From the IMG/VR virus record IMGVR_UViG_2706794662_000007: a DNA stretch of 64,000 bases; one strand, 5' to 3'. The notes beneath the pieces were generated by a model that made no database searches, was not told where the DNA came from, and was given only the letters and a program-made list of their open reading frames with translations. Numbering within the stretch: the stretch's first letter is position 1; the number at the start of each line of letters is the position of its first letter. Below, one piece after another: positions 1 through 64,000 of this stretch. The stretch is from a virus. Taxonomy: Duplodnaviria; Heunggongvirae; Uroviricota; Caudoviricetes. Both the position numbers and the translations under genes were made by a program.

Positions 1-319
1 CACCTTTGAGGGCGATCTCCGAACCGTTCTTCAACACGATTGTCATCGTGGTGTCGTTCTTTTTCCTAACCCACTTACGAGGCAGAACTTCCTGTAGATC
101 GTCCCACAAAATCTGGCGAGCCATCTGGTAAGTAGGAGCGACATACCAGACTCTTTGCTTTTTTTCCTTTGCCGCCGCACGAATAATAGTGGAGATCGAC
201 AACCGGGATTTTCCCCAGCGTCGACCAGCACAAACAACTTTAAATCGATGCGGAGACTGGAAGACTTTCATCTGTCCAGAATGCAGTTGCACAAGACTGA
301 GCGAGGACGGGATTGCCAT
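1..319 (-). CDS. terminase large subunit, N-terminal part (runs off window edge)
   Basis: Manual minus-strand translation from ATG at 319-317 gives MAIPSSLSLVQLHSGQMKVFQSPHRFKVVCAGRRWGKS... with a Walker A P-loop; start overlaps stop of upstream small terminase (TAATG). Not in ORF track because truncated. Confidence 0.55.
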   Translation of the reverse strand, partial: MAIPSSLSLVQLHSGQMKVFQSPHRFKVVCAGRRWGKSRLSISTIIRAAAKEKKQRVWYVAPTYQMARQILWDDLQEVLPRKWVRKKNDTTMTIVLKNGSEIALKG

Positions 320-951
320 TATTCGTCCTCCCCTTCACTTCCATCATCTGTCGCATCAAATTCGCTTAGAGCTTCTTCTTCCAACGTCTCAAGCAATTCG
401 TCATCGATGATTTCAGGCTCGTCGTCTTCCTGACGTAATTTCGCCACCTGGGAAGGCGTAAGCTCACCAAATACCAGGTTCGGAATTTCTTCCTCGTCAT
501 TTTCCGCATGATCCATGCCCAATGCTTTGGACGAAACTTCAAAGCATTTTGCAAGAGTATTACTGGCTCTCTGTAAGCTCTTGAGAGAATCCTCAATCGC
601 CCCTAAAGGCTTACCCTCACGTTTGGCCGTAGTGACTTCGACCATCACCATCTGCCCCAACGCATACGCCCAGCCGTCATAACGTGTACGACGTTCTTCT
701 ATCTTTTCCGCACGGGCTTTAGCGCGAAGCTCTGCGTCAGATTTAAGAGACTCACGAACCATCTTCCCAACAGAGTCCGCGCCTTTCTCTAATCCTCGCT
801 TTTTGAAATGTCTGGAGAGTGTTTCACGACGAATGCCGTACTCTTCCTCCAGCTTTGAGAGTGTATATTCGCCTGACGTCCATTTGGCTTCAGCTTCGGC
901 CCACTCCGCTGGTGTCAGGCGAGTTTTTACCTCGTCTTTTTCGACCGTCAT
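319..951 (-). CDS. terminase small subunit (HTH N-terminus, acidic C-terminus)
   Basis: 210 aa; N-terminal HTH-like segment TLSKLEEEYGIRRETLSRHFKKRG, acidic tail; directly upstream of and coupled to the large terminase ORF. Confidence 0.5.
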   Translation of the reverse strand: MTVEKDEVKTRLTPAEWAEAEAKWTSGEYTLSKLEEEYGIRRETLSRHFKKRGLEKGADSVGKMVRESLKSDAELRAKARAEKIEERRTRYDGWAYALGQMVMVEVTTAKREGKPLGAIEDSLKSLQRASNTLAKCFEVSSKALGMDHAENDEEEIPNLVFGELTPSQVAKLRQEDDEPEIIDDELLETLEEEALSEFDATDDGSEGEDE

Positions 952-1066
952 AGATCCCTCTAAAACACACAGAGCGCGTCCATGCGCTCTAAAACAACTT
1001 GTTTACTGCATATGCTAACCAACTTGTTTTCTGGGGTGTTTAATTAGGTCTGGGCATGTCTTACTA

Positions 1067-1123
1067 AGCCTGCTTCTGTATATATTTAATAAGTTACTTA
1101 TTATTTATATATACAGAAGCAGG
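1067..1123. repeat. long nested inverted repeat element, copy 1
   Basis: cctgcttctgtatatat...atatatacagaagcagg with palindromic AT-rich loop aataagttacttatt; flanked by outer inverted repeat ggtctggg/cccagacc. Confidence 0.7.
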
Positions 1124-1147
1124 TCTTTAAATAAGCTCCCAGACCGA

Positions 1148-1414
1148 TTACATCACCAGTAACTTCGCTTTGGCTCGACCTAAAGTGGTTAACCCAAGAG
1201 TCCGGCGGTGATAGCGATTGTCACTGCGTTGGCGCGTATGTCCTTTCTCCACCAGCCCCTTTTTTATCAGAGCGCGAATTGAGAACTGGATGCTTTGCTT
1301 GGTTGTCTTGTACGGCAAAACTTCAAGCAATTCGTCCAGATCAAGTAGATGACCTCGCTCATAACCGAGATTGAGCGTTTTGATGATGTCCTTTTGTTTG
1401 TCGGTTAACGTCAT
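1148..1414 (-). CDS. small winged-helix-like DNA-binding protein (hypothetical)
   Basis: 88 aa ORF, basic, HTH-like segment KQSIQFSIRALIKKGLVEKG; last gene of the leftward operon starting at 4568. Confidence 0.4.
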   Translation of the reverse strand: MTLTDKQKDIIKTLNLGYERGHLLDLDELLEVLPYKTTKQSIQFSIRALIKKGLVEKGHTRQRSDNRYHRRTLGLTTLGRAKAKLLVM

Positions 1415-1423
1415 GGCAAATCC

Positions 1424-2323
1424 TTATGCCGGTAAAGCAATTTCTAACGGTTTATCCAAAGGTTGTTTGTCGAATGCCAGCAGTGGCAGCGTGTCAGGCA
1501 GTCGACGACCAAAGTCAGGGTTTCGGTACACACCATACAACGGAGACGTAAAGCTCAGGTTGTGAATGTCCTTGAGCAGCTTCACAATGCTGGCCTCGTC
1601 CACCAGACTGTCGGCAATGTCCTGAATCGTCGTGCCACGATTCCGCCCAGCTTTTGCCAGGGAACTGTTCTTGTGGTAGTCCGCCACCAGATCACGCAGT
1701 GCACGGCGACGACGAGACTCGCTCATTGCGAACAACTCTTTGACGATCGCCTCGTTATCACCAGGGTCGGAACGGAAATGGCGCTGGAATACACGCAGTG
1801 CACTTTCATAGCTCTTCGGTCGCTCAGGGCGGATGAACTTAAACCCTGCTTTCATGGCGAAGGGATTGTATTTGCTCATCGAGGACTGGATCTCAATGAT
1901 TGGCCGGTCATGCATCCTGCTAACCAGGTTAATCATTCGATAAGAGACGCCTACGCCACGATACTGAGTATCCACAACTGAGCGACTGATCACCGCAAAG
2001 TTGTTATTCACGTACCGACCCCAGTACTGGTTAGCTACGGTGGTATTAGTGGTTGGTTTCAACTTAGGAAACATGCGGTGGCGAGGTGCCAACAGTAGTT
2101 TCGGGTAAGCCATAACCACGACGCCCACCAGACGGTCATCAAGTTCGCAGCGATAGTAAGTTGGCGCGAAAGGTTTGCCGTCTGTTTTGTAGTGAAGCGA
2201 CTTAAGAGCGTGCCAGTCCTCTACAGTTCCCTTTGTGACAGTCATTCGCTCCAGAAAGTCCAGATGACGCGGAAACTCTTCAGGGCGGTAGCGTTTGATG
2301 ATGATATCTGCCATGTCGATCAC
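1424..2323 (-). CDS. hypothetical protein (possible GNAT-like fold)
   Basis: 299 aa ORF; RGVGVS motif resembles acetyltransferase motif A; start overlaps upstream stop. Confidence 0.45.
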   Translation of the reverse strand: MIDMADIIIKRYRPEEFPRHLDFLERMTVTKGTVEDWHALKSLHYKTDGKPFAPTYYRCELDDRLVGVVVMAYPKLLLAPRHRMFPKLKPTTNTTVANQYWGRYVNNNFAVISRSVVDTQYRGVGVSYRMINLVSRMHDRPIIEIQSSMSKYNPFAMKAGFKFIRPERPKSYESALRVFQRHFRSDPGDNEAIVKELFAMSESRRRRALRDLVADYHKNSSLAKAGRNRGTTIQDIADSLVDEASIVKLLKDIHNLSFTSPLYGVYRNPDFGRRLPDTLPLLAFDKQPLDKPLEIALPA

Positions 2324-2574
2324 CTGCGCTCGATATTGGCATTGATGAAATCCAGGCGAAGAGACTCCATCGCCCCTACCATGACATACGGGCGCCCGCC
2401 GTTATGCCAGCAATCAAGAACACTGCCGTCGTTGTTGATCATCAACAGCGCCAGGCTCTGGCTTTTTCCTTCTCTGGCGTGCTGAAGTGCTTCTTCCAGC
2501 AGGCGGATGACTTCCACGTTGTTGTTATCAGTCTCTTTCGATGGCTTCAGCTCTACGATCTTCAAATCAGGCAT
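2320..2574 (-). CDS. hypothetical protein
   Basis: 84 aa ORF, coupled to flanking genes by overlapping start and stop. Confidence 0.4.
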   Translation of the reverse strand: MPDLKIVELKPSKETDNNNVEVIRLLEEALQHAREGKSQSLALLMINNDGSVLDCWHNGGRPYVMVGAMESLRLDFINANIERR

Positions 2575-3205
2575 ATTCCACCTTCACGCGTTCTTTGTAG
2601 TGCTTGGTGATCTGCATATCCGGGCGCAGCGCGTTCTTCAGGTCTTCGTGAGTCGTCGCCACCATTACCGTCGCACCAACCTTTCGAGCGGCACGCTGGA
2701 GGTTAGACGCCACAACCTGAGCGGTTACACGGTCTAGAACAGCGCCGAACTCGTCAGCAGCCCATACTTTAGCGCCTGACTCAATCAGTTTGGCAATCTT
2801 GAGACGATATTTCTGGCCGTCTGACATTTCAGAAGGCTTGCGAACAAACAGATATGCATCGTTCAGACCAGCCATAGATAACAACCCAAGCGCATCACTG
2901 GTCGTTTTGCCCAACTGATCGATGACGTTAACCTCATTATCGAAGGTAAAATCATCGATGGAGGCTACAGACAGCCCTTCATCCTTCATCTGTCGTTGCA
3001 ACTCGCGCAGCACAACGGATTTGCCGGAACCGGATTGGCCGGTGATGTACACCACATCGCCCTGCTTCACTTCCAGCTCCAGATTGTCGTAAAGCGTCCA
3101 CTCTTTTTCGTCCAGGCCAAGCCCGAACGACTCAGCGATTTCCAACGTGCGCGTGGTTTTATTTACGCGTGTCTGAAACGATACGTTGATGATGTATTTG
3201 CTCAT
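2567..3205 (-). CDS. standalone ABC-type ATPase (nucleotide-binding domain only)
   Basis: Walker A GQSGSGKS, ABC signature MSDGQKYR, Walker B VWAADEF, H-loop ATTHE; only 212 aa and no transmembrane partner nearby. Confidence 0.7.
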   Translation of the reverse strand: MSKYIINVSFQTRVNKTTRTLEIAESFGLGLDEKEWTLYDNLELEVKQGDVVYITGQSGSGKSVVLRELQRQMKDEGLSVASIDDFTFDNEVNVIDQLGKTTSDALGLLSMAGLNDAYLFVRKPSEMSDGQKYRLKIAKLIESGAKVWAADEFGAVLDRVTAQVVASNLQRAARKVGATVMVATTHEDLKNALRPDMQITKHYKERVKVEYA

Positions 3206-3870
3206 GCAGCCATCTCCCCGGAAGAGATTTTCTCCGCATATGCCACAAATGCGTCTACCCCGCTTTCTCCCGTCATTTCTTCCATGTGGGCAAGCAAATC
3301 ACCAACAACAATGGCAGAGCCAGCAGGAAGCGTTTTAAAGCCCAATACGTCGACAACACGTACTTCTTCCGCTGCAACTTCACGACTGATCTCGGTGTGT
3401 TCATCCTTCTGTCGTTTAGTTTCTTCGCCAAGATCGATAACTAGCGAGTCGGTGTCCATTTCTTCTGTCATACTGCCAACGAGAACATTCAACTCACGCT
3501 CTTCGAAGCCGAAAACCTCGATATCGTCCAGAACAAGCGACTCAAGCTCTTTCTGTAGCTTAATTGCATCGTAATCAATGCTGGCAAGTCGGTTATCTTC
3601 AAGGCGCTTCGCACGAACCTCGTCATCACTGAGATCATCGCGAACAATAACCGGTACACGCTCAAGTCCAGCAAAAATTGCAGCCTCACGACGGCCGTGG
3701 CCAGTAATAATTACGTCGTTCTTATCGACCGTAATTGGCTGGTCAAATCCGCGCTTTTTAATGGCTGCGGCCAGATCTCTGATCTGCTGTTCATCATGCT
3801 TTTTGGCATTCATCTCATAGGGAATAAGATCTGCCGGGTCGCGATATACGATTTCAAACTTTTTGGTCAT
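3202..3870 (-). CDS. ParB N-terminal domain (ParB/Srx-like nuclease fold) protein
   Basis: ParB-NTD motif ITGHGRREAA; start moved to internal ATG (M12 of track ORF) that overlaps upstream stop as TAATG with GGAG ribosome-binding site. Confidence 0.65.
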   Translation of the reverse strand: MTKKFEIVYRDPADLIPYEMNAKKHDEQQIRDLAAAIKKRGFDQPITVDKNDVIITGHGRREAAIFAGLERVPVIVRDDLSDDEVRAKRLEDNRLASIDYDAIKLQKELESLVLDDIEVFGFEERELNVLVGSMTEEMDTDSLVIDLGEETKRQKDEHTEISREVAAEEVRVVDVLGFKTLPAGSAIVVGDLLAHMEEMTGESGVDAFVAYAEKISSGEMAA

Positions 3871-4568
3871 TACATACGCTCCTTGTAGTAGTCGACCAGC
3901 CACACCAGAGCCTCACCAGCGTTCTCCATTTCATTACCGGTGTTAATAGCCTGCTCTTTGATGATGTTTTTTATGGTTTCTGCAACACGATCTGACGCAT
4001 CGAAAGTTACTTTGAAGCGCATGGTCTGATGTTCCGCCCCCACACGTTCGGTTTTCTCTCGTTTGTCGGTATCGACAGGCTCATCACTACCACGAGACAA
4101 CGCCTCCAGTGCTTCAAGGTCGATTGCCGCCTCTTTTGCTAAAACCATCGAGATTTCGTCGTCATACGGGGCGATTTCAGACAGTTGATAGTCAAGTTCT
4201 GACTGAATTTCTTCAATGAAGCGTTGCAATGCGATTTGGTCGTCTTCACCGTATCGCTCGTTGTCCACCAGTGACATCTGTTTAGCTACGACATCGCTAA
4301 TTTTGCCCACAGAAAGCACTGGAACCGTTGAAATTCCTTGCTCAATAGCGGCACGCCAGCGATGTTCGCCGCCGAGGATTTCAAAAAATCCATCTTCAAG
4401 TTCACGAGCCAAAATTGGCTTAAAAAAGCCCAATTTTTCGATAGAACCTTTCAGTTTTTCGAAATTCTGCGCACCAACCGAATTGGTGTTCCAGGTATTC
4501 GGGCGAAGGTTGGCAACATCAACCTGCAAAATCGTGATTTTTACGTCCATTTTATTGCTACAATCCAC
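3870..4568 (-). CDS. ParB N-terminal domain protein (paralog of neighbour)
   Basis: ParB-NTD motif ILGGEHRWRAA; first gene of leftward operon; motif B upstream at 4567-4589. Confidence 0.65.
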   Translation of the reverse strand: MDCSNKMDVKITILQVDVANLRPNTWNTNSVGAQNFEKLKGSIEKLGFFKPILARELEDGFFEILGGEHRWRAAIEQGISTVPVLSVGKISDVVAKQMSLVDNERYGEDDQIALQRFIEEIQSELDYQLSEIAPYDDEISMVLAKEAAIDLEALEALSRGSDEPVDTDKREKTERVGAEHQTMRFKVTFDASDRVAETIKNIIKEQAINTGNEMENAGEALVWLVDYYKERM

Positions 4569-4632
4569 TAAGTAATCACTTACTTATTATAATAGCCAAA
4601 TAACATACAAAAGGCACTAAGGAAAGAGGTTT

Positions 4633-6192
4633 ATGACTGTTCGGATTGTATCTAACGCAGTAAATGCGCTTATTTCTGGCGCAGATGACAAGGTAAAGCA
4701 ACTGGTGCAGCAAATGTTGAGCTACGAAGTCGAGGCTGGCGACTGGAAGGGCACAAGCACAATGTTCAACTGGAGCAAAAACTCGTTCCCTGCTGGCTTT
4801 GCCAAGCCCGTGGCGGCTAATTTGAACAAGGCGGGCATCAAATGTGTTCATATCCGCAAAGACAAAGCCCCGGCGCTTGGTAAACCAAATCCGGCGGTTA
4901 ACCCATTCCCATACAATCCTGATTATGCGTATCAGGATCAGACTGTGGAAACACTGGTTCGAGAGGGAATGATGATTGCGCAGATCGCTACTGGTGGCGG
5001 GAAATCTAACGTTGCCTGCAAAGCAGCTGCACGTATCGGTCGAATGACATTATTTTTAACAACCCGCTCTGTTCTGATGTTTCAAATGGCCGAAAACTTC
5101 CAGAGATCCATCGACTACCGCGCCAAAAATGGCGAACCGTGGTTAAAAGACCAAAAGGTTGGAGTCATTGGCTCGGGTGAGTTCCAGGTATCACGACATA
5201 TCAACGTCGCTACAGTTCAAACTCTTGCAAGTTTCCTCGAAGAACCACCACGCGATGCAACACCAGATAAGAAAAGCTACCACCTCAAACGTCGGGAGTT
5301 GGTGAAACGCTTCCTTTCAAGTGTCTCTCTTCTTATTCTGGAAGAGGCGCATGAGTCTTCAGGCTCAAATTTCTATGACATCGCCAGATTATGTGTGAAC
5401 GCAGACTATCGTCTGGCGCTTACAGCCACGCCGTTCATGAAGGATTCGACGGAAGCCAACATGCGCCTGATGGCGGTGGCCGGGCGAATTGAAATTAAAG
5501 TCACAGAAAAGTATCTGATTGATCGAGGCATTCTGGCAAAGCCGTACTTCCTTTATCATAAAGTTGCCTACAAGCCAGACGAGGCCAGAATCAAGGCCGA
5601 ACTTGCCAACAAACACCTCAATTTTAGAGTTGGTATGAGCACCGCCTACCAAAAGGCTTATCAGTTGGGGATCGTGTATAATTTGGGACGTAACGAGGCC
5701 ATTGTGCGCGAAGCATTGCTCTATAAGCAACATTCTCTCAATTGTATGACTCTGGTTCGCCTTAAACGCCACGGGCAAATCCTGATGGAAATGATGAAAG
5801 AGTCCGGCCTTAGAGTTGACTTCATCTATGGGGAATCTAACCAGGCGACAAGGCAAGCAAAGCTGAACAGTTTAGCGTCTGGAGAAATAGATGTTTTAAT
5901 AGGCTCGACTATTCTGGATGTCGGTGTTGATGTGCCAAGCGTTGGTGCGGTCATTCTTGCTGGTGGTGGGAAAGCAGAAGTTGAAATGAGGCAGCGTGTC
6001 GGTCGTGGCTTACGAGCCAAGAAGAATCAGGCAAACGTGTGTTTTATCACTGATTTCATTGACATTAGCAACAAATACCTGTTGTCTCACTCTTATGAGC
6101 GAAAACACATCATCGACACCACACCTGGCTTTGCAGAAGGTGTATTGCCTATTGATGGCGCATTCGATTTTGGAGTTCTGAAACGAGATTAG
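4633..6192 (+). CDS. SF2 (DEAD/DEAH-type) helicase
   Basis: Walker A ATGGGKS, Walker B LILEEAHE, motif III TATP, motif VI QRVGRGLR. Confidence 0.8.
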   Translation: MTVRIVSNAVNALISGADDKVKQLVQQMLSYEVEAGDWKGTSTMFNWSKNSFPAGFAKPVAANLNKAGIKCVHIRKDKAPALGKPNPAVNPFPYNPDYAYQDQTVETLVREGMMIAQIATGGGKSNVACKAAARIGRMTLFLTTRSVLMFQMAENFQRSIDYRAKNGEPWLKDQKVGVIGSGEFQVSRHINVATVQTLASFLEEPPRDATPDKKSYHLKRRELVKRFLSSVSLLILEEAHESSGSNFYDIARLCVNADYRLALTATPFMKDSTEANMRLMAVAGRIEIKVTEKYLIDRGILAKPYFLYHKVAYKPDEARIKAELANKHLNFRVGMSTAYQKAYQLGIVYNLGRNEAIVREALLYKQHSLNCMTLVRLKRHGQILMEMMKESGLRVDFIYGESNQATRQAKLNSLASGEIDVLIGSTILDVGVDVPSVGAVILAGGGKAEVEMRQRVGRGLRAKKNQANVCFITDFIDISNKYLLSHSYERKHIIDTTPGFAEGVLPIDGAFDFGVLKRD

Positions 6193-6194
6193 TT

Positions 6195-6473
6195 ATGAGC
6201 GAAAAGAAAACAACTTATTGTCAGGTGGCATTGTCCGATAAGGCCAATGACAAACTTGGAAAGTTTCAAATGAAACTAAAAGAAAAAAACATCAAAATGT
6301 CTAAGGCTGAAGTTATCAATACCATTCTGGAGACGATGACGATGGCTGAATTTGACAAAGTTTCATCTGCCGTTGGAGTCTCTGCTAAGGCTCGTGAGAA
6401 AATCATGCGCATCTATGAGAACTCTAATATGACAAAGGAAGATTTAGAGCAAATTCTAAGCAAACTGCCGTAA
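6195..6473 (+). CDS. hypothetical protein
   Basis: 92 aa ORF 3 nt after helicase stop; followed by hairpin terminator. Confidence 0.45.
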   Translation: MSEKKTTYCQVALSDKANDKLGKFQMKLKEKNIKMSKAEVINTILETMTMAEFDKVSSAVGVSAKAREKIMRIYENSNMTKEDLEQILSKLP

Positions 6474-6528
6474 TATTGGATTCTTAGTCAATTTCAGAAT
6501 TGCCAGACTTGAAGAGCTAATAGACAGA

Positions 6529-6561
6529 GTGCGGCAACAACGCCTTTGCCGCACAGCTTTT
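6529..6561 (+). terminator. rho-independent terminator-like hairpin
   Basis: gtgcggcaa...ttgccgcac stem followed by agctttt. Confidence 0.5.
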
Positions 6562-6654
6562 AGAGAAAACACGTCTGCTATTTACAGTTGAAAACTTATC
6601 GTTTGAGACTATTGGATATTTATAATTCTACTTTGCAATAATCGCTGTATAAAA

Positions 6655-7248
6655 ATGAAACGTTCGTTACTTCTTGCTTGTATATACCTCTCGTCATTTT
6701 CCGCCAATGCGTTGTCAGATATCGTCTCCGACATGCAAAAAACGTACAGCATGTATACTTCTGAAGACGTACTAAAATACGAATCACGAGGTCTGATTCA
6801 ACCAGTCTGGTTCAGATTCTCAGATAACGCAGAAGAAACAATACTTAATGCAGGAAAAGAAAGATTACGGTTGCAAATTAACGGAACCGCTGTACCAGAA
6901 AACGTTAATGTAAGCTCTGACGAAGCCATGAAGCCATCTGGAATTGTTTTGGAAGTTCAAGACGGCACACTTTACTGTGATGAAATGGCTACAACAGGTT
7001 GCCAAGTAAACATTAGGGTTGGCAATGAAGAGCCTATCGTTACTTACGCCAAGGCTGAAGGGAATACAAGTGGAAAGGTATTGTTTATCGATGAAAATAC
7101 CTCAAAACGTATCGTTCGTGACATACAGAAAACAGCGAACTCTAAATCCGTCGATAAAAAAATCTATGTTGAGGTTCCCTTCTTTGTCGTTGGTAACAAA
7201 GAATTTAAATTTGGGTTGCTGAAAACACCTCTAAGAGTATCAGAATGA
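6655..7248 (+). CDS. secreted protein with cleavable signal peptide (hypothetical)
   Basis: N-terminus MKRSLLLACIYLSSFSANA; in AT-rich island; stop overlaps next start (ATGA). Confidence 0.5.
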   Translation: MKRSLLLACIYLSSFSANALSDIVSDMQKTYSMYTSEDVLKYESRGLIQPVWFRFSDNAEETILNAGKERLRLQINGTAVPENVNVSSDEAMKPSGIVLEVQDGTLYCDEMATTGCQVNIRVGNEEPIVTYAKAEGNTSGKVLFIDENTSKRIVRDIQKTANSKSVDKKIYVEVPFFVVGNKEFKFGLLKTPLRVSE

Positions 7249-7766
7249 GAACATTGGACATCACCTACGGCATACCGGCTGAAGTATGGCCGCGAGACTA
7301 CGAACATGCTGAACGTACCTTGCTCTTCTGGCGGAGTGCAAAATTTCCTGTAAGAGTCACTCTCGAAGACGGCCAAGTGTTTTGCATGTATGTCTACGGG
7401 CTATTGAGCGCAAGAAATAAGCTGAACCTCACACCAGATCCGCTTAGCAACACAAATCGTATAAGGCTCCCTCTTGAGCGCATTAGCACAATTGAGTCGG
7501 GCATAGAAGAGGTTGACACTTCATTCACAGGTCGACTAACGCTAAACAATGAACAGATGGTTAATCAGCCATCACGTCGTGACTTTTTTAAGATATGTCG
7601 TCAGGCTTACCAAAACGGCAAATCTATAAGGGTCTACATGGCAGACGGTCGCGAAATTGAGGGAACGTCAGATGGCGTTGACGCCTGTCTAGTCACACTT
7701 AAGTTGGAAGACGGTAGAAAAATACTTATTTTCTTCGATTGGGTTGAACGAATCCTTCCGTTTTAA
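7245..7766 (+). CDS. hypothetical cytoplasmic protein coupled to secreted protein
   Basis: 173 aa ORF overlapping upstream stop. Confidence 0.5.
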   Translation: MRTLDITYGIPAEVWPRDYEHAERTLLFWRSAKFPVRVTLEDGQVFCMYVYGLLSARNKLNLTPDPLSNTNRIRLPLERISTIESGIEEVDTSFTGRLTLNNEQMVNQPSRRDFFKICRQAYQNGKSIRVYMADGREIEGTSDGVDACLVTLKLEDGRKILIFFDWVERILPF

Positions 7767-7780
7767 TTTCTATAAGGGTA

Positions 7781-7808
7781 ATAACCGGCTAAGTCCGGTT
7801 ATTATTTT
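7781..7808 (+). terminator. terminator-like hairpin
   Basis: aaccggctaagtccggtt stem followed by T-rich run. Confidence 0.45.
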
Positions 7809-7959
7809 ACATGCCATTCATTTTATACTCTTTCAATTCTACCCCGTATAAATATATAAGGTCTAAAGCCGGAATCGATTATTTATTTAGGGAACACCCT
7901 CGACGATCTAACATTTATTTCTAGGACTTTCATCCCTGCAAAAAAACTTAAAAAAACAC

Positions 7960-7988
7960 TTGCAATCTTTTTTCGCGTATCGATAATT
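7960..7988 (+). promoter_or_regulatory. candidate sigma70 promoter for 8064 gene
   Basis: TTGCAA, about 17 bp spacer, GATAAT, roughly 75 bp upstream of ATG with AGGA ribosome-binding site. Confidence 0.35.
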
Positions 7989-8063
7989 GAACGCATCAGG
8001 AACGAGTGCAAAACACTTTCTTTCTTGAGTTAAATTTTAATATTTATACTAAGGAATAAAATC

Positions 8064-8714
8064 ATGGCTAACATTATCATTTCTAAAAAGTCCATCATTG
8101 AAGCTGCATCTATTGTATCCGACGAACTGCGCGAAAAAGCAGATCTGGCAACTCAAACATATAACGAACATTATAAAAATGGTACGCACACTAAAGCAGA
8201 CAAAGCAAATATGCAAGCTGCGACCACTAAACTTGCTTACTTCATCAACAACGTCGTAAACGCTGTAGAAGACGAAAAATTATGCTCTGTTTTCTACTAT
8301 GCGATTAAAGCAAGCAAACAAGCGCCAGAAGTATTTTTTCGTGACGCTATGACTAATAGTTATTCACTGGAAAAACTGGTTTATCTGGTTAAATCAATTA
8401 AAGCTGGAAAATGTGTTTATTCCGTCGCTGATATGTCTGGATCTCGTGTATTCGCTTTAATCGATATGATTAACGACGAGATCGACACGTTCACGAATGG
8501 CGCTGTTTTCGATTTAATGAATGAAGCCAAAAAAGCGTGTGAAATTAAATTGGACGCTGGCTATACTCAAGCTAACCAGCTAATCAATCTTTGCGAACGT
8601 CTCGGACTTGTTGAGAAAGTCAAAGGAATGGGAAGCGCCAAAGCTGGTACACAGCAATATCGCTTTATCAAGAATGATTTCTACAATTATCTAGCTGACG
8701 CTTTCAAAGCGTAA
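8064..8714 (+). CDS. hypothetical protein (AT-rich island)
   Basis: 216 aa ORF, low GC codon usage, AAGGA ribosome-binding site. Confidence 0.5.
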   Translation: MANIIISKKSIIEAASIVSDELREKADLATQTYNEHYKNGTHTKADKANMQAATTKLAYFINNVVNAVEDEKLCSVFYYAIKASKQAPEVFFRDAMTNSYSLEKLVYLVKSIKAGKCVYSVADMSGSRVFALIDMINDEIDTFTNGAVFDLMNEAKKACEIKLDAGYTQANQLINLCERLGLVEKVKGMGSAKAGTQQYRFIKNDFYNYLADAFKA

Positions 8715-8763
8715 TTAATGGAATCAAGCGCCCACTATGGGCGCTTTAAAGGAGCTTTAAAAA

Positions 8764-8967
8764 ATGGTCAGCTATGACAAGATCCGCGCGGAATATCGCG
8801 CAAAGTATCGCGCTTATAAACTAGAATTAATCAATGATTTAATCGCGCAACGCGACCAATTAAATTTTACGTTTTCTGATTTGCTTAACAGCAAACGAGA
8901 TTGCAAGCGTAAACGTGAATACTTACGTTTAAGCGCATTAATCGGAAAACTTCATAATTCTATTTAA
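8764..8967 (+). CDS. hypothetical small basic protein
   Basis: 67 aa ORF with AGGAG ribosome-binding site. Confidence 0.4.
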   Translation: MVSYDKIRAEYRAKYRAYKLELINDLIAQRDQLNFTFSDLLNSKRDCKRKREYLRLSALIGKLHNSI

Positions 8968-8987
8968 TTTTTTTAAGGAGCTTAATC

Positions 8988-9215
8988 ATGGTTATTTTCA
9001 TCTCTGGCGTAAATATCAATAATCATACTCTTGTTTATGATATTGCTGGTTTAGCTGGATATGCTCTAAGTTCTGAAGTGGTTGATGAAACAACGTTTAA
9101 AATAAACATCAATGACGTAGAACATAGAGCGCGCGCAGGAATCAATGAAGCAGATGTTACTTTAATGCTTCAAGAATTTTTAAACGCTGGTTTTAATATT
9201 CGCTTAGAAAAATAA
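8988..9215 (+). CDS. hypothetical small protein
   Basis: 75 aa ORF with AAGGAG ribosome-binding site; followed by strong terminator. Confidence 0.4.
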   Translation: MVIFISGVNINNHTLVYDIAGLAGYALSSEVVDETTFKININDVEHRARAGINEADVTLMLQEFLNAGFNIRLEK

Positions 9216-9222
9216 AAACAAT

Positions 9223-9247
9223 AGCGCCCATAGTGGGCGCTTTTTTC
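9223..9247 (+). terminator. rho-independent terminator
   Basis: agcgcccatagtgggcgct stem followed by tttttt. Confidence 0.6.
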
Positions 9248-9579
9248 GTTTCCAATACTCCCACCATAACGCGCCAATGATGGCGCGTTTTTTATTGTCT
9301 TTGACTCACTCCAACAACATAAAAATAAGCGCCAAAATAACGCCATAGACGCGCTTTTATATCCTTGCCAGTACATACCCATTACTTAACACATTAACGC
9401 GCTTAAAACGCGTTATATTGCGCTATAGCGCATAGTTAATCATTGGCTTTTAGTCTTGCTATGTGATCCGCGTTTATTTGTCGGCGCGGATCGGCATTTT
9501 GTTTTGTTCCGTATCCGCTCGCGTATTATGTGCGCGTGATTTTTCACATAATCACACCACTTAATCACGTATGCGATTA

Positions 9580-9843
9580 NNNNNNNNNNNNNNNNNNNNN
9601 NNNNNNNNNNNNNNNNNNNNNNNNNNNNNNNNNNNNNNNNNNNNNNNNNNNNNNNNNNNNNNNNNNNNNNNNNNNNNNNNNNNNNNNNNNNNNNNNNNNN
9701 NNNNNNNNNNNNNNNNNNNNNNNNNNNNNNNNNNNNNNNNNNNNNNNNNNNNNNNNNNNNNNNNNNNNNNNNNNNNNNNNNNNNNNNNNNNNNNNNNNNN
9801 NNNNNNNNNNNNNNNNNNNNNNNNNNNNNNNNNNNNNNNNNNN
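9580..9843. other. N-run (masked or unresolved sequence)
   Basis: 264 consecutive n. Confidence 1.
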
Positions 9844-10324
9844 ACACGCCATCAAGGATGTGGATGCGGTTGCTTGCGTATACATTCAGCATAAAGTTAG
9901 CGCAAAACAGTTTCCATGTATCAACGCCAGCGGTATACGTAATGTTTTTGCATTTAATTGCATTGTTGGCGATCCGCATCCCCTGCGATACTGCTTCATC
10001 GTCGGAAAATTTGAACGACGATTGAGTTTTAATCCAGACAGAAATCTGCGTAGCGAACTCAATCAGCTTGGACTGGCAGAATCGCCCGGAGCGCACCGGA
10101 AAGACGAACGTTCCGAATCCAGAATTTACCACATACGCTTTCTCAAATACCCGCGAGTAACGACGATTGCCAATGATGTCGCGTGCAATAATGCATTTTT
10201 CTTGTGCTGACAGTTCTACCGTCTCATTGTCGCGCCATGCACCAAGTACTCGTTTTTCAATGTCAGAGAACGTTACAGCGATATTGCCATGTGCGGGTGC
10301 GTTTACAGTAGCGATAAAATTCAT
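9844..10324 (-). CDS. hypothetical protein, 3' end lost in N-run
   Basis: ORF starts MNFIATVNAPAHG at 10324; motif A at 10343-10360 upstream; true stop unknown. Confidence 0.4.
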
Positions 10325-10674
10325 GATTAATTCCTTATCGTAAATAACAAATTGTTTTCTTGTTGGCGTTAATTATCGTTGTACGAATAAGGCGTCAAAG
10401 TGGAAAGTTGCGGTAGCCGGACGGGAACAGGTGGGTTTGTCGGTTGCCTGGAGGTAAGAGGTTGGTGTTTTTAGCCTGCGGGAAACAGGATGGTCATTTA
10501 AGGCCACCAGCAGTGGTGGCCTTAATAATTATCGACCGATTACGCTAAGGATCTTTTCCTCAACTGATTTGTTGTTGCGACTAAACTGCCTTGCGTATCT
10601 GATGACAGAAGAGGCGTTTTGCTTTCTGACTATCTCGGCTCTTTCCTTCAGGCGTTTCTTGAAATCGCCCATAT

Positions 10675-11049
10675 TTACCACCAGGCGCAGAAGGTCAGTC
10701 TGTTATTGTGAAAGTCGTGGTTCTTAATCAGCTCTTCCACAAGTTTTTTCAACTCCCCCACGTCATGCCAGTACCCTTCATCGTACTCCTGACTGCCGAA
10801 GAAAAAACCTTCACAGGTAGGTAAGTACTCTTCGCAGTTACTTTCGTTCATGTGCATCAAATGAGCTTTCAGAGCACAAATGTCATTCATCGTTAATTCT
10901 AAAAGCTCACAATTTTTGACTTCACCTACGTTGCGTTCCATCCACCCAAAGAGAGCATTGAACTTACGGAAGTAAGCAACCTTCTTTCTGGATGCATCGT
11001 TATTCAGATCGTTTTTTGGTTGCGTCTCAATGTAGATATCAAGTCCCAT
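10675..11049 (-). CDS. hypothetical protein
   Basis: 124 aa ORF; motif A at 11107-11124 upstream. Confidence 0.45.
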   Translation of the reverse strand: MGLDIYIETQPKNDLNNDASRKKVAYFRKFNALFGWMERNVGEVKNCELLELTMNDICALKAHLMHMNESNCEEYLPTCEGFFFGSQEYDEGYWHDVGELKKLVEELIKNHDFHNNRLTFCAWW

Positions 11050-11126
11050 GATGGTTTCCTTATCAAGTTGCTTTCAGTGAAAGCATTTTCACAAATCAGA
11101 TAAGGCAGAAAACAAATTGTTATCGG

Positions 11127-11147
11127 GCATAAGAAAATGGCGCGGTT
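11127..11147 (-). terminator. terminator hairpin
   Basis: atggcgcggtttacgcgccat followed by T-run on minus strand. Confidence 0.55.
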
Positions 11148-11167
11148 TACGCGCCATTCAAAGAGGA

Positions 11168-11575
11168 TTAAGCGAATACGCTTTCAGGGATTAAGGTGTC
11201 AGCAGGAATGCCGGAGGTAATGCGCAGACCATACTGACCAATCCAGGTAGTGTTAGTGTTCAGACTGGAAGCGAATACGGTGTTAACCATATTCATCATG
11301 GTTTCAAACACCTCTTTATTCACCTTACGGAAGTAACTTTCAATTTTCAACAACAACGGGTCCGTTGCATCAAAAATGGACTGATATTGCGCCTCATATT
11401 CCCCGCCTGATGTATCTCCTTTACGCACAATAGTACTTGCCTGAACTTCAGTTCCAGTTTCGGTGTTGTACGTAACGACGGTGATTTTAGCTACATTCTT
11501 ACCTTCGGCGCTTTCTGAAGCATAGTAGACATCAACTGTCAGGTTTTCTCGTTTAACGCTCATATCACTCTCCAT
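11168..11575 (-). CDS. hypothetical protein
   Basis: 135 aa ORF. Confidence 0.45.
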   Translation of the reverse strand: MESDMSVKRENLTVDVYYASESAEGKNVAKITVVTYNTETGTEVQASTIVRKGDTSGGEYEAQYQSIFDATDPLLLKIESYFRKVNKEVFETMMNMVNTVFASSLNTNTTWIGQYGLRITSGIPADTLIPESVFA

Positions 11576-11632
11576 AGTGTCTTGGTTATTTTTCTATTTT
11601 ATAGACATAGGTATGTACTTACAATACAAAAA

Positions 11633-11651
11633 ACCCCGTAAGGATGGCGGG
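11633..11651 (-). terminator. terminator hairpin
   Basis: ccccgtaaggatggcgggg followed by T6 on minus strand. Confidence 0.55.
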
Positions 11652-11688
11652 GCTGTCGTACTGTCGACTAATTACCACTTGCACATTA

Positions 11689-12000
11689 TCAGGCTATTGC
11701 CATCACTGATGCTCTCTGAATCTCTTGCTGGGCCACGCGGTTAACTTCCATCAAAGCCAGTTCGAGCTGATGTTCCGGCCACATTCTTTGAAATGCCATC
11801 CAGCCTTTTCCACGCTGGCGACGAACATTCATTACATAACGAGTAAAGGTGTTTTTATCGAAAGACACCGCTGTTTCACGGAACAGACGAATAGAGGTTC
11901 CATTGGCAACGATGTCCAGCAAAGTTAATTGAGCAACCAGTGCAGGCTTCTCTTTTCTCTTCTGGTCTTTGTCCAGACCAAGAACCAATGATTTTTTCAT
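11689..12000 (-). CDS. hypothetical protein
   Basis: Start set to internal ATG (MKKSL) with GGAG ribosome-binding site; motif A 13 nt upstream. Confidence 0.45.
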   Translation of the reverse strand: MKKSLVLGLDKDQKRKEKPALVAQLTLLDIVANGTSIRLFRETAVSFDKNTFTRYVMNVRRQRGKGWMAFQRMWPEHQLELALMEVNRVAQQEIQRASVMAIA

Positions 12001-12154
12001 CACAACTCCGTAAACAACTTGTTTTCTCAATGGCGTAAATAATACCAGTAAGAAAACGGCTACAAAGCATATTGATCAGGCGCATGAGCGATATGCAGGT
12101 TCTTCCCTGCGGCTACAGATGAAGTTAAGCCAGCAATGCTGGCTTTGGTTGGGC

Positions 12155-12484
12155 TTACGCGAATATCGCAAGGAAGTCCTGAACGTCCCAATGCTGGACG
12201 AGGTGAAGATAGACCTTAGAAATCACGTCATTTTCGCTATCGCATGTGAAGTAGTACTTCTGGCTGCGGTTGTATGTGTCCACACAAAATTCGCTCATAT
12301 CCATAAAGTCAGCATCTTCACCCATGTCGCAAATCATCAAAGCAGGTGCGTCATCACGAGTCATCAGCTCCAGCACCCATCTTGAATTAATCAGAGTGGA
12401 AGACCAACCTTCCAGCTCATAAAACTGGTCAAACTCTTTTTGAGTCAATTTCTTAATTTGGTTGATGTCGATATTTGCAAACAT
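12155..12484 (-). CDS. hypothetical protein
   Basis: Start set to MFANIDINQ; upstream region is a near-duplicate of that of the 11689-12000 gene. Confidence 0.45.
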   Translation of the reverse strand: MFANIDINQIKKLTQKEFDQFYELEGWSSTLINSRWVLELMTRDDAPALMICDMGEDADFMDMSEFCVDTYNRSQKYYFTCDSENDVISKVYLHLVQHWDVQDFLAIFA

Positions 12485-12622
12485 AAAGCAATCCTTAAAC
12501 ATGTTGTTTTCTGAATTACGTAAACAATACCAGTAAGAAAACGGCCACAAAGTATATCGTTACGGTGCTGCGCTGCCCCGAGGTTAATAGCGACAAAAGC
12601 CACCGTGCTGGTGGCCTCACTC

Positions 12623-12841
12623 TTAATCTTGGTCGTCCGGGAACTCGCTGTGTACCGCGCCCACCAGCTCCCGCTTTTCATCTTCACTCAGCAGGTGCCA
12701 GATATCCTTCCCTTTGGGCGATTCCCCTTCTGCCGGGACGAACGACCACAACTTGCGGTACAACTCCGGCCCCACTGCATCCAGACACTCAGCCAGGGAA
12801 TCCACGCCCCACACCTCAACCGTCACAGGCATCTTAATCAT
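12623..12841 (-). CDS. hypothetical protein
   Basis: 72 aa ORF followed by hairpin. Confidence 0.35.
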   Translation of the reverse strand: MIKMPVTVEVWGVDSLAECLDAVGPELYRKLWSFVPAEGESPKGKDIWHLLSEDEKRELVGAVHSEFPDDQD

Positions 12842-14412
12842 CTCTTCATCCTCACTTCGTTTCTATAACGTCTAAATATGCTGTTTACTTGTTGGTGTTA
12901 TTATCGCAATAAGATAAAGGCGAAAAAGGATTTTATGTCGGGAAAGCCAGGCTGGGCAGTGAATATCCGGGAACGACACGAGAGCCAGTATTTACGATAT
13001 TCTGCTCTACGCGCGCCGCGGGGCTGGTGGGTAGAATAATCCTCTCCCCGAAAACCTACTGAAATCGATTGTGACCCGCTGGCTGTCTGGCACAATTACG
13101 CTGTATCTGGCATTCAGAGGGAATCCAGCGGTAAGCAAGTCAGCCTGCACGTGAGCGCCTCTCTTCTTCCCGCACATTACAGGTGGGTAGCTGCAACTCT
13201 CTCTCTCTCGCTATACCGGTACGCCGCCGTTCCAGAACCGGCATCGAGCCTTTTCCCGAAATCCACACAGGCAACTCGACCGTTTCCCTGAAAATCCCCA
13301 GCCGTTCCCCCGAAGGCAACCCAGCCGTTTCTGTAGCTGGATGCAACCTTTTCCCTGTATGGACCGAAGGCTGACCGTAGGGGGTGTTACGGGGGATAAA
13401 ATCAGGAGTTGAATAAATACGAAAAAGGAGGCGACCCCCCTCCTTCCCTCTCCACTTATACATACCTGGCTTCTTCGCTATACATGTTGTGTTTTATCTG
13501 TCTCAACCTCTCTATAGGCGTTAATGCTCACTCCTTCCAGAATGTTCTATACGGCGACTATTTCTGTTGGTGAATTGGGTGTGTTGTTTTCTCTGTCGGT
13601 GTATGTGGTTTCGTTAGTTTTGCGGTGGTTCTTCTATGGGGGTGTTCTCGTCGTTTTGGTGATTGTTCTTCTCCGTGTATGGAGTAATGGCAGGTGGGCG
13701 ATTGCTTTCGTTATTGTGTTTGAGTTGTTTGTCTGGAGTGTGTGAAGGCTTTTGTAGTTATTCGTGTATTGGGTAATGGCGTTTCCCGTGATTGTTATGT
13801 TTCGTGTCTTTTGGGATTGAGAGAAACCTTGCGGTTACAGGCTTCGTTAGGGTTTCAGCGGTTCAGGTGTTTCTTCGCTGTTTGGGTAATGGCGTGTCGT
13901 GGGTATCGCGCGTATGAATGTTTTCGGATTGCCTGTGAAAGTTAGGTTGGTTGTCCGGTAGCCTGGGGAGAAGAGGTGGGTCTTTTCGGTAGCCTGCCAT
14001 AAAGAGGTTGGTTGTTTTGGGTAATGGCATATGTGTTATTTGGTTGTTTTGTTATGCCTGAAAATAAGTTGTTTATATGGTTGTGTAACGCAACGGGAGC
14101 GATTTTGAGCGTGTGTTTTTGTTGGTAGTGTGTTGAGTCGTCTGTGGTGAAATTTGGACGCTGTGGCGCTATCTGCTGCGTAGAATTACGGGTATAAGAA
14201 GTGATGTGTGATAACGTCAATTTTTTAGACCAAATCGGGAGAAAGCGTTGATGTTTCGTTGATCTGTTATTTAGTTGTTTTCTTATTGGTATAAACAACC
14301 ATAACCTATTGATATTTAATGATGTGATTGCTGGTATGGGAGGGTAGTAGTGGCGATCAACGGGTTCTTATAGAAAAGAATCAAATTGTGACCGCCATTA
14401 TCAACGGTTTGA

Positions 14413-14598
14413 TTAGATGAGATGGTCTAATTCATCATCTATCATGGCTTTGACGCTGGAGTCGTTCACTCCATATTTATTTATGAGCTGTTTCAGCTCT
14501 GTCGAAAACTGAAGGTAGATATCGTGAGCGTTTTTCACTGTAGGTTCAACGCCACTCATTTCAAGCGCCTTTAGTAGATATGAGTCTTCTTTAAGCAT
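14413..14598 (-). CDS. hypothetical protein
   Basis: 61 aa ORF. Confidence 0.35.
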   Translation of the reverse strand: MLKEDSYLLKALEMSGVEPTVKNAHDIYLQFSTELKQLINKYGVNDSSVKAMIDDELDHLI

Positions 14599-14634
14599 AA
14601 ATTCTCCGTTATCTAGTATGAAGCGATTGCCGGA

Positions 14635-14934
14635 TTACCATTGCCAGCACTCAAGCCCTTCAACGACCGGTGCGCCACAATCAAAATGTACAGAGTTAAA
14701 GCCTACATCAAGTACTTTCTGAATGTTCGCAATCGCACCCTCGGATATACCATATCGACGCAACTCATCTTTCCAGTCATCGTCCTGTAACCCGGCGTGG
14801 ACAATGCAACCGTACTCAATTTGTGAAACCCAATCCAGCTCATTGCTTGCGATCATGAATCGGCGAGCATCTTCCTCTGATGTATGAGATGAACTGATCA
14901 ATGCCACCTGGTAGGCTTGGGTAATGTTCAACAT
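14635..14934 (-). CDS. hypothetical protein
   Basis: 99 aa ORF; two motif A copies upstream (14947-14963, 14997-15014). Confidence 0.4.
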   Translation of the reverse strand: MLNITQAYQVALISSSHTSEEDARRFMIASNELDWVSQIEYGCIVHAGLQDDDWKDELRRYGISEGAIANIQKVLDVGFNSVHFDCGAPVVEGLECWQW

Positions 14935-15045
14935 TTCAACTACTCCAAAACAAGTTGTTTTCTTATGTGGCTTATTATCTCAATCAACAAAAGGTAGAAA
15001 ACAAATTGTTTTAGGGCTTGTGTAAATCAGGAGGGATTGTGTCTA

Positions 15046-15076
15046 TATGAAAATGCCCGGCGTGTTGCCGGGCATT
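15046..15076 (-). terminator. metG rho-independent terminator
   Basis: atgcccggcaacacgccgggcat hairpin followed by T-run on minus strand, just after metG stop. Confidence 0.6.
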
Positions 15077-15095
15077 GCGAAGAGAGGTTGTTTAA

Positions 15096-17034
15096 TTACT
15101 TAACCTGGTGGCCAGGTTTAGCACCAGCATCCGGGCTTAACAGGAAGATATCTTTCCCGCCAGGACCGGCAGCCATCACCATGCCTTCAGAGATACCGAA
15201 GCGCATTTTACGTGGTGCCAGGTTAGCCACCATAATGGTGTGACGACCAATCAGTGCCTGTGGATCTGGATAAGCGGAACGGATGCCTGAGAAGACATTA
15301 CGCTTTTCACCACCGAGATCCAGCGTCAGGCGAAGCAGTTTGTCAGAACCTTCGACAAACTCCGCGTTTTCAATCAGCGCCACACGCAGGTCAACTTTGG
15401 CGAAGTCGTCAAAGGTGATGGTTTCCTGAATCGGTTCGTCAGCCAGTGGGCCAGTTACCGGTGCAGCTGTGGCTTTCACTTCTTCTTTGGATGCTTCCAC
15501 CAGTGCTTCCACCTGTTTCATATCGATACGGTTATACAGTGCCTTGAACGGATTCACTTTATGGCCCAGAAGCGGTTGCTGGATACCATCCCAGGTCAGT
15601 TCTGTATTCAGGAATGCTTCTGCACGTTCAGTCAGTTTCGGCAGTACCGGTTTCAGGTACGTCATCAGCACGCGGAACAGGTTAATGCCCATAGAGCAAA
15701 TCGCCTGCAGATCTGCATCGCGACCTTCCTGCTTCGCCACCACCCACGGAGCCTGTTCATCGACATAGCGATTAGCCAGGTCAGCCAATGCCATGATTTC
15801 ACGGATAGCTTTACCAAATTCGCGGCTTTCCCATGCTTCGCCAATCACTTCAGCGGCATCAGTAAAGGTTTTGTACAGTTGCGGGTCAGCCAGTTCGCTT
15901 GTCAGCACGCCGTCAAAACGCTTGTTGATAAAGCCTGCATTACGGGAGGCCAGGTTAACCACTTTGTTCACGATATCGGCATTCACGCGCTGAACGAAAT
16001 CTTCCAGGTTGAGATCGATATCATCAATGCGCGAAGAGAGTTTCGCAGTGTAGTAGTAACGCAGGCTGTCAGCGTCAAAATGATTCAGCCAGGTGCTGGC
16101 TTTAATAAAGGTGCCGCGAGACTTGGACATCTTCGCGCCGTTCACCGTCACATAGCCGTGAACAAACAGGTTGGTCGGCTTGCGGAAGTTGCTGCCTTCC
16201 AGCATGGCAGGCCAGAACAGACTGTGGAAGTAAACGATATCTTTGCCGATGAAGTGGTACAGCTCGGCGGTGGAGTCTTTCTTCCAGTATTCGTCGAAGC
16301 TTACGCTGTCGCCGCGCTTGTCGCACAGATTCTTGAAAGAACCCATGTAGCCAATCGGCGCGTCCAGCCAGACGTAGAAATATTTGCCCGGCGCGTTCGN
16401 NNNNNNNNNNNNNNNNNNNNNNNNNNNNNNNNNNNNNNNNNNNNNNNNNNNNNNNNNNNNNNNNNNNNNNNNNNNNNNNNNNNNNNNNNNNNNNNNNNNN
16501 NNNNNNNNNNNNNNNNNNNNNNNNNNNNNNNNNNNNNNNNNNNNNNNNNNNNNNNNNNNNNNNNNNNNNNNNNNNNNNNNNNNNNNNNNNNNNNNNNNNN
16601 NNNNNNNNNNNNNNNNNNNNNNNNNNNNNNNNNNNNNNNNNNNNNNNNNNNNNNNNNNNNNNNNNNNNNNNNNNNNNNNNNNNNNNNNNNNNNNNNNNNN
16701 NNNNNNNNNNNNNNNNNNNNNNNNNNNNCTCTTCGCTGTGCGTCGAGTGATAGTTGTCATAGCTGATGTTAAAGCCTGCGAAATCAGTCTGATGTTCCTG
16801 ACTCATTTCGCCAATCATCTGTTCCGGTGTGATACCAAGCTGCTGTGCTTTCAGCATGATTGGCGTACCGTGGGCATCGTCGGCACAGATGAAATTAACC
16901 TCGTGGCCGCGCATTCGCTGGTAACGAACCCAGACATCAGCCTGGATGTGCTCCAGCATATGGCCGAGGTGGATTGAGCCGTTAGCGTACGGCAGCGCGC
17001 ACGTCACCAGAATTTTCTTCGCGACTTGGGTCAT
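15096..17034 (-). CDS. metG: methionyl-tRNA synthetase (interrupted by N-run 16400-16728)
   Basis: Start [29 protein letters not shown] (HIGH-type motif) and C-terminus ...[24 protein letters not shown] match E. coli MetG as I recall it; the two flanking ORF fragments are in different frames because of the N-run. Confidence 0.95.
16400..16728. other. N-run inside metG
   Basis: 329 n. Confidence 1.
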
Positions 17035-17191
17035 AGTAGGCATTACTTCTTTGTAGTGAAAAGGGGCTTGATAGTAACAAAATGGCCTTATGTCTGCCAT
17101 GTGATAACAGCATTTCTCATAAATGATTAAATGTCGTAGCTGGAGTACACTACAAGGCGACAATTGCGCAAATTAAAATAAAGGAGACGGG

Positions 17192-18292
17192 ATGAGCGAG
17201 TCCAAATCGCCGGATGCCCTGAGAGCAATGGTAGCCGGTACGCTGGCTAATTTTCAGCACCCAACCCTGAAACACAACTTGACTACGCTTAAAGCGTTAC
17301 ACCATGTTGCGTTGATGGATGACACACTGCATGTCGAACTAATCATGCCTTTCGTGTGGAATAAGCCTTTTGAAGACCTGAAAGAGCAATGTAGTGGTGA
17401 TCTGCTCCGTATCACTGGCGCAAAGGCTATTGACTGGAAGCTGTCGTACAACATTGCCACGCTTAAGCGCGTCAAAAACCAACCAGGCATTAATGGCGTT
17501 AAGAACATTATCGCCGTCAGCTCAGGCAAGGGCGGCGTGGGTAAATCCTCCACAGCAGTAAACTTGGCACTGGCTTTGGCTGCTGAAGGTGCGAAAGTTG
17601 GTATTTTGGATGCCGATATCTATGGTCCATCAATTCCAACCATGCTGGGCGCGGAAAACCAACGTCCAACCTCACCGGACGGTACTCACATGGCACCTAT
17701 CATGTCTCATGGCCTGGCAACCAACTCTATTGGTTATCTGGTCACCGATGACAATGCAATGGTGTGGCGTGGACCGATGGCGAGCAAGGCGCTGATGCAG
17801 ATGTTGCAGGAAACACTGTGGCCTGATCTGGACTATCTCGTTCTCGATATGCCACCGGGCACTGGTGATATTCAATTGACGCTGGCGCAGAACATTCCTG
17901 TAACTGGTGCGGTTGTGGTAACTACGCCGCAAGACATCGCGCTGATCGATGCGAAGAAAGGCATTGTGATGTTCGAAAAAGTCGAAGTGCCGGTACTGGG
18001 TATCGTTGAAAACATGAGTGTGCATATTTGCAGTAACTGCGGTCATCACGAGCCAATTTTTGGCACCGGTGGAGCACAGAAACTGGCCGAGAAATACAAC
18101 ACGCAGTTGTTAGGCCAAATGCCACTTCATATCTCTCTTCGTGAAGATCTGGATAACGGAACACCAACCGTTATTAGTCGTCCAGATAGCGAATTTACGG
18201 CTATTTATCGTGACCTCGCAGATCGCGTTGCTGCCCAAATGTATTGGCAAGGTGAAGTAATACCTGGCGAAATCGCATTCCGCGCAGTGTGA
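17192..18292 (+). CDS. apbC: Mrp/ApbC Fe-S cluster carrier ATPase
   Basis: 366 aa; deviant Walker A AVSSGKGGVGKSST and CxxC (CSNCGH); divergent from metG as in the E. coli chromosome. Confidence 0.95.
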   Translation: MSESKSPDALRAMVAGTLANFQHPTLKHNLTTLKALHHVALMDDTLHVELIMPFVWNKPFEDLKEQCSGDLLRITGAKAIDWKLSYNIATLKRVKNQPGINGVKNIIAVSSGKGGVGKSSTAVNLALALAAEGAKVGILDADIYGPSIPTMLGAENQRPTSPDGTHMAPIMSHGLATNSIGYLVTDDNAMVWRGPMASKALMQMLQETLWPDLDYLVLDMPPGTGDIQLTLAQNIPVTGAVVVTTPQDIALIDAKKGIVMFEKVEVPVLGIVENMSVHICSNCGHHEPIFGTGGAQKLAEKYNTQLLGQMPLHISLREDLDNGTPTVISRPDSEFTAIYRDLADRVAAQMYWQGEVIPGEIAFRAV

Positions 18293-18294
18293 TA

Positions 18295-18319
18295 AAAAGG
18301 CGGTGCATTGCACCGCCTA
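18295..18319 (-). terminator. hairpin terminator (T-run on minus strand)
   Basis: ggcggtgcaatgcaccgcc followed by ttttt on minus strand, between apbC stop and UmuD'-like stop. Confidence 0.5.
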
Positions 18320-18329
18320 ATCAGTTCTC

Positions 18330-18719
18330 CTACATCACAGGACAATCATCAAACTCGCCACTTCTTGCGTCGTTGATAATGTGAGTGATCACACCAAACA
18401 CGGCATTGCTGCCCGTGCATCCATCGTCATCCTTTGGCAATGCTTCCTTCTTACCGGTTCTTAAATCCTCCAGATGCTGACGTGGAGACTTCCGGTATCT
18501 TTTTACGCGATATTCCCCATCCAGAGCGCATACAAGCAGAGAACCATCAACCGGGGTAAGTGAGGAATCAACCACCAGCAATGCACCCTGTAATATTCCC
18601 TCACGATGATGACTATCAGCTGCTCTCATGAAGTAGGTCGCTGAAGGATGTCTAATTATCTGCTGATCAAGAGAAATACGGCTCTCAGCATAATCCGCCG
18701 CAGGAGAAGGGAAGCCCAT
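18330..18719 (-). CDS. UmuD'-like S24 peptidase family protein
   Basis: GFPSPAADYAE...HPSATYF...DS...VKRYRK...VFGVITHIIN aligns with the UmuD C-terminal domain and lacks the N-terminal arm, like processed UmuD'; motif A upstream at 18839-18856. Confidence 0.7.
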   Translation of the reverse strand: MGFPSPAADYAESRISLDQQIIRHPSATYFMRAADSHHREGILQGALLVVDSSLTPVDGSLLVCALDGEYRVKRYRKSPRQHLEDLRTGKKEALPKDDDGCTGSNAVFGVITHIINDARSGEFDDCPVM

Positions 18720-18904
18720 AGCGTTTTGCCCTCAATACTGTTCATTTACACAGTATACATGAAAGAAGCTCACTCAGTGCAACTGATCGGTACATAGCAC
18801 CAGACAAAGGAACGTTATTTTCTCGAACAAGAAAAGGTAGAAAACAAATTGTTTAAGGCCACAACTAGTGGCCTTAATGGAGAAGGGATGCTTATTGGCT
18901 ATGG

Positions 18905-19423
18905 CTAAAAATCAAANNNNNNNNNNNNNNNNNNNNNNNNNNNNNNNNNNNNNNNNNNNNNNNNNNNNNNNNNNNNNNNNNNNNNNNNNNNNNNNNNNNN
19001 NNNNNNNNNNNNNNNNNNNNNNNNNNNNNNNNNNNNNNNNNNNNNNNNNNNNNNNNNNNNNNNNNNNNNNNNNNNNNNNNNNNNNNNNNNNNNNNNNNNN
19101 NNNNNNNNNNNNNNNNNNNNNNNNNNNNNNNNNNNNNNNNNNNNNNNNNNNNNNNNNNNNNNNNNNNNNTTTAAAGGAAGATAGGTTCCCCATAGTAGCT
19201 GTCTGCCGTGCGCTCGTGTGAAATACCGGGCCATCTTCGGATTGCTATGCTGCTTAGGAGCGCCTGGTCTGTATGTCTGATACCCGGCCAACATCCCATC
19301 AAACCTGTATAGAGGGAATGTAACAACTCCTTCGCTTTCATCGATCCACTGTCTATATGGATGCACATCATAGCGGTAGTTACGAGTTAGCAAATGAGCT
19401 TCCAGCTTTCCAAATTTAGTCAT
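18905..19423 (-). CDS. hypothetical protein (interrupted by N-run)
   Basis: Start set to MTKFGKLEAH with GAGGGA ribosome-binding site; C-terminal part and frame uncertain. Confidence 0.35.
   Translation of the reverse strand: MTKFGKLEAHLLTRNYRYDVHPYRQWIDESEGVVTFPLYRFDGMLAGYQTYRPGAPKQHSNPKMARYFTRAHGRQLLWGTYLPLXXXXXXXXXXXXXXXXXXXXXXXXXXXXXXXXXXXXXXXXXXXXXXXXXXXXXXXXXXXXXXXXXXXXXXXXXXXXXXXXXXXXXFDF
18917..19169. other. N-run
   Basis: 253 n. Confidence 1.
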
Positions 19424-19436
19424 AACTTCGCATCCC

Positions 19437-20291
19437 TCATAACACTTCCCATTTATCACCATATTTCTCCATAGCTCTTAGCCAATAAACATGGCCACTA
19501 GGCATAGTGATGTGAGGCTCGCCAAACTCTTCTCCATGTACATCAAAGATGTCCCCAACAGAAAATTGGGGGATTTCTGTTCCGTTTTCACCTATATGTG
19601 TAATTCGTATACGTTTCGGTTGGGATTGTCCACCTTTGAGCGAGTTGTTCACTGCTCTGGCAATTTTCTCCCGCAATTGCTGCGTTCCGTGATACGTAAC
19701 CGCAATATCCCGCAACTCATTCACTAGTTCTCGAATTTGGTGATCTTTAAGCTCATTATTTGGGTGATTGGTAACAACTCTGGTTAATTCCCCATTGTCT
19801 TTTGCTCTTACGTATGCAGCTCTTGTGCATTCGCCCCATGTATTACCGCCTACATTAACTTCGTAGATTAGGCTGGACTTATCTGTCAATTCGGAACAAA
19901 TACGGGCCGTGGTCTGGCAACTAGAGCATTCGCAGTTATCGCGGAAACCGTGGTCTACTGGCTTCGGTTTAACATCATCAACTTTTTCTACCCTATTGGA
20001 ATTTAAATACTTCGAAGCCTTGCTATGCCAATCGCTGGTTTTAGGATCTTGTCCATCCATCAAACGCCAGGCTTCAGCTATTAACTCATAACTAGTGACT
20101 GTAGCTTCCTGCGCATCACCAATAAGTCGTGTAATCTCTCTTTCAAGCCGACCGCCTAACTCCGTTTTAGTGCAATGTTCTGACCAATCGCCAGTCTCAA
20201 GAAGCGCGAGAATGCTTAAAATATCGTCCAATAGAACGGTAGTATTATCGACTTCCTTCTGAAACTCACCGGCTACTGATTTATGCATCAT
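19437..20291 (-). CDS. hypothetical protein
   Basis: 284 aa ORF. Confidence 0.5.
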   Translation of the reverse strand: MMHKSVAGEFQKEVDNTTVLLDDILSILALLETGDWSEHCTKTELGGRLEREITRLIGDAQEATVTSYELIAEAWRLMDGQDPKTSDWHSKASKYLNSNRVEKVDDVKPKPVDHGFRDNCECSSCQTTARICSELTDKSSLIYEVNVGGNTWGECTRAAYVRAKDNGELTRVVTNHPNNELKDHQIRELVNELRDIAVTYHGTQQLREKIARAVNNSLKGGQSQPKRIRITHIGENGTEIPQFSVGDIFDVHGEEFGEPHITMPSGHVYWLRAMEKYGDKWEVL

Positions 20292-20569
20292 TCGTCATCC
20301 TCATCCGAGTCATCCTCATCACAGGATGAGAGTAGTGGGTTAGTCATTCGCCCTACTTGAGTGGCGTAGCAACGCCGACAGAGATTGCGCAGCACACTGT
20401 ATATTTCGAACATCTCGGTTCGTTCATCGCCAACATCAAGCTCAGATGCTATAGCGTGGCATTCAGTCGCGAGAGCCGATATTTTCTGAAATAACTCTGC
20501 TTTATTCACTCTTCGACTCCTGCGGAGGTTCTGGTAGCGGCATCCAGTGAGTTGCTTGCTCAATACCAT
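20288..20569 (-). CDS. hypothetical protein
   Basis: 93 aa ORF; overlaps neighbour 5' region, low certainty. Confidence 0.3.
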   Translation of the reverse strand: MVLSKQLTGCRYQNLRRSRRVNKAELFQKISALATECHAIASELDVGDERTEMFEIYSVLRNLCRRCYATQVGRMTNPLLSSCDEDDSDEDDE

Positions 20570-21077
20570 TACCCGGCTTAATCGTTACATCTCCGCGCCG
20601 AAAGGTGATTCCGGTATAGCGTGCGGAGCATATTAGCGGTTCAACCAGAGAGCTATCGAAATTCACCGAAATAAGCACGTTCTGGCCCTTTTCAGGCATT
20701 CGCTCACTACAGCTTATCCAACCATCCGGAGTTACCGGATGGGGTCCAGCGAACTCGGGAATGTCAGGACCTTTTCTGATAGCTTTAGCCAGATCCAGCG
20801 GGTCATCGTAAAGCCAGTCGCCAGTTTGTGGGTGATTTGCTTCTGCAAGCTGCGCAGCCCATTCAAGACCATCTTTTTGACCTTGGAGATAATCAAGCGG
20901 CAACTCTTCATGATTACTTGCAGGTTCTGCACTATCAGCTTCGCGCCGCTTCTGTAGCTCTGCTGCCATCGCTCTCACGACTTCAACTGGTGCCCTTGCA
21001 GCAAACTCTATGTTGGTGATCAGCTCATTAAGATATTGCTCGCCTGGATACTGTTTCTTATCGGTTATAGTGGTCAT
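20502..21077 (-). CDS. DUF551-like phage protein
   Basis: Start MTTITDKK; C-terminal ...GITFRRGDVTIKPGNG...THWMPLPEPP resembles the DUF551 signature. Confidence 0.5.
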   Translation of the reverse strand: MTTITDKKQYPGEQYLNELITNIEFAARAPVEVVRAMAAELQKRREADSAEPASNHEELPLDYLQGQKDGLEWAAQLAEANHPQTGDWLYDDPLDLAKAIRKGPDIPEFAGPHPVTPDGWISCSERMPEKGQNVLISVNFDSSLVEPLICSARYTGITFRRGDVTIKPGNGIEQATHWMPLPEPPQESKSE

Positions 21078-21078
21078 A

Positions 21079-21465
21079 TCACTCTCCTTTTCCCTGAAGC
21101 ATAGCAGCGCGGCAGGCATTCCAGCCTCTCACCTCTGCAATAGCGGCAACAGCATCAACCGCGTACATGCTAAGAGGATTAGGCATTGGTTTTTCTTCCG
21201 GTACTACTGGAACGGGTGGAGCGGCGTAGACCTCAATAATTCCATTATCAATAGGCCATTCTCCATCCTTGAGGTAGTCACTTGTGCCGTCAACTTGCTG
21301 TTCTGCAATGTGGAATGCACCTATTGGTTTTGCTTCCAGCGATGCCAGAGCAATTCGTGCCAGTTCTTCCGCTTCTTCTGCTGGCAGTACAACGTTGCTA
21401 CCAGGTCCGTATGTTTCGCGCCACTGTTTGATTGTCAGTAGTCGCTCTTTGGTAATAGTGGTCAT
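21079..21465 (-). CDS. hypothetical protein
   Basis: 128 aa ORF starting MTTITKERLL with AAGGAG ribosome-binding site. Confidence 0.5.
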   Translation of the reverse strand: MTTITKERLLTIKQWRETYGPGSNVVLPAEEAEELARIALASLEAKPIGAFHIAEQQVDGTSDYLKDGEWPIDNGIIEVYAAPPVPVVPEEKPMPNPLSMYAVDAVAAIAEVRGWNACRAAMLQGKGE

Positions 21466-21475
21466 GTGTTACTCC

Positions 21476-21748
21476 TTAACCCGCAGTGCNNNNNNNNNNN
21501 NNNNNNNNNNNNNNNNNNNNNNNNNNNNNNNNNNNNNNNNNNNNNNNNNNNNNNNNNNNNNNNNNNNNNNNNNNNNNNNNNNNNNNNNNNNNNNNNNNNN
21601 NNNNNNNNNNNNNNNNNNNNNNNNNNNNNNNNNNNNNNNNNNNNNNNNNNNNNNNNNNNNNNNNNNNNNNNNNNNNNNNNNNNNNNNNNNNNNNNNNNNN
21701 NNNNNNNNNNNNNNNNNNNNNNNNNNNNNNNNNNNNNNNAGTTGCCAT
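21476..21748 (-). CDS. hypothetical protein (mostly masked by N-run)
   Basis: ATG at 21748 preceded by conserved junction GGAGAGTGATATG; body is n. Confidence 0.3.
   Translation of the reverse strand: MATXXXXXXXXXXXXXXXXXXXXXXXXXXXXXXXXXXXXXXXXXXXXXXXXXXXXXXXXXXXXXXXXXXXXXXXXXXXXXXXXXXXXTAG
21490..21739. other. N-run
   Basis: 250 n. Confidence 1.
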
Positions 21749-21749
21749 A

Positions 21750-22271
21750 TCACTCTCCTTTGATGCGAATGCCTGCTGCAATGCTGTTTATGATGCTGTC
21801 AGTGCATGGAGTAGAAAGCTGGGCATCTCCAGCAATTTTCATGACCTCAACATCCGCATATCGAATACCGAGGTGTATCAGACCGGCTATACCTGACTTA
21901 AGTCGAACATTTTCCATAAACAGATCTTTTTCCCGCTGTTTAGCGGCTTCCAACTCCATCGACAATTTTTCCAACTGCTCTTTATGCTTCTTGTATTCCT
22001 GATACGCGTGCCAAGACTGACCTTTGCGCACACTATCAGTGATATCAGCAACCTGCTCCGGTGTTAGCGTGGTCAGTGGCTGTGCTGGAAAAATCATCAC
22101 TTTCCCGGCATCCCAATCAAAACCCGCCTGAATTGACTGAACCTCAACTGATGGTGTTGAACCGATGCGACCAGGCGAATGAACAACGATCGTTACATCC
22201 ATATCGCGACGATGGCTGTGGTTGTTGGACAAAATACGATTCACCAACTCAGAAAATTTGGAAAATTTCAT
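21750..22271 (-). CDS. hypothetical protein
   Basis: Start [10 protein letters not shown]; C-terminus ...AAGIRIKGE encoded by the repeated junction sequence. Confidence 0.5.
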
Positions 22272-22591
22272 GCTGATCCCTCTTTCTCTCCCCGGATAAT
22301 TCTGTTGCACACATCCACACACTCGTCGCAGATGAAAACGGCGTCCCCAGCAATTAACTTTTTGACGGCGTACTGGGATTTGTTGCAGAAGCTGCAACAA
22401 AGTGTTCGCCTGACTGATAAGGATGGAGCGCCAGATGTCAGCCGCTCCATATCGTTCTTGCGACGCAATATCACACGGCTGAACTCAACCAGTTTCTCCG
22501 GGGATATCTCCTCCTCCGTAGCAAGCGCCTCTAATCGTTCGAGTATGTGGAAGGCTTTTTTCTGGGTAATTGCAGAATGCGATGTGGTCAT
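22268..22591 (-). CDS. ClpX zinc-binding-domain-like protein
   Basis: C-terminal [34 protein letters not shown] closely resembles the ClpX N-terminal C4 zinc finger. Confidence 0.55.
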
Positions 22592-22592
22592 C

Positions 22593-23123
22593 TCACTCTC
22601 CTTTGATGCGAATGCCAGCGGCGCGGGAATCATTCCATCGCTTTACTTCTTCACGAATTACGTCAATGCATTCTTTCGAATCCATTAGGTAATCTTCATC
22701 AAAAAGACGTTCCTGTTCGTTTTCTATCGCAACAATGATTGCTTCAACTAACTTTTGTGCCTGAGAATCACTTTCTAACTCTGCTATGCGCTTACTTCCA
22801 TCCGAGATAACGCCCTCGTAATACTCACGCTGCTCGTTGAGTTTTGATTTTGCCAACTCCAGTTGTTTTGTTAGTTCCGCAATACGGCAAACATCGTTGA
22901 TACGCGTTTCCTCTAATGCGTTGATCTCATCCAGTAGTGCCAGCACGGTTTCTGGTCCGGCCAGAAATTTGAAGGCGTTGAGGGCATCAATATCAACACC
23001 GCTATCTTTAAGTTCCTGTTCACTTAACAAGTCATCATCAGCTGGCAACATTAACAGGCGTTCCATTGCTGGAATTGCACGTTCCGCCACCTCACGCAGT
23101 GCCTGGTAATTAATTTCGCTCAC
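22593..23123 (-). CDS. hypothetical protein
   Basis: 176 aa ORF ending ...AAGIRIKGE. Confidence 0.5.
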
Positions 23124-23364
23124 TGGCTGCCTCCTGCTTTTCTGCCTTCAACACCATGCGAGAACCATCATCCAGCTCCCACACTATCTCACCACCTTCA
23201 GCCATGACCAGTTGCCACACCAATTGAGCAGCCTCATTGGTAACATCACGACCTGGATCATTGCCAACGCGCATACGTCCACCTTCAACATCGCGCATTT
23301 TTGCCAGCATGATAGTTTTTGATAGCGGTGAAAAACCAAGCTGTAGTCGTGCTGAATTACTCAC
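23110..23364 (-). CDS. hypothetical protein
   Basis: 84 aa ORF. Confidence 0.4.
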   Translation of the reverse strand: MSNSARLQLGFSPLSKTIMLAKMRDVEGGRMRVGNDPGRDVTNEAAQLVWQLVMAEGGEIVWELDDGSRMVLKAEKQEAASERN

Positions 23365-23903
23365 TGGTTGCCTCCTTTGCGAAGCTGGGCAGCAAAGTCA
23401 ACTAACCACTCAGTCATTTCAACCTTCCCTACCAGGTCTGAACCAGGGTGCATACAGCAATCACTCTGCGCCGCTTTGAAATCCTTATACTCATATTCTT
23501 GGGCCACCAGATTTTTTGCAGCTTCTATAGCAGCATCCACCCCCTGCGCACGTACTTCAGCCAGAAAAGCATCGGTGGCTGGAGTCTCCGTTAATTCGCT
23601 AACCCAATTATCTCCGTGTTCCTCGGCACACATCGCATCGAATGCTCGCTCAGATTCTTTCAGGGCTGCATTCTCCGCCGCTAATGCGTCTCTCTGCGCC
23701 CGCAACTTCTCAATTTCGGCAGCCATGTAGTAACCAACCATAGCGAAGACGGCAAAAGAGTTGTCTGCCTCATCAGGCGACACTGAGGCCATTAGCAGAC
23801 CATCGTAATAATCGTGACTCCCATTGGTGATCGCCACCTCATAGGAGTCGTGGTTCTCACGCTTGTGAATGAGAACTACGGGGTTTTCGATTTTGTTACT
23901 CAT
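23361..23903 (-). CDS. hypothetical protein
   Basis: 180 aa ORF; conserved start context aaaaacacATG. Confidence 0.5.
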   Translation of the reverse strand: MSNKIENPVVLIHKRENHDSYEVAITNGSHDYYDGLLMASVSPDEADNSFAVFAMVGYYMAAEIEKLRAQRDALAAENAALKESERAFDAMCAEEHGDNWVSELTETPATDAFLAEVRAQGVDAAIEAAKNLVAQEYEYKDFKAAQSDCCMHPGSDLVGKVEMTEWLVDFAAQLRKGGNQ

Positions 23904-24041
23904 GTGTTTTTCTCTTCTTTGCTGTTACATAAGCACTACCAAGTGCTGGTTTATTTTCACAAATAAGAAAATGTAGAAAACAATTTATTTAAGGCCACAA
24001 CTTATGGCCTTTATTTATTCATGCCGAAGGATTTGTAGCGT

Positions 24042-24422
24042 CTAATTGCCGTATAAAATGGGGTGAGGTGCTTGCCAGTAGGCTCCACCGGTCCATGTGA
24101 ACCCCATGCGAATAAGAGTGTTTATTGCGGCTTTGGTAGACTCCGATTCGACACTGGCTTTACGAAACTCTTGAACCTCTTTCGCCAACCTGTATGTAAT
24201 TGTGCAGGGGACGATTGCAGCCCAGCCTTTCTCATGACTGTTAATGACCATCTGGATGTGACCATCCAGAATAGGTTGATTAGACATGTTATTGAAAATG
24301 TCTGCCTGTTTTTGAATGTGAAGAAAAAGCCTTGCCAGCTCCATTTGCTCACTACGAGACAAGGGATTATCAAGAGGGCTTTTTGCAAAAGCGGCTATAC
24401 GCTGTGCGTCAATGCCAAACAT
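24042..24422 (-). CDS. hypothetical protein
   Basis: 126 aa ORF. Confidence 0.45.
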   Translation of the reverse strand: MFGIDAQRIAAFAKSPLDNPLSRSEQMELARLFLHIQKQADIFNNMSNQPILDGHIQMVINSHEKGWAAIVPCTITYRLAKEVQEFRKASVESESTKAAINTLIRMGFTWTGGAYWQAPHPILYGN

Positions 24423-25126
24423 CAGCGCACCTCACCATCTTTATGGCTGGAGTTAACTTCCGCCATTAAATGTCTGACGTAATCGACAAGAGAGCCACCT
24501 GGTGGAATCTGGCATTCCTCAACTAACTGGAAGTAGATATCCGCAGCATTACGTGTATTGCTACCCGCGCATATTCTTTCTTCCCGAAGTGCATGAAGCT
24601 CGTTGATCAAACGGTCACACTCTCCGTTACGCTGATCCACAACAGCCTCAAGTTCTGCGACGCGTTCACCTGGCGTCTTACCTTCTTCGCGTTGGATGGT
24701 AACGACGAAATCGCCAATTGCAGGGACGTTGTAATCCAGCTCAAGGTAGTTTTTGGCACCGCTGCGGACGAACTCACCCGCGAACATGGTGGCGAACATC
24801 TCAGAGGCCATTGTGCTGTTGAAAAGTGACTCCAGATCTAACGGAGTCCCGGCAGCCAGAGCCTCTTTTGCTGTATCCATTGTATCCATGAACCGATCAA
24901 ACTCATTAGCGCGCTTTTCCAGGTCTTTCCATTGCTCGCTCCAACGTTTGGCAATGAAGTCTATGAATGTTTTCGCGGATTCATCAAAATCCCCCTCAAA
25001 CTTAACGATGCCTTTATCAATAATGATCTGGCCTACCGCATCCTCTGCATAACCTTTCAATGTAAACTTGAAAGGAAAATCAGAATGGCCTGTGACGTTA
25101 AAATGCTCTAACTGGAGGTTGTTCAT
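24422..25126 (-). CDS. hypothetical protein
   Basis: 234 aa ORF; motif B upstream at 25170-25190. Confidence 0.5.
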   Translation of the reverse strand: MNNLQLEHFNVTGHSDFPFKFTLKGYAEDAVGQIIIDKGIVKFEGDFDESAKTFIDFIAKRWSEQWKDLEKRANEFDRFMDTMDTAKEALAAGTPLDLESLFNSTMASEMFATMFAGEFVRSGAKNYLELDYNVPAIGDFVVTIQREEGKTPGERVAELEAVVDQRNGECDRLINELHALREERICAGSNTRNAADIYFQLVEECQIPPGGSLVDYVRHLMAEVNSSHKDGEVR

Positions 25127-25187
25127 ATGTTTTTCTCTTATCGTTTAGTTATTACATTCTTACACAAATTAAGTAAGTATTTACCTA

Positions 25188-26892
25188 TCATTTAACGCGT
25201 TTGAAAACGTATACGCTGACTGTGATCCCTGTGTCTTCAAACTCGTTGGTAAACGACTTCCCTCTGGCATAAACGTAATTATCCATCGTCATCCAGTCCA
25301 GTATTGGCGCNNNNNNNNNNNNNNNNNNNNNNNNNNNNNNNNNNNNNNNNNNNNNNNNNNNNNNNNNNNNNNNNNNNNNNNNNNNNNNNNNNNNNNNNNN
25401 NNNNNNNNNNNNNNNNNNNNNNNNNNNNNNNNNNNNNNNNNNNNNNNNNNNNNNNNNNNNNNNNNNNNNNNNNNNNNNNNNNNNNNNNNNNNNNNNNNNN
25501 NNNNNNNNNNNNNNNNNNNNNNNNNNNNNNNNNNNNNNNNNNNNNNNNNNNNNNNNNNNNNNNNNCCAGATCGGCGTTAATATAGGCCAGAAGATCCCCA
25601 CGTCCGGCTTGAGGCTCCAACAGCTTCTCACCAGGCTTCAATTCAGTGGCTCTGGCAACGTACTCAGCAATCAAGCGTGGGGTAGGGTAGAACTGGTGTG
25701 ATTTTGTATCCGGTATTAAACCGGTAGCCACAATCGTATTTAGCGTATGGCCGATCTCATACGGGAACTGCCAGTGCTTTTTCTCCTGCACGCCGCCAAT
25801 GAAGCTCAGTGTGCGCTCAAGCTCTTCCACCTGCGACTTCTGGAGAGCTGAATCAGAGAAGTACCATACGCCTTTGTCTTTGCTCAATCGCCCGTCACGA
25901 AGCGCAGTGCGAACCGGCACGGAGATCGTCTTCTGGATTAACCCGAACTGCTTTGGTGCCCGTGTTTTTGGCGCAGTTCGGCATGGCGCGGGGATTGCAG
26001 CAGGCATACTGTAAGCCAGCACCTCATTCAACTTCCAGGCCACGTCAGGATGTATTTCAAAGTGAACGTTGCCGTTCTTGAACATCTTCACGCGCATCAG
26101 ATTTCCATCGACGTTCATCCAGTCACCGGTCTGGCAGTCGTTTGCCCGATACGCAGCTGATAGCACCTCAGCAGTGCGGTTGATGGTAATAAATTCTTTG
26201 TGCGCGAAGAAATGAAGCAAGACACGCAGATCGTCGATGTAGTCCTCTTTGCGATAGTTCACGCTAACGCTGTCACGCCAGAAATCAGAAATGCAGTCAG
26301 CGATTATCAGACGCTCGCTGAAACCGTTTGTCTTATTTGTCTTGTGCGCAGGACTCAGCGCCTTAAACAAGCCATACACGCGCTCAGAGAGATATTTGTG
26401 CCTGTCATTCAGCAAATTAAGCATCGTTGGTATGACCGTTTCTGCTTTGAACTCCGGTACACCAACGAACTCTTTAACCTTCATCTGATAGCCGGTTCTG
26501 TCAGTTTTGATGACTTCCTGCTTGCCCTCGATAAATAGCTCACGCCACTCGTCGCGACGGGAAGCTGGCATGATCAGCAGAACGTTAGTCATATCCGTAA
26601 CCTTCCTCCAGTACTCGGCCCAAATATTCTGTTTCACCCATTCCAGATCGACGTTATCCAGCCAGACTCGATTCAAACGTGAGCGATCTTCATCTGGTCG
26701 GTGGTTTAGTCGAAGCAGGCGATTAATCATGTTGTGGCGTTCATCGCCATAAACGAAGTCGTGTACCTGATACATGAAGGAGATCTCTTTCTCGCACTCG
26801 GCCACAATTTCGTGGATGACGTTCATTTCCTGTCGATAGTCGATAGCAGTGTTTGAGCTGGCATCGCCCATGATGGAAAGGGCTGTATTCAT
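25188..26892 (-). CDS. putative N6-adenine DNA methyltransferase with large N-terminal extension (C-terminal part masked)
   Basis: FYPTPRLIAEYV followed by EPQAGRGDLLAYI (motif X then motif I, gamma-class order) just before the N-run; the catalytic (D/N)PPY region would lie in the masked part. Confidence 0.45.
25311..25565. other. N-run
   Basis: 255 n. Confidence 1.
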
Positions 26893-26995
26893 AATTGCAC
26901 CATTAAGAAATGATTTGTTTAATGATGCAATTATTTCAAAAATAAAAAGGTGCTAAATAGAAATTAACAGGCAATACTTAAAATAAAGGCATTGA

Positions 26996-27670
26996 CTAAT
27001 CATACTTGGATGTATTTATAACCAGGACTTTATTTGTATATAGTTTTTTTACATTCCATGTAACATTACTTGAATACCATTCACCATTATATATTTGGTT
27101 TCCCGTTGCGCCTGTCATTGTTACGTATACAGGTCTGTCGTAAGGTGTTCGTCTATAGTTATATACTCCAACCATTGCAGGCATTATCGCACACGGGTAT
27201 CCCATATTTATGGTAAATTGAGGATTTGTAATAGTGATAATCTCTGCATCAAGGGGCATCATCTCACCGTGATATACCATTTTACCTGCGCTATTATACA
27301 TGGCAATACCATATCCTGAATGTGGTAACACCATATCAGAAAAAGCATAAACTGTTATCGTTCCGGGGTTTCCTCCAACCTGATTCAGTCTGAGAACATT
27401 ATACCCATCTCTAAATTCATGAACGAACATCATATTCGCCTTATTACTGCTTTTTATAAAGAAAAAACATGATTTGTTCGACGGTATTGAAGTCTTAAAA
27501 ACAGAACCTTTAGACGTGGACATTGTCCCCCTATTAATCAAATTTTGCGGTGTAAATTCTGGACTCATCCACACATTACCATTTGACTGAGTAATTGACA
27601 TCCCGAACATTATTGTTATCCCCAATATGTATATATATAAGATCCAAGTCCCTTGTATAAATTTGACCAA
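26996..27670 (-). CDS. membrane-anchored or exported protein (hypothetical)
   Basis: N-terminal hydrophobic segment WILYIYILGITIMFGM; AT-rich region. Confidence 0.45.
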   Translation of the reverse strand: MVKFIQGTWILYIYILGITIMFGMSITQSNGNVWMSPEFTPQNLINRGTMSTSKGSVFKTSIPSNKSCFFFIKSSNKANMMFVHEFRDGYNVLRLNQVGGNPGTITVYAFSDMVLPHSGYGIAMYNSAGKMVYHGEMMPLDAEIITITNPQFTINMGYPCAIMPAMVGVYNYRRTPYDRPVYVTMTGATGNQIYNGEWYSSNVTWNVKKLYTNKVLVINTSKYD

Positions 27671-27897
27671 CTTACTGTATTGCCGTTAATAGTGATAGTT
27701 GGTGTAGGTATATTTACATGGTTATCGTTATTTAAAGGCATCAATGAGCACACAGCATGTAATGATTTGCCAGGTGGTGGATTTGGGTAAGTCTTAGAGC
27801 CTGACGTGGTTGTAAATCGATCAAGAAAAAAAATAGGAGTAAGGAAGCCGGTAACGTTAACTCCCTTATTATTGTAGATCCCTGTACCGTATGCCAT
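27616..27897 (-). CDS. hypothetical ORF overlapping the 5' end of the previous gene in another frame
   Basis: 93 aa ORF; may be the N-terminal part of a frameshifted gene. Confidence 0.3.
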   Translation of the reverse strand: MAYGTGIYNNKGVNVTGFLTPIFFLDRFTTTSGSKTYPNPPPGKSLHAVCSLMPLNNDNHVNIPTPTITINGNTVSWSNLYKGLGSYIYTYWG

Positions 27898-27951
27898 TTT
27901 TCATCCTTGTTTTTATCAACATAATATGGCCGATCATGCGGCCATATCAGA

Positions 27952-28521
27952 TCAATTAGAGCTTTGAAAGGCTTTGTGTGGCTGTGTTGCGAGGTTATGT
28001 CGATGGCTTAACTCACGCATCATGTCTTCAAGGCGACTCTTTGTGTCGTCGAGTTGGTCAGCCATTGCTCCTAAAAGCTGACGAACTACCATCGGATCGT
28101 CGCTGTTTAGTGATGGCATTTTATAACCCGCCTGAGAAGACATCAGATTGAATGCTGACATCAACATCGTTAGAGAGGATTTAAGCCCGGCAATTTCACG
28201 ATCTTTGCTGGCAATAATCGTCTCACTTTTGTTACTGTCATGAGTTCCTTGAGTCTCGATCACCATATCCAAAGTCTCTTGCAACTTATCAGCTCTCTGT
28301 TTTTCAGCAAGATAATGAACACCGAAATGATGTGCTAAAGCTACAACCTGAGTTGGCTCTTCAAAGGTGGACTCAAAATTAAGTGCTGTAACCACTCTCT
28401 CAAAAATGGAAACGTCTTCTATTCCTCGAAGAATGGCTAACATTTTGACAAGTTCATTAGCATCCATTTCTTCGAATAGGGCGTTTTGTTCATCAGCTAT
28501 TGCTTTGCATTTCTCGCACAT
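27952..28521 (-). CDS. hypothetical protein
   Basis: 189 aa ORF; motif A at 28538-28555 upstream. Confidence 0.5.
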   Translation of the reverse strand: MCEKCKAIADEQNALFEEMDANELVKMLAILRGIEDVSIFERVVTALNFESTFEEPTQVVALAHHFGVHYLAEKQRADKLQETLDMVIETQGTHDSNKSETIIASKDREIAGLKSSLTMLMSAFNLMSSQAGYKMPSLNSDDPMVVRQLLGAMADQLDDTKSRLEDMMRELSHRHNLATQPHKAFQSSN

Positions 28522-28660
28522 ATGTTTTCCTTAATGCTTAAACAAGTTGTTTTCTTATTGGCTTTATTGTGATGTGGCATAAAAGGGGAGCAAGCTAAAC
28601 GTAAAGGTGCAAACTCTCTATTTCGGTCAACGAAACACAATGGCCATTTGACCCTTGTCA

Positions 28661-28819
28661 TTAACACGTTGCTTTACGGACTAGCGGATAAGCGAAGTAG
28701 ATCGCCAGACCAATGAGGACGCCATCAGAAATGACAGACATCATCTTTCCCGTAAAATCCACCAACACCGCCATCACCAGAAGAGCAATGACGGTCACAA
28801 GCCGGAATCTCTCAAGCAT
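28661..28819 (-). CDS. small hydrophobic peptide (52 aa), coupled to TerB-like gene
   Basis: Manual translation MLERFRLVTVIALLVMAVLVDFTGKMMSVISDGVLIGLAIYFAYPLVRKATC; ATG overlaps upstream stop as TAATG; below ORF-track size cutoff. Confidence 0.35.
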   Translation of the reverse strand: MLERFRLVTVIALLVMAVLVDFTGKMMSVISDGVLIGLAIYFAYPLVRKATC

Positions 28820-29244
28820 TAGAGATAAGCATCCAGTGACAACTGAAGCGCCTGGGCGATCTTTTTCAGCGCCTGCTCTTCTGGTTCATCAATGCCGTCT
28901 TGGTCGGCAATATCAAGGCACAGACAAAGTACATCTACTGCATCATCAGTCCCGGCCACATCCGCCAGCTCACGTAAAGCCTGGGCATTAGCACGGCGCG
29001 GTGAGGCTTCGTATTGAGCGCGGATATTGGCGCTCATCTGGGCTATCTCACCAGCAAAAGGAGAAAATGCAGGCAGAGCTGCAATTGTTTTCTCAAGAAT
29101 GGAAATTTCTTTTGCATCGCATGTACCGTTGGCATAGGAGATCATGTACCCACCCCACACGGTGGCTTCAACCGCATCACGGTTCTCCATTTTTTTGACT
29201 TCGATAACTGCTTTACGAGTTTTCTTTTTGAAGAAACCTAACAT
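28819..29244 (-). CDS. TerB-like domain protein (hypothetical)
   Basis: 141 aa, all-helical profile reminiscent of TerB; motif A at 29268-29284 upstream. Confidence 0.4.
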   Translation of the reverse strand: MLGFFKKKTRKAVIEVKKMENRDAVEATVWGGYMISYANGTCDAKEISILEKTIAALPAFSPFAGEIAQMSANIRAQYEASPRRANAQALRELADVAGTDDAVDVLCLCLDIADQDGIDEPEEQALKKIAQALQLSLDAYL

Positions 29245-29337
29245 GTGTTTTCCTTTTGTTATTGGTCAAAACAAGTTGTTTTCTAGTTAAATAAATTGCT
29301 TACGCAAAGACGGTCAATGCATATGCACTAACAACCG

Positions 29338-29526
29338 TCAGAAATAACCAAGTACCGAACCGACTGGAAAAATAAAAATCCCAACTACACGAGCCAAGGT
29401 CATGCCAGCCTGAAACTGGAGATCGCCAGAGCAAACAAGTTTTATAATGTTCGATACCCAACCGGCGGCCATGAGGGCAAGAATTGCCAGCCAAATTTTT
29501 CCAAAGTGATTTGAAAACCAGTTCAT
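29338..29526 (-). CDS. small membrane protein
   Basis: 62 aa, hydrophobic segments WLAILALMAAGWV and VVGIFIFPVGSVLGYF. Confidence 0.4.
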   Translation of the reverse strand: MNWFSNHFGKIWLAILALMAAGWVSNIIKLVCSGDLQFQAGMTLARVVGIFIFPVGSVLGYF

Positions 29527-29535
29527 ACAACCGCC

Positions 29536-30051
29536 TTAGTCACAGCATGATCCTGAGTAACTGGATGAACTTGAGGTATCGCATCCACCGTCATCCCATC
29601 CAGAGTGACAGGTCGCTCTACTGGAGTGGTGGTAATTGTCGTCGACGGAGGTGTGGTGATGGATGAATCCGGCATCAAAAGGCTCTGACCGGCTGGAACG
29701 GCTACCGTCGCCAGTGAAACTATAATGAGAACGTAGGCCATTGGTTTCAGCCTCTTTCTTTGAAAATTTTCCATTCGAACTGTCCTTGTTGTTTTTCTCC
29801 TTCACTAAAGGCCGTGCATTTTTCGCTTCGCGTGAAGAACCAGAGGCAACAATCGCCCACACGTTCGCAACAACTGACGCTTGATTATCTAAACGTTCAT
29901 TCAGCAACCGAACGGTAGTCTCTAGTTCATCAAGGCGTGACATAACACGACCGCTAAATAATTCGGCCAAAATTTGACGTAAAGAACGAGGACGTTTAGT
30001 TACAGAAGTGAAATAGGTTTGACGTGCCATGTGGACTCCATCCAGTGTCAT
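29536..30051 (-). CDS. hypothetical protein (3' end ambiguous; overlapping alternative frame 29523-29774)
   Basis: N-terminal part MARQTYFTSV... is plausible; C-terminal low-complexity tail is doubtful. Confidence 0.3.
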   Translation of the reverse strand: MTLDGVHMARQTYFTSVTKRPRSLRQILAELFSGRVMSRLDELETTVRLLNERLDNQASVVANVWAIVASGSSREAKNARPLVKEKNNKDSSNGKFSKKEAETNGLRSHYSFTGDGSRSSRSEPFDAGFIHHHTSVDDNYHHSSRATCHSGWDDGGCDTSSSSSYSGSCCD

Positions 30052-30175
30052 AAAGAGTTGCGGCTGGCAATCGCCAGCCGCCTTTCTCGTTCCATCCTGG
30101 AACTGTGTCTTACCGACACATTGTCATCCTGACGCCGATAAGATACATGATTTATAATGATAGGTAAACACTTAC

Positions 30176-30769
30176 TTACTGTTTGTTATAAACAAAACCA
30201 ATATCTTTCTTGTGAGGCATATCTGCTGCTGAAAAAGCTGCGATCTTCGCGAGTCGATCACATATTTCATTTTCACGATGCCCGGCGTGACCTTTAACCC
30301 ACTTCCAGCGAACATTATGTCGACTTGCGGCCTCATCCAGACGCTTCCACAGATCAACATTCTTTACCGGTTTTTTGTCAGAAGTCATCCATCCATTGCG
30401 TTTCCACCATTTCATCCACTGTGTCATGCCGTTTTTCAGATACTGGCTATCAGAGTGCAAAATAACGTTGCATGGATATTTCAAACGCTCCAGCCCGATA
30501 AGTGCCCCCATCATCTCCATGCGGTTATTGGTGGTGCTATGAAAACCATCTGAGAACTCGCGTTCCTCGCCACGATACTGGAGAACGATACCGTAACCGC
30601 CCGGGCCACCCGGATTTTTAAGGCAAGAGCCATCACTAAAGATTTTCACGGTTTTAAGCTGGGGATTGAACTCTACGACAGGCGTTGTGGGATTGGTGCG
30701 GGGAGAATTTTTGTTTTTGTCTTTTTTGCGAGTTTTTGCTTGCGGTCGGGCTGGTGTCTTCGTTGTCAT
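30176..30769 (-). CDS. rnhA: ribonuclease HI
   Basis: [19 protein letters not shown]...HSDSQY...[16 protein letters not shown] matches the RNase H fold catalytic pattern; start set to MTTKTPAR. Confidence 0.85.
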
Positions 30770-31350
30770 ATAAACTCCTGAATCAAGCGCCGCGCCGATT
30801 TTTCCTCGCGCGTGCGCACACGCGTGCGTGTTAATAATTATTAAAATAAACAAATTACTTCCCAGAACAGGTTTTTATAAACCTGAACTGAACGAACGAA
30901 GTGAGTGAAGTTCACCTCGAACGAAGTGAGAGGTTGTCTTTTCAGGTAATACTCTCCCAGGGAGGTGAGTATAAAATTCCTCACCAACCTGGTCGTTTCA
31001 TAACCTGAAAAGCTATGGTCTAAGTCTACTGCCAGCTTAGACTTGGGAAGTTATGGATGACAGCACCCCAGAACCGAGATCTTCCCACACTTTATGAAGG
31101 GGAGTACTGGATTCAACCTCTCGAAACACCCCAGACTCGACAATCATAAAGTGACCCTTGTCTCCGCTCACTTTGGTTCCCCCTTCCCCGACACCTAAAC
31201 GGCACCGGTTCTACGCTGGTAGTGAGCTTTTTTAAACCTGACGCCAGTGACGCTTACCCCCACCCATCAGGTCGAGTCTCCAGTCTACGACTGGAAACTA
31301 TCAGATCTTAGCACTTACAATTCATCTTATGAATAGTTTGTACTTATCTA

Positions 31351-31581
31351 TCATTTCGATTGATTATTTTCTCGACCATGTAGTTGAACATTCAAGGCAA
31401 ACACCTCGTTGATCAACTCACCTAAAAGCTGTTCAACAAGTTCGCGATGCTCCCCAAGATGCAAGCACTTAATTGCCCACTCGTACAAGTTGAAAGCCTG
31501 CTCACGATCTTTCATCATTTCACGAGCCTGGGCCAGAAAATCGCTGTCTACGAGCGCAACGACATTAGTCGGGTATGACAT
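31351..31581 (-). CDS. hypothetical protein
   Basis: Start MSYPTNVV with AAGGA ribosome-binding site. Confidence 0.4.
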   Translation of the reverse strand: MSYPTNVVALVDSDFLAQAREMMKDREQAFNLYEWAIKCLHLGEHRELVEQLLGELINEVFALNVQLHGRENNQSK

Positions 31582-31689
31582 GTTGGTTTCCTTAAAGTGG
31601 TTCATAAAATCGATTTTAAAGCGTCTGGGAAGGGGGTCTAGTGGATTCTGTAGTGATGTTCAGGTCTGGAGTCTCTGATACAAAACAGC

Positions 31690-31746
31690 CTGCTTCCGTA
31701 TATTAATAATTAATATGTAGTTATTTATATATATACAGAAGCAGGC
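31690..31746. repeat. long nested inverted repeat element, copy 2
   Basis: cctgcttccgtatat...atatatacagaagcagg, same architecture as copy 1. Confidence 0.7.
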
Positions 31747-31768
31747 TAATTACAGACGCCAGAACAAA

Positions 31769-32362
31769 CTAAGCAGCCTTCTTTGATGGTCTTTTTTTCC
31801 TGATCACATTCGCAGGATCATACCCTCCCAGACTTTTCATGACGTCCAAAGGGATCTTGCTTATAGAGTGCCCAGCGTCCTGACAGAATCCTCGAAAAAC
31901 AACGAGCATACTGCCACCGGGGTTGATGTTTACTTCTACCTGACCCAAATTGACGTCAGGCTCGACAAACGCTACGCGGCCACCAGACAGAATAATCGTC
32001 TCATTCGCATACTCTGTTGCACGCTCATACCACTTTGTATCGAGGGATTGAGGAATTAGCATCACTGTAGTAACTCCGCGAGCCTGCTCACGTATAGCAG
32101 CATCAATCCAGGGGGAGATTTTGGAGTAGGGTGGATTGAGGAAGGCAATTGTACCTGGCTGTCCCCATTCAGATTTCAAAGCATCACGCTCAATGCCTAT
32201 GAAATTAGGCAGCTTTGCGTTGTCCTTGTTGCAGGCAACGTCAACATCAAATGTCACTCCAAGATAACGTTGAATGGCAGAAAACAGCCAATCAGGTGTT
32301 CTCCAGAGGTCACGAAGAGAGTTGTCGCGCTTTCGCTGTTTGATTTTTTCGGCTGCAATCAT
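31769..32362 (-). CDS. phage-type N6-adenine DNA methyltransferase (Dam-like)
   Basis: TPDWLF and NPPY motifs; about 197 aa typical of the phage Dam family. Confidence 0.75.
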   Translation of the reverse strand: MIAAEKIKQRKRDNSLRDLWRTPDWLFSAIQRYLGVTFDVDVACNKDNAKLPNFIGIERDALKSEWGQPGTIAFLNPPYSKISPWIDAAIREQARGVTTVMLIPQSLDTKWYERATEYANETIILSGGRVAFVEPDVNLGQVEVNINPGGSMLVVFRGFCQDAGHSISKIPLDVMKSLGGYDPANVIRKKRPSKKAA

Positions 32363-32544
32363 CTTCTTTCTCGATAGGTAAGTAAATACCTATTTTTGCA
32401 TTTGATTTTATGTATGGCAATCAAATAAAACGCGCCAGAAATGCGAACAAGAAGCTCTCTGGCGCGTTTTTTTGGTGCTGGGTATGGGTTATCTTACCCA
32501 GCACTATAAAGCTCTCTATGGGCTTTATTTTCAGTAGGGGAACG

Positions 32545-33354
32545 TCATCCAATAGTGTACTCCGCGACAAACTTCTTAACGATCGGTGATTCTTCGTTCA
32601 ATGTTAGATTTCCACCGTCTCTAACGGCAATTCCTGTAGCTGGAAATACAGCCATCATTTGCCCAGCCTGAGTTGACGCAGTGTTAAGCGGATACGGTTT
32701 TTCTGGATTGCTCATTAAAGCAATCTTAATACTATTACTTGTAGCCTTCTTTTCTGTAAGAAGGTGTCTCATGGAAATTACCGTGTAAACACTAATATCT
32801 GGACCTCCGCTAAACCAATTAAGAAGGTTTAATATCTTATCCTTCGCTTTGACAGGCGCGTTTTCGTAAGCGTCTAAGAAAATATCTTTTTCTAAGCCTG
32901 CTTTATTGAAAAACGAATCATCTTTATCACTTAAAGTAAAACTAGGACCTCTTGCAGCACGAGTTTTTTTATTTGTATTGCTATCATTTGACTGTTGAAC
33001 TTTTAATTCATCATTAACCTCAACACAATCTTCAACCTCAATGATCCCCAACTGTTCTGGCTCATTTTCGGCAGCTTCACCACTTTCAGCGTTAATTACG
33101 TTTATAGGCTCATGCGCTAACTCCAACTCATTTAAAGCAGAGCTGAAATCACCTGCTTTTTCTTCATTGAACAGTTCTTCGGCAACATCATCAGAACTCA
33201 TGGCTACGCCAGCATCGAGGCCGAGAAGCAGATCGTCAATATCATCAGTATTTTCAACCTGTGCAGCTTTTTTTACTGGTTCATCAAGTGATTGCAACAT
33301 GGCTGTCAGCTCATCCAGATCATCATTTGTCATTACATTTTCAACCGAACTCAT
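32545..33354 (-). CDS. hypothetical protein with highly acidic N-terminal half
   Basis: 269 aa; D/E-rich N-terminus. Confidence 0.5.
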   Translation of the reverse strand: MSSVENVMTNDDLDELTAMLQSLDEPVKKAAQVENTDDIDDLLLGLDAGVAMSSDDVAEELFNEEKAGDFSSALNELELAHEPINVINAESGEAAENEPEQLGIIEVEDCVEVNDELKVQQSNDSNTNKKTRAARGPSFTLSDKDDSFFNKAGLEKDIFLDAYENAPVKAKDKILNLLNWFSGGPDISVYTVISMRHLLTEKKATSNSIKIALMSNPEKPYPLNTASTQAGQMMAVFPATGIAVRDGGNLTLNEESPIVKKFVAEYTIG

Positions 33355-33514
33355 GTAAGTCTCCTTCTGTTTAGTTGCATTTGCGTTTCGATGGCTACAT
33401 TTTGACTAAACCTATCAGGCGGAAAAGTATTAAATACAGGCAGGAAATGATTGAAAGGCGACTGTTCTTTAAAAGAAAGCCTGCTTCAAACTCTCTTTAA
33501 AGCAGGCTTTTGTT

Positions 33515-34072
33515 TTACACAATTTCAGAGGGTAATTTAAAAAATCCGTATTTATTACGTGCCTTAAAGAAGCATTGCATCATTAAGTTTGTGTCATATA
33601 AGGCACTATGTGCTTTGGCATGATCGTATATAAAGCCAAGAGAGAAGGCCAATTCTTCAAGGCGAGGACGTTTACCGTCTTCTGTGGCCCACAATCCCGA
33701 TAACATAGTATCTATAACGGGAACGTCTGGCAGTCTTACTCCATACCCTGAAAACTCGTGTCTAATAAATGGTATATCAAACGCTTCGCCGTTATGAGCA
33801 ACCCACGCACTACATGCCTCCATATAAGCGCCAATTTCGCTAGCATGATTTGACAACAAAGGTTCAGCTGCGAGCTGTTCTAATGAAATGCCATGAACGG
33901 CTTGAGCTTTCGGATCTATGTTTCTGCGAGGGTTAAAACGCATCTCCAGACTATCAATATGTCTCTGTGTCTCCAGTTCATAGCGGGTAATTGCGATTTC
34001 AATAATTTTATGACCAGCAAGGAAATCCAGTCCCGTAGACTCGATATCGATGCCTGCAACAATCGTTGTCAT
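33515..34072 (-). CDS. DnaQ-like 3'-5' exonuclease (DEDDh)
   Basis: GIDIESTGL (Exo I), HNGEAFDIPF (Exo II), HSALYDT (Exo III). Confidence 0.8.
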   Translation of the reverse strand: MTTIVAGIDIESTGLDFLAGHKIIEIAITRYELETQRHIDSLEMRFNPRRNIDPKAQAVHGISLEQLAAEPLLSNHASEIGAYMEACSAWVAHNGEAFDIPFIRHEFSGYGVRLPDVPVIDTMLSGLWATEDGKRPRLEELAFSLGFIYDHAKAHSALYDTNLMMQCFFKARNKYGFFKLPSEIV

Positions 34073-34081
34073 CAGAACTCC

Positions 34082-34501
34082 TTACAACTTCTTAGCGCCC
34101 TTAAGTAGTGCGCTACGTACAAATTGAGCCGCTTTTTTCAAAGTTTCTTCACTGGTTTCACAGACAATCGGATCTTTCCACTTACCTGACGCAGTGTTGA
34201 GAATATTGATTTGGTTGCTATCCAGACAAACAGAGATATAAAGCACCGTGCCACCAGCCAGCATCAAATGCATAGGAAACAGAGGCTTTTTACTGTCTTC
34301 ACTGAACTGAGACATGGCGATGTTAATGGCTTCACCTACTTGTGCGCCAACAAGCCCCTGCGCAGTTTCGAATATGGCACGAATAGCCAGACGAGCCTCT
34401 CGATCGCTCATAAGCGACCGGGAATGTTCGTCCGCTACACGAATCAAAGCCTCTGTTGTTTTCCGATCCAGTTCATCTTCAAGCAACATTTCACTAAACA
34501 T
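34082..34501 (-). CDS. hypothetical protein
   Basis: 139 aa ORF. Confidence 0.45.
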   Translation of the reverse strand: MFSEMLLEDELDRKTTEALIRVADEHSRSLMSDREARLAIRAIFETAQGLVGAQVGEAINIAMSQFSEDSKKPLFPMHLMLAGGTVLYISVCLDSNQINILNTASGKWKDPIVCETSEETLKKAAQFVRSALLKGAKKL

Positions 34502-34562
34502 TTTTTATCCTTAACCCATTTTGAGAGTTTTATTGTCGCAATGTCGAAGAGGCGAACAATTT

Positions 34563-35207
34563 CTAATGAACGGTCACTCGACCACAGAACCGGTTTTCTA
34601 TCTTTTCTACAGCGTTATCTAGCATTCTCATCACTGATCTGGCTCTTGCTTCAACCGTGCGATATCGGTTGGAAACGACGAAGGTTTGCAGATCCCCCCT
34701 TTGCGGATGCAGGTGAATTTTTGTCAGTTCCCCGCACATCAACGCATCAATACGAGCGACATACAGACGGTCTAATGATGCTCGTTGTGATCGCAAGTAA
34801 TCTCGCTCTGAGAGAGCGACTCCCGGGCGTAGGCCAGCAATGGCGTTAAAGTTTGAAATAGCAGTTTTGTGGCAAAACTTTTCGATATCGAGGGCTAACT
34901 CAATACATCGATCTTCATTGGTATGGCCGACCAAATCCAACGTGTAGGCCATAACATCAGCAGGTGTGCGATCGATAACAAAGCCTTCAACACCACGCGT
35001 AAGTAGCTCTATATGCTTTGCGATTTCCATTTGAATCTGAAGCCGCTCATATAGAGGCATAGACTCACCTACTCGAACACCGAGTCGGCTCATCAAACTT
35101 CCGACACCAGCATCCACGTAAGGGATTCCGTAATGTTTGTCGATATATTTTGCCAGGGTTGTTTTCCCACTGCCCTGAGCACCAGTGATCCCAATCCGGT
35201 AATCCAT
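34563..35207 (-). CDS. P-loop nucleotide kinase-like protein
   Basis: Walker A GITGAQGSGKTT; sits within nucleotide-metabolism cluster. Confidence 0.5.
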   Translation of the reverse strand: MDYRIGITGAQGSGKTTLAKYIDKHYGIPYVDAGVGSLMSRLGVRVGESMPLYERLQIQMEIAKHIELLTRGVEGFVIDRTPADVMAYTLDLVGHTNEDRCIELALDIEKFCHKTAISNFNAIAGLRPGVALSERDYLRSQRASLDRLYVARIDALMCGELTKIHLHPQRGDLQTFVVSNRYRTVEARARSVMRMLDNAVEKIENRFCGRVTVH

Positions 35208-35683
35208 TACGACCTTCTGTATACGATCTGCGAAAAGCCAGGCTCTTCCTCGCTGGCTCGTTGGGTAAAAACTGTTTCAACAGGCACAAAGCCTAAATTA
35301 CGCATCATGCTTGCCGGGAAGAATGCATCGGCGTTTGGCACATCAACGCCGATGTGGGAGAGCCAAATCTCTTCAACATGCGGCATGAATAGCGAGTAAA
35401 TTTGTTCCCCGCCAATCACCCACACAGGCTCTGGTAATCGCAACACATCATCCACACCAGCAGGGTAGAATCCATTTGGTACAAAGCCATGAGAGCGCGT
35501 CAAAACGAGGTTATGACGCTCTGGAAGAGGGCGTTTGAGACTTTCCATCGTTTTACGCCCCATAACGACAGTGGCGTTTTTGGTGAGTCTCTTAAATAGC
35601 TTCAGATCGGTAGAACAACGCCAGGGCAGTTCGTTCGCTATGCCGATCTCATAGTTACGGCCAACAGCAGCTATCATCTTCAT
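35207..35683 (-). CDS. dihydrofolate reductase
   Basis: IAAVGRNYEIG...LPW...VVMGRKT...LPER...VIGG matches DHFR motifs. Confidence 0.85.
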   Translation of the reverse strand: MKMIAAVGRNYEIGIANELPWRCSTDLKLFKRLTKNATVVMGRKTMESLKRPLPERHNLVLTRSHGFVPNGFYPAGVDDVLRLPEPVWVIGGEQIYSLFMPHVEEIWLSHIGVDVPNADAFFPASMMRNLGFVPVETVFTQRASEEEPGFSQIVYRRS

Positions 35684-36093
35684 TTGCTCACCTCATAGAT
35701 GACCGGTCTATGATGAGAGTCAGCTAAAGCGGCACGGAGTCGAGGATCGTGCACCAGCGCAGCGATAAGCAGATCGCCTTTATGCTCCGCTAATGTGCGC
35801 TTAATATGCTTCTCATAACTGGTGCCATTCGGTACGAGATGAAGCCAGTCGTAATCAACGCCAAAATCTTTCAGCCATCGTTTAGTGGGCGCTTCAAGAG
35901 TTTCAGAGCGGCTACTGATAAGCACCACTTCAGCCCCTGAGCGAGCAAAACCACGCAACATACGGCTGGTGGGGAAAATGAGTTCATCACCGGCAATGAG
36001 CTGGCCTGCATCCGTGTCAGGTACAGATTTACGATGGCTGGTATTTGCCAGCACACCTTCAATTTCGCATAAGACATACATACCTCTTGCCAT
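35680..36093 (-). CDS. HAD-like (5'(3')-deoxyribonucleotidase-like) protein with non-canonical motif I
   Basis: MYVLCEIEGVLANT aligns to the HAD motif hhhDxDGVLAD but with C and E at the aspartate positions; start ATG 4 nt after thyA stop. Confidence 0.4.
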   Translation of the reverse strand: MARGMYVLCEIEGVLANTSHRKSVPDTDAGQLIAGDELIFPTSRMLRGFARSGAEVVLISSRSETLEAPTKRWLKDFGVDYDWLHLVPNGTSYEKHIKRTLAEHKGDLLIAALVHDPRLRAALADSHHRPVIYEVSK

Positions 36094-36094
36094 A

Positions 36095-37198
36095 TCACAC
36101 CGCCACTGGAACCTTGATCCACGGTAGAGGGTCATAGCCAAGAATCAGAATATCGTCCCATTTGAAATCATCCAGCTCAGACCATTCATGAGGGAAAATA
36201 ACGACCGGATCTGAATGCTCTGGAGCCTGTCGTTTCATTAGCTCACACACACCTTCCATGTGGTTGTTGTACAAATGCACGTCAAAGCCAAAATGCACAA
36301 ATGCACCGGCCATGTGACCCGTAATCTTCGCGAGAAAATGAGTGAGAATGCCATAGCCAGCAATATTGAATGGCATACCAACAAAAGTGTCTACGCTACG
36401 CTGTACGAGGCAGGAGTTGAGGATGCGTTTGGGGATTCCAAGTTCATCCAGTTCAGTTTCAGTAACACTGCCGTCCATCTCCAGATCGTATAGCATCTTG
36501 GTGTAGATAGACTCATAACCGAAGCGACTGTGTTGAAGACCAATGTCAGTTGCCATCGTTAAACGGGTTTCAAAATCAAGCTCACGACTCCACAAAGAGA
36601 AGACAAAGTGGCAAGGTGGCAGTTTCATATCCTCAAGCTCGCCTACGTTCCATGCGTTAAGCATGATGCGACGATCGGTAGGGTTCGTGCGCAGTGTGTC
36701 GACAATACGCTGTAGCTGATCGATTTCACGGGACAGCACTACGCGATCTTCACTGATACCCAGGTATCCCTCGACTTTGTACCCGCGTTCACGGAAAGTA
36801 GCGATCTTGCTCAGATATTCACTATGGCTCACGATGCGGGTATCTTCCCATCGACGCCACTGCTTACCGTAAACCGGCCCCAAATCGCCATTCTCATCGG
36901 CCCATGCATCCCAAATCTTAACGCCGTTATCCTTAAGAAATTGGATGTTGCCCGTGCCTTTCAGATACCACTCAAGTTCGACAAGCAGTGGCTTAAGATT
37001 TACCGCCTTTCCAGAAATAAGCGGCACAGTCCCACCAGTAAGCATGTAGTAAGAGGGAACGTAGCAGGTGCTTAAAGTACCAGTGCCTGTGCGATCATCA
37101 GTCTGCACGCCGCTTTTAAGCACCGTCTCAATAACTTTTGCATACGATGCGTTTGTTACCTGACCGTTCGTATGCTCACGATTCAAAAGGAGTGACAT
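36095..37198 (-). CDS. thyA: thymidylate synthase family protein (ThyA-like, with insertions)
   Basis: DRTGTGT, GPVYGKQWR, RRIMLNAWN, LPPCH, QRSVD, PFNIA, DVHLY, C-terminal IKVPVAV; 367 aa with an insertion of about 50 aa after the PCH motif. Confidence 0.85.
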   Translation of the reverse strand: MSLLLNREHTNGQVTNASYAKVIETVLKSGVQTDDRTGTGTLSTCYVPSYYMLTGGTVPLISGKAVNLKPLLVELEWYLKGTGNIQFLKDNGVKIWDAWADENGDLGPVYGKQWRRWEDTRIVSHSEYLSKIATFRERGYKVEGYLGISEDRVVLSREIDQLQRIVDTLRTNPTDRRIMLNAWNVGELEDMKLPPCHFVFSLWSRELDFETRLTMATDIGLQHSRFGYESIYTKMLYDLEMDGSVTETELDELGIPKRILNSCLVQRSVDTFVGMPFNIAGYGILTHFLAKITGHMAGAFVHFGFDVHLYNNHMEGVCELMKRQAPEHSDPVVIFPHEWSELDDFKWDDILILGYDPLPWIKVPVAV

Positions 37199-37279
37199 AA
37201 AACCTCACGAAGATAAGTAATCAATTATTTATCACGTGAGTTTACATTCATTGATAAAACAAGACCAGATAGATAAAAA

Positions 37280-37298
37280 ATGGTGGCCATAGGCCACC
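37280..37298 (-). terminator. terminator hairpin
   Basis: tggtggccataggccacca flanked by A/T runs. Confidence 0.5.
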
Positions 37299-37365
37299 AA
37301 AAAGAATAGTCGTTCCAGAGTTTTATACGCAAATCAAATATACATTAGTAGATAATCACCTACAA

Positions 37366-38235
37366 TTATTTTTTGATCATTCCGTACATTGCTGAGGCTT
37401 TAGCTTGCTCAACAAAGGAGGATAAATCGACATCACTATAGGTTGGAGACTTCAGAATCTTTCCATCGGAAATTCGAAAACCGATCATCTTATCGGTGCC
37501 ATCAGCATGGCGAAATCCCAGGTCTGAAGAGTCGTATTTGCAGTTGGCCACAGCCTGGCGACGTTCCTCTACATCAGCAGGCCATAATTTTGTCATGTTA
37601 GACCGATGAATTTCGCCAACCAGCTCGACTACATTGATACCGAGGAAATCAGCCAGTCGATAGGTCATCATGCACGCCACATAGATTTTGTTCATGACAC
37701 GGCGCAGTTCCTGAATCAGCTCAGAATCCTTAACAGTCTTGTTCTCAAGTTTATCTGCCAGCTCTTCGAGCATACATGACGCCTCACGAGCTTCCTGAAA
37801 TGGCATTGCCATATCATCGAAAACAGTGTTACCGGGCACAAAAATTGTCTGCATAAAGCGATCAATGCTCTGTTCCTGCGTGTAATAGGTCATGCCGGTA
37901 GAAATACCACCTTTGATGGCGACCATCGTACCAACACCAACGTATAAAAAGTCGGCCATTGCATCCAGCAGTTGCTCAATATCCCCATTCATTGCAGCTG
38001 GAATACCTTCCACTACAGCTTCTTCATGAATCAGGCTTGCACGGAGACGAAGCAGCTCTGGTGTCGGCATAACGCGTCTCGGATGCTGGAAGAGTTCATG
38101 AAACTGATCGACCATCTTGTAAATACTTTCAGTAGCTACACCATGACCTTCATGCAACTCATATGGTTCTGGCTTAAATCCAATGAGACGATCGGTGGCA
38201 AGTTTCAGGTGGTCAGTCAGTTTGGTAAAGTTCAT
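37366..38235 (-). CDS. hypothetical protein (possibly nucleotide metabolism)
   Basis: Start set to MNFTKLTDH; helical, with several ExxE-type acidic pairs; function not recognised. Confidence 0.45.
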   Translation of the reverse strand: MNFTKLTDHLKLATDRLIGFKPEPYELHEGHGVATESIYKMVDQFHELFQHPRRVMPTPELLRLRASLIHEEAVVEGIPAAMNGDIEQLLDAMADFLYVGVGTMVAIKGGISTGMTYYTQEQSIDRFMQTIFVPGNTVFDDMAMPFQEAREASCMLEELADKLENKTVKDSELIQELRRVMNKIYVACMMTYRLADFLGINVVELVGEIHRSNMTKLWPADVEERRQAVANCKYDSSDLGFRHADGTDKMIGFRISDGKILKSPTYSDVDLSSFVEQAKASAMYGMIKK

Positions 38236-38312
38236 GCTAGTTTTGTTCCTTCTTAATTCTTGTGATCCATTGTGGCCCAGCGTTGCCAGGTTACATAATG
38301 CTTTGTATCGGT

Positions 38313-39455
38313 TCACAGGTCTGCAAACTGGCTTAGAGAAGCCTTGTCCACGGTAGAATCGATCTGACCTACCAGATATGTGCTTTGCTCTGCCTCTTGT
38401 GGTGCAATTTGCAGTGTGTCGGTTAACAACCACTTGTTCATCCAGACCAGCGGATCGGTGGTAACCTCTGGAAATAAAGCCTTCAGGCCAAGACGATTCA
38501 TAGCCAGATTGGTGCGGTATTTTACATAGGTCTTCAAAATATCCGCGTTTAAACCAATCATCGAACCGTCTTTGAAGAGATACTCGGCCCAGTTCATTTC
38601 TTGTTCGGCGACTGATTTCATGGTGTCGTAAATGACGTTTTCTTCATCAGCAGCAATCTCTTTCCACAATAAACCTTCGCGACCGGTACGCATGAAGCGG
38701 ATCATGCGTTCAGTTCCTTCGCAATGCAGAGCTTCATCACGGGCAATAAAGCGCATAATTTTGGTGTTACCCTCAAGCAACTTCCGTTCGCCAAAGGCAA
38801 ACGTACATGCAAAACTTACATAGAAACGGATCGCCTCAAGCGCATTAATGGACACCAACGTGCGGAAAAGCTGACGGTGCAAAGGATATGGCTCCCAGCC
38901 ATATTCATTTACGTACAGACGCTCAAATTCCTTCTCGCCTAACGACTGGCGCTCGCAGGTCATCCCATAAAGCCTGTCATATTCAGCAGAGATACTGATC
39001 GCTCGGTTGATGATTTCTTCATCCGTAACAATACCGTCAAAAACAATGCTCGGATCGTCCACCATGCCACGAATAATGTGGGTGTAGCTGCGGCTATGGA
39101 TAGTCTCAGAGAAAGACCATGTTTCAACCCACGTTTCCAGTTCAGGAATAGAGATAAGCGGCAGCAGCGTTGCATTTGGGCTACGTCCCTGAACTGAATC
39201 GAGTAACGTTTGATAACGGAGATTGCTCAGAAAAATGTGACGTTCGTGGTCCCGCAGCTTCGTGTTGAAGTCGATACGATCGCTCGAAATATCAACTTCT
39301 TCCGGCCGCCAGAAGAAAGACAATTGACGTTCAATCAACTTTTCAAAATCACGGTATTTTTGCTGATCGTAACGTGCCACGTTGACAGATTGTCCGAGGA
39401 ACATAGGCTCTTTGGTTGCATCATTAGCACCCAAACGGAACGTTGAATATGACAT
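38313..39455 (-). CDS. nrdB: ribonucleotide reductase class Ia beta subunit
   Basis: Near-colinear with E. coli NrdB as I recall it ([38 protein letters not shown]-terminal YLVGQIDS...); start set to MSYSTFRLG. Confidence 0.95.
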
Positions 39456-39536
39456 GTGTTTTTCCTTTTGCTTTTTGATGTGTTTAAACAAGTTGTTATC
39501 CTATTTGTTTAAACAAGGCTTACAAATCAAAGAGAA

Positions 39537-39555
39537 GGTGGGGATACACCCCACC
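39537..39555 (-). terminator. terminator hairpin after nrdA
   Basis: ggtggggatacaccccacc followed by T-rich run on minus strand. Confidence 0.55.
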
Positions 39556-39560
39556 ATATG

Positions 39561-41876
39561 TCAGATTTTGCAGGCTCCGTCGCACTCATCTTCTGGCTCG
39601 ACGGCTACAGCTTGCGTCAGTGGATTCTGCGGTTCGTCGTCATCACGCTTTCCTGCCCCATCTCTGGTGTTGTGGTAGTAAAGCGTTTTAACTCCCATCT
39701 TGTAGGCGAGAAGCAAATCTGACAGTAGCGTCATCATTGGGACTTTATCGCCTTCAAAGCGAGAAGGGTCATAGTTGGTATTGGCCGAAATAGCCTGGTC
39801 AAAGAACTTCTGGATGATCGCCACCTTTGTCAGATAGCCGCGGTTGTCCGGCATATCCCACAGGTATTCATACTGTTCCTTCAGTTTTTCAATCTCAGGC
39901 ACGACCATCTTAACGATGCCGTCCTTAGAAGATTTCACCGACACCGGTCCACGAGGCGGTTCGATGCCGTTTGTGGAATTAGTGATCTGGCTGGAAGTCT
40001 CGCATGGCATTTGTGCCGTCAGTGTGGAGTTGCGAAGACCGTATTTTGCAATACGTTCACGCAGTTCTTCCCACGGCATCTTTAACTCAAAGTTGGTTTC
40101 GCCACTTTCGTCTAATGAAGAACGGTAATGGTCGATCGGCAACTGACCAATTGCGTACTTGGTCTGCTCAAACCAGTCACACTCACCTTTTGCTTCAGCA
40201 AGTTGGCAGCTGGCATCAAGAAGGTAATACTGGATAGCTTCGAACGTTTCATGCACCAGTTTATTACCAGCGGTATCAGAATAACGAATGCCATTCTTTG
40301 CCAGGTAATAAGCAAAGTTGGTTACACCGATCCCCAGGCTACGACGAGCTTTGGCAGGCACTTCGGCTGCCTCCATCGGATAGTCTTGATAATCCAGTAA
40401 CGAATCCAGTGCAGCAACGGCATAGAACGCCACCTCTTTAAGAGACTCCAGTGAACGGATGGCTCCGAGGTTAAAAGCGGATAAAGTGCATAGCGCGATC
40501 TCACCGTTCGGGTCGTCGGTAAATGCCAGTGGACGGGTAGGTAGGGTGATCTCCATACACAGGTTTGACTGGCGGACAGGTGCAAGAGCAGGAATGAAAG
40601 CGCCATGCTCATTAATATGATCGACGTTCGCAATATAAATTCGGCCCGTGGACGCTCGTTCCTGCATCAGAGATGAGAACAGCTCAATGGCAGGTACTGA
40701 CTTCTTGCGAATTGAATCATCGGCTTCGTATTTATGGTACAGCTTTTCAAACAGCTCCTGGTCTGTGAAGAAGGCTTCGTACATATCAGGCACATCATGC
40801 GGGCTGAACAGAGTGATGTTCTCGCTTCTGACGAGTCGACGGTACATTAGACGGTTACTCATGACGCCGTAATCAAGATGGCGAACGCGGTTTTCATCAA
40901 TACCACGGTTATTTTTCACCACCAGCAGACTTTCAACTTCAAGATGCCAGATCGGGTAAAACGCTGTTGCTGCGCCACCACGAACACCACCTTGCGAACA
41001 AGATTTAACAGCCGTCTGGAAATGCTTCAGGAATGGAATAACTCCGGTATGGGTGGCTTCACCATTGCGGATCTCGCTGCCCAGCGCACGGATACGGCCA
41101 AAACCAATACCAATTCCAGCACGACGTGAAACGTAGTCGATAATTGCGGCTGAAGCTGCACTAATCCCTTTCAGACTATCGCCAGACTCAATCAGCACAC
41201 AACTGGAGAACTGACGGGTTGGAGTACGGACGCCGGCCATGATTGGTGTGGGCAGAGACAGTTTGAACGTACTTGTAACGTCATAGAAACCTTTGACCAT
41301 CTCCATACGTGTTTTGCCAGCGCAGTCGTCTTCCCAATTCTGGAACAGACACATGCCTACCAGCATATAGATATGTTGCGGCCCCTCATGAATCTCACCA
41401 GTAACACGGTTTTGAACGAGGTATTTGCTTTGCAACTGCACCGTAGCTGCATAGCCAAAAAGATCGTCACGTTTCGGCTTAATGTAATTACCGAGTTCTT
41501 CGATCTCTTCAAACGAATAATGTGTCAGCAAATCCTTGTCATAAACGCCCTTGTTAACGTTCTTGACAATGTGTTGGTAGAAGTTCGGATAGTCGTAACG
41601 ACCGAAGGCATCTTTGCGGATTTTAAAAATGTTCAGGCGGGCAGCCACCTGTGAGTAATTTGGTGCTTCTGGTGAGATCAAATCAGCGGCAGATTTAACC
41701 AAAGCCTCATGCAACTGGCTGGTGGTCATCCCATCAAAAATGCTGGCCGCAGCTCCCATTGCTACAGCGGATGCGCTTACACCACGAATGCCTTCTACGC
41801 CATACATTACGACGCGGTTGTATTTTTCTTCGGATAACGGCTCTGTTTGGCCGTTACGTTTTACGATGCTTATCAT
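39561..41876 (-). CDS. nrdA: ribonucleotide reductase class Ia alpha subunit
   Basis: 771 aa; SLPTPIMAGVRTPTRQFSSCVLIE, NLCMEI, C-terminal ...TLYYHNTRDGA...DECDGACKI with CxxC tail. Confidence 0.95.
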   Translation of the reverse strand: MISIVKRNGQTEPLSEEKYNRVVMYGVEGIRGVSASAVAMGAAASIFDGMTTSQLHEALVKSAADLISPEAPNYSQVAARLNIFKIRKDAFGRYDYPNFYQHIVKNVNKGVYDKDLLTHYSFEEIEELGNYIKPKRDDLFGYAATVQLQSKYLVQNRVTGEIHEGPQHIYMLVGMCLFQNWEDDCAGKTRMEMVKGFYDVTSTFKLSLPTPIMAGVRTPTRQFSSCVLIESGDSLKGISAASAAIIDYVSRRAGIGIGFGRIRALGSEIRNGEATHTGVIPFLKHFQTAVKSCSQGGVRGGAATAFYPIWHLEVESLLVVKNNRGIDENRVRHLDYGVMSNRLMYRRLVRSENITLFSPHDVPDMYEAFFTDQELFEKLYHKYEADDSIRKKSVPAIELFSSLMQERASTGRIYIANVDHINEHGAFIPALAPVRQSNLCMEITLPTRPLAFTDDPNGEIALCTLSAFNLGAIRSLESLKEVAFYAVAALDSLLDYQDYPMEAAEVPAKARRSLGIGVTNFAYYLAKNGIRYSDTAGNKLVHETFEAIQYYLLDASCQLAEAKGECDWFEQTKYAIGQLPIDHYRSSLDESGETNFELKMPWEELRERIAKYGLRNSTLTAQMPCETSSQITNSTNGIEPPRGPVSVKSSKDGIVKMVVPEIEKLKEQYEYLWDMPDNRGYLTKVAIIQKFFDQAISANTNYDPSRFEGDKVPMMTLLSDLLLAYKMGVKTLYYHNTRDGAGKRDDDEPQNPLTQAVAVEPEDECDGACKI

Positions 41877-41894
41877 GTATCACCAAATAAAGAG

Positions 41895-41916
41895 GGCCAC
41901 TAAATATAGTGGCCCA
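41895..41916 (-). terminator. terminator hairpin
   Basis: gggccactatatttagtggccc followed by T-rich run on minus strand. Confidence 0.5.
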
Positions 41917-41949
41917 TGTTAATAGATAAGCACTTACCTATCAATGAAA

Positions 41950-42519
41950 TCAAATGAGAGACTTAAGAACATCGCGCACCTGGCGGAACTGATCTGTTTG
42001 CATACCGGTATGGATGGCAGCCACCGCATCAGCCAAATGTTCGTTTTTGTTCACGAGAACATCCTGTCCAGATTGCTTACGACGCAGCCACGGTGCTTTA
42101 GAGTGTTTTTTCGTAGCCCACTGGATAATCTCTTCTTTCGATGTAGTAAGTTTATTGCCGACAAAATGCTTGATTTCGTTTGGAGTAACCTGGATCAATG
42201 GCTTATCCACACACGCAAGTACACCGATACAAATACCGTAAGACGTCTGCGAACGAGAGTTTTGGCTCCCAACCGGTAGCTCACAAAAAACCATATTTGC
42301 CTTATCAATGATTGGCTTCGCAACACGCCATATTTCACTGGCTCGGCGCAGATCGTCACTGTTCACACGAACGGTCTTTTTGTTACTCCCCGCTTTAGTC
42401 TCAACAAGAGTAAGGTCGTGAATCTCAAGTTCGTCCGTTTCAAGGTCTAAAGTGCCCACAGCAAGCCCAAAGTTGCTCATTGAGGGATCAACACCAACTA
42501 CGCTGATTTTTTTACTCAT
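41950..42519 (-). CDS. RuvC-like Holliday junction resolvase
   Basis: VVGVDPSMSNFG (catalytic D), CELPVG (E), EHLADAVAAIH (H/D) spacing typical of the RuvC fold. Confidence 0.65.
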   Translation of the reverse strand: MSKKISVVGVDPSMSNFGLAVGTLDLETDELEIHDLTLVETKAGSNKKTVRVNSDDLRRASEIWRVAKPIIDKANMVFCELPVGSQNSRSQTSYGICIGVLACVDKPLIQVTPNEIKHFVGNKLTTSKEEIIQWATKKHSKAPWLRRKQSGQDVLVNKNEHLADAVAAIHTGMQTDQFRQVRDVLKSLI

Positions 42520-42528
42520 ATAGTCTCC

Positions 42529-43272
42529 TTACCATGTTCCCCATATAGGGTTTTCCAATAATCTCGCCTCCAACGAATTGGTTACTATTGCCGTTTGCAA
42601 CGTTGGTTGGGGAGAGTTTGCAAAGTCTGAATACTCATTTTCCTGCGTGACACGTTTATCTACGGCATGTTTAACGCCACTTGCTATGAAATGACGCATG
42701 ATGCCCAACAGCCTCCGACTGTCTGCACTATCGTTTGCTAAAACATGCGGGAGCTGAAGTTCGATTTCTACCATTTCTCCATACTTACCAACAAACTGTA
42801 GTTTGTCCGCACTGTACTTTTTATCCCTCCTTTGGATAAGGAAACCAGTAAAAGCATCACCTGGCGATGCCAAACTATCCACCCGCTTATTGGCAAGTCG
42901 AATAAGGTTGGTGAAAGCCATACAGTGATGCGCACCCATTCCCCCAAAGAACCCTTCGCTATTAATGTTAAGATCTTCATTTTCATGGGATGCAATAAAC
43001 CCAGGCCCGACGTTGGGAAGATATCCCCCCTCAACAAAAGGATTAATCAGGATCGGCGCAATACATCCAGGTGGTAGTGATTTCAAACTTTGCATCAATG
43101 GCGTCTCGGATATTAGACCAAGCAACGCGGCAAATTGTACTCCGTCAATATTGTTGCTGCCCCACAGAATACGTGGAGCCGCACCATTGGAAGTATGCCC
43201 ATTGATCAGTTTTATCGACTGCATCACTGCAAATACCTGCAAAAACTGCGAGCGGCTTAATTTAAACGACAT
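42529..43272 (-). CDS. hypothetical protein
   Basis: 247 aa ORF. Confidence 0.5.
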   Translation of the reverse strand: MSFKLSRSQFLQVFAVMQSIKLINGHTSNGAAPRILWGSNNIDGVQFAALLGLISETPLMQSLKSLPPGCIAPILINPFVEGGYLPNVGPGFIASHENEDLNINSEGFFGGMGAHHCMAFTNLIRLANKRVDSLASPGDAFTGFLIQRRDKKYSADKLQFVGKYGEMVEIELQLPHVLANDSADSRRLLGIMRHFIASGVKHAVDKRVTQENEYSDFANSPQPTLQTAIVTNSLEARLLENPIWGTW

Positions 43273-45195
43273 AGCTGCGCCCCTCTTTAACTTCCAGCGT
43301 AATAGTTTCCCGGAACCATGACTTCATCTCTTTATGGGAGATAATCAGCACAGTACCTCGCTCGCGAGCTTTGGACTCCAGAATACCCATGAGGCGTTCA
43401 AGACCGGCTGTATCGAGTGCATCGTCAATTTCGTCGCCGATAAACAAATCGATGTTTTTACTCGCCCGGTTACTAACCAGATCCTGCAATGCCAAAGAAC
43501 ACGCAATGCGAACCTTCCGCTTCTCACCACCAGAGAGGGTCTGGAACGACTTACTTGAACCTTTCTTCTGCACACTAATGTTGAATTTGTCGCGATACTC
43601 ACCTTTTTTGGTGACATCCATCGTCGACCACTCAGCAGTAATATTCCCGTCAGACAACGTATTGAGATACTCGGCAGTGCGTGTATTCAGGAAAGGCGTA
43701 ACAGACGTCAAAATATGAGAACGCACCCCGGCAGGAGAGTAGACCTGACGAGCTTTTTCCAATAGCAACGTTTGTTCCTGAATAGCCTTCAACTCATCTT
43801 TTAAGGACTTGAAGGTAGACTTACTGGATACCAGGTTATCTTCGTGTCTGGCGATAAGAGCAATAAACGGATTAATCTCTTTTGATATACGATCGACCTC
43901 AGTACGAGCACGAGTCACAAGAGACTCAATAGCAACAATCTCCTTCTCACGATGACGCAAAGATGAGAGTTGTTTCGTAAGCTCTTCAATCCGGGCAATG
44001 ATAGCCGTTACATCAGGTGTCGTTTTAACAAGGGCAGACTCAATGCTTAACGCTTTCTCAAGATTCGTTTTGTGTTTAGCCATTGCCTCTGCAAGTGTCT
44101 TCGCCTGACCAATTTCCTGACGTGCTTGTTCAATGAAATTCTCCTTCACCGTTGATAGATCTTCTTCGCAGTAGGCTTTGCCACAAGTAGGGCATGGTGA
44201 TCCCACTTTAGTACCAACCTCTTCTGCTTTGGTCTTAAAATTACGCGCGCGGTTCATTGCATCAGCCTGACTATTTTCTGTAGCTTTGATGCTTGCCCGA
44301 ATATCAGTTATCGCACCACGAACNNNNNNNNNNNNNNNNNNNNNNNNNNNNNNNNNNNNNNNNNNNNNNNNNNNNNNNNNNNNNNNNNNNNNNNNNNNNN
44401 NNNNNNNNNNNNNNNNNNNNNNNNNNNNNNNNNNNNNNNNNNNNNNNNNNNNNNNNNNNNNNNNNNNNNNNNNNNNNNNNNNNNNNNNNNNNNNNNNNNN
44501 NNNNNNNNNNNNNNNNNNNNNNNNNNNNNNNNNNNNNNNNNNNNNNNNNNNNNNNNNNNNNNNNNNNNNNNNNNNNNNNNNNNNNNGATTGTCGACTCCA
44601 ATTTGGTTTTAACCACATCCATACGTGCGGCAGCTGCATTAGCTCGCTCACGAGCAATAGCGTAGGCGCGTGTCAGTCTGTCAACGCCAGCGGCTTCTTC
44701 TACGATGGTTTTGAGGTTTTTGTCGGACATTCCAGGTAAATCTGGCATAGCTTCTTGGCTCGCATAGATGGAAGCCATGAAAACCTCTTTAGATGCACCG
44801 ATCAGACGCTCGACGAACTCTTGCGTCAGCGCATCTTTGCCTTTCGTCATATCGCCGTCTTCACCACGAACGATAAGCCGATTTTTGAACTCTTTGTGTT
44901 TACGGTGACGAATGATCGCATATCTCTTGCCTTCATCCTCGATGGTTACTGCAACACGACAGTTCTTTTCATGGTCGGTAGACAACACATCGTCACCCTT
45001 CACACCATGAGCTGTTTCGCCATAAAGACACCACATCAGGCTATTCATTAGCGTTGACTTTCCAGAGCCATTACTTGATGCGGAACTATCATCACTATTA
45101 ACACCCTGAATGAGCACTAAACCACGCTGATCTAACTCGACCTCCGCGCTGGCGATAGCCATAAAATTCTCAACCTGGAGCTTTAAAAACTTCAT
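43262..45195 (-). CDS. SbcC/Rad50-like ATPase (gp46-like), interrupted by N-run 44324-44586
   Basis: N-terminal Walker A GSNGSGKST; C-terminal signature LSGGEKRK and Walker B LFIGDEID; coiled-coil middle. Confidence 0.8.
44324..44586. other. N-run
   Basis: 263 n. Confidence 1.
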
Positions 45196-45424
45196 ATAAC
45201 ACCTTTGATACCGTGTGTTAGCTTTTGACCTTCTTTCAATCTGAACTCCGTATGCGCCGGGAAGGATCTGCGCCTCAATACGCCTTTTCTGGTTAACCTT
45301 CCAAGATAAAACGCTACGGGATTTCCTTGTGGCGGGTAGGGCTTGTGAAACATCACCGTCTGGCCTCGTTCAAGTCTTTTCATCGTGATGGCAAAGTCTC
45401 GAAAGCTCCCATAACGACTTTGTC

Positions 45425-46510
45425 TCACACAGCCTCCGAACTCTCCGCTTCGGTGAGGATTTCCTGACACAAAATATCCAACTTGCTCAGATCAAATCCG
45501 CCGTCAGTATCGTGGACAATCTTGCAATAAGCAGATACCGACTCTCCCAGGCTATCGATTTTGCTGGTTTCAGTTGTGCTGGCTGTCCCTTCCATCATTG
45601 ATGACTTACGGATGAAGTTGCACACGACACCTTTTGCGCCCATTGTTTTGAGGATGTTCTGGTACTTAATGCCTTCTTCATCGTTCTCAATTACGGCGCG
45701 GAAACGCACGTAGTTGCCGCGAATTTGGTCATCAGCAACATCATCTTCCAGGTTAATGAATTTAGGCGCACTGGTTTCGTAGTGACTGAAACTGCCGTCC
45801 GGGTTTACGATCATGTAACCAGCCAGAGATCCAACATCTCCCCAATTTTGATGGGTCAGTGCACCGACACTGATAACTCCAGGAATGACCTCTTTGTGGT
45901 TGTGGTAATGCCCACTAAGCACGAGACGAAAGCCGATATCCTTTAACTCCTGCGCATCGATACCGACGTCAGGCATTGTTGGAATGGCTTTGTTAATGGA
46001 TGTATGGATAACAACGTCATGATTATCACCTTCTACGCTCTTACGTAATGCTTTCAGATCGCTGATAAGCTCCGCATGATTGTTACGCCAGCTAATCAGG
46101 TGGACAGTCACATCACCAATTTTTATTGAGTGTGGGCGTTTGCCACATACGATTACCACGCCGATAGAACTCAGCGATGCTGCTGCGTTGGCGCTATATA
46201 CTGAATCGTTGGTTTCAAGATCGTGATTACCGGCCAGCATTACTACTGTCAGATCAAGCTCGTTGATAATCCACTTGTACGTTTCAGTTACGTAATGCAA
46301 AACAGAAGGGGACACAGTTCCTCGGACGTGAAATGTATCACCGGCAACCAACATGTACTTACAACCGGCCTTCTTCATGGCGATGGCTGCTTCTTTCGTT
46401 GCTTCCAACTGTATTTCAAGTCTGGAGTTAAGCCCCTCTGCGTTCGTCGTGGAGAACGCATCCCATTTGTGGTAGTGGCAGTCAGAAATGACGCCGTATG
46501 GCAAAGTCAT
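45425..46510 (-). CDS. SbcD/Mre11-like nuclease (gp47-like)
   Basis: Calcineurin-like phosphoesterase motifs DCHYH, GDTFH, GNHD, GHYH. Confidence 0.85.
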   Translation of the reverse strand: MTLPYGVISDCHYHKWDAFSTTNAEGLNSRLEIQLEATKEAAIAMKKAGCKYMLVAGDTFHVRGTVSPSVLHYVTETYKWIINELDLTVVMLAGNHDLETNDSVYSANAAASLSSIGVVIVCGKRPHSIKIGDVTVHLISWRNNHAELISDLKALRKSVEGDNHDVVIHTSINKAIPTMPDVGIDAQELKDIGFRLVLSGHYHNHKEVIPGVISVGALTHQNWGDVGSLAGYMIVNPDGSFSHYETSAPKFINLEDDVADDQIRGNYVRFRAVIENDEEGIKYQNILKTMGAKGVVCNFIRKSSMMEGTASTTETSKIDSLGESVSAYCKIVHDTDGGFDLSKLDILCQEILTEAESSEAV

Positions 46511-46764
46511 GTGTTTTTCCTTTGTGGTTATTTTGATACAAATTTTAAGAGCAATGAGAAGGTAAACAACTATGCATAACGGTATGTTAGGAATGAAACG
46601 AGCGTCTTAATATACAAAATTTATAAGTAAGTATATACCTATTTGTTGTGGCGCAACTTTGCTTGTCTGTATGACTAAAAATAAGACAGGATCACTGTAG
46701 AACGCTATGAGAGCTATTTTGAGGAGGCGTAGATTCTATCTACGCCAATATACGATCTGGAGGG

Positions 46765-47409
46765 TTACAGCGCGTCAGTGGGCTTTTTACGCGCTGCGTT
46801 TATGCTTATGACGCCAGCTTTTGGACGTGGGTCAACAAGGTTAAGCTCTTCTTCGCTGTGGTATTCGAGGTCGAACTCACGTTTTACATGTCTGATGTAG
46901 ATTGCGGTGAGCAGGCTATCTTTGGTCAGAAAGTGTCCGTAGGATTTGCGGATCACTTCTTCTACCTTCTCGATTTTCTCACCACCCATACAGAGATGAT
47001 TAAACCGGCTGTGTTTCCGCAACATTTCGTCTACTGGGCCTGAGTAAACCTTGTCTACTTTCCCAAAACGGATGATTTTTCCTGTGTCTGCGGATACGAG
47101 GCAAATCAGCTTGTCTGGTGATAAACGATCTCGCCACGTCACACCTGAACGGAGTGTGTTGAAGTAGGGGGCATCCAATCCGATGATCGGTTTACGAAAT
47201 GCGAGTAATGGAACGTACCTGATGCAACTGTTTAAATGAAAATTCACACCAGCCTTATCAAGTTTAATTCTGGTTTCGTAGATCGGGCACTTCGCCGCTA
47301 TACCGCAGATGTCACAAAGCAACTTCTGCTTATTCAGGTTGGAATTTGATTCGATAGTGTAGGAGCCGTCTTCAAGACGACGAACCCAGCGCGTGCGTTT
47401 TAGATCCAT
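46765..47409 (-). CDS. hypothetical protein (Cys-containing)
   Basis: 214 aa ORF. Confidence 0.5.
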   Translation of the reverse strand: MDLKRTRWVRRLEDGSYTIESNSNLNKQKLLCDICGIAAKCPIYETRIKLDKAGVNFHLNSCIRYVPLLAFRKPIIGLDAPYFNTLRSGVTWRDRLSPDKLICLVSADTGKIIRFGKVDKVYSGPVDEMLRKHSRFNHLCMGGEKIEKVEEVIRKSYGHFLTKDSLLTAIYIRHVKREFDLEYHSEEELNLVDPRPKAGVISINAARKKPTDAL

Positions 47410-47495
47410 ATGTCATTTTTCTGTGATTGTTAGCCGAGGCAACGATAACCCACCAGGTGCGCCGAAGGTAGTAAATGCCTGTTTTAATTATTCAC

Positions 47496-47570
47496 ATATC
47501 CACAGGATAGATCCTAATAAAGAGATCCATAGATAGATCCTTATATAGATCAAATAAGATCCCCGATCGC
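47496..47570. promoter_or_regulatory. origin elements: DnaA-box-like site plus cluster of GATC-containing heptamers
   Basis: atatccaca (8/9 match to TTATCCACA) followed by five AGATCC/AGATCA repeats and cgatcg, immediately upstream of the iterons. Confidence 0.6.
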
Positions 47571-47608
47571 TGTAAGCCGCGCCACGACTGGTCTGAAGTC
47601 ATGTTCAT

Positions 47609-47710
47609 GTATGCTGTCAGCGGTAATTGATAGTCTGTCAGCGGTTCACCGTATGCTGCCAACTGTTTTTGGTATTCTGTCAGCGGCAAATCAAGTATGC
47701 TGTCAGCGGT
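47609..47710 (+). repeat. five upstream iterons, consensus (g)tatgctgtcagcggt
   Basis: Copies at about 47609, 47632, 47651, 47674, 47695, ending 21 nt before the repA ATG. Confidence 0.85.
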
Positions 47711-47730
47711 TGAATGACAAAGGTGTCCAC

Positions 47731-48825
47731 ATGTCCACAAAAAATAAAAAAGGTAAAAATAACAAAGAAGTAGAAGATAACATCGACAACTTTGAAGAAG
47801 GTTCCCTTGAATTGTACACAGGGGAACTTGTCCCTAATAGCAACAATACAGTCCAACCAATTGCGTTGATGCGACTGGGGTTGTTCGTCCCCACGCTTAA
47901 GGGAACAAAATACAGTAAACGTAACAAGCCAAATGAGATCGATGCTTCAAAGGAGCTTGTCCAGCTCGAAGTAGCCCGTTCTGAAGGCTATTCCGATATC
48001 AAGATAACCGGTCCTCGTCTCGACATGGATCATGATTTCAAAACGTGGGTGGGCGTTGTGCGTTCGCTGGCAGAATACGGCGAACCTAACGGTCGTGTCG
48101 AGTTAAGCATCACGAAATTTGCTAAGTTTTGTGGCTATCCATCGTCACAGATCCGCAAAACACTCCGCGACCGGCTTACAAACAGTCTTTTGAAGATCAT
48201 GCGTACAACTCTGTCTTTCCAGAGAACGTATGAAGAAAAGAACGTCGACGGCTCTAACAAGATCTCGCTTCTGATGGTGCACCTCATCAATAGCGTGGAC
48301 TACAACGAGCAGAAAGATACGGTGGTGTTCTATGCAGAACCGAAGCTGGCCGAACTATATCGCTTTGACCATAAGGTTCTTTTGCAGTTAAAGGTTATCA
48401 ATAAGCTACCACGCAAAGAAACAGCACAGGCTCTGTACACCTTCATCGAAAGTCTTCCAACCAAGCCTGCGCCGGTATCGCTTGCTCGATTGCGTGCGCG
48501 ACTCAATTTGAGTAGCAGGAATGTCAGCTCGCAGAATCAGACTATACGTAACGGCTTAAAAGCTCTCCAAGATTTGGGCTATCTCGAATACAGCGAGATT
48601 AAGCGTGGGCGGTCGATCTATATCCAGATTCACAGCCGCAATCCAAAACTCAAAGTCGCACCGCCAAAACCTGAAGACATCGAACCCAAAAAACCAGATG
48701 AGAAAGCTGGGGAAATTGATGCCAAACAGAACATTATCAACAAGATAACCGAACTTTCGCAGAATTTGACGCCTGAAAATATCAAGATGATTGAGATCCT
48801 TTCCAATAGTCTCAAACTGCTTTGA
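47731..48825 (+). CDS. repA: iteron-binding replication initiator RepA (P1-type)
   Basis: NSNNTVQPIALMRLGLFVP...GYSDIKITGPRLDMDHDFKTW...ALYTFIESLP...IHSRNPKLK resembles P1-family RepA as I recall it; start set to MSTKNKK (M41 of track ORF). Confidence 0.85.
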   Translation: MSTKNKKGKNNKEVEDNIDNFEEGSLELYTGELVPNSNNTVQPIALMRLGLFVPTLKGTKYSKRNKPNEIDASKELVQLEVARSEGYSDIKITGPRLDMDHDFKTWVGVVRSLAEYGEPNGRVELSITKFAKFCGYPSSQIRKTLRDRLTNSLLKIMRTTLSFQRTYEEKNVDGSNKISLLMVHLINSVDYNEQKDTVVFYAEPKLAELYRFDHKVLLQLKVINKLPRKETAQALYTFIESLPTKPAPVSLARLRARLNLSSRNVSSQNQTIRNGLKALQDLGYLEYSEIKRGRSIYIQIHSRNPKLKVAPPKPEDIEPKKPDEKAGEIDAKQNIINKITELSQNLTPENIKMIEILSNSLKLL

Positions 48826-49357
48826 TATGCTGTCAGCGGTGAAATGTATGCTATCAGCGGCTATTTTTCTGAAAAGTATGCTGTGAACGGTTAAAGATAT
48901 GCTACCAGCGGTATAGTGAGATGAACGTATGCTGTGAGCGGTAAATCATCTATCACCACTCAATGCTCTGTCATACCTCCCCAGTGGTTACTAACCTCGA
49001 AGAGTGCATTCCATATAGGTTTGCGCTCACTAACATTCTATTGCTATTGCGCTGATTGCTTGTAGTGAAAGGCATTTATTGCCTGCTACTCCCTGATAGA
49101 ACGTATGCTGTCAGCGGTGTTTTATTGAGGAATTTTTGTTTGGATATGCTATCAGCGGTAATTAATGGCATATGTCAGACATTCGTATGCTGCCAGCGGT
49201 AATTTTGTTCTGGTTATACCCATACCGGTACACATTATTCATGCAATGTCTTAAGTATGCTGTCAGCGGTAAAAAATCGAGTAAAGTATGCTGTGAGCGG
49301 TGAGATAGACTCTCGATATGCTATCAGCGGTAGTTGATTGTGTATGCTGTCAGCGGT
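48824..49357 (+). repeat. downstream iteron array (12 copies in two groups)
   Basis: tatgctNNcagcggt copies at about 48824, 48846, 48876, 48896, 48926, then 49103, 49143, 49184, 49254, 49285, 49315, 49341; all same orientation. Confidence 0.85.
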
Positions 49358-49404
49358 GACGACTATGAAATATGACTGCGGAACGTGCCGCAGTCAGTTT
49401 GCAT

Positions 49405-49617
49405 TTAGTGTATTTTCTTTAACAGACCCCAAAGTGTACCGGCTTTTGTAGTCAGTTTTCCTGTTTCTGGATCGTACATACGCCATTCACGCCGCTGGTG
49501 GACGATATACCCATCTTCACGTTCCAGACGCTCAAGAATGCCAGGCTGCTTGAAACCCTTAGCACGCCAGTAGCCGCTTGTTTTCTCGATTTCCAGACCT
49601 GCCAGTGTTAATGCCAT
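49405..49617 (-). CDS. hypothetical protein
   Basis: 70 aa ORF; hairpin 49373-49394 downstream. Confidence 0.4.
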   Translation of the reverse strand: MALTLAGLEIEKTSGYWRAKGFKQPGILERLEREDGYIVHQRREWRMYDPETGKLTTKAGTLWGLLKKIH

Positions 49618-49952
49618 TACCCAACCTCCTTGCAGTCATCGAAAAGGTAGCTTTGCTGAGAAGCGTGAACGCCATAGAAGCCCTTGTATTTGTTGTATAC
49701 GAAGTGGTCTTCTCCGACGCCGGTTAATTTGCCATTACGATTTGTGAGATATGGGGATGACAACACTCGATCGTCACGCACAACATAGAACTGGTCGCCG
49801 CTGTCTACGACCATCGCTCCATATGGTGCTTTTATGACGTCGGTAAGAGCGCCATTCTTAACGTCGGCTACAGACATTTCACACTGATAAACAGTGGTGT
49901 CGGCCACAACGATCGAAGAAAGAAACAACAGCGCGAATGGGATGGTCTTCAT
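49617..49952 (-). CDS. secreted protein with signal peptide (hypothetical)
   Basis: MKTIPFALLFLSSIVVA N-terminus. Confidence 0.45.
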   Translation of the reverse strand: MKTIPFALLFLSSIVVADTTVYQCEMSVADVKNGALTDVIKAPYGAMVVDSGDQFYVVRDDRVLSSPYLTNRNGKLTGVGEDHFVYNKYKGFYGVHASQQSYLFDDCKEVG

Positions 49953-50128
49953 GCTGCCACCTCTTTGATTACATCAAATGCTGAATTAAATACGAGCACG
50001 ATAGCCAAAGCGTTTATGACTACGTCGTGCACCGGGGAAAAGACTTTACGAATGACACCAGTGAAAATGCAGTCGATGACAAAAGCTATTGAAACGATGA
50101 GTAACAAGTATTCAATAAAAATCTTCAT
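49949..50128 (-). CDS. small membrane protein (59 aa)
   Basis: Manual translation MKIFIEYLLLIVSIAFVIDCIFTGVIRKVFSPVHDVVINALAIVLVFNSAFDVIKEVAA; stop overlaps next ATG (ATGA); motif B upstream. Confidence 0.35.
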   Translation of the reverse strand: MKIFIEYLLLIVSIAFVIDCIFTGVIRKVFSPVHDVVINALAIVLVFNSAFDVIKEVAA

Positions 50129-50167
50129 GATAGGTAGATACTAACTTATATAAACTTTACTGTAAAC

Positions 50168-50443
50168 TCACTCAAAAGTGCTGATGCTTAAAATACGCTC
50201 AAGATGTTCAGCATCTTCATTACTGATTTGTTGAGTCTCTTCTACGTACCAACAGTTGCCGTTATGCCAACAAACACCATCATCATCAACCATCACTGAA
50301 TCAGCGTCATGACCTGTATATTCAACAAGAGTACGCTGGATCAGCGCGTCAGTTTCTTCATCGTTAAGGCCATCGACTTTGACCATAAAAAGCGGAAACA
50401 CGTCATAGACAGTGCTGGTAACGATTCGAACTAAAACTCTCAT
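50168..50443 (-). CDS. hypothetical protein
   Basis: 91 aa ORF with conserved start context. Confidence 0.45.
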   Translation of the reverse strand: MRVLVRIVTSTVYDVFPLFMVKVDGLNDEETDALIQRTLVEYTGHDADSVMVDDDGVCWHNGNCWYVEETQQISNEDAEHLERILSISTFE

Positions 50444-50498
50444 GTGTTTTTCCTTTTGTGGTTAGTGTTTACTTATTTTGTTAGTTATGAATAGGCGA

Positions 50499-50924
50499 TC
50501 AATCTTCTTGGTTAGGGAAAAACTGTTCAATAACTCTGTCAACGGCTGTGTCTATATGGAGTAGATGCCACACAACCATATCTTTGCTTCCCATGCCTTG
50601 TGTGAATATCACGTCATACTTACGCCATGCGCAGTGGAACCAATATGCTGAGTCATCAATTGGTAAATCCTCTCCCGCCTCTTTGAAGTATTTCAGCAGC
50701 ATTGCCTGCTCTGCCGTTGGCGTTGGACCTATTTCCTGAGCGTACATACGGATGAATCGCTGCCAGTCTGTCTCGTCGGGGGTTGGATCTGGTGGGGTCA
50801 TTTCTGCGATAGCGTTTCGTAGCTGATGCGCCCAATCAGGTTCAGGAAAGCCTTTTGCTACTTCATCATCAATAACATCCAGAGCCACGTTTGCGGCATC
50901 GTAGAGTTTCTTAATTGCTGCCAT
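50499..50924 (-). CDS. hypothetical protein
   Basis: 141 aa ORF. Confidence 0.45.
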   Translation of the reverse strand: MAAIKKLYDAANVALDVIDDEVAKGFPEPDWAHQLRNAIAEMTPPDPTPDETDWQRFIRMYAQEIGPTPTAEQAMLLKYFKEAGEDLPIDDSAYWFHCAWRKYDVIFTQGMGSKDMVVWHLLHIDTAVDRVIEQFFPNQED

Positions 50925-50985
50925 GTTTACTTCTCCTTATAAATAGGAAAATAATCACCTTTGAAAAAATAAAGCAAAGATATAT

Positions 50986-51375
50986 TCACTCCGATACAAG
51001 ACGTTTATATGCTTCGATGTCTCGACGTGCTTCACCGAGTTTTCTTCTTAGGTCCATATTTTCTGATTCAAGTTTTTCAATGTTTTTTTGGTATCGGCCA
51101 CGATGTTCTTCCCAGGCATCCTGATATGCCTTCATATATGTCGTATTAGCCTTTCTTTTTGCCTGACGAACCGCGTGGTGATTTTCTACAAACCAGTCAG
51201 GGTCGTTAAATGCTGCTCTTGCGCATTTATACCAATAATCGGTTGACTCTCTGTTTAACCAATGAATGGTGATAAATGGTAATCGAATAGACAGAATTTT
51301 TCGTTTGGAATCTCGCTCACCAAACATATGCCCTTTTTTTATCTTTAAACCGAACCCAGGTTGAATTAAAAGCAT
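50986..51375 (-). CDS. hypothetical protein
   Basis: 129 aa ORF. Confidence 0.45.
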   Translation of the reverse strand: MLLIQPGFGLKIKKGHMFGERDSKRKILSIRLPFITIHWLNRESTDYWYKCARAAFNDPDWFVENHHAVRQAKRKANTTYMKAYQDAWEEHRGRYQKNIEKLESENMDLRRKLGEARRDIEAYKRLVSE

Positions 51376-51395
51376 TGTCAGTACCTCAGATGCAT

Positions 51396-52136
51396 TTATG
51401 GCAGTAATTCTTTACCGCTTTCCATTTTGGTGATAGAGACAGTAGGATCATCGTTAATGCATGATTCTGTGCCTAATGCTGCTAACCCTTTACGCATAAC
51501 CGTGCCCGCAACATACGCCTCAATCTCCGCCTTTCCAGATGAGACAATTTCATCCATTTGTTCCTGCATTAATTCGGTAGCAAAGCACAGATTTTCAGGA
51601 AGGTTAGCTACAGCAGATGCTAGTTTTCTATATAGTTCTTCAAGGTCACGTTTTCCAGCTCTTCCTTTTTTCACAAGTTCACCTAGCTCTGAAACTTGCT
51701 GATTAAGTCGATCAATCTCACTATTCGTAGCGGCCTTTATTTGATCGTTGAATTTTTGCCGAATACTTTTTTGCTCGGCAATATCATGAACTCTAATTGA
51801 GTCTCCAATGGTTTTATATGAAATAGTGCATGGCACACCTTCGCCCACTCCAAAACTGCTAACCATAGCAGCCCATTGTGCCTGGCTAAGTCTAATTTCA
51901 ACTAAAGGCCGTCTATTGCAACTTCTTTGTGGGCGGGTTCGTTCATTGTCTAAGGACAGTTCCGCCTCGTAAACGCCTATTTCAATATAGTCTCTATGTT
52001 CCAGTTCTGAATCAAATAGGCGAATGCCAGTTGTGCTAACACGGCTTGTTTTCACAAGACCGAACGCTGGATGTGTTTGAATTTTTTCCCCATGTTTATT
52101 AAGGGTCGTTTTTGGTTCTTCAATTTTTCTTTTCAT
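51396..52136 (-). CDS. hypothetical protein
   Basis: 246 aa ORF. Confidence 0.5.
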   Translation of the reverse strand: MKRKIEEPKTTLNKHGEKIQTHPAFGLVKTSRVSTTGIRLFDSELEHRDYIEIGVYEAELSLDNERTRPQRSCNRRPLVEIRLSQAQWAAMVSSFGVGEGVPCTISYKTIGDSIRVHDIAEQKSIRQKFNDQIKAATNSEIDRLNQQVSELGELVKKGRAGKRDLEELYRKLASAVANLPENLCFATELMQEQMDEIVSSGKAEIEAYVAGTVMRKGLAALGTESCINDDPTVSITKMESGKELLP

Positions 52137-52183
52137 CTTATTAACCTCTATGCTTCATGCGTAAAGCTAAATGACAATTTTTT

Positions 52184-53008
52184 TTAATATCCGGCGTATT
52201 CGTATTCTTCATTTAGACCGTATTCTTGTGGAGTGATACCAGGACAACATAACTCAAAGGCGAACTTGCGCCATTTGATTTTTTCTTCTGACGATTGTTT
52301 GTTATTCGCCGGTGCAATGTAGTCATATTCCCATTTGCCGTTGCGAAGTAAAATGAATCCGCAGTTATTGCCGAAGTCTTCGTCTGCATAACGTATTACA
52401 AACTCAAGGTGCGGGAACTTTCTAGCCATCGCTTGATAAATTGGTTTTGGCATAGACCAGGCTGTTTCAAAGCGAATCACCAACTCACCACCAGTTGCGG
52501 CATGTCTTGCAAGACGTTTTTTATAGATTCGTTTTGCATATGCTCGAACGTGTGTATGGCGGAAATTATGGCCGTACTTAATACGTGTAGGGATACGTTT
52601 TACGGGCATTTCGATGTTGTAGGCATTCCATTTTGTTCCCCAATTAGCTCGCGACCAGTCAAACCATGAGTAATAGCCATAGCGACGATAATTCTCAAGC
52701 CGCATAAGAGCCTGCTCTTTGATTTTGCGAATTTCCTTGCGTGTCATTCCTGATTCACGCATAGCTAATTCGACCTGTTCTGGAGTCTTTAATTCACCGA
52801 ACATGTGGTCGTAAACTGTTTCGCCCGCCATTGCAGAGGCCATGCGCCTGATATGATTGTTTTCTTCCATTTCTATACTTTTCGGACGTCTGCAAATGGT
52901 ATTAAAGTCAATTAGACCTTTTTTGTTAGTTATGGCACGTATGAAATCTAAGCGTTGTTTATTTGTACCACCTATGACTCGGATTTCGTTTGTAATGTGG
53001 TTGGGCAT
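52184..53008 (-). CDS. hypothetical conserved phage/plasmid protein
   Basis: 274 aa; YGYYSWFDWSRANWGTKWNA motif; motif A at 53013-53031 upstream. Confidence 0.5.
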   Translation of the reverse strand: MPNHITNEIRVIGGTNKQRLDFIRAITNKKGLIDFNTICRRPKSIEMEENNHIRRMASAMAGETVYDHMFGELKTPEQVELAMRESGMTRKEIRKIKEQALMRLENYRRYGYYSWFDWSRANWGTKWNAYNIEMPVKRIPTRIKYGHNFRHTHVRAYAKRIYKKRLARHAATGGELVIRFETAWSMPKPIYQAMARKFPHLEFVIRYADEDFGNNCGFILLRNGKWEYDYIAPANNKQSSEEKIKWRKFAFELCCPGITPQEYGLNEEYEYAGY

Positions 53009-53067
53009 AATTAACTTAACCTTTTAACAAATTGTTTTCTTGTGTGTGATAATAACGAGAATAAAAC

Positions 53068-53086
53068 GGCGTCCAACTGGACGCCT
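53068..53086 (-). terminator. terminator hairpin
   Basis: ggcgtccagttggacgcc followed by T-run on minus strand. Confidence 0.55.
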
Positions 53087-53103
53087 GATCTTCTTAATGA
53101 GAG

Positions 53104-53934
53104 TTATTTCACTGTAATGAAAGGAGTGTTAGCCCCTTGAGTCATGTACTGCGGTAACTGGCCATTCCATTTATTGATGGCTTCCAGTTCCATAACGTTC
53201 GGGTTTTGACGCAGAGCTTCACCGCGCAGACGAATGGCGTCTGCTTCTGCTTGCGCACGAGCACGGATAGCATCAGCTTCACCATTAGCCTGTTCACGTA
53301 GCATATTCGCCTCAGCTTTACGTTGTTCAACTTCCTGCTGACGTTGCAGAGTACGCTGGTTAGCCGTTACTTTGGCGTTGATAGATTCAATGACGGTTTT
53401 TGGGTAATCAGGCTTTCCAACCCATGACAGGCTCAGTACCTCAATACCAACCGGAGACATCTCTTTCTGAATATCTTTCAGTGCGTTGTCCAGCAATTGC
53501 GCCTTACCACCGTCGATAAATGAGTCAGTGGTCATACGGCTGGCCAAACGGTTTAGAGAGTCGGCAATTTTCTGACGCAGATCTGATTCGGTGATATCGT
53601 CTACGCCTTTGCGATAGGTCTGGAACACCGTCGTTACCTTGTCACGATTAACCAGATACGCAACGCCAATTTTGTGACCAATAGCAGTACCGTCACTCAT
53701 CTGGAATGTGAACGGTTCGTCGTAGGTCTTCATTTGTTTGAAGGTCGGGAATACGTAAAGTTCGGTGTTAAGACCTGTCCATTGGCGACCAACGCCAACC
53801 ACTTCACCGATCCCTTTGTCTTCACCTAATTTGTTTACTTTGATGCCAACGTATCCAGGCTCCACGCGATCACAGCCAGTAAGACCCATTGTGCAAATAG
53901 CCGCCAGAGCAACTGCAAGTAAACCTTTCTTCAT
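53104..53934 (-). CDS. SPFH/band-7 domain lipoprotein
   Basis: Lipobox-like MGLTGC at N-terminus; SPFH-type body with coiled-coil A/E/R-rich C-terminal region. Confidence 0.7.
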   Translation of the reverse strand: MKKGLLAVALAAICTMGLTGCDRVEPGYVGIKVNKLGEDKGIGEVVGVGRQWTGLNTELYVFPTFKQMKTYDEPFTFQMSDGTAIGHKIGVAYLVNRDKVTTVFQTYRKGVDDITESDLRQKIADSLNRLASRMTTDSFIDGGKAQLLDNALKDIQKEMSPVGIEVLSLSWVGKPDYPKTVIESINAKVTANQRTLQRQQEVEQRKAEANMLREQANGEADAIRARAQAEADAIRLRGEALRQNPNVMELEAINKWNGQLPQYMTQGANTPFITVK

Positions 53935-53937
53935 TAC

Positions 53938-54138
53938 TTATTTCCCCTTTGCTTTGATTAATGAGTTGATAAACTTACGACCAGCAATAAGACCGATTAC
54001 AGGAGCACCAAAACCAACGATAACTCCAAACATGACGGCTAAATCACTCTTGGTAGAAATCAGCGACGGAACCAGTAAACCGTAGATGAGAGCCACTGAA
54101 ACGCCTGTGGCTACTGCCAATAGATAGATTTTGATCAT
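53938..54138 (-). CDS. small two-helix membrane protein upstream of SPFH gene
   Basis: 66 aa, IYLLAVATGVSVALIYGLLV and VMFGVIVGFGAPVIGLIAG; 3 nt from SPFH start. Confidence 0.45.
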   Translation of the reverse strand: MIKIYLLAVATGVSVALIYGLLVPSLISTKSDLAVMFGVIVGFGAPVIGLIAGRKFINSLIKAKGK

Positions 54139-54205
54139 GTGTTTTCCTATGTGGTTGTTATGCGAAAATAATAAGTAAGTACTTATATATTTTCAAGAGA
54201 TAAAA

Positions 54206-54226
54206 AAGGCGTCCTGTGGACGCCTT
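54206..54226 (-). terminator. terminator hairpin
   Basis: aaggcgtccacaggacgcctt followed by T6 on minus strand. Confidence 0.6.
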
Positions 54227-54230
54227 GTGT

Positions 54231-55321
54231 TTACTCTTCTACTGACTCGGTGGGGTTGTCTTTTGCTCTTCGGTCGTCGATTGCCTGCAAAGCCGCAATG
54301 ATTTCAGCCAGTGGCTTCTCCCGATACATCTCGACGATCTGCGATTTGGTGTATTTCTTGTCACCAATTTCAACTCGCCCGCTGGCGTTCTTTGGCAGGT
54401 ATCCTTCTTCCAGCATGTACTCGACGAGCGATTCGATAACGTCGAGGCCACGAGTAGGATCGAAGTAGAATTTCCAGGTGCATTTGCCATACGGTGGTGC
54501 AACTTTGTTTTTGATGCATTCTGCGCCTACGTCCTGGCCGATCTTCTCTTTACCATCCTTCATCACCGATGCACCAAGACGGATACGTACAGAAGCGTAG
54601 AACTTCGGTGAATCTCCACCTGGAGACGTAGTAGGGTCGCCAAACATTACACCGATTTTTGTGCGAACCTGATTCAAGAAGATGATGCAGGCGTTGTATT
54701 TGCGTGCCCACAAAGCCAGAGTAGGGAAGTTCGCACTTGTCGCACGAGCCAGTGCCGTATTGTCGTTCATGTTTAGCTGATCTTTGTCTTTGGCAGTGCC
54801 TTCAGCCATCTTTTCGAACTTCTCGGCTTTGGAGTTCGGAACCATAGACGCAAGTGAGTCAGCCACGATACAGATAGGTGCTGATTCAGGAATAAGCTCT
54901 TCATCACGTACCAATTTAAGAATTGTGCCGATCAACTCTACAGAGTCTTCGAAGGTATCAGGCTGCTTGTATACCCACTGACCGTCATCCTCATCTGCAT
55001 TCAAACCATTGGCTACAGCCAGGCCAACGTCAAAACTGTTCTCATGATCGAGGANNNNNNNNNNNNNNNNNNNNNNNNNNNNNNNNNNNNNNNNNNNNNN
55101 NNNNNNNNNNNNNNNNNNNNNNNNNNNNNNNNNNNNNNNNNNNNNNNNNNNNNNNNNNNNNNNNNNNNNNNNNNNNNNNNNNNNNNNNNNNNNNNNNNNN
55201 NNNNNNNNNNNNNNNNNNNNNNNNNNNNNNNNNNNNNNNNNNNNNNNNNNNNNNNNNNNNNNNNNNNNNNNNNNNNNNNNNNNNNNNNNNNNNNNNNNNN
55301 NNNNNNNNNNNNTTTTGCCAT
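54231..55321 (-). CDS. RecA-family recombinase (UvsX/RecA-like), interrupted by N-run 55055-55312
   Basis: C-terminal part ...IIFLNQVRTKIGVMFGDPTTSPGGDSPKFYASVRIRLG matches the RecA core (loop L2 region); N-terminal ATG at 55321; Walker motifs presumably masked. Confidence 0.8.
55055..55312. other. N-run
   Basis: 258 n. Confidence 1.
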
Positions 55322-55323
55322 GA

Positions 55324-55596
55324 TCAGGCTCCTTTTGTTTCGTTGATTCGTTTTAAAGCGGCGGATTCGTCGAATACAATCGCATCGTGGTTAAGGAGTC
55401 TGGATACACGAGCGAGGATTTTTACGACCTGCTCGCTGACTAATCCAAACTCGCGATCTGTCGCTTTCATTCCGGCAGCGCCTAGAATTGACGGCAGTGC
55501 GATGACAGCGTACTCACCGTGATAAAAGACAATCTCTTTTGCCAGTTGGGTAGGGGTGGTTGTAGCGCCATTAATAATCGATTTAAGCATTAGCAA
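55324..55596 (-). CDS. hypothetical protein
   Basis: 90 aa ORF. Confidence 0.4.
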   Translation of the reverse strand: MLMLKSIINGATTTPTQLAKEIVFYHGEYAVIALPSILGAAGMKATDREFGLVSEQVVKILARVSRLLNHDAIVFDESAALKRINETKGA

Positions 55597-56534
55597 TACC
55601 TTTCGAATGGAAGAACAAACACTTCAAGGTCTTCAAGGAACGAACGGAAATTCAGCTCGTAGCACAGTTGCTCGAATGCTTTCACGTCACGATTGCCTTT
55701 GATTGTTTCGATTTCGGTAGGCGGAAACTTCGTCTCAATCAGGTTCATTAGCGTGATGTTTCTCTTGAACGCTTCGAGCATTCGACAGCCTGTTTTCTCG
55801 TTGAAGGCATTCTTCGCTAGTTTGTTGAAGGCGGTCTTATGGCGTCCTTTGTCAACCACGATTGAGCCGTCGTTGATGCCGCGTACCATCGTTGCGACAC
55901 TTCCCCATTCATGCAGCAGCTCTTTCGCACCGCCAGCACCAATGCCACCAACACCGCTAATGTTGTCCGATTTATCGCCTTGTAATGCTTTTGCTTCCAA
56001 AAATGCGCGAGGAGTAGCGAATCCTGTCAGCTCCGCAAATTGCTCAAAATTAACCTGCTTGTTTTTGGCGTCTTCGCGCAGGCTTACCCAGCTTACGTTT
56101 TCGCGAACTAACTGAAGCCAGTCGCTATCGCCTGTTAACAGATAGATGTGTTCAACAATTGGCTGCGGTGCAATGCTGGCTACCAGCAGCCCGGCCAGAT
56201 CATCCGCTTCTGCATCTTTTGCAATGAGTTGGGTAACTCCAAGCGCGGTCATCATTTTGAGGATGTATGGCTTCTGGATAGCAAAGCCTTCCTTCATCTT
56301 TTTCATATCAGGATCGTCGTCGCGATTTGCTTTGTAGTCCGGGTAAAAGTCGCGACGCTTGTCACTAAATCCATCCCAAAGAATCATAGGTCGGGCATGG
56401 AGGATGGAGGCATAACGACGGACGTTCTTAACAAAGCCGAAAGCAGCCTGTACTTCCATTTCGCCGTTGTGCAATTTGTCAGATTGTTGGTGGTAATAAC
56501 CCAGGCTATTGCCATCTACGAAGAGATAATTCAC
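55590..56534 (-). CDS. 5'-3' exonuclease / flap endonuclease (FEN family)
   Basis: NYLFVDGNSLGYY, EADDLAG, LLTGDSDWLQL, GDKSDNISGVGGIG; start set to GTG after GGAAGGA ribosome-binding site, because the longer track ORF runs through the ssb terminator hairpin. Confidence 0.8.
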   Translation of the reverse strand: MNYLFVDGNSLGYYHQQSDKLHNGEMEVQAAFGFVKNVRRYASILHARPMILWDGFSDKRRDFYPDYKANRDDDPDMKKMKEGFAIQKPYILKMMTALGVTQLIAKDAEADDLAGLLVASIAPQPIVEHIYLLTGDSDWLQLVRENVSWVSLREDAKNKQVNFEQFAELTGFATPRAFLEAKALQGDKSDNISGVGGIGAGGAKELLHEWGSVATMVRGINDGSIVVDKGRHKTAFNKLAKNAFNEKTGCRMLEAFKRNITLMNLIETKFPPTEIETIKGNRDVKAFEQLCYELNFRSFLEDLEVFVLPFERYC

Positions 56535-56552
56535 CGGTACATTCCTTCCAAA

Positions 56553-56578
56553 AAGTAAGGCGTCCGTAGACGCCTTAC
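56553..56578 (-). terminator. terminator hairpin after ssb
   Basis: aaggcgtctacggacgcctt followed by T-run on minus strand. Confidence 0.5.
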
Positions 56579-56594
56579 TGGTCACGTAATGGGA

Positions 56595-57623
56595 TTACAG
56601 AGAGTCCAGCTCTCTCAGTAGGTCATCCAGACCTTCATCTTCCGTCGCAGATGCGGCTGCTACAGATGTCGCTGCGACTGCTTCAGACTCTTTGACTGAT
56701 ACGGCAACGGCAGCGGAACTTGCCTCTGGTTTAAATTCAGTTTCAACGGCACGGAGGATTTCTTCATCAACCAGACTGGTTGGTTCAGAAGCCGGTGTGT
56801 GCGCGGTTGCTACAGCCGTCGCTCCTTCTGTATGACCAGTGACAGAGCCAAATCCAGGTAGTGCCGCAGCCGATGTTTTCGCGGTTGAGGAAATTGCTGG
56901 TGCAGATGCTGCGGCAGTTGGTGCAGCGATGCCAATCAGACGACCCATAGTGCGAACTGTCGACAGAAGACGAGTTTCATCAGCCTGATTTGCGTATGCG
57001 ATCAGATCATGCTGGGTGTTCCAGAATTTATCTTCGATATCGCCTTTGTAGACTTTACGCTTAGGCGAGACGTCATATTTGGTATCGCGACCAGAGCCAG
57101 TACGTTTAATCAGGAATGCGTAGCCTTCCTCTTTGCTCAGTGGATTGCCGATATCATCAGCGATGTCTTCGGTGATTGCTTTGCAGATATCATCGAATAC
57201 AGTAGACGGCAGCTCGATTAATTGGCATTTCTCAGCATCTGCGAAATCCTCACGAGCAGAAAGAATGCCGTTGACCAGGTAGCGAGGAGTGGCACGCATT
57301 TGACCGATGCGTTCTTCCATTGCTTTGTTACCCTTGTGACGAGCGCGACCTTCCATCACCATTTCGCATAGCTGACAAGCGCGACCGTGAGTATGTTGCT
57401 CACAAATATAAGCGTTGGTTGCTTCTTTACCTTCCTCGTTCTGATACTTAACGTAGTGCATACCGAAAGTCTGGAAGAACTTACCGTTTGGGTCGTCTTT
57501 ATTCGGGAAGATGCGGATATAGTTGACGCCGTCTTTTAAGCGAGTCAGATCAACGTTGTTGCCACGTTTGGCGGCAATGTCTTCACGAGTTTTGTTAAGC
57601 AAATCAAGTAATGTCTTAGACAT
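56595..57623 (-). CDS. single-stranded DNA-binding protein (gp32-like)
   Basis: Zn-ligand-like C/H cluster YICEQHTHGRACQLCE, A/S/T-rich linker, acidic tail DEGLDDLLRELDSL. Confidence 0.6.
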   Translation of the reverse strand: MSKTLLDLLNKTREDIAAKRGNNVDLTRLKDGVNYIRIFPNKDDPNGKFFQTFGMHYVKYQNEEGKEATNAYICEQHTHGRACQLCEMVMEGRARHKGNKAMEERIGQMRATPRYLVNGILSAREDFADAEKCQLIELPSTVFDDICKAITEDIADDIGNPLSKEEGYAFLIKRTGSGRDTKYDVSPKRKVYKGDIEDKFWNTQHDLIAYANQADETRLLSTVRTMGRLIGIAAPTAAASAPAISSTAKTSAAALPGFGSVTGHTEGATAVATAHTPASEPTSLVDEEILRAVETEFKPEASSAAVAVSVKESEAVAATSVAAASATEDEGLDDLLRELDSL

Positions 57624-57740
57624 GTGTTTCTCCTTGTTGTGATTTGGCCGATGGCGCTATGCGCGTTGGGCTTTCGTTCATTCGTGGCTCTTTCGAGCTG
57701 TTAAATGATAGATCAGTACTTACTTATTATCTATCAAAAA

Positions 57741-58172
57741 TCAACGGGGAGTAATAAAGCGTTCAGAGCCTAATCGCTCTAATTCAACGATGGCCATCTT
57801 TGACGCCTGAACGATCATGTCTCGGCGATGCGAAAAGGCGGCGACAGCATGTTTGTATATGTCTGCTATGTGCCGTGCGTCATCCAACTTCTGACGTTTA
57901 GATAGATACTGTGGGTTCGTTTTAACCTTAGCGTCCAGTACAGACTCGTTGAACTTAATGCCGTTCATACTCAAGTTCTTACGCTCTGTGTCGTATAGCT
58001 TTGCTTCAACAGCTTCAAGGTTAAGTTTTGCCTCTGCGACACTTCTTTCTGCATGAGCGAGTTTTGAGCCATACTCCATTAAAAGGCGGGGTTGTCTACG
58101 CCAGACTTCCTCCAGATTGTCTCGGTCAAACTCGAGATCAGACATTATTTTCTCGTAAATATCGGTGATCAT
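57741..58172 (-). CDS. hypothetical protein (helical; possible recombination mediator)
   Basis: 143 aa ORF between ssb and dnaE; function not recognised. Confidence 0.45.
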   Translation of the reverse strand: MITDIYEKIMSDLEFDRDNLEEVWRRQPRLLMEYGSKLAHAERSVAEAKLNLEAVEAKLYDTERKNLSMNGIKFNESVLDAKVKTNPQYLSKRQKLDDARHIADIYKHAVAAFSHRRDMIVQASKMAIVELERLGSERFITPR

Positions 58173-58267
58173 GTGCTTTCCTTTTTACTTATCATCTTAT
58201 ATTGATTATATCATTGTGATGATAAGGCAAGGAGTTCGAGGATAGGGGATATGAGGGGATAAGAGAA

Positions 58268-58290
58268 AACATGGCCATAGAGGCCATGTT
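58268..58290 (-). terminator. terminator hairpin after dnaE
   Basis: aacatggcctctatggccatgtt followed by T-rich run. Confidence 0.55.
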
Positions 58291-58297
58291 TATTGGA

Positions 58298-61200
58298 TCA
58301 CGACTTAATAGTTTCTGCTACGTCGGCTAATATCGCTTCTAGTCGTTCTCCCTCTTCAGGTCTGAAGTAAAGAATGTTGGGGTTAAACCCGTAAAAGACT
58401 GTAACGTCAAGGTCTGGAAGATACTCCTTCCTACCGACTAAATCGGATGGCTTGTTTTTGTTGTTAAACAATGCCGTTGCCCGACTGCCACACGTCAGCA
58501 CATAGGTCGGACGTACCAGATTGATCTCTTCACGCATAAAGTCGGTGAACTGGCCGATCTCGTCTTTGGTGTAGTCCTTTTCTTTGTCTTTCACCTTTTT
58601 GCAAACGCCTGTGACATAGAGATCGCCCATGCGCAAATCTCCAGCCGTCAACAGCTTGGCCTTAAAATCGTCGTATCCGTTCTCCATGAAGTAACCGGTT
58701 CGAGCATCATTGCCGTTTGCATTGTCCAGAATGATCATGATTTTCGGCTTAATACCAATGCTGGGGCGGATTAGTTCATCACCTAAGCCCATTTCAGCCG
58801 CCATCCGCGTCATAAGTACGTTAATTTCAGCCGAACGTTTGGAGTTCATCTCAAACGGACGTGAGGCTTTAACTGCGTCTATGACAAGATTTCCCATCAA
58901 TTCCGCTTGGTCGCGGAGACGTTCTGGATCAGTTGCTGGCAGACTGCCTGGCTCGATGGATGCAAACGCCCCTACTTTTTGCAGTGATTCGCGCACTCGA
59001 CTATTACAGGCACGTTTCTCGACAGCTTCTTCGAATTGCGCCAGTGACTCGAATTTGCCGCCAACTTTTTCTCGCGCTCTCATGATGGCCTGGCAGCCAT
59101 TCTCAGAACAACCTTTCACAGCAGAGAAGGGCGCATACAGCACCTGGCTGCCATCTTCAAGCGTGCGGATCTCAATTCGGTTAGATGACACGTTAACGTC
59201 TGGTGGCAATACGCGAATACCATAGGTCAGCGCATCTTTAACCAGCCCCTGGTGTTTATCTTCGCCAAGAATAGTGAGAGCAGCAGCGAAAAACTCTGCG
59301 GGATAATGAGTTTTCAACCACATAGATTGATAACTGATTAAGGAGTAAGCAACAGAGTGTGATTTGTTGAACTGGTAGGCACCATTCTTTTCGAATGCGG
59401 TCCAGATCTCCTTCGCTTTCATCTCTGATAGCCCTGGATGTGACGCTGTAACGCGTACTGCGTTTATAGGTAGTTTTGCGCCGTACTCAAGTGCCTCTTC
59501 GACAGTTTTCATAGTTCCGTCTTCGCATTTAAAATGTTCCGCACGGTGAATGCGCTGTGTAGTGCCATCTTCCAGCTCAACGTCTATCCAGCCAGCTTGA
59601 GCCTGAACGATGAACTTCTCGCCCATGCTCTTCATTTTTTCCATGTCTTTTTTGCCTATCGCTTTACGAACGCCGTCAGCTTCAGCCATTGTGAAGCCAG
59701 CAAGCAATCGAGTCGCGTTCATCGTCTGTTCCTGATAGAGAATCACGCCATTTGTTTCTGCGGTAAGTTCATCAAGAACGGGGTGTAATGATTCCGGCGT
59801 CATAAAGCCTTTGGCGACAGAAACATAATCATCCAACATGCCTGACTGAATTGGTCCCGGCCGGAAGAGCGCAGTCGTGGCGACAACGGTTTTAAAGCTC
59901 ATTGGCTCAATGCCACCGCCCAGATCTTTAAGCAGCTTGCGCATTGGGCCTGATTCAAGCTGGAAAACACCTTGAGTGTACCCAGCAGCAAAACCATCCA
60001 GCACCTTGCGATCTTCAAGAGAAATGGTATCAAGATTGATATCTTCACCTGTGTTCTCTTTAATGTAGCGTTTTGCACTATCGAGCAAATCGAGAGTTGC
60101 CAGGCCAAGCACGTCCAGCTTAATTAGGCCCATAGCCTCGCAGTAACGCTTGTCAAATGCGATACAACGCGCGTCACCACGGCGCTCAACCGGTGTACGT
60201 TCTGTCAGAGGAACACCTGCTACGATCATCCCTGCCGCATGTCTACCAAAGCCACGCATAAGGCTTTGTAACTTGCAGGCTGCATTGAATGCATCAGGAT
60301 ATTTTGTTGCGTATTTGTCGAGACTTGCCAGTTGTTCGCGCAGCTCTTCCAATGGAAGGCTATCATCCTCGACGTTCTTCAGTTCTTTTGATACCGCCAT
60401 ATCTGCGGACTCCACACCATAAATACGAGCGGTATCACGTAGTGCAGAGGCTGCGCCCAGGTAGGTGAAGTTCGGAATGCCTGCAACGTAATCTTCGCCG
60501 TAGCGTTCATTCAGATACTCGATCACTTCATGGCGACGTGCCTGGCTGAAGTCCAAATCCGCATCCGGCAAGTCGAGACGCTCAGGGTTGATGAAACGTT
60601 CAAACAGAAGACCGTGACGGATTGGGTCGACGTTGGTTATGCCTATGCACCATGCCACCAGAGATCCAGCGGAGGAACCACGACCAGGCCCGACAGGAAT
60701 GCCAGTTTCACGACTATGATTCATCAGATCGCGCACCATCAGGAAGTAACCACAGAATCCCAGGCGAGTCAGCGTGTCCATTTCGTACTTTAGCCGCTCA
60801 ACATAAACCCTGTTCTCAGAAGCAGGTGGTGTGTATCCAAACTCTTTTGTGGTAAGACGTTTACGCAGCCCTGCAACAGCCAGTTTCATCAGCGTTGCAG
60901 GTTCGTCGTCTGCCATCTTGGGCAGTGCTGGTGGCAATTCATGCCAGCGCCATGTGCAGGCATCGATAATGGTATCCTGCGTTGTTGAGGCCATTGCAGC
61001 TGTTACCGGCACATCCATGCGAACGGAGAAGGCTTTAAGCGCCTCAAGGAGATGGCGGCGACCATTGACGGCGTTATCTCGCTGGTGGGGGATACGCAGA
61101 CGATGCGGCTGGTCGATTTTTATGTTGTTCGTAACCATGTGCGCAATGTCTTTAATGTCTGCATCGTCGATCGATTCGTAATAAGCGGGATAGAACGCCA

Positions 61201-61816
61201 CTGGCTCTATTTTCAATGCGCTGGCGACTTTCATCGCCCGGACGTTAATCTGGTCGTAGAATGGGGTAGGGTGCGGATAAACCACACTATAGAAGTTGTC
61301 TTTTCCACCCGGTGTAATCAGTGTGCTTATGATTTTTGCAAAATCGTTGCGTTGGAACACGCTACCGATGTCGGAAGTGAGCAGGATGATGTTGCCTTTG
61401 GCATATGTAGAAACCAACTGTTCGAGCGAGAGACGCGGTACAAAGTAGAACTGTTCTCGTGTGTTGGCCACCGTCATTAGTTCGCAGATGTCGCGATATC
61501 CTTGCTCATTTTTAATTAGAGCGGTAAACGAGTAGTTACGTCCTCGCTCTAATGATTCCATACATCCCTTAGATTCTTTAGCAAGTTTATCCCGGTGCTC
61601 GTATGTGGGATCATCAACGATGTTTAGTTTCACACCACAAATAACCGCCATGTCGTCACCAGCGGCACGTTGTAGTGGAATAACACTCGCAATATTCATG
61701 CTATCTGCTGAAATTACAGCGGTGTAGCCAGCTTCTCTGGCAATCTTCACCGCGTTTTCTGCTTTTAGAGCCGACTCCCCAAGTGAGAAGTCAGTTCGAA
61801 CCATCAGTGCCTTCAT
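58298..61816 (-). CDS. dnaE: DNA polymerase III alpha-type replicative polymerase (PHP domain N-terminus)
   Basis: 1172 aa; N-terminal PHP-like region, GFCGYFLMVRDLMNHSRETGIPVGPGRGSSAGSLVAWCIGITNVDP palm/fingers signature. Confidence 0.9.
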   Translation of the reverse strand: MKALMVRTDFSLGESALKAENAVKIAREAGYTAVISADSMNIASVIPLQRAAGDDMAVICGVKLNIVDDPTYEHRDKLAKESKGCMESLERGRNYSFTALIKNEQGYRDICELMTVANTREQFYFVPRLSLEQLVSTYAKGNIILLTSDIGSVFQRNDFAKIISTLITPGGKDNFYSVVYPHPTPFYDQINVRAMKVASALKIEPVAFYPAYYESIDDADIKDIAHMVTNNIKIDQPHRLRIPHQRDNAVNGRRHLLEALKAFSVRMDVPVTAAMASTTQDTIIDACTWRWHELPPALPKMADDEPATLMKLAVAGLRKRLTTKEFGYTPPASENRVYVERLKYEMDTLTRLGFCGYFLMVRDLMNHSRETGIPVGPGRGSSAGSLVAWCIGITNVDPIRHGLLFERFINPERLDLPDADLDFSQARRHEVIEYLNERYGEDYVAGIPNFTYLGAASALRDTARIYGVESADMAVSKELKNVEDDSLPLEELREQLASLDKYATKYPDAFNAACKLQSLMRGFGRHAAGMIVAGVPLTERTPVERRGDARCIAFDKRYCEAMGLIKLDVLGLATLDLLDSAKRYIKENTGEDINLDTISLEDRKVLDGFAAGYTQGVFQLESGPMRKLLKDLGGGIEPMSFKTVVATTALFRPGPIQSGMLDDYVSVAKGFMTPESLHPVLDELTAETNGVILYQEQTMNATRLLAGFTMAEADGVRKAIGKKDMEKMKSMGEKFIVQAQAGWIDVELEDGTTQRIHRAEHFKCEDGTMKTVEEALEYGAKLPINAVRVTASHPGLSEMKAKEIWTAFEKNGAYQFNKSHSVAYSLISYQSMWLKTHYPAEFFAAALTILGEDKHQGLVKDALTYGIRVLPPDVNVSSNRIEIRTLEDGSQVLYAPFSAVKGCSENGCQAIMRAREKVGGKFESLAQFEEAVEKRACNSRVRESLQKVGAFASIEPGSLPATDPERLRDQAELMGNLVIDAVKASRPFEMNSKRSAEINVLMTRMAAEMGLGDELIRPSIGIKPKIMIILDNANGNDARTGYFMENGYDDFKAKLLTAGDLRMGDLYVTGVCKKVKDKEKDYTKDEIGQFTDFMREEINLVRPTYVLTCGSRATALFNNKNKPSDLVGRKEYLPDLDVTVFYGFNPNILYFRPEEGERLEAILADVAETIKS

Positions 61817-61996
61817 GTGTTTTTACCTTTCTGGTTTTTTTGATTTTGTCATTTGGGAAGCCTACGAACTTCCCATGCATCGAAATCGCAACTTCTTTTG
61901 CTGATTGGTGACAATAAGGCTTGTCTGGACACTCCAGACAAGCCTTACCAGTTTCAGAAGCAGCGATAAGAGAGCCGAAACATCCTTTACGCACGA

Positions 61997-63232
61997 TCAA
62001 CCAAATATTTTTTGAACAACTTCACGAGCCGCTTGTGCAGAAGCTGAAGGGAGTTTGTTAATGAAAGAACGCTCAATACCTGTCACAAAATCGCCTCGCA
62101 TCATTCCAATCTTGGCCGACAACAAAAGCTCACGAGGCCCAATCGGTTGGCTGATATTGTGTTCTTCGTATCCATCGCGAACGATACCGGCAAACTTAAC
62201 CATCTTTTCAGCGTATTCATCCACGATGCCTGCATTTGTCAACATGTTGATCTCTGCGTCTTTGCTCATGTATTTCACATTCGAAACGATGCCAAAACGC
62301 GAAAAGTTCGCGGCGTTCTGGATGTTTGTACCCTGGTACAAGCCGGTTTCATCACCAGATCCGTTCGTGTTGCCAGTGCCAATGAAAGCAAACCGTTCAT
62401 GCGGAGTAATGCGACGCCATTCTGGAGTTGCCTCTTTGATGACCAACGCTTCACCTTCCAGCACTGGCTGATACACGCCAAGAATTTGTGGAAACGCAAA
62501 GTCGTATTCATCCGCGAGGTAAACCCAGCCATGCTTCATTGCGAGCGCAAGCAAGCCAGGTTCGAAATACGTAGAGCCATCACGCGCCAGAATTTGCCCC
62601 GTAACATGTGCCTCTTCCATTGATGCTGTATGTTGGGCACGGATCAACGGACGATTGAGCAAAGCACATAGCTGTGTAGGCAATGACGATTTGCCTGTTC
62701 CTGCATGACCCCACAAATAGCCAGGTATGCCAAGTTCAAGCATCATGAAAATATCTTTGATCAGTTCGAAGTCGCCATATACGTAGCCTTTCTTCACTTC
62801 GGGAACGAACTCTGGATACGGCGTATTGACGTTGACGCTAACCATGAGCGGCGTCCCACGTTTTGTTCCGAGTTCTTCCACCGTTACGTTTAGCAGTTCG
62901 TGAGCTGCGACCAGATCTGTCTTGTACTCAACTGTGCCTGTGTAGCCAGGGCTACTGGTCAAGCCAGAAGATTTGGCCATTTCGCTTTTTTGCTCGGCAC
63001 GTTTAGCTTGAATTGCATCAAGTGCCTTTTTCGATAGCGTTGGCTCATCTGGAAACTGTGTTGTGTACATTTTCAGTACGGTGTCAGGATCGGCATCTTT
63101 TACTGACTCAGGAATGCCCTCGCAATTACCATTGGCTACATGGGACTTAAAATAGTGAAATGATTTTCCGCACCACTTGCAAACAAGGTAATCAGAAGGA
63201 TTTTTTTCATTTTGCAGTGCAGTAGTAGTCAT
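61997..63232 (-). CDS. MoxR/CobS-like AAA+ ATPase
   Basis: Walker A GHAGTGKSS, Walker B VYLADEYD; N-terminal C4-like cluster CKWCGK...C. Confidence 0.65.
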   Translation of the reverse strand: MTTTALQNEKNPSDYLVCKWCGKSFHYFKSHVANGNCEGIPESVKDADPDTVLKMYTTQFPDEPTLSKKALDAIQAKRAEQKSEMAKSSGLTSSPGYTGTVEYKTDLVAAHELLNVTVEELGTKRGTPLMVSVNVNTPYPEFVPEVKKGYVYGDFELIKDIFMMLELGIPGYLWGHAGTGKSSLPTQLCALLNRPLIRAQHTASMEEAHVTGQILARDGSTYFEPGLLALAMKHGWVYLADEYDFAFPQILGVYQPVLEGEALVIKEATPEWRRITPHERFAFIGTGNTNGSGDETGLYQGTNIQNAANFSRFGIVSNVKYMSKDAEINMLTNAGIVDEYAEKMVKFAGIVRDGYEEHNISQPIGPRELLLSAKIGMMRGDFVTGIERSFINKLPSASAQAAREVVQKIFG

Positions 63233-63327
63233 GCGTTTTTCCTTTGTTTTCTAATGAGCTTTCAACTTCTTATATAAATATACCATCAAATATCGTAAGT
63301 GATTACTTATCATTAAGGCTATTCTAA

Positions 63328-64000
63328 TCACTTCAAAATGATACGAGATAGTTCAGTAACTACAGATGAACCAAGACTATCAACGCTCGTTACCAGGGCA
63401 TGATTTGAGTAAAATCTCTCCGGTGCGTCAGTCATGATGCCAATTGCCATCAAATCAATGTCAGTCTGCGTTTCAATTTGCTTCGCAACCGAACGCAAAT
63501 GAGCGTCAAAACCTCTCCCAACAGCCCACGGCGCGCCATCACTCAGAACAAGCATGATCTTCCTGTCCTCCATGCGACCGGAAAATAACGATGCAAGGCT
63601 GGCTATGCTTTCACCATCCACGTTATTAAGAAGTGGGAATGTGTAGCCTACGCACCCCATACGTGAGCGAACTTCGCGAGAACTTACCTTTTCATTCCAA
63701 TTTTTGATGATAGGTAGCATTAAAGATTCAAAGCGAGAGAACTCATACTTGACAGCCTTAAGTTCTCCTGCCGCCATATGACTACCAAATGTAGTGAAGC
63801 CGGTGATAATGTTGGGAACATTTATTCGATCAAGGGCATCGGCGATGGTATATGAACTTGCAAGAGCCAATTGTATCGTTATACCACTCATTGAACCTGA
63901 TAAATCAATCACTTGTTGAACACAGGCGTTAACGGCTTTAGATTCTTCTTTTTTACGAAACACGCGATCATCATTCATTGCTAATCTGTAGATACTAGAA
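63328..64000 (-). CDS. vWA (MIDAS) domain protein, CobT-like; N-terminus beyond window
   Basis: MIDAS motif DLSGSM; no in-frame stop between listed ATG (63978) and window end, so likely longer. Confidence 0.6.
   Translation of the reverse strand, partial: SSIYRLAMNDDRVFRKKEESKAVNACVQQVIDLSGSMSGITIQLALASSYTIADALDRINVPNIITGFTTFGSHMAAGELKAVKYEFSRFESLMLPIIKNWNEKVSSREVRSRMGCVGYTFPLLNNVDGESIASLASLFSGRMEDRKIMLVLSDGAPWAVGRGFDAHLRSVAKQIETQTDIDLMAIGIMTDAPERFYSNHALVTSVDSLGSSVVTELSRIILK

What the first reader, a model, noticed from the sequence alone, without database searches (positions are those of the whole stretch)
14947..15014. Motif A: 13-bp palindrome AAACAA-N-TTGTTT upstream of at least 12 leftward genes
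Copies (often extended as AGAAAACAAnTTGTTTTCT) lie 10-40 nt upstream of minus-strand start codons at about 991-1032, 10343, 11107, 12013, 12497, 14947, 14997, 18839, 23975, 28538, 29268, 39484 and 53013. Targets include terminase small subunit, nrdB, the UmuD'-like gene and many hypothetical genes. Perfect dyad symmetry and its position beside the ribosome-binding site suggest a shared operator for a dimeric regulator, defining a co-regulated gene set.
Basis: seen in the sequence. Interest (0 to 1): 0.6.

Follow-up and report, generated by a model that had tools for sequence, protein, structure and literature searches.

The report
Shared promoter operator of SSU5-like phage-plasmids
A 13-base palindrome (AAACAA-N-TTGTTT) sits at two fixed positions in about a dozen promoters of this roughly 108-kb phage-plasmid and its relatives (including S. 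Typhi pHCM2-type plasmids and Y. pestis pMT1), and it most likely is the binding site through which one still unidentified protein switches a whole block of phage genes off together.

Summary
The window has 7 exact and 15 one-mismatch copies of AAACAANTTGTTT, against 0.01 and 0.49 expected, all upstream of minus-strand genes. The window is an SSU5/pHCM2-type phage-plasmid of E. coli.

The motif is positioned relative to a conserved promoter module with an extended -10 (TGnGATAAT), not relative to the ribosome-binding site. It is centred either about 38 bp upstream (U) or about 13 bp downstream (D) of the inferred transcription start. When both are present they are always 51 bp apart, as at 14999/14948.

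The same 13-mer at the same positions is kept in SSU5, pMT1 and relatives whose proteins are only about 26-57% identical. A Moellerella relative lacks it.

In a published transcriptome of a Cyrano lysogen, the genes behind the motif are silent, except the parA operon.

Variants change one arm only, predicted RNA hairpins are no better than shuffles, and U sites lie upstream of the -10. This makes it a DNA site.

The best reading is a dispersed operator for a symmetric repressor, comparable to the C1 operators of P1 or KorB/OB of RK2. I could not identify the binder. The top candidates are a ParG/omega-like partner of ParA (outside the window) and an FljA-family protein (7245-7766).

It is a new member of a known kind.

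The parts
14999..15011 (-). Motif A, U-type site (AAACAATTTGTTT). Centre is about -38 of the promoter of gene 14635-14934.
   Evidence: Exact copy. Exactly 19 nt separate it from GATAAT at 14974-14979. The same U/D pair is conserved in Cyrano, SSU5 and IMG/VR relatives.
14974..14982 (-). Extended -10 element TGaGATAAT of the U+D promoter.
   Evidence: Sequence verified. The TGnGATAAT block is conserved across the promoter family (logos; TG present in 34 of 56 family promoters). The transcription start is inferred, not mapped.
14948..14960 (-). Motif A, D-type site (aagaAAACAACTTGTTT). Centre is about +13. It ends 13 nt before the ATG of gene 14635-14934.
   Evidence: Exact copy. It lies 13 nt downstream of GATAAT, and its centre is 51 bp from the U site.
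1017..1029 (-). Motif A, D-type site 1 in the terS leader (AAACAAGTTGGTT, 1 mismatch).
   Evidence: Conserved in 26 of 30 orthologous variants.
992..1004 (-). Motif A, second site in the terS leader, 25 bp from site 1.
   Evidence: Exact copy. Orthologous alignment.
10345..10357 (-). Motif A, D-type site, 14 nt after GATAAT (10372-10377). Gene 9440-10324.
11110..11122 (-). Motif A, U-type site, 19 nt before TGtGAAAAT (hexamer 11085-11090). Gene 10675-11049.
12012..12024 (-). Motif A, D-type site, 14 nt after TGgTATTAT (hexamer 12039-12044). It ends 11 nt before the ATG.
12497..12509 (-). Motif A, D-type site (1 mismatch), 14 nt after TGgTATTGT (hexamer 12524-12529).
14062..14074 (-). Motif A copy (1 mismatch) of unclear class, in an A/C-rich stretch without a clear gene start.
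   Evidence: The orthologous copy in SSU5 is exact (position 90740).
18842..18854 (-). Motif A, U-type site directly after a GC hairpin. It lies 19 nt before GAAAAT (18817-18822), upstream of the UmuD-like gene 18330-18719.
   Evidence: The hairpin at 18853-18877 was called terminator-like.
23978..23990 (-). Motif A, U-type site (1 mismatch) after a GC hairpin. It lies 19 nt before TGtGAAAAT (hexamer 23953-23958). Eae-like operon, first gene 23361-23903.
28540..28552 (-). Motif A, D-type site, 13 nt after CACAAT (28566-28571). Gene 27952-28521.
29269..29281 (-). Motif A, leader-type site ending 24 nt before the TciA-like gene 28819-29244. There is no clear -10 at the canonical spacing.
39486..39498 (-). 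Motif A, leader-type site (1 mismatch) ending 30 nt before nrdB. No clear -10, so it may be an internal site between nrdA and nrdB.
   Evidence: The orthologous site in SSU5 has a different central base.
53025..53037 (-). Motif A, D-type site (1 mismatch), 11 nt after TATTAT (53049-53054).
7245..7766 (+). FljA-family protein (173 aa). It is a candidate binder and the basis of the RNA-level rival.
   Evidence: Pfam PF03614, E=1e-80, full length, with weak Hfq/LSM hits. Absent from the motif-less Moellerella relative. Only 26% identical in PO552 p2, where the motif is unchanged.
1148..1414 (-). 88-aa winged-helix-like protein immediately upstream of the terS promoter. It is a weaker candidate binder.
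   Evidence: Weak LexA_DNA_bind, Lrs14 and Sta1 hits. 74-88% conserved in relatives, but also present (61%) in the motif-less Moellerella element. Silent in the lysogen.

Best explanation
Motif A is a DNA operator. It is a 13-bp dyad, often extended to AGAAAACAAnTTGTTTTCT, that binds a symmetric, element-encoded protein and is built into a family of host-sigma70, extended -10 promoters that drive the leftward (lytic-direction) genes.

The site sits in one of two stereotyped places. U sites are centred about -38 and overlap the -35 region. D sites are centred about +13, in the initially transcribed region. Both places lie inside the footprint of RNA polymerase, so an occupied site should block polymerase binding or promoter escape. 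Where both are present they are exactly 51 bp apart, about five helical turns, and the two bound units could cooperate across the -10.

The result would be one regulon of at least 13 promoters in this window, and about 18-20 in a whole genome, that is kept off together in the plasmid-prophage state.

Shown here: the enrichment, the fixed geometry, the deep conservation, and the silence of the downstream genes in a lysogen of a relative. Inferred: the transcription start sites, protein binding, the direction of regulation, and the identity of the binder.

The best candidate binder is the ParG/omega-like partner of the type Ib ParA, which is encoded outside the window. The second candidate is the FljA-family protein at 7245-7766.
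For: Enrichment. 7 exact copies against 0.01 expected, and 15 at <=1 mismatch against 0.49 expected.

Geometry. All four U sites are followed by exactly 19 nt and then GATAAT or GAAAAT. Six of the seven D sites are preceded by a -10-like hexamer at 13-14 nt, and the seventh (53025) at 11 nt. In contrast, the distance to the ATG ranges from 11 to 122 nt. In 76 de-duplicated promoter contexts from the window and its relatives, the palindrome, a CCTTTTCT spacer block, TGnGATAAT and the AGA prefix are the conserved columns. U-D centre spacing is 51 bp in every lineage that has both sites.

Conservation. The sites are conserved at orthologous promoters (terS, parA, helicase, cobT, nrdB and the small early genes) in SSU5, pMT1, PO552 p2 and 62 IMG/VR relatives. 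The central N and the flanks vary, and which of the two terS sites stays intact turns over.

DNA rather than RNA. Variants are single-arm changes with no compensation. Predicted RNA folds of the leaders are no better than shuffles (z from -0.8 to +0.6) and do not even use the palindrome.

Expression. In the Cyrano lysogen, first genes behind the motif are at or near background (5.7-25, median 9.8). The genes on the opposite strand, which have no motif, are expressed (PMC9928086 table S1).

Not a general promoter element. The Moellerella relative has comparable genes but no motif.

Precedents. P1 C1 binds 22 dispersed operators (PMC8546580). In RK2, KorB binds a 13-bp 6-N-6 palindrome placed directly upstream of the -35 (PMC11790492).
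Against: - No binding protein is identified and no binding is shown.
- Transcription starts are inferred from a -10-like box only. The simple sigma70 scan, which requires a canonical -35 at 16-18 nt, does not call these promoters.
- The fixed 19-nt spacing of U sites is more typical of an activator site or a core promoter element than of a repressor site, which needs no exact register.
- Some promoters keep only the left half (AGAAAACAA) at the D position. A simple dimer-operator model does not explain this.
- The motif is unchanged in lineages whose proteins are only 26-57% identical. Phage repressor-operator pairs usually diversify, so this is unusual.
- The parA operon carries a D site yet is expressed in the lysogen (50-89 units).
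- The transcriptome comes from a relative (about 96% identical in shared parts), not from this element.
Confidence: 0.55

Rival explanations
1. Dual-function or activating site. The protein bound at U (about -38, in promoters that lack a usable -35) recruits RNA polymerase in the manner of a class II activator. The same protein bound at D (+13) represses. This would give a temporal switch during lytic growth rather than lysogenic silencing.
For: - The U-to-(-10) spacing is strictly 19 nt in all lineages, as expected for a stereospecific contact.
- U promoters have no TTGACA-like hexamer at 16-18 nt.
- Several well-conserved small DNA-binding candidates are silent in the lysogen, so they would act only during lytic growth: the wHTH protein at 1148-1414, CYRAN_37 and CYRAN_113.
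Against: - A centre at -38 is about 3.5 bp off the usual class II position of -41.5 (general knowledge).
- The extended -10 should make these promoters active without help.
- U-only and D-only promoters do not separate into obviously late and early functions: terS carries D-type sites, while early-type genes in PO552 carry U sites.
- All classes are equally silent in the lysogen.
Confidence: 0.15
2. RNA-level operator. The D copies are transcribed into the 5' leader next to the Shine-Dalgarno sequence. There they are bound by the FljA-family protein (7245-7766), which represses translation and destabilises the mRNAs, as FljA does on fliC mRNA in Salmonella.
For: - A full-length FljA-family protein with Sm/Hfq-like features is encoded in the window (PF03614, E=1e-80).
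- D sites lie in the inferred leader, and several abut GGAG.
- The Salmonella fliC leader...AACATCAAGTTGTAATTGATAAGGAAAAGATC-ATG (primer in PMC3410353), contains CAAGTTGT, which is the core of the motif.
- The one relative without the motif also lacks the FljA-like gene.
- From my own recollection, because the papers could not be opened here: FljA binds the fliC 5' UTR (Yamamoto and Kutsukake 2006; Aldridge et al. 2006).
Against: - The four U sites in the window, and most sites in PO552, lie upstream of the -10 and behind terminators, so these promoters do not transcribe them.
- The position is fixed to the -10, not to the start codon.
- There are no compensatory changes.
- The palindrome hairpin is not in the predicted minimum-energy fold, and leader energies equal those of shuffles.
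- The FljA-like protein is only 26% identical in PO552 although the motif is unchanged.
- The fliC match is a single 8-mer, at roughly 0.003 chance by my own rough estimate.
- There is no Rfam hit.
Confidence: 0.1
3. Host-read promoter element. The palindrome is not an operator for an element-encoded protein. Instead it is read by host RNA polymerase (AAACAA as a proximal UP-like A-tract at -44 to -39, TTGTTT as a displaced -35) or by a conserved host DNA-binding protein.
For: - The 13-mer is invariant across relatives with about 26-57% protein identity and across hosts from Escherichia to Yersinia. This is typical of elements read by conserved host machinery.
- The register to the -10 is fixed.
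- The left arm falls where the proximal UP subsite lies (general knowledge).
Against: - The identical palindrome also occurs at +13, where polymerase has no such contact.
- C at -3 and G at +3 are conserved symmetrically, which UP elements do not require.
- The Moellerella element lacks the motif altogether, although its host polymerase should read the same promoter elements (general knowledge).
- I know of no enterobacterial regulator with this consensus. LexA, KorA/KorB, P1 C1 and omega patterns are not enriched.
Confidence: 0.1

Closest known systems
Bacteriophage P1 C1 repressor and its dispersed operators
   Same: In a phage that lives as a plasmid prophage, one repressor site is scattered over the genome (22 operators in P1) at the promoters of many separate lytic operons (PMC8546580). 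Here there are about 18-20 sites per genome at separate promoters, and the genes are silent in the lysogen.
   Different: The P1 operator is a 17-bp asymmetric sequence (ATTGCTCTAATAAATTT). Nothing within 3 mismatches of it occurs in the window. Motif A is a perfect dyad with two stereotyped positions. I did not search systematically for a C1 homologue.
RK2/RP4 global regulators KorB (operator OB) and KorA (operator OA)
   Same: OB is a 13-bp 6-N-6 palindrome (TTTAGCGGCTAAA) present at many plasmid promoters. In PkorA it lies directly upstream of the -35, like the U site. KorB is also the partition protein (PMC11790492). The parA promoter here carries motif A, and two ParB-family genes lie at 3202-4568.
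   Different: The sequence is unrelated, and there are no enriched OB or OA matches. The ParB-like genes are silent in the lysogen (5 and 9.5 units). No long-range sites are evident, because all copies here are promoter-locked. There is no equivalent of OA over the -10.
Omega (pSM19035) and ParG (TP228) ribbon-helix-helix centromere-binding proteins acting as repressors
   Same: A small partner of a type Ib ParA, with a disordered basic N-terminal tail, that autoregulates the par operon and, in the case of omega, several other plasmid promoters (my own knowledge). CYRAN_29-type proteins have that layout, and their parA promoter carries motif A in every lineage examined.
   Different: Omega binds arrays of 7-bp heptads and ParG binds arrays of ACTC boxes. 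Here there is a single 13-bp dyad per site. The RHH fold of CYRAN_29 is only inferred: Pfam finds nothing, hhalign gives probability 0.1, the AF2 model has pLDDT 64, and Foldseek finds nothing. No binding has been tested.
Mycobacteriophage L5 gp71 'stoperators' (Cluster A immunity)
   Same: Many copies of a 13-bp repressor site are dispersed through the genome, some inside transcribed leaders, and silence lytic genes in the lysogen (my own knowledge; the Cluster A paper PMC6550527 appeared in the hit list but was not read).
   Different: Stoperators are asymmetric and orientation-dependent and act on elongation. Motif A is symmetric and locked to the promoter.
FljA and the fliC 5' leader of Salmonella
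   Same: An FljA-family protein is encoded in the window, and the target lies between the promoter and the Shine-Dalgarno sequence. The fliC leader shares CAAGTTGT with the motif.
   Different: FljA has one known target and acts on RNA. Motif A has about 20 copies, a third of which lie upstream of the -10.

Membership tests
Operator of a symmetric DNA-binding regulator (generic) | Sequence over-represented relative to base composition and confined to regulatory regions | tested here: met
   7 exact copies against 0.01 expected and 15 at <=1 mismatch against 0.49 expected. 14 of 15 lie in gene-upstream regions of the minus strand; the copy at 14062 is unclassified.
Operator of a symmetric DNA-binding regulator (generic) | Both half-sites conserved by sequence rather than by pairing, and conserved at orthologous promoters while the flanks drift | tested here: met
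   Logos. Single-arm variants only. Orthologous terS alignment of 30 variants. SSU5, pMT1 and PO552.
Operator of a symmetric DNA-binding regulator (generic) | A cognate protein binds the site and changes transcription | not testable with these tools
   Needs EMSA or footprinting, ChIP and reporter assays. Only candidates could be ranked.
Sigma70 extended -10 promoter | TGn immediately upstream of a TATAAT-like hexamer, with a transcription start 5-9 nt downstream | tested here: inconclusive
   TGnGATAAT, TGnGAAAAT or TGnTATTAT is present at fixed spacing, and TG is present in 34 of 56 family promoters. No start site is mapped. The canonical -35/-10 scan does not call these promoters.
P1 C1 operator | 17-bp asymmetric consensus ATTGCTCTAATAAATTT | tested here: not met
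   No match within 3 mismatches in the window. Consensus taken from PMC8546580.
KorB operator OB / KorA operator OA (IncP-1) | OB is TTTAGCSGCTAAA and OA is GTTTAGCTAAAC | tested here: not met
   Only isolated 2-mismatch hits, one locus for OB and two for OA, none at promoters carrying motif A. Only the 6-N-6 geometry and the position upstream of the -35 resemble OB.
LexA (SOS) box | CTGT-N8-ACAG | tested here: not met
   Motif A does not fit the pattern. Separate CTGT-N8-ACAG matches lie at 11871 and 18738.
Ribbon-helix-helix centromere-binding repressor sites (omega/ParG type) | Arrays of short repeats bound by an RHH partner of a type Ib ParA | tested here: inconclusive
   A single dyad per site, not an array. 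The candidate protein has an invariant 'I.SRT.S.E.E' segment followed by helices at 48-60 and 70-84. No family or fold match was found.
Cis-regulatory RNA / 5'-leader hairpin | Stable structure, supported by compensatory changes or by a known family model | tested here: not met
   No Rfam family reaches its gathering score in the window. Leader folds give z from -0.8 to +0.6 and do not form the palindrome hairpin. There are no compensatory variants.
Intrinsic terminator | GC-rich stem followed directly by a U-tract at the end of a transcription unit | tested here: not met
   The palindrome itself is A/T-rich with a 1-nt centre. At 18842 and 23978 it merely follows a separate GC hairpin and supplies T-rich tail sequence.

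The most novel reading that the evidence does not exclude
The palindrome is bound by the small ParG/omega-like partner of the element's type Ib ParA (the CYRAN_29 family, mis-annotated as a RelE/ParE toxin). In this reading the plasmid-partition protein doubles as the master silencer of the phage's lytic promoters, and the roughly 20 promoter-locked sites may together also serve as a dispersed centromere. The state of plasmid maintenance and the decision to stay a prophage would then be read out by one protein.

In favour:
- The parA operon is the only motif-bearing operon that is clearly on in the lysogen, as expected for the autoregulated gene of the repressor.
- The predicted DNA-contacting segment (I.SRT.S.E.E ... 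RSD..R.A) is invariant down to 27-35% overall identity.
- A motif-A site or a remnant of one sits at the parA promoter in every lineage looked at, including the Moellerella element, which has no other copy.

Not excluded, but not shown either.
Probability: 0.2. Interest if true: 0.8.

Novelty: new member of a known kind. Interest (0 to 1): 0.5.

Why it matters
SSU5/pHCM2-type phage-plasmids are common in clinical Enterobacteriaceae. Candidate proteins from this element matched about 800 plasmid records in PLSDB (Klebsiella, Escherichia, Enterobacter, Salmonella; the FljA-like query also matched 62 Yersinia records). Their lysis-lysogeny control is essentially uncharacterised: four literature searches found no description of this motif.

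A single invariant 13-mer at fixed promoter positions gives three things:
1. A ready-made map of one regulon: DNA replication, nucleotide metabolism, partition, the head of the packaging operon, and many small early genes.
2. A bait for identifying the regulator.
3. A portable promoter-operator module.

If the binder turns out to be the partition protein, this would link plasmid segregation to prophage silencing.

Tried and rejected
1. RNA hairpin or known RNA family. There is no Rfam hit. The folds are no better than shuffles and do not use the palindrome.

2. Terminator. Rejected. Only the neighbouring GC hairpins are terminator-like.

3. P1 C1, KorA/KorB, omega and LexA consensus sequences. 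None is enriched.

4. CYRAN_45, the lysogen-expressed XRE-type 'putative repressor', as the binder. Rejected. It is absent from SSU5, which keeps the motif, and its own control region carries GGTAAG/CTTACC repeats instead.

5. CYRAN_117 (window 6195-6473), which is RHH-like and expressed in the lysogen. Unlikely. Its predicted DNA-facing strand residues differ between Cyrano, SSU5 and L101 while the motif does not change, and the motif-like sequence inside its start is not conserved.

6. ParB-like proteins (3202-4568), by analogy with KorB. They are silent in the lysogen and are present in the motif-less Moellerella element.

7. FljA-like protein outside SSU5-type elements, to test co-occurrence. 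The phage and plasmid collections hold it almost only in SSU5-type elements, so there was no independent test.

8. CYRAN_29 family outside these elements. None was found.

9. The primary FljA papers (PMC1347349, PMC156219) and the P1 genome paper (PMC523184) are not held in the library.

10. pMT1 lacks CYRAN_29 but keeps the motif. I judged this uninformative because pMT1 is a recent, partly deleted derivative.
Full report
WHAT THE WINDOW IS. The window is 99.5% identical over the tested 10 kb to 'Escherichia phage CMS-2020a' (CP054387.1, 109 kb). It is about 96% identical to PhiR41_1 and to Cyrano, the pLF82 phage-plasmid of E. coli LF82. These are SSU5/pHCM2-type phage-plasmids. I fetched the whole CMS-2020a, Cyrano and most of SSU5 and mapped the window onto them. 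The window's minus strand is the main gene strand. Seven stretches of the window are masked with N.

CHECK OF THE OBSERVATION. AAACAANTTGTTT occurs 7 times exactly (0.01 expected), 15 times at <=1 mismatch (0.49 expected, maximum 3 in 100 shuffles) and 21 times at <=2 mismatches (6.2 expected). One more copy lies at 14062. The whole CMS-2020a genome has 18 copies at <=1 mismatch, 15 of them in the part covered by the window. The finding's coordinates hold two exact copies, 14948-14960 and 14999-15011.

ANATOMY. I viewed the copies in the direction of the genes. They fall into two classes.
- D sites (1017, 10345, 12012, 12497, 14948, 28540, 53025) read a-AGA-AAACAAnTTGTTT. A -10-like hexamer (GATAAT, TATTAT, TATTGT, CACAAT) lies 13-14 nt upstream of most of them (11 nt at 53025), usually preceded by TGn.
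- U sites (11110, 14999, 18842, 23978) read AAACAAnTTGTTT-TCT. Exactly 19 nt follow (consensus tCTaCCTTTTcTt...), then TGnGATAAT or TGnGAAAAT.
- Sites 29269 and 39486 resemble D sites but have no clear -10. Site 992 is a second site 25 bp downstream of 1017 in the terS leader. Site 14062 is unclassified.

With the hexamer placed at -12 to -7, U is centred at about -38 and D at about +13. At 14999/14948 both flank one -10, with centres 51 bp apart. The distance from the palindrome to the start codon is not constant: 11-41 nt for D-type copies and 60-122 nt for U-type copies. The motif is therefore positioned relative to the promoter, not to the ribosome-binding site. The transcription starts are my inference. 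The tool's simple sigma70 scan, which needs a canonical -35 at 16-18 nt, does not call these promoters.

CONSERVATION. The motif sits at the same orthologous promoters in Cyrano (terS x2, parA, helicase, cobT, nrdB, tciA-like and the small early genes). It does so in SSU5 too, at about 81% nucleotide identity (identity from PMC9928086; 20 copies in 100 kb). There the central N and the flanks differ but the arms do not.

A scan of IMG/VR for AGAAAACAANTTGTTT returned many single chance hits. It also returned SSU5-like contigs with 6-10 copies per 6-14 kb whose proteins are only about 45-57% identical to Cyrano by tblastx. Sixty-two loci around the FljA-like gene of relatives carry 2-12 copies each where they span most of the 20 kb; a few short fragments have 0-2.

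From the window, the rest of CMS-2020a, SSU5 and the IMG/VR loci I collected 76 non-redundant promoter contexts: 45 D-only, 21 U-only and 10 U+D, a few of them chance contexts from unrelated contigs. Their logos show the palindrome (both arms equally strong), a CC just upstream of U, the CCTTTTCT spacer block, TGnGATAAT and the AAGA prefix of D as the conserved columns. The hexamer filter was imposed, but the other blocks were not. U-D spacing is 51 bp in every lineage with both sites.

An alignment of 30 distinct terS leaders shows invariant arms, a variable centre, and turnover of which of the two sites stays intact. Y. pestis pMT1 keeps the motif at its remaining SSU5-type promoters. Klebsiella sp. 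PO552 p2, a deep lineage, has 17 copies in 90 kb, mostly U-type. A Moellerella wisconsensis relative (pW18-2-b) has the same gene layout but no motif A and no other enriched 6-bp-arm palindrome.

DNA OR RNA. Four observations point to DNA:
1. Variants change one arm only (TAACAA, AAATAA, TTGGTT, TTATTT, TTGTTA, ATGTTT), with no compensating change in the other arm.
2. The 1-nt centre cannot form a loop.
3. Predicted folds of five leaders have energies equal to shuffles (z from -0.8 to +0.6) and do not form the palindrome hairpin. Only the terS leader scores better (z -1.9), because of a separate GC hairpin.
4. U sites lie behind terminators and upstream of the -10.

No Rfam family matches anywhere in the window. 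The element therefore works as duplex DNA.

EXPRESSION. Misson et al. (PMC9928086) give RNA-seq values for every Cyrano gene in an LF82 lysogen. The median is 9.8 units.
- First genes behind motif A are at or near background: terS 7.1, helicase 21, cobT 7.8, CYRAN_58 5.7, nrdB 12.9, tciA-like 7.0, CYRAN_87 7.1, eae-like 6.3, CYRAN_101 7.5, 105 12.8, 106 12.2, 108 5.7, 110 6.7, 111 25.5.
- The exception is the parA operon (parA 50, CYRAN_29 89, CYRAN_30 55).
- Genes on the other strand, which lack the motif, are on: UvsW-like helicase 46, CYRAN_117 114, MinD-like 92, RepA 133 and the toxin-antitoxin pairs.

Promoters with a good extended -10 should fire with host polymerase alone, so something holds them off. 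Beyond the core promoter elements and the CCTTTTCT spacer block, the palindrome is the shared element, and it is the only one with dyad symmetry. Both of its positions lie inside the polymerase footprint. This is the basis for preferring repression. It is an inference.

WHO BINDS IT. This is not settled.
- CYRAN_45 (XRE-type, expressed in the lysogen) is absent from SSU5, and its own control region has GGTAAG/CTTACC repeats. It looks like a local switch.
- CYRAN_117 (window 6195-6473) looks like an RHH protein and is expressed, but its predicted DNA-facing residues vary while the motif does not.
- The two ParB-family proteins (3202-4568), the wHTH protein (1148-1414), CYRAN_37 and CYRAN_113 (8064-8714) are silent in the lysogen. 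All but CYRAN_37 are also present in the motif-less Moellerella element.
- The FljA-family protein (7245-7766; PF03614, E=1e-80, weak Hfq/LSM hits) is absent from Moellerella. The Salmonella fliC leader shares CAAGTTGT with the motif. However, the protein is only 26% identical in PO552, where the motif is unchanged, it is expressed at only about twice background in the lysogen, and it is expected to bind RNA.
- CYRAN_29, encoded just after the type Ib parA and outside the window, has a disordered basic tail, then I-K-S-R-T-M-S-L-E-D-E and two helices. The segment 'I.SRT.S.E.E' and 'RSD..R.A' are invariant down to 27-35% identity. The protein is expressed in the lysogen. Its own promoter carries motif A in every lineage examined, and a 2-mismatch remnant is the only motif-like sequence left in Moellerella. 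An RHH fold is only inferred. Pfam and PDB give nothing. NCBIfam gives a sub-threshold hit to the aCcr1 family (E=2e-4), which I recall to be ribbon-helix-helix proteins. hhalign places the strand on that of ParG, but at probability 0.1. AF2 gives pLDDT 64, with helices at 48-60 and 70-84. Foldseek finds nothing.

I rank CYRAN_29 first, the FljA-like protein second and the wHTH protein third. None is demonstrated.

COMPARISON WITH KNOWN SYSTEMS.
- In function this resembles P1, where C1 binds 22 dispersed operators (PMC8546580).
- It also resembles RK2, where KorB binds a 13-bp 6-N-6 palindrome that in PkorA lies directly upstream of the -35 (PMC11790492).
- From my own knowledge it resembles omega of pSM19035 and the stoperators of mycobacteriophage L5.
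- It is not a member of the P1 C1, KorA/KorB or LexA operator families by sequence.
- What is particular here is the strict two-position architecture, the 51-bp pairing, and the invariance of the 13-mer over lineages with 26-57% protein identity.
- Four literature searches found no description of the motif. That is absence from the library I could search, not proof of novelty.

VERDICT. It is a new member of a known kind (dispersed operators of a plasmid or prophage global regulator). Interest is 0.5. It would rise considerably if the binder is the partition protein.

Noticed in passing
window 4569, 11608, 25170/25174, 32379, 46628, 54172, 57713, 63296: A second dispersed palindrome, 'motif B' (TAAGTA-NN-TACTTA). 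It has 9 hits at <=1 mismatch against 0.10 expected, all between genes and upstream of other leftward genes, plus the divergent ParB-like/helicase region. Cyrano has 14 copies, SSU5 20 and pMT1 9. Copies also lie inside the structural-gene block, and 6 survive in the Moellerella relative that lacks motif A. It probably marks a second regulon, possibly middle or late.
   Followed up: partly
window 962-990 (minus strand), between the second motif-A site and the terS start: A GC hairpin, AGAGCGC-atggac-GCGCTCT, followed by GTGTGTTTT, ends about 10 nt before the terS start codon (949-951). In 30 orthologous variants the stem is kept through paired changes (GAGCGC/GCGCTC, GAGCAC/GTGCTC, CGGCGC/GCGCCG, GGTGCA/TGCACC). 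This is a conserved leader structure. It may be a terminator that makes the packaging/late operon depend on antitermination.
   Followed up: partly
window 7245-7766 (+): A full-length FljA-family protein ('repressor of phase-1 flagellin', PF03614, E=1e-80) is encoded by a phage-plasmid and conserved in SSU5, pMT1 and deep lineages. It could act on host flagellin mRNA rather than on the element itself.
   Followed up: partly
window 18738-18753, upstream of the UmuD-like gene 18330-18719: A LexA-box-like CTGT-N8-ACAG (CTGTGTAAATGAACAG on the gene strand) lies just before the start of the UmuD-like gene, downstream of its U-type motif-A promoter. The Cyrano homologue is strongly expressed in the lysogen (148 units).
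   Followed up: no
Cyrano 29975-30334 (outside the window); homologues P0002-P0021: The gene after parA, annotated 'RelE/ParE putative toxin' in Cyrano, has the layout of a ParG/omega-type centromere-binding partner of a type Ib ParA: a disordered basic tail, a short strand and two helices. No toxin family matches it. The family was found only in SSU5-type elements.
   Followed up: partly
window 18853-18877 and about 23991-24012 (minus strand): A near-identical GC hairpin, aaggccac-NNNN-tgtggcctt, lies immediately upstream of two U-type sites and recurs in SSU5 (85602, 87625). The hairpin plus the T-rich arm of the palindrome is called terminator-like. It looks like a compact terminator-operator-promoter unit.
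   Followed up: partly
window about 30,700-30,900: An alternating purine-pyrimidine stretch (cacgcacgcgtgtgcgcacgcgcg) lies next to the counterpart of CYRAN_81, a 44-codon ORF that is 12-fold above background in the lysogen. This could be a small RNA or another non-coding feature.
   Followed up: no
NZ_CP093251.1 (loci L193-L195): Moellerella wisconsensis plasmid pW18-2-b is an SSU5-type phage-plasmid in the Morganellaceae. It lacks motif A and also lacks the FljA-like, CYRAN_37 and CYRAN_62 genes. It is a useful natural comparator.
   Followed up: yes
window 13,000-14,300: An A/C-rich stretch with no convincing ORF holds the unclassified motif-A copy at 14062. The gene content here differs from Cyrano.
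   Followed up: no
window 9580-9843, 16400-16728, 18917-19169, 21490-21739, 25311-25565, 44324-44586, 55055-55312: Seven runs of N (250-330 nt each) mask parts of genes. Any motif copy inside them is invisible.
   Followed up: no

Follow-up and report, generated by a model that had tools for sequence, protein, structure and literature searches.

Extra copies of metG carried by phage-plasmids have been linked to antimicrobial survival in Shigella sonnei (Tam et al. 2024, as quoted in PMC12452169). The auxiliary metG of the S. sonnei phage-plasmid pWPMR2, an SSU5-group element (clade K; Nair et al., bioRxiv 2025), has a published role in antimicrobial survival or persistence (Tam et al., medRxiv 2024, doi 10.1101/2024.10.27.24316207; via PMC12452169). 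Expression of the extra metG, especially of the pWPMR2 variant, is described as leading to an antibiotic-surviving sub-population that is predisposed to the evolution of resistance (Tam et al. 2024 via PMC12452169; bioRxiv 10.1101/2025.09.12.675607), and on the chromosome, metG alleles are well known to determine both tolerance and persistence (PMC11004401). A related element, Cyrano/pLF82, forms virions, is induced by ciprofloxacin and is present at ~5.5 copies per cell (PMC9928086). In LF82 lysogens its apbC homologue, CYRAN_99, was transcribed 9-fold above the local prophage background; metG is unlisted among the Cyrano genes expressed in lysogeny, which may reflect cross-mapping with the chromosomal copy (PMC9928086). 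Both metG and apbC are already annotated in RefSeq plasmids. PMC12452169, a paper that cites Tam et al. on pWPMR2 metG, mentions apbC nowhere. The occurrence of the two genes on these phage-plasmids (RefSeq) and the link between metG and survival (Tam et al., as quoted) were thus already known; what we add here is the history of the block that they form.

We analysed a stretch of viral DNA of 64,000 nucleotides (hereafter the window). Its backbone is that of an SSU5-supergroup phage-plasmid of the pWPMR2 / p09EL50 / pLF82-Cyrano lineage (Escherichia/Shigella clade, pWPMR2 / pSLy3 group). The left flank of the block is 71.5% identical to phage SSU5 over 66% of its length, CP054387.1 is 90–100% identical to the window across 38 kb, and the S. 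sonnei plasmid LR213459.1 is 100% identical to it in two segments, the block and positions 30000–33000. The related closed plasmids are 106–115 kb long, against 64 kb for the window. Element type and metG cargo are the same as in pWPMR2, and the sequences compared make it most likely that the window element is the same element. The divergent metG/apbC pair that had been placed at 15046–18293 between units of the backbone was confirmed, with the following layout.

14948–14960 and 14999–15011: motif A pair, a backbone palindrome (AAACAAGTTGTTT and AAACAAATTGTTT); left border of the block
15045–15076, − strand: metG intrinsic terminator, a 10-bp GC-rich hairpin (15052–15076), then UUUUCAU
15096–17034, − strand: metG, methionine–tRNA ligase (MetRS), interrupted by an N-mask
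17035–17191: divergent intergenic (putative promoter) region, 157 bp
17192–18292, + strand: apbC (mrp), 366 aa, P-loop iron-sulfur cluster carrier ATPase
18298–18318: 9-bp GC-rich hairpin between the convergent apbC and humD; right border of the block
18330–18719, − strand: humD, UmuD'-like S24 peptidase, a backbone or accessory gene; right flank
18736–18854: humD upstream region, with a LexA-box-like palindrome (TACTGTTCATTTACACAGTA, 18736–18755) and a motif A copy (18842–18854)

Motif A (AAACAANTTGTTT) proved to be real: it occurs 15 times in the window where 0.49 matches would be expected, a number that none of 100 shuffles reached, and its copies do lie on both sides of the block, as the preliminary description had it. 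The left pair brackets the putative promoter of a leftward backbone unit, the first ORF of which (99 aa) is at 14635–14934 on the − strand, and homologous sequence is found in the Salmonella phage-plasmid L004. The UmuD'-like gene noted on the right is a homologue of the HumD family (NF051876, 219 bits), 91% identical to P1 HumD.

The metG terminator hairpin folds at −19.1 kcal/mol (z = −5.57). It is unlike the terminators on the chromosomes of E. coli, E. albertii, Citrobacter, Salmonella, Enterobacter and Klebsiella, and homologous to that of the Salmonella phage-plasmid CP053410.1, from which it differs by a compensatory change in the stem (CCCGG/CCGGG versus CCCAG/CTGGG). The proposal that metG has brought its own terminator therefore stands as regards the hairpin, but not as regards a chromosomal E. 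coli type, the hairpin being phage-plasmid-specific among the six enteric genera or species compared. At the other end, the hairpin at 18298–18318 (−17.5 and −18.6 kcal/mol) is the predicted terminator of humD, because of the U-run on the − strand; since there is an A-run on the + strand, apbC transcripts may stop there as well. Similarity of pZ1323HEC0016-2 to the window falls steeply in the 100-nt bin that holds the apbC stop codon. With terminator hairpins at both ends and a divergent intergenic region that includes a conserved metG leader, the block has a moron-type layout, its promoter being putative; a sigma-70 scan of the intergenic region gave no strong or convincing promoter site. No tRNA genes, including a companion tRNA-Met, were found in the window.

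Of the two explanations offered beforehand, captured cargo or a chimeric contig, the first is right. CP054387.1 aligns unbroken through both junctions (9844–16399 at 99.3% and 16729–18916 at 100%), and the same block with the same junctions recurs in some 200 Escherichia and Shigella plasmids of roughly 110 kb, each closed independently. It was also found in four phage genome records (Cyrano/pLF82 and PhiR41_1 among them) and, with a flanked query of 5.5 kb, in 69 complete E. coli genomes. All 5426 E. coli genomes searched gave a match, at 5509 chromosomal places, so the extra metG–apbC is a second copy. In PLSDB, the backbone of the window is matched at an identity of 95% or more by 176 records, and the block by 187; in about 505 records of other clades (Klebsiella, Enterobacter, Salmonella, Citrobacter) the block is missing except from one Salmonella plasmid. 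By these counts, the block is essentially fixed in the Escherichia/Shigella clade.

The visible pieces of metG match positions 3–101 (173 bits) and 245–676 (574.5 bits) of the 676-position equivalog of MetRS, a class I aminoacyl-tRNA synthetase (NF001100 / TIGR00398; cutoff 587 bits); the match is split by the mask, so that each piece by itself stays below the cutoff. This run of 329 Ns at 16400–16728 hides about aa 103–244, zinc knuckles included, and stands for 424 real bases, as read from records with 100% identity outside it. The metG of CP054387.1, a relative that matches the unmasked parts at 100%, encodes an intact MetRS of 677 aa, with the zinc knuckles (CPKC...CEVC) at aa 146–149 and 159–162. 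A truncated metG, to which a 554-aa ORF and a second frame in the ORF list might point, was rejected: the ORF and the seeming frame break are artefacts because of the N-mask, and the gene is intact in the identical records. The unmasked sequence itself holds the signatures HLGH (aa 22–25), KMSKS (aa 333–337; nt 16121–16135) and ETIT (aa 569–572). Between the window-type MetRS and that of K-12, 8 of 677 residues differ. Three substitutions, G134C, A410T and D565E, are private to the window type and absent from most phage-plasmid alleles. Full ORFs were found in all eight phage-plasmid alleles examined, and dN/dS among phage-plasmid metG alleles was 0.009–0.076. From the ~99% identity to E. coli MetRS and a dN/dS of 0.01–0.08 we infer that the phage-plasmid MetRS is active in aminoacylation.

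ApbC matches the NCBIfam equivalog NF008669 with 759 bits (cutoff 348) over residues 2–366. Its deviant Walker A motif, GKGGVGKS (aa 112–119; nt 17525–17548), and the CXXC cluster-ligand motif, CSNC (aa 280–283; nt 18029–18040), are both intact. We saw no sign of a neofunctionalised ApbC; only S58K, A59P, H303N and a change at the N terminus are missing from all 81 chromosomal sequences. At the nucleotide level apbC is 82–83% identical to E. coli, and the phage-plasmid alleles form a tight clade, 17–19% from every Escherichia species, the latter differing from each other by at most 11%. We searched for a donor by comparing the 80 best loci that the ApbC query found among GTDB species genomes; none of these chromosomes exceeded 83.3% nucleotide identity and no donor could be named. 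Among phage-plasmid alleles dS reached 0.34 with only 0–4 amino-acid changes (dN/dS 0–0.018), values which argue for sustained selection on the element; by this measure apbC is under very strong purifying selection. Its GC3 is 0.51, against 0.61–0.76 in chromosomes, and the GC content of the backbone is 45.6%.

In alignments of the intergenic region, the metG-proximal ~60 nt are conserved across all enterics. The remainder has the long form of Citrobacter and Salmonella, with a ~25-nt segment that is missing from Escherichia chromosomes; only 47 nt of the region align to Escherichia, versus 137 nt at 77% identity to Citrobacter. The pair had been called E. coli-type, which is correct for metG only; it does not apply to apbC or to the intergenic region.

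Nucleotide identity of metG to K-12 is about 94–95% overall and is distributed as a mosaic. The window-type gene differs from K-12 at 2.5% of positions in nt 1–1224 and at 8.5% in nt 1225–2034 (Fisher p = 1e-9). Comparisons of metG between Escherichia species were roughly even (p = 0.03–0.6), although K-12 versus S. flexneri was uneven too (p = 0.003). The gene includes a run of 344 nt identical to K-12; this tract lies mostly under the mask and was read from relatives that are 100% identical elsewhere, and unmasked metG alone gave the same contrast (about 2.4% versus 8.5%). GC3 of the converted part is 0.667 (0.664 in K-12) and that of the unconverted part 0.515 (0.567 in K-12). Phage-plasmid alleles interleave with chromosomal ones; the 3′ part of pF404-2 metG, for example, is 4.2% from E. 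ruysiae and 6.3% from the window allele. Compared in this way with a panel of reference chromosomes, the phage-plasmid metG genes appear to be mosaics that were repeatedly overwritten by host chromosomal metG. This also suggests that the 'highly variable' metG alleles arise through recombination with the host chromosome and not through point mutation alone.

We consider it very probable that the Escherichia/Shigella clade of the SSU5 supergroup has in this block a genuine accessory module, resident for a long time and maintained as functional; as far as sequence comparison can tell, it is an old resident and no recent pick-up. Homology with the K-12 chromosome ends at both stop codons, and in CP053410.1, with a backbone 65–80% identical, the block lies at the same site. 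The module would go back to one old capture, the donor being an enterobacterial chromosome whose intergenic region was of the Citrobacter/Salmonella type. The insert would then have been trimmed to the two stop codons and its base composition would have drifted towards the AT-richer backbone, while apbC was presumably kept by strong purifying selection and metG overwritten in patches, repeatedly, through homologous recombination with any chromosomal metG that the element encountered. The outcome would be a self-contained cassette, in which a putative promoter region of its own, 157 bp long, drives divergent transcription of full-length MetRS and ApbC. It would be insulated on the left by a terminator dedicated to metG and on the right by a hairpin shared with humD, and it would occupy a hotspot for cargo, with a transcription unit of the backbone on either side.

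The right junction in the Salmonella phage-plasmid, which keeps ~25 nt of Salmonella-chromosome-like sequence 3′ of apbC, fits a single capture less neatly. It would be expected if the Escherichia and Salmonella phage-plasmid lineages had each taken metG–apbC from their own hosts into the same hotspot, in which case neither an ancient capture nor gene conversion would be needed. Both genes of the Salmonella phage-plasmid are indeed closest to Salmonella (dS ~0.13 to S. diarizonae, ~95% nucleotide identity to S. enterica), and the insertion site is a hotspot, occupied by different genes in SSU5, pZ1323 and an E. albertii plasmid. However, the left junction is common to both lineages, with a non-chromosomal terminator and the compensatory change in it, and the alignment is unbroken over that border; apbC and the intergenic region of the Escherichia clade did not come from Escherichia; and the metG mosaic requires recombination anyway. 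Independent captures are thus improbable.

A recent capture from the current Escherichia or Shigella host chromosome, with the block as a neutral passenger that does nothing for the element, would account for the closeness of metG to K-12 in parts (two differences in nt 409–816) and for a MetG protein ~99% identical to the host enzyme. It would not account for apbC and the intergenic region, which are of a non-Escherichia type, for the loss of the flanking chromosomal DNA, for a GC3 that has moved towards the backbone, for dN/dS of 0–0.02 among phage-plasmid alleles with dS up to 0.34, or for the near-fixation of the block in the clade, and we regard it as very unlikely. The chances are slimmer still that the gene encodes a drug- or toxin-resistant substitute synthetase which bypasses an inhibitor of the host MetRS, in the manner of plasmid-borne mupA (IleRS) or of the additional MetRS found in pneumococci. 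Aminoacyl-tRNA synthetase genes that occur as mobile second copies are commonly resistance genes, and the window-type allele does have its private substitutions. But with 8 differences in 677 residues it shows none of the strong divergence of mupA/ileS2-like enzymes, most phage-plasmid alleles lack the private changes, and free overwriting with host sequence would destroy a resistance determinant; we know of no MetRS inhibitor in clinical use against Enterobacteriaceae. The idea was rejected on the near-identity to the host enzyme. Least credible of all is a chromosomal metG–mrp segment misjoined into a plasmid contig: these are housekeeping genes present on every E. coli chromosome and the window holds N runs, but chimerism is refuted even without reads because identical junctions recur in many independent closed records (about 200 plasmids, besides phage records from unrelated projects), the block is only 82–95% identical to any E. 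coli chromosome and so cannot be host chromosomal reads, the terminator and intergenic region are non-chromosomal, and the N run is a mask and no scaffold gap.

As a maintained module present at several plasmid copies per cell (5.5 for pLF82), the block would raise the gene dosage of MetRS and ApbC, and a slightly variant MetRS protein would add to the chromosomal product. The earlier suggestion that a second metG could affect antibiotic tolerance agrees with Tam et al. 2024, as quoted in PMC12452169. A more speculative extension, which we put forward tentatively and hold to be rather less than even in likelihood, is that the exchange runs both ways. The phage-plasmid, with its ~5 copies per cell and horizontal spread, would then be a mobile reservoir that receives and donates chromosomal metG tracts, through which tolerance-linked MetRS variants could enter chromosomes or be passed from one lineage to another. 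In the same proposal apbC, too diverged to recombine and with a dN/dS of ~0.01, would be no mere passenger but an independently selected functional partner that might, for example, provide enzymes of the phage or the host with Fe-S clusters during induction.

It is unusual for a mobile element to have as cargo an additional copy of a gene essential for translation. Recent work, as cited above, indicates that the extra metG helps epidemic drug-resistant S. sonnei to survive antibiotics until resistance evolves, which makes the block worth tracking in surveillance. Its old residence, a selection on apbC as strong as that on metG, and the overwriting of metG by host sequence together suggest that the element itself, and not just the clinic, has long had a use for both genes.

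MetRS genes occur in other viral genomes too (Acinetobacter phage MD-2021a, Pseudomonas phage Y5, Microcystis phage MaAM05 and jumbo phages). Those copies are 24–66% identical to the window metG, and several of the 'phage' records consist of short fragments, unannotated and perhaps of host origin. Salmonella phage SSU5 and pHCM2, the type members of the supergroup, share the homologous backbone, and the same DUF1380-gene unit adjoins the site; they lack metG–apbC, however, and in SSU5 the position is taken by SSU5_103, a ydfZ-like gene and a gene of the LprI family. Compared with the chromosomal mrp(apbC)–metG locus of Enterobacteriaceae, the phage-plasmid copy has the same divergent order, the same proteins (MetG ~99% and ApbC ~95% identical to those of E. 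coli) and the conserved metG-proximal leader. It differs in the absence of chromosomal flanks, in its own terminator, in its long non-Escherichia intergenic region, in an ApbC N terminus that is 3 aa shorter and in a lower GC3. The nearest counterparts, p09EL50 of E. coli O104:H4 2009EL-2050 and pLF82/phage Cyrano, have the block at the same site with 97–99% identity, both genes being annotated in RefSeq. Their metG alleles differ from that of the window, for p09EL50 chiefly in nt 103–918, and are without its G134C, A410T and D565E.

The preliminary description had placed a divergent metG-apbC pair at 15046-18293, with metG followed by its own terminator, copies of motif A (the backbone palindrome AAACAANTTGTTT) flanking the block and a UmuD'-like gene on the right. 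All of these were confirmed; both genes gave profile matches, and the right-hand gene is a HumD-family member:

14948-15011, two copies of motif A within this interval, left of the block
15052-15076, metG terminator hairpin directly past the metG stop codon, then UUUUCAU (-19.1 kcal/mol, z = -5.6)
15096-17034, minus strand, metG, in two pieces (MetRS profile positions 3-101 and 245-676)
16400-16728, N-mask inside metG (329 N)
17192-18292, plus strand, apbC, 366 aa (NCBIfam ApbC equivalog, 759 bits; cutoff 348)
18298-18318, second hairpin, between apbC and the convergent humD
18330-18719, humD, HumD-family UmuD' homologue
18736-18755, LexA-box-like palindrome TACTGTTCATTTACACAGTA, 16 nt upstream of the humD start codon
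18842-18854, one copy of motif A, right of the block

ApbC retains both the Walker A GKGGVGKS and the CSNC motif, and HLGH and KMSKS were found in the visible MetG sequence. Where records agree fully with the window to the left and right of the metG mask, the masked stretch comprises 424 bases and metG encodes an intact 677-aa MetRS; a 554-aa metG ORF and an apparent frameshift were, thus, rejected as artefacts of the mask. The true molecule is 95 nt longer than coordinates right of 16728 indicate. Not being length-preserving (329 N for 424 bases), the metG mask gives rise to spurious ORF boundaries and frame shifts as well as low-GC dips in composition profiles. N-masked stretches number seven in the window (9580-9843, 16400-16728, 18917-19169, 21490-21739, 25311-25565, 44324-44586 and 55055-55312).

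The proposed alternative to captured cargo, a chimeric contig, was ruled out, as the window aligns unbroken over both junctions and the block is found in about 200 PLSDB plasmids, of Escherichia and Shigella, and in four phage records (two of CMS-2020a, Cyrano, which is the pLF82 element, and PhiR41_1). The cargo reading, in turn, is upheld by identical junctions in many closed plasmids and phage records. A 5.5-kb query (block plus flanks) matched ~110 kb plasmids of 69 complete E. coli genomes at 96-99% identity, where metG and apbC carry RefSeq annotation, and both S. sonnei plasmid LR213459.1 and CP054387.1 share the block at 100% identity. The finding is real and biologically meaningful.

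The backbone is SSU5-like (left flank 71.5% identical to phage SSU5). A segment of it matches 686 plasmids in PLSDB, whose sources include Klebsiella, Escherichia, Enterobacter, Salmonella and Citrobacter. At least 95% identity to the window is reached by 176 of these, essentially in Escherichia and Shigella, in agreement with the 187 PLSDB records in which the block itself reaches this threshold (≥95%). Outside this clade, the block was found in PLSDB only in a single Salmonella plasmid. The remaining 'plasmid' matches, sized 230 kb to 5.4 Mb, resemble pieces of chromosome. In CP170191.1, labelled Enterobacter hormaechei B56, metG and apbC match E. coli K-12 at every site (dN = dS = 0); this record is probably mislabelled or contaminated.

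Homology to the K-12 mrp-metG locus ends within a few bases of both stop codons, and no chromosomal flank is kept around the block. The metG terminator bears no likeness to the chromosomal metG terminators of E. coli, E. albertii, Citrobacter, Salmonella, Enterobacter or Klebsiella. It is, however, clearly homologous to that of Salmonella plasmid CP053410.1, a distantly related SSU5-group element whose flanks have 65-80% identity to the window, the stem differing by a compensatory change. The CP053410.1 block lies at the same backbone position, with alignment continuous over the left border. The common terminator, site and border together point, at the sequence level, to one old insertion.

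Within the block, the histories of metG and apbC differ greatly. The pair had been called E. coli-type, which holds for metG (93-95% identity to Escherichia), but not for apbC, whose identity is no more than 82-83% to any Escherichia and about 80-82% to Citrobacter, nor for the intergenic region, which has the long Citrobacter/Salmonella form rather than the shortened Escherichia form. No closer apbC donor was present among the best 80 loci from GTDB species genomes. Phage-plasmid alleles of apbC group in one tight clade with internal distances of 1-7%. This clade is 17-19% away from all Escherichia species, among which divergence does not exceed 11%. GC3 of apbC is 0.51 versus 0.61-0.76 in chromosomes, which fits a long stay on an AT-richer replicon (backbone 45.6% GC). 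The protein is almost frozen: seven phage-plasmid alleles, with dS up to 0.34, have 0-4 amino-acid changes (dN/dS 0-0.018), and only four or five residues are unseen in all 81 chromosomal ApbC sequences.

By sequence comparison metG, in contrast, is a mosaic. The window-type allele, that of pWPMR2-like elements, differs from K-12 by 2.5% over nt 1-1224, including a 344-nt identical run, and by 8.5% over nt 1225-2034 (p = 1e-9), whereas Escherichia interspecies comparisons are nearly even. The identical run lies mostly under the mask and is seen in identical relatives only, though unmasked metG still gives about 2.4% versus 8.5%. The 3' part has a near-equal distance, roughly 8-9%, to each Escherichia species. 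In the K-12-like part GC3 is the same as in K-12, and in the older part it falls below the K-12 value. Phage-plasmid metG alleles form no clade, some being nearer particular chromosomal alleles than one another. In CP053410.1 both genes are Salmonella-like (dS ~0.13 to S. diarizonae).

The simplest reading is that a single old capture would have been followed by drift toward backbone composition and by recurrent recombination with the resident chromosomal copy wherever divergence permitted, affecting metG in Escherichia and the whole block in Salmonella; apbC, once ~18% diverged, would have passed beyond recombination.

Motif A has 15 matches in the window against 0.49 expected, spread over 992-53037 and often paired near gene starts (992/1017, 14948/14999); a repressor encoded by the element probably uses it as operator. 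The copy at 18842-18854 lies ~90 nt upstream of the LexA-box-like palindrome, and the two elements together suggest that humD may be controlled by both SOS and the element's own regulator.

The block forms a two-gene cassette that is intact, insulated and maintained by selection. It resides on a multicopy phage-plasmid and comes on top of the chromosomal metG and apbC copies. It would increase MetRS and ApbC dosage, and the window-type allele would also supply a MetRS carrying three substitutions private to that allele: G134C (within the masked part), A410T and D565E. D565E (15437-15435) is located four residues ahead of ETIT 569-572. Deletion of ETIT is a classic high-tolerance allele of metG, a gene whose chromosomal alleles are well established as determinants of tolerance and persistence (PMC11004401); the closeness of D565E to ETIT may be a coincidence.

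What is central here had been annotated and published before, which leaves little novelty; the modest contributions of this analysis concern how old the capture is, the selection acting on apbC and the conversion mosaic in metG. The pWPMR2-like elements are a conserved clade, mostly in S. sonnei, with further members in E. coli CC131, CC23 and CC73 (bioRxiv 10.1101/2025.09.12.675607). pLF82/Cyrano forms virions, is ciprofloxacin-induced and has 5.5 copies per cell, and its apbC homologue, CYRAN_99, is transcribed 9-fold over local background in lysogens (PMC9928086). The suggestion that an extra metG may affect antibiotic tolerance agrees with the phage-plasmid metG study of Tam et al., as far as it is represented in two papers citing it (PMC12452169; bioRxiv 10.1101/2025.09.12.675607). 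As summarised in PMC12452169, metG expression creates a sub-population predisposed to gain cephalosporin resistance; on these literature accounts, extra MetRS could give rise to antibiotic-surviving sub-populations.

Some relatives carry other cargo right of apbC. In pZ1323HEC0016-2 (NZ_CP148383.1), the gene directly right of apbC (5101-6344 of the extracted locus) is annotated not as humD but as der, the EngA ribosome-biogenesis GTPase; on that annotation, phage-plasmid cargo would include a second housekeeping gene linked to translation. The 62-kb E. albertii p3RM15113 (CP043251.1) keeps the block, followed to its right by genes for a polysaccharide deacetylase and a GNAT protein (locus positions 5034-6343), and may be a deleted phage-plasmid derivative that held on to it. 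Phage SSU5 itself has no metG-apbC at the equivalent site but other small genes, ydfZ-like ('selenium delivery') and LprI-family lysozyme-inhibitor genes (locus positions 14991-16402). The position is, thus, a general cargo hotspot in the supergroup, yet the block that occupies it here is fixed in its clade.

Follow-up and report, generated by a model that had tools for sequence, protein, structure and literature searches.

A short reading frame that resembles umuD stands directly against a pair of host-derived genes, metG and apbC, in the DNA of a tailed virus (Caudoviricetes; IMG/VR record IMGVR_UViG_2706794662_000007), of which a stretch of 64,000 nucleotides, here called the window, was analysed. 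Its position raises the question of whether the gene supplies the element with a ready-made accessory subunit for a mutagenic polymerase, or whether it is a remnant of a host operon, a protease or repressor of the S24 type, or a protein that works on other parts of the damage response. The features that bear on this question are collected in Table 1.

Table 1. Positions of the features at and around the humD locus, numbered from the first letter of the window
Feature	Position	Strand	Basis and remarks
humD CDS	18330..18719	-	ORF; matches to NCBIfam NF051876, Pfam PF00717 and PDB 1umu; dN/dS
Shine-Dalgarno-like GAGGG	18729..18733	-	read from the sequence; 9 nt upstream of the ATG
LexA box (predicted)	18736..18755		TACTGTGTAAATGAACAGTA (minus-strand reading); sole ACTGT-N8-ACAGT in 64 kb
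Candidate sigma-70 promoter	18752..18782	-	inferred from sequence; -35 TTGCAC 18782..18777, 19-nt spacer, -10 TATACT 18757..18752
humD intrinsic terminator	18292..18318	-	terminator scan and RNA fold
Upstream terminator	18853..18877	-	terminator scan; RNA fold -16.2 kcal/mol, z = -5.5
Recurring intergenic element copy	18815..18858		direct repeat; core AAAGGTAGAAAACAAATTGTTT with palindrome AAACAA-T-TTGTTT
apbC (mrp)	17192..18292	+	RefSeq annotation of near-identical p09EL50; right-hand gene of the host-derived block
metG	15096..17034	-	ORFs and RefSeq annotation; left-hand gene of the host-derived block; broken by a masked N run

Identity of the gene

The reading frame encodes 129 amino acids, and its span includes the TAG stop. 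The product matches the NCBIfam equivalog model for HumD (NF051876, 'HumD family translesion DNA polymerase') with 218.7 bits against a cut-off of 120, from position 1 to 129 of 129. It also matches Pfam PF00717 (Peptidase_S24; 38.1 bits, cut-off 23.3; 1.4e-9), PHROG 811 ('UmuD-like'; 6e-54) and, over residues 2-118, the UmuD' chains of PDB entry 1umu (5e-23). Scores for two related families fell below their thresholds, at 87.8 bits vs 110 for UmuD proper (NF007621) and 27.9 bits vs 110.95 for LexA (TIGR00498), where the C-terminal domain alone aligns. The features of UmuD proper, which are a score above that cut-off, an arm with a Cys-Gly site and a umuC operon, were not found, and 129 residues leave no room for the N-terminal DNA-binding domain that LexA/CI-type repressors combine with a self-cleaving S24 domain. 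Identical and near-identical proteins are labelled 'HumD family translesion DNA polymerase' in both RefSeq and UniRef. A homologue search returned 562 proteins, and among the best 120 of these nearly all are 126-130 aa long and many carry the name HumD in NCBI and UniRef records.

Five homologues (the window copy and those of P1, Cyrano, PhiR41_1 and p702_18_3) were used to estimate selection, and dN/dS was 0.04-0.07 in all ten pairs, with dS up to 0.98. Judged by these substitution patterns, humD is a real gene and not a chance reading frame, and it is under strong purifying selection. It is an ordinary member of an already named family, carried by a mobile element of a familiar kind: P1 HumD was characterised as early as 1999, and the gene in the window already bears that name in RefSeq and UniRef. 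A preliminary description of this locus had reported a UmuD'-like gene on a mobile element and had proposed an alignment with UmuD and HumD-type proteins as a check. That alignment gave 91% amino acid identity to P1 HumD (YP_006569, also 129 aa) and 54% identity to UmuD over residues 2-79 (42/78). Together with the NF051876 score, the UmuD alignment narrows the earlier description to a HumD-type, pre-truncated homologue of UmuD'.

The element that carries humD

Positions 18250-18900 are 100% identical to E. coli O104:H4 p09EL50 (NC_018651.1), to NZ_CP022085.2 and to 'Escherichia phage CMS-2020a', and on sequence grounds the window is assigned to an SSU5/pHCM2-type phage-plasmid of the p09EL50 type of E. 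coli O104:H4. The annotation of p09EL50 combines virion genes (capsid, portal, terminase, tape measure, tail fibres) with plasmid genes (RepB, ParB) and a set of genes for DNA metabolism (DnaE, RecA, NrdAB, ThyA, DfrA51, ligase, DnaB-like helicase). The whole annotation of this 109-kb near-identical reference plasmid was checked, and neither umuC nor another Y-family polymerase is annotated anywhere on it, so the partner of HumD would have to be the host UmuC. One relative, the SSU5-like phage-plasmid Cyrano (pLF82), has been proven to form virions and responds to ciprofloxacin by induction (PMC9928086). In the literature collection searched, no paper combines the terms SSU5 and UmuD.

The nucleotide-metabolism cluster of the window, with thyA and nrdAB, also holds dfrA51 at about 35150-35630 (NC_018651.1 48176-48652). 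It encodes a trimethoprim-resistant DHFR that was described not long ago from phage-plasmids (PMC12217456).

The N-terminus and the catalytic positions

The alignment with UmuD is ungapped across the N-terminus and sets Gly2 of HumD opposite Gly25 of UmuD, the residue at which UmuD' begins once RecA*-mediated cleavage has taken place. A stop codon lies in frame four codons 5' of the humD ATG, so a longer form with an N-terminal arm cannot be encoded, and the product lacks both the arm and a Cys-Gly or Ala-Gly cleavage site. These two observations bear out the earlier proposal that the protein starts at the position of the processed UmuD' N-terminus.

It had also been proposed that Ser and Lys are retained near the catalytic positions, and in the alignment Ser36 and Lys73 of HumD do fall opposite the catalytic dyad of UmuD, Ser60 and Lys97. 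The GDSM motif of UmuD, however, is degenerate in HumD (A-DSH, one residue shorter), and of the 37 sequences in the family alignment 25 have Ser at the nucleophile position, 11 have Thr and one has Ala, whereas Lys73 is invariant. Since the serine varies across the family, its retention in the window protein says little about catalysis. This variation suggests that catalysis is probably not under selection in the HumD family, and it fits a protein that would no longer need to cleave itself.

The C-terminus and the dimer interface

Past residue 79 the similarity to UmuD is uneven. Only 2 of 26 residues are identical over residues 80-105, 6 of 14 are identical over residues 106-119 (VFGVITHII vs VFGVVIHVV), and residues 120-129 form an extension without a counterpart in UmuD. 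Within the HumD family, however, mean column conservation is highest over residues 106-129 (0.90-0.91), a part that includes the tail ...NDARSGEFDDCPVM, and it drops to 0.63 over residues 80-105, which form a variable linker. The tail has the family form INDxRSGEFDDCPV followed by Met, Ile or Leu in the window protein, P1 HumD, N15 gp26 and phiKO2 gp23, but is absent from UmuD; across the 36 further relatives a few show substitutions in it, and these are just single ones. The earlier statement that the C-terminal 45 residues diverge is thus correct relative to UmuD, above all for residues 80-105, but it does not hold within the HumD family, where no segment is better conserved than residues 106-129. 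What looks like divergence is therefore a signature of the family and no mark of decay.

One further difference concerns the dimer interface. Asp18 (codon 18666-18668, minus strand) is invariant in the 37 HumD sequences and lies opposite Asn41 of UmuD, and the UmuD variant N41D is monomeric yet active (PMC5342242). This suggests that the dimer mode of HumD may differ from that of UmuD'. The C-terminal VFGV strand is kept in HumD, but on this comparison the interface may not be conserved in detail, the additional tail could contribute to it, and HumD may not heterodimerise with UmuD. An AlphaFold2 model built from the 37-sequence alignment (mean pLDDT 52, pTM 0.45) was too poor for the tail to be placed. 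In the host, UmuD-directed ClpXP degradation normally turns Pol V off. An unlikely reading is that HumD proteins are more than plain copies of UmuD', and that Asp18 and the tail together provide a different surface for self-association or for partners, by which HumD would form no heterodimer with UmuD, would escape UmuD-directed ClpXP degradation and would bypass both the delay of cleavage and the shut-off. If this were true, the phage-plasmid would gain a translesion activator that is free of both host timers.

Predicted SOS control and the humD transcript

The predicted LexA box upstream of humD reads TACTGT-N8-ACAGTA, with its CTG beginning 34 nt 5' of the ATG, and the one ACTGT-N8-ACAGT found in the 64-kb window compares with 0.05 expected. 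An equivalent LexA-type box lies 32-62 nt upstream of the gene in 12 of 12 humD homologues, which come from P1-like, SSU5-like and N15/phiKO2-like elements. It is kept in Cyrano and pEA26_1 despite otherwise unrelated upstream DNA, and the P1 and phiKO2 annotations label the corresponding box a LexA site. All homologues examined have GAGG as part of a Shine-Dalgarno-like sequence. The -10 element of the candidate promoter overlaps the LexA box, and P1, PhiR41_1 and Cyrano share both the element and this overlap; a consensus scan did not call this promoter because its spacer exceeds 18 nt.

At its 3' end the gene is followed by an intrinsic terminator with a stem of 9 bp (18318..18298), seven of them G-C pairs, and the tail TTTTATCACA. 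Its fold energy is -18.6 kcal/mol (z = -3.6), and the hairpin of PhiR41_1 humD has a compensatory pair, GGTGG...CCACC. On the other side of humD, the predicted upstream terminator (18877..18853) is read as the end of the toprim-gene transcript, by which humD would be insulated from it. A LexA box of its own and a terminator on either side make humD an insulated cassette of one gene that is predicted to be under SOS control. The list of genes expressed in Cyrano lysogens includes apbC (CYRAN_99), at 9-fold over the local background, but not humD (CYRAN_98) (PMC9928086), which is weakly consistent with repression of humD by LexA. An Rfam scan of positions 13000-20000 gave zero matches.

The junction with metG-apbC and the origin of humD

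The preliminary description had placed the humD terminator directly against the apbC stop codon and had taken this point as the right junction of the host block. Both statements agree with the present data. The U-tract of the terminator (18297..18292) overlaps the apbC stops TGA TAA (18290-18295), and in each of the 5,426 E. coli genomes the homology to chromosomal apbC goes no further than the stop codon (80-82% nucleotide identity), which marks the right junction of the host block. In 80 Enterobacteriaceae species this homology overshoots the stop by no more than 11 nt, and the best of them reaches 83% nucleotide and about 95% amino acid identity. The humD hairpin was not found at the 80 chromosomal apbC loci, with up to 3 mismatches allowed, or in the E. 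coli flank, and humD itself was not found beside chromosomal apbC loci. The possibility that the hairpin is the native terminator of apbC was ruled out by its absence from these 80 loci and from the E. coli flank.

A second E. coli lineage of SSU5-like elements, with about 70% nucleotide identity in the backbone, lacks metG-apbC but has humD at the same place in its backbone, and there the gene lies beside hot and an lxr-like gene as it does in P1. SSU5 itself has neither humD nor metG-apbC. From the presence of humD without metG-apbC in the second lineage, and from the fact that homology to P1 is confined to the cassette, it follows that humD belongs to the cargo of phage-plasmids independently of the host block.

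By the same comparisons, metG-apbC appears as a separate, old capture that was placed beside humD. The pair, which encodes a Met-tRNA synthetase and an Fe-S carrier, is complete and divergent, and with its intergenic region it is arranged as on enterobacterial chromosomes (15096-18292). ApbC is about 95% identical in amino acids but 80-83% identical in nucleotides to the chromosomal copies, a pattern that indicates genes captured long ago and since held under strong purifying selection. At 95% identity or more, metG-apbC is present in about 216 E. coli plasmid records, and apbC is expressed as a moron in Cyrano lysogens (PMC9928086). A donor for the host block was not found among the E. coli genomes and the 80 Enterobacteriaceae species, in which the best match was 83% in nucleotides and about 95% in protein. 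When a synthetic empty-site query, with the flanks joined without metG-apbC-humD, was compared with 72,556 plasmids, no single record matched the two halves as one continuous stretch, and a direct pre-insertion site was thus not found.

Comparison with related systems

P1 HumD is the closest of the classic relatives and has the same Met-Gly-Phe-Pro-Ser-Pro start and C-terminal tail as the window protein. DNA homology of about 85% begins about 45 nt 5' of the ATG, so that it takes in the LexA box and the ribosome-binding site, and runs through the stop codon, with nothing beyond. In P1, as here, humD is a single gene on a phage-plasmid without a umuC partner. The two replicons differ, however, since P1 is a myovirus and the window belongs to an SSU5-like siphovirus phage-plasmid, and so do the neighbours, which are hot-lxr upstream and phd-doc downstream in P1 but a toprim gene upstream and apbC-metG downstream in the window. 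The terminators differ as well, and the humD hairpin of the window was not found downstream of P1 humD. With a dS of about 0.77 between the two genes, a recent transfer is ruled out. In work by McLenigan et al. in 1999 (J Bacteriol 181:7005), P1 HumD reportedly complemented SOS mutagenesis, bound UmuC and RecA*, was a dimer in solution and was poorly expressed. A later source that cites this work describes P1 HumD as an already-activated UmuD (PMC7092418).

N15 gp26 and phiKO2 gp23, UmuD-like proteins from phage-plasmids that are linear, are 69-73% identical to the window protein. They share its length class, the UmuD'-type start, the SGEFDDCPV tail, the upstream LexA box and the downstream terminator, but have Thr instead of Ser at the nucleophile position, and their genes adjoin the sopAB partition genes. 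In phiKO2-type Klebsiella elements the humD homologue is divergent from dinI, which encodes a RecA-filament binder, around a shared LexA box.

With E. coli UmuD/UmuD', the accessory subunit of Pol V (PDB 1umu, 1i4v, 1ay9), HumD has in common the Ser and Lys positions and the VFGV(I/V)xH(I/V) strand. In contrast to UmuD it lacks the 24-residue arm, the cleavage site and the umuC operon, has Asp at the Asn41 position, is unrelated over residues 80-105, where it has a 4-residue insertion, and ends in a 10-residue C-terminal extension. The mucAB, impCAB, rumAB and samAB operons are SOS-regulated mutagenesis operons on plasmids and ICEs (PMC7092418, PMC11541004). They encode a full-length, cleavable UmuD-like protein together with its own Y-family polymerase, whereas the window encodes a pre-truncated accessory subunit alone.

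One E. coli plasmid, p702_18_3, has a P1-type doc-phd-humD arrangement beside an SSU5-type toprim/Ea22 block (segment positions 3446-5602). Upstream of its humD, with the LexA box TACTGTACAGATAAACAGTA, the sequence differs from that of the SSU5-like PhiR41_1 in just the last base before the ATG. These two elements are read as evidence of cassette shuffling between phage-plasmid families.

Function of HumD in the phage-plasmid

HumD is, very probably, an SOS-induced and pre-activated UmuD' that partners the host UmuC, encoded in a stand-alone cassette that is repressed by LexA and bounded by terminators. Family membership and the example of P1 HumD lead us to infer that LexA controls the gene in vivo, that HumD binds UmuC and RecA*, and that the outcome is mutagenic. 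In an undamaged lysogen, host LexA on the box that overlaps the -10 element would keep humD off. Upon DNA damage RecA* would bring about self-cleavage of LexA, and humD would be derepressed alongside the host umuDC operon. RecA*-mediated cleavage is the slow, rate-limiting step for UmuD; HumD does not need it and could thus bind host UmuC without delay. The complex formed at once would be a Pol V-like translesion polymerase, which would copy damaged DNA of both host and phage-plasmid at the price of mutations.

HumD could instead act mainly without UmuC, by binding RecA*, the beta clamp, Pol III alpha, DinB or the RecA or DnaE of the element itself, and in this way tune SOS signalling, recombination or replication. 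p09EL50 does have RecA and DnaE genes of its own, interaction of umuD products with Pol III alpha and beta, DinB and RecA is documented (PMC5342242), the highly conserved family-specific tail suggests an additional partner, and the divergent pairing of humD with dinI in phiKO2-type elements points the same way. However, the link to RecA and DnaE consists of residence on the same replicon, with genes more than 35 kb from humD in p09EL50, the UmuD'-like core is 54% identical to UmuD, and the literature on P1 HumD describes a functional pre-activated UmuD'. A role of this kind as the main activity is therefore quite improbable. 

Still less can be said for an active, self-cleaving S24 protease or a LexA/CI-like repressor, and we give this reading practically no credence. 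It would account for the Peptidase_S24 match, for the alignment of Ser36 and Lys73 with the catalytic dyad and for the name 'LexA family transcriptional regulator' on some homologue records, but it is effectively refuted by an architecture that has no DNA-binding domain, no arm and no Cys-Gly or Ala-Gly site. The LexA model score (27.9 bits vs 110.95), the nucleophile position (S 25, T 11, A 1) and the degenerate GDSM motif count against it as well. Hardly more credible is a decaying remnant, either a 5'-truncated umuD from a broken umuDC operon or a chromosomal piece taken with metG-apbC, even though humD directly adjoins host-derived genes, the first 24 umuD codons are missing and there is no umuC partner. 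A dN/dS of 0.04-0.07, a conserved LexA box, ribosome-binding site and terminator of its own, and a length of 126-130 aa in nearly all of the best 120 of 562 homologues are not what decay would leave, and these conservation data refute it. Moreover, chromosomal apbC loci lack an adjoining humD or hairpin, and humD holds the same backbone position in the SSU5-like lineage that lacks metG-apbC.

All three classic lineages of enterobacterial phage-plasmids, the P1-like, N15/phiKO2-like and SSU5-like, contain HumD cassettes equipped with a LexA box, and a megablast search found humD in 754 of 5,426 complete E. coli genomes (~14%). This suggests that SOS-inducible, cleavage-independent activation of Pol V may be a common trait of extrachromosomal prophages, with a bearing on the mutagenesis that stress brings about during quinolone treatment.

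A recurring intergenic element and other features of the window

The 44-nt repeat copy at 18815-18858 has a twin at 14972-15015 that is 89% identical, and the pair brackets metG-apbC-humD. Its core occurs four times in the window (11101-11122, 14990-15011, 18833-18854 and 23969-23990) vs 0 expected, and twice in the examined segment of Salmonella phage SSU5 (segment positions 5805 and 8522). This recurrence ruled out that the direct repeat is an insertion scar or target-site duplication. In the minus-strand copies inspected (18833 and 23969) the core lies just 3' of a hairpin, and in the copies at 14990 and 18833 it is upstream of the next leftward gene. The element may serve the early leftward units as an operator or promoter, and perhaps also as a site where modules are exchanged by recombination.

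A stretch of about 0.8 kb at ~13560-14330 is strongly G+T-rich on the plus strand, has no convincing ORF and sits inside a CDS-free gap of about 1.5 kb in the RefSeq annotation of p09EL50. It gave no Rfam match and contains a 28-nt repeat (core TTGGGTAATGGC) in four copies set apart from one another, as well as a 31-nt tandem pair. The window also has seven masked runs of N, at 9580-9843, 16400-16728, 18917-19169, 21490-21739, 25311-25565, 44324-44586 and 55055-55312. The run in metG (16400-16728) is 95 nt longer than the p09EL50 sequence it replaces, so the metG frame is broken artificially and appears as two ORF fragments in different frames.

Follow-up and report, generated by a model that had tools for sequence, protein, structure and literature searches.

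It has long been debated whether phage mosaicism arises by homologous recombination at short linkers or by random illegitimate joining followed by selection. The window, a stretch of 64,000 nucleotides of viral DNA, raises this question at the scale of single genes: why does one short sequence recur at the boundaries between its small genes, and does it serve as a site at which those genes are exchanged? A preliminary description had regarded the repeat as a modular boundary that promotes gene shuffling. The window is a p09EL50/SSU5-like phage-plasmid of E. coli with a lambda-type "ea" accessory-gene operon, and plasmid p09EL50 is 99.9% identical to it. The operon includes genes of the Ea22-like, ClpX-zinc-finger, DUF551 and DUF7446 families, and every gene of the array lies on the minus strand. 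The phage-plasmid encodes RecA and a 5'-3' exonuclease, and no Rad52-type annealase is annotated on it.

Anatomy of the repeated junction

Two exact copies of GGCATTCGCATCAAAGGAGAGTGA(T/G)ATG were found on the minus strand of the window, at 21746-21773 (junction 2) and 22589-22616 (junction 3), where none was expected by chance. The 28-mer GGCATTCGCATCAAAGGAGAGTGAKATG, also present in two exact copies, had no match in 100 dinucleotide shuffles; as it lies on the minus strand, the plus strand reads its reverse complement. A third site at 21075-21090 on the minus strand (junction 1), described earlier as a further occurrence of the same repeat, proved to be a diverged copy that had only the 16-mer AAAGGAGAGTGATATG in common with the other two (three matches in the window against 0.01 expected), so that the three-site repeat held exactly at two sites. 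In a repeat search of the window, all three copies came out in register, 671 and 843 nt apart (family D1).

The sequence GGC ATT CGC ATC AAA GGA GAG TGA, the 24-mer at the core of the repeat, was translated as G-I-R-I-K-G-E-stop. It held the Shine-Dalgarno sequence AAGGAG of the next gene 6 nt ahead of the ATG, and a single nucleotide separated the stop codon from the next start (TGA-N-ATG), as the preliminary description had indicated in assigning the ribosome-binding site and start of the next gene to the junction. Junction 3 covered the 3' end of the Ea22-like gene (the GIRIKGE codons with TGA) together with AAGGAG and the start codon, ATG, of the ClpX-zinc-finger gene. Junction 2 united the final seven codons and stop (TGA) of the 173-aa gene with a Shine-Dalgarno sequence and the ATG of a gene that is masked in the window. 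Junction 1 ended the 128-aa gene and carried the Shine-Dalgarno sequence and ATG of the DUF551 gene. A short conserved sequence of 24-28 nt therefore spanned the stop, ribosome-binding site and start at three gene boundaries. As the upstream gene contains the Shine-Dalgarno sequence in its 3' end and its stop codon lies 1 nt from the next start, the layout is that of the translationally coupled stop-start junctions of phage operons (ATGA, TGAnATG), but ordinary coupling junctions do not have 24-31 nt of identity between unrelated gene pairs. No internal promoters or terminators were found at the junctions, and promoter-like sites were fewer than in shuffled sequences. An RNA element was rejected, since no Rfam family was found in 18000-27000 and the three junctions had no common or significant fold.

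All genes around the junctions could be placed on the minus strand. The Ea22-like gene (22593-23123) encodes 176 aa from a GTG start, or 157 aa in the shorter form called by PGAP, and its product matched the Pfam profile Ead_Ea22 (PF13935) over residues 2-117 with 85.3 bits against a gathering cut-off of 27; the profile had no match in the 173-aa or 128-aa proteins upstream of the other two junctions. The ClpX-type zinc-finger gene (22268-22591; 107 aa, start MTTSHS, C-terminal C4 zinc finger) and the 173-aa gene (21750-22271; no Pfam family), which overlap by ATGA, are the first and second genes of an 843-bp cassette. The small gene downstream of junction 2 (21476-21748; 87-90 aa) is mostly masked by an N run at 21490-21739, and its copy in p09EL50 has 87 aa and reads MATLTKKERA.... 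The 128-aa gene (21079-21465) starts with MTTITKERLL... and ends with ...RAAMLQGKGE and a stop in junction 1, downstream of which lies the DUF551 protein gene (20502-21077; 191 aa, start MTTITDKKQ). The starts MTTIT, MAT and MTTSH noted earlier for the downstream genes were thus those of the DUF551, masked and zinc-finger genes. The neighbouring boundaries of the array were ATGA or GTGA overlaps. A second kind of boundary sequence, GGAGGCAACCAGTGAG, was located at 23360-23375 on the minus strand; there the stop codon of the upstream gene, whose product ends in ...RKGGNQ, overlaps the start codon (GTG) of the DUF7446 gene. A variant of this boundary sequence, GGAGGCAGCCAGTGAG, was located at 23119-23134 on the same strand, where the Ea22-like gene begins with GTG.

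The shared tail AAGIRIKGE of two upstream proteins, also claimed from the start, was confirmed for the Ea22-like and 173-aa proteins. The protein upstream of junction 1 ended in ...CRAAMLQGKGE instead; its tail is a diverged homologue, with 10 of 18 residues identical to the Ea22-like tail. At the DNA level, junctions 1 and 3 were 70% identical over 70 nt (family D3), and the diverged homology reached to about 21139. The exact form of junction 1, GGGAAAAGGAGAGTGA, was rejected as a second widespread junction because it had no instance among 137 IMG/VR loci.

Gene partners, exchange products and codon uniformity

The partners of the junction were analysed in 128 exact copies from IMG/VR loci and annotated relatives, which gave 122 usable instances. 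The upstream flanks fell into 25 types and the downstream flanks into 24. They were combined in 67 ways, where complete linkage would give 25 and random assortment 91; one upstream type was found with 9 downstream partners and one downstream type with 11 upstream partners. At least 12 unrelated upstream gene families preceded the junction, and identity fell off abruptly at both edges of the 24-mer, the flanking sequences being non-homologous. The exact stretch common to instances in different contexts had a median length of 28 nt and a 90th percentile of 35 nt. Of 5,426 complete E. coli genomes, 3,068 carried the 24-mer, at 6,703 places in all (median 2, maximum 11 per genome); it was present on chromosomes and plasmids, and its carriers included lambdoid, P22-like and P1/P7-like phages and SSU5-like phage-plasmids. 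A taxonomic range drawn from species-representative genomes was dropped as uninformative, since 33 of the 38 matches were phage lambda contamination. A comparison of nucleotide diversity between junction and flanks was biased by the way in which the instances were collected and was set aside.

The preliminary description had proposed that related elements be compared for gene gain or loss precisely at the junctions, and such changes were found, in addition to the 67 flank combinations. In the IMG/VR locus L122, the Ea22-like tail was joined straight to the downstream gene via a single junction copy. The two matches of this locus to p09EL50 overlapped by exactly the 28-nt junction (L122 1970-1997 corresponding to L001 8291-8318 and 7448-7475). 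One junction copy in L122 against two copies and 843 bp in the window indicated a two-gene block bounded by the repeats. The block between junctions 2 and 3 was also found at 98-99% identity in other surroundings in four loci (L003, L010, L058 and L102), and linkage showed that the zinc-finger gene and the 173-aa gene form a tightly co-travelling unit. Four phage-plasmids (window/p09EL50, PhiR41_1, CP053388 and Cyrano), whose backbones were 96-99% identical, carried four different arrays, with homology breakpoints at 21758/21768 (junction 2), 22591 (junction 3) and 21077 (junction 1). Exchange products, namely the 843-bp indel and the arrays of the sister plasmids, therefore ended at the boundary sequence. 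The breakpoints of the array were not limited to the junction: many were inside genes or at other boundary sequences, end points clustered within genes at 21930-21959, 22770-22799 and 22920-22934, and linkage was low across most other gene boundaries of the array too.

The junction was uniform at the level of codons. A scan for GIRIKGE-stop in any codons returned 136 instances, of which 122 were the identical 24-mer and the remaining 14 were one base off; this uniformity is overestimated, since the IMG/VR instances were gathered by exact or synonymous match and non-synonymous variants such as junction 1 fell outside the sample. In 7 instances the 24-mer was non-coding because the upstream gene stopped about 30 nt earlier in another frame. 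A second phage pool carried a uniform variant, GGCATCAGCATCAAGGGGGAGTAG (GISIKGE), on orthologous genes, and this variant joined 8 or more upstream tails with 9 or more downstream starts. Three protein families present in both pools carried the variant of the pool and not one specific to the family. On sequence comparison, the pool-specific variants appear to be concerted evolution between phage pools. Among the GIRIKGE, GISIKGE and GIKIKGE variants, the changes were synonymous at Gly, Ile, Ile, Lys, Gly and Glu, and only residue 3 differed (R/S/K). That only synonymous change occurs at six residues suggests that the peptide or the ribosome-binding site is under selection, and such selection could keep the sequence without a role in recombination. 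The GISIKGE pool had a GC content of 52.6% against 47.2% in the first pool; its 37-mer had no match in the phage collection, and a 1.6-kb flank of it gave only matches of 70-82%, to methyltransferase genes of Klebsiella and Salmonella phages.

The junction as a putative recombination linker

The repeat is probably a conserved boundary, or linker, of the "ea" arrays of temperate enterobacterial phages, at which homologous recombination swaps genes. According to this mechanism, the 24-mer would close the upstream frame with GIRIKGE and the stop, carry AAGGAG and set the next start 1 nt past the stop, so that ribosomes could pass from gene to gene. Since prophages and phage-plasmids that reside together have one stretch of 24-31 nt between many unrelated pairs of genes, this stretch would offer a short patch of perfect homology for homologous recombination, and recombination within the patch would replace the gene on either side and leave the frame, stop, ribosome-binding site and start unharmed. 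In the window, the two direct copies 843 bp apart, which flank the cassette of the zinc-finger and 173-aa genes, would allow its gain or loss. The abundance of the 24-mer in E. coli genomes would give the opportunity for such exchange. Phage annealases of the Red-beta/RecT type would be the most plausible enzymes, and otherwise RecA. Efficient pairing needs a segment of at least 23-27 bp with Red-beta and of at least 31-34 bp with RecA (PMC3945230), and the median shared stretch of 28 nt matches the minimal pairing length of Red-beta. Crossovers inside the junction by homology, the enzymes that perform them and the junction sequence as the cause of gene exchange are what we infer from comparative signatures; for the crossovers, the length match and the concertedly evolving variants give indirect support. 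The shuffling boundary proposed in the preliminary description accordingly stood as to its variable partners on both sides and the repeat-bounded indel, and its recombination-promoting part is the inferred one. The wholly comparative nature of the evidence counts against a linker role, and so do the breakpoints of the array outside the junction and the lack of an annotated Rad52-type annealase on the phage-plasmid.

Functional constraint could explain the same repeat in another way: the sequence would be kept by selection as a good stop/Shine-Dalgarno/start unit for translational coupling and for a heptapeptide that the proteins need. Genes would be shuffled by illegitimate recombination at random sites, with only those products retained whose gene boundaries are intact, as in the Hendrix model, and the junction would be a passenger of mosaicism. 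The near-ideal Shine-Dalgarno spacing and stop-start layout agree with this explanation, as do the synonymous differences at six of the seven residues, the clustering of breakpoints also at boundaries and domain edges that have no junction sequence, and the absence of conserved boundary sequences from most phage mosaic joints (PMC3233612). However, if selection acted just on seven residues and a 6-nt site, the same codons would not be expected in 122 of 136 instances from 12 or more unrelated upstream families, and constraint alone predicts neither pool-specific variants common to orthologues of different families nor an indel that ends exactly at two repeat copies. Each function was moreover dispensable somewhere, the 24-mer being non-coding in 7 loci and followed by no start codon in lambda. 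The heptapeptide is not strictly required either, since junction 1 retains KGE-stop-ATG without GIRI. We therefore consider constraint alone rather unlikely. In a related reading, the heptapeptide G-I-(R/S/K)-I-K-G-E would not be a mere by-product of the ribosome-binding site but a C-terminal tag that passes from gene to gene, such as a motif for docking or turnover, and the junction would both act as a shuffling adaptor and provide the products of all newly acquired genes with a common handle. This is compatible with the data because six of the seven residues change only synonymously and the zinc-finger/173-aa unit is tight, and a ClpX-type zinc-binding domain, as encoded right after junction 3, could be the partner of such a tag, but we regard this reading as quite improbable.

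Tandem duplication, in which the genes ending at the junction would be local paralogues and the repeat their common 3' end, is suggested by the presence of three copies within a single operon, 671 and 843 nt apart, and by the similar 18-residue tails of the 128-aa and Ea22-like proteins. Yet BLASTP of the 173-aa protein against the Ea22-like protein aligned only the last 9 residues, by which paralogy over the full length was rejected, and just one of the two matched Ead_Ea22. With DNA identity lost abruptly at the edge of the 24-mer and the same junction behind more than 12 unrelated protein tails elsewhere, duplication is hardly credible. A dedicated site-specific system, in which an integron-like recombinase or a homing endonuclease such as an HNH enzyme acts at the junction, would account for the cassette-like layout of promoterless small genes with a repeated boundary element; HNH endonuclease genes do occur in related arrays and a tyrosine recombinase gene elsewhere on the plasmid. 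The junctions, however, had no inverted repeat or hairpin, no Rfam family and no common structure (fold z-scores of -1.9, +0.7 and -0.1). The array of the window has no HNH gene, the sole tyrosine recombinase gene of the plasmid is separated from the array by about 40 kb and resembles an integrase or resolvase of the element itself, and the lambdoid, P22-like, P1-like and SSU5-like genomes that carry the junction have no such enzyme in common. A site-specific system is thus very unlikely.

Relation to known systems

The homologous-recombination linker preferred here is an old concept, and the novelty of the junction is modest. Linkers between lambdoid modules were proposed by Susskind and Botstein (1978) in their modular theory and by Clark et al. 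(2001) for HK620, as cited in PMC3233612 and PMC3029335. Like them, the junction is conserved, short and placed at a gene boundary, has alternative non-homologous flanks and is a proposed site of homologous recombination. Unlike them, it is coding, comprising the upstream 3' end and the next ribosome-binding site, occurs in several copies per operon and in a phage-plasmid, and seems to undergo pool-specific concerted evolution. As an example of the linker model it is unusually clean and abundant, with one sequence of 24-31 nt in more than half of the complete E. coli genomes, which makes the question of linkers against illegitimate joining directly testable. The junction links dozens of accessory genes and is common to lambdoid prophages, P1-like phages and SSU5-like phage-plasmids, and would mark a route for accessory genes between prophages and phage-plasmids.

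Relaxed homologous recombination by Rad52-like phage recombinases is a way in which temperate phages and prophages form mosaics where their homology is short or diverged, and the 23-27 bp of Red-beta agree with the 24-31 nt of the junction. The homologies reported by De Paepe et al. (2014) were hundreds of bases long (PMC3945230), and the element in the window encodes RecA and not a Rad52-type annealase. Integron cassettes resemble the array in their small, mostly promoterless genes, the repeat at each boundary and a content that varies between relatives. In contrast to integrons, no IntI or attI adjoins the array, its cassette ends have no attC-like imperfect palindrome, folding inverted repeat or structured single strand, homology seems to drive the exchange, and the repeat itself is translated.

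The array is also close to the lambda ea22/exo-xis region. Ea22 genes are described as mosaic with unrelated C-terminal domains (PMC10834534); neither the shared terminal heptapeptide nor the junction is mentioned there, and none of the papers covered by a text search contained "GIRIKGE" or the junction DNA string. The gene at 22593-23123 belongs here by its Ead_Ea22 match, but the C-terminal part of its product is unrelated to that of lambda, whose copy of the junction lacks the following start codon. The HK620 GenBank record has no annotated boundary sequences; the junction is present in HK620 itself, between hkaG and hkaF, and the end of the lambda Ea22 gene carries the identical 24-mer.

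Structure of the recurring junction and its gene array

The recurring junction, preliminarily described at three sites, was recovered as two exact copies of the 28-mer GGCATTCGCATCAAAGGAGAGTGAKATG (the 24-mer core together with the ATG of the next gene) at 21746-21773 and 22589-22616 (junctions 2 and 3), where none is expected in shuffled sequence, and as a partial third copy at 21075-21090 (junction 1), which has just AAAGGAGAGTGATATG in common with the other two. The motif was present as described, except that its third copy is partial and that it lies on the minus rather than the plus strand: the plus strand of the window carries its reverse complement, and the genes of the region are all on the minus strand. 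Its proposed roles as C-terminal peptide, ribosome-binding site, and start of the next gene were borne out in frame, the 24-mer (GGC ATT CGC ATC AAA GGA GAG TGA) encoding G-I-R-I-K-G-E-stop, with AAGGAG 6 nt ahead of the next ATG and 1 nt between stop and ATG. The protein upstream of junction 1 ends in ...EVRGWNACRAAMLQGKGE; this tail was identical to the tail upstream of junction 3 at 10 of 18 residues (DNA 70% identical over 70 nt) and is a diverged relative of it.

The array consists of small minus-strand genes flanked by a DUF4942 methyltransferase-like gene and a toprim gene. In transcription order these are a 180-aa gene, DUF7446, an Ea22-like gene (Pfam Ead_Ea22), the gene of a 107-aa protein with a ClpX-type zinc finger (22268-22591), a 173-aa gene, an 87-90-aa gene (N-masked in the window, readable in p09EL50), a 128-aa gene, DUF551, a 73-aa gene, and a 284-aa gene. 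They are accessory genes of the 'ea' kind, which typically make up the early-left operon in lambdoid and P22-like phages. The window contains seven N runs of 250-329 nt each (9580-9843, 16400-16728, 18917-19169, 21490-21739, 25311-25565, 44324-44586, and 55055-55312); that at 21490-21739 leaves little of the gene after junction 2 readable, and p09EL50 has 241 nt in place of its 250 N.

Partners of the junction and signs of probable exchange in relatives

An exact-match scan of IMG/VR found the 24-mer at no fewer than 120 loci, and its partners were analyzed in at least 128 instances, comprising the IMG/VR matches listed, the window, and annotated relatives, with flanks of 294 nt per side clustered at 80% identity. 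Among the matches listed, 25 upstream and 24 downstream clusters occurred in 67 distinct pairings in 122 usable instances, compared with 25 for complete linkage and about 91 for random assortment; the commonest upstream gene had 9 downstream partners and the commonest downstream gene 11 upstream partners. The upstream proteins were mostly unrelated except for the tail. Those preceding the two 24-mers of the window could be aligned only over their last 9 residues, so the upstream genes were rejected as paralogues.

The 3' end of lambda ea22 is the identical 24-mer (...HMMSDA/GIRIKGE). In complete E. coli genomes, a 31-mer search gave 6,703 matches, spread over 3,068 of 5,426 genomes (median 2, maximum 11 per genome); 415 of these matches were plasmid-borne. 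The 31-mer also matched 386 phage records, including Stx phages, HK620 (at the hkaG/hkaF boundary), P22-like Salmonella phages, and the P1-like P7, SJ46, and RCS47. In the GTDB representative genomes, 33 of 38 exact 24-mer matches were to the end of ea22 from phage lambda itself and lay on contigs that were short or of low coverage (some about 48.5 kb) in Streptomyces, Bacillus, Shewanella, Prevotella, Bradyrhizobium, and other unrelated taxa; these are lambda DNA contamination of the assemblies and say nothing about taxonomic range.

Gain or loss of genes at the junctions was found in four sister phage-plasmids and in the IMG/VR locus L122. The four phage-plasmids have backbones 96-99% identical, but no two of their arrays are the same. 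Collinearity of PhiR41_1 with the window extends from 25300 to 21768, ending inside junction 2, and is lost beyond; CP053388 keeps the interval between junctions 2 and 3 (exactly 21758-22591) with different neighbours; and Cyrano retains only 21758-21941 and 20948-21077. At L122, an Ea22-like tail is directly joined to a homologue of the 87-aa gene, and alignment of the locus to p09EL50 gives two matches whose overlap is exactly the 28-nt junction. L122 therefore has a single copy, against two in the window with an 843-bp pair between them (the zinc-finger gene and the 173-aa gene). This is the arrangement expected from homologous recombination between direct repeats, or from insertion through them. 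As a control, the zinc-finger/173-aa boundary within this cassette, which has an ATGA overlap instead of the shared junction, was linked in 4 of 4 instances and was the only tightly linked boundary of the array. The varied partners, the breakpoints in the sister arrays, and the 843-bp indel all point to the junction as a modular cassette boundary for gene shuffling, a preliminary reading that we judge to be correct, with crossovers at the junction putatively assigned from comparative data.

Conservation of the junction and the linker model

A scan allowing any codons for GIRIKGE-stop yielded 136 instances, of which 122 had the identical 24-mer and 14 were one base off; the heptapeptide alone would not impose such codon identity, in a sample biased towards one phage pool. 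At seven loci the upstream gene is in a different frame and stops about 30 nt earlier, so that the 24-mer is non-coding there and serves the downstream gene only, while in lambda no start codon follows it; thus, each local function is dispensable somewhere and the DNA persists. A second phage pool (GC 52.6%, against 47.2% in the first) has a uniform junction, GGCATCAGCATCAAGGGGGAGTAG(GGATATGGCT), encoding GISIKGE (L130, L134, L137, and L187-L214 of IMG/VR) and found between 8 or more upstream tails and 9 or more downstream starts, and a third variant, GGCATCAAGATTAAGGGGGARTGA, encodes GIKIKGE (L182, L208, and L210). In three protein families with members in both pools, the variant matched the pool and not the family every time, which is concerted evolution, as expected if the junction were continually exchanged within a recombining population. 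Changes at Gly, Ile, Ile, Lys, Gly, and Glu were all synonymous and residue 3 alone varied (R, S, or K), which makes selection on the peptide or the ribosome-binding site likely as well; selection and exchange are compatible and not exclusive.

The exact stretch common to instances in different contexts had a median length of 28 nt (90th percentile, 35 nt). Because the minimal efficient pairing segment is 23-27 bp for Red-beta and 31-34 bp for RecA (De Paepe et al., PMC3945230), the junction just suffices in length for phage annealases and is borderline for RecA. The linker model, in which conserved boundary sequences separate exchangeable genes, is backed for HK620 by Clark et al. (2001), as cited in PMC3233612 and PMC3029335, where it is set against illegitimate recombination followed by selection; Ea22 genes have already been described as mosaic (PMC10834534). 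Searches of the junctions gave neither an RNA family nor a shared fold, and no integron-like features were present in the phage-plasmid or the junctions. A literature search for the peptide or DNA string, which did not extend to Clark et al. (2001), found no paper, and the junction may or may not be among the sequences that they listed. The junction is a real feature and a very well populated new example of the known linker type, unsurprising to a specialist yet clean enough for a direct test of the linker model.

The array was hyper-mosaic overall, with linkage of 0-25% across most boundaries. Homology end points were clustered at junction 2, 30 of 268 lying no more than 45 nt from it, and further clusters occurred at other boundaries and inside genes (21930-21959, 22770-22799, and 22920-22934). 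Another boundary sequence, GGAGGCARCCAGTGAG, also recurs (23119-23134 and 23360-23375, minus strand). Where it occurs, the upstream reading frame closes with ...RKGGNQ*, its stop overlapping the next GTG start (Ea22-like MSEINYQ or DUF7446 MSNSARLQ); the 60 instances among the IMG/VR matches listed fell into 29 contexts upstream and 22 downstream. With GGAGGCARCCAGTGAG on one side and the reported junction on the other, the Ea22-like gene is bracketed by two different linker sequences. Given these clusters and the second boundary sequence, the reported junction is the most prominent of several joints and not a unique hotspot. A 35-nt core of high conservation, CACTACAGCTTATCCAACCATCCGGAGTTACCGGA (20705-20740, minus strand), lies within the DUF551 gene at the start of the DUF551 domain; it occurs about 80 times among the IMG/VR matches listed, with varied flanks on both sides, and this domain boundary is thus a mosaic joint within the gene.

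Other features of the phage-plasmid

A 64-nt direct repeat, 86% identical, occurs at 18815-18878 and 23951-24014; within it, a GC-rich hairpin (AAGGCCAC...GTGGCCTT) precedes a T-rich run on the minus strand. Its copies are intergenic, one on each side of the variable ea-gene array, and it is probably a terminator or regulatory module delimiting the operon. The C-terminal 40 residues of the 107-aa protein (22268-22591, minus strand) are closely homologous to the N-terminal zinc-binding domain of ClpX (Pfam zf-C4_ClpX, E 1e-15; PDB 2DS5 and 1OVX, E 1e-14). Since it has no AAA+ part, this protein may mimic or titrate the ClpX adaptor-docking domain. Its gene was always accompanied by the downstream 173-aa gene.

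In the region tested, the window was 99.9-100% identical to p09EL50 (NC_018651.1) and 'phage CMS-2020a' (CP054387.1), two E. coli phage-plasmids of 109 kb. The element encodes RepB, ParB, terminase, portal, capsid, and tail proteins, as well as DnaE, NrdAB, ThyA, DfrA51, its own RecA, and a 5'-3' exonuclease. A divergent metG and apbC/mrp pair lies at about 15096-18292, with thyA, dfrA51, nrdAB, recA, and dnaE further along; the arrangement of the pair is that of the E. coli chromosome and suggests that a host locus was captured. The DfrA51 carried by the phage-plasmid is trimethoprim-resistant.
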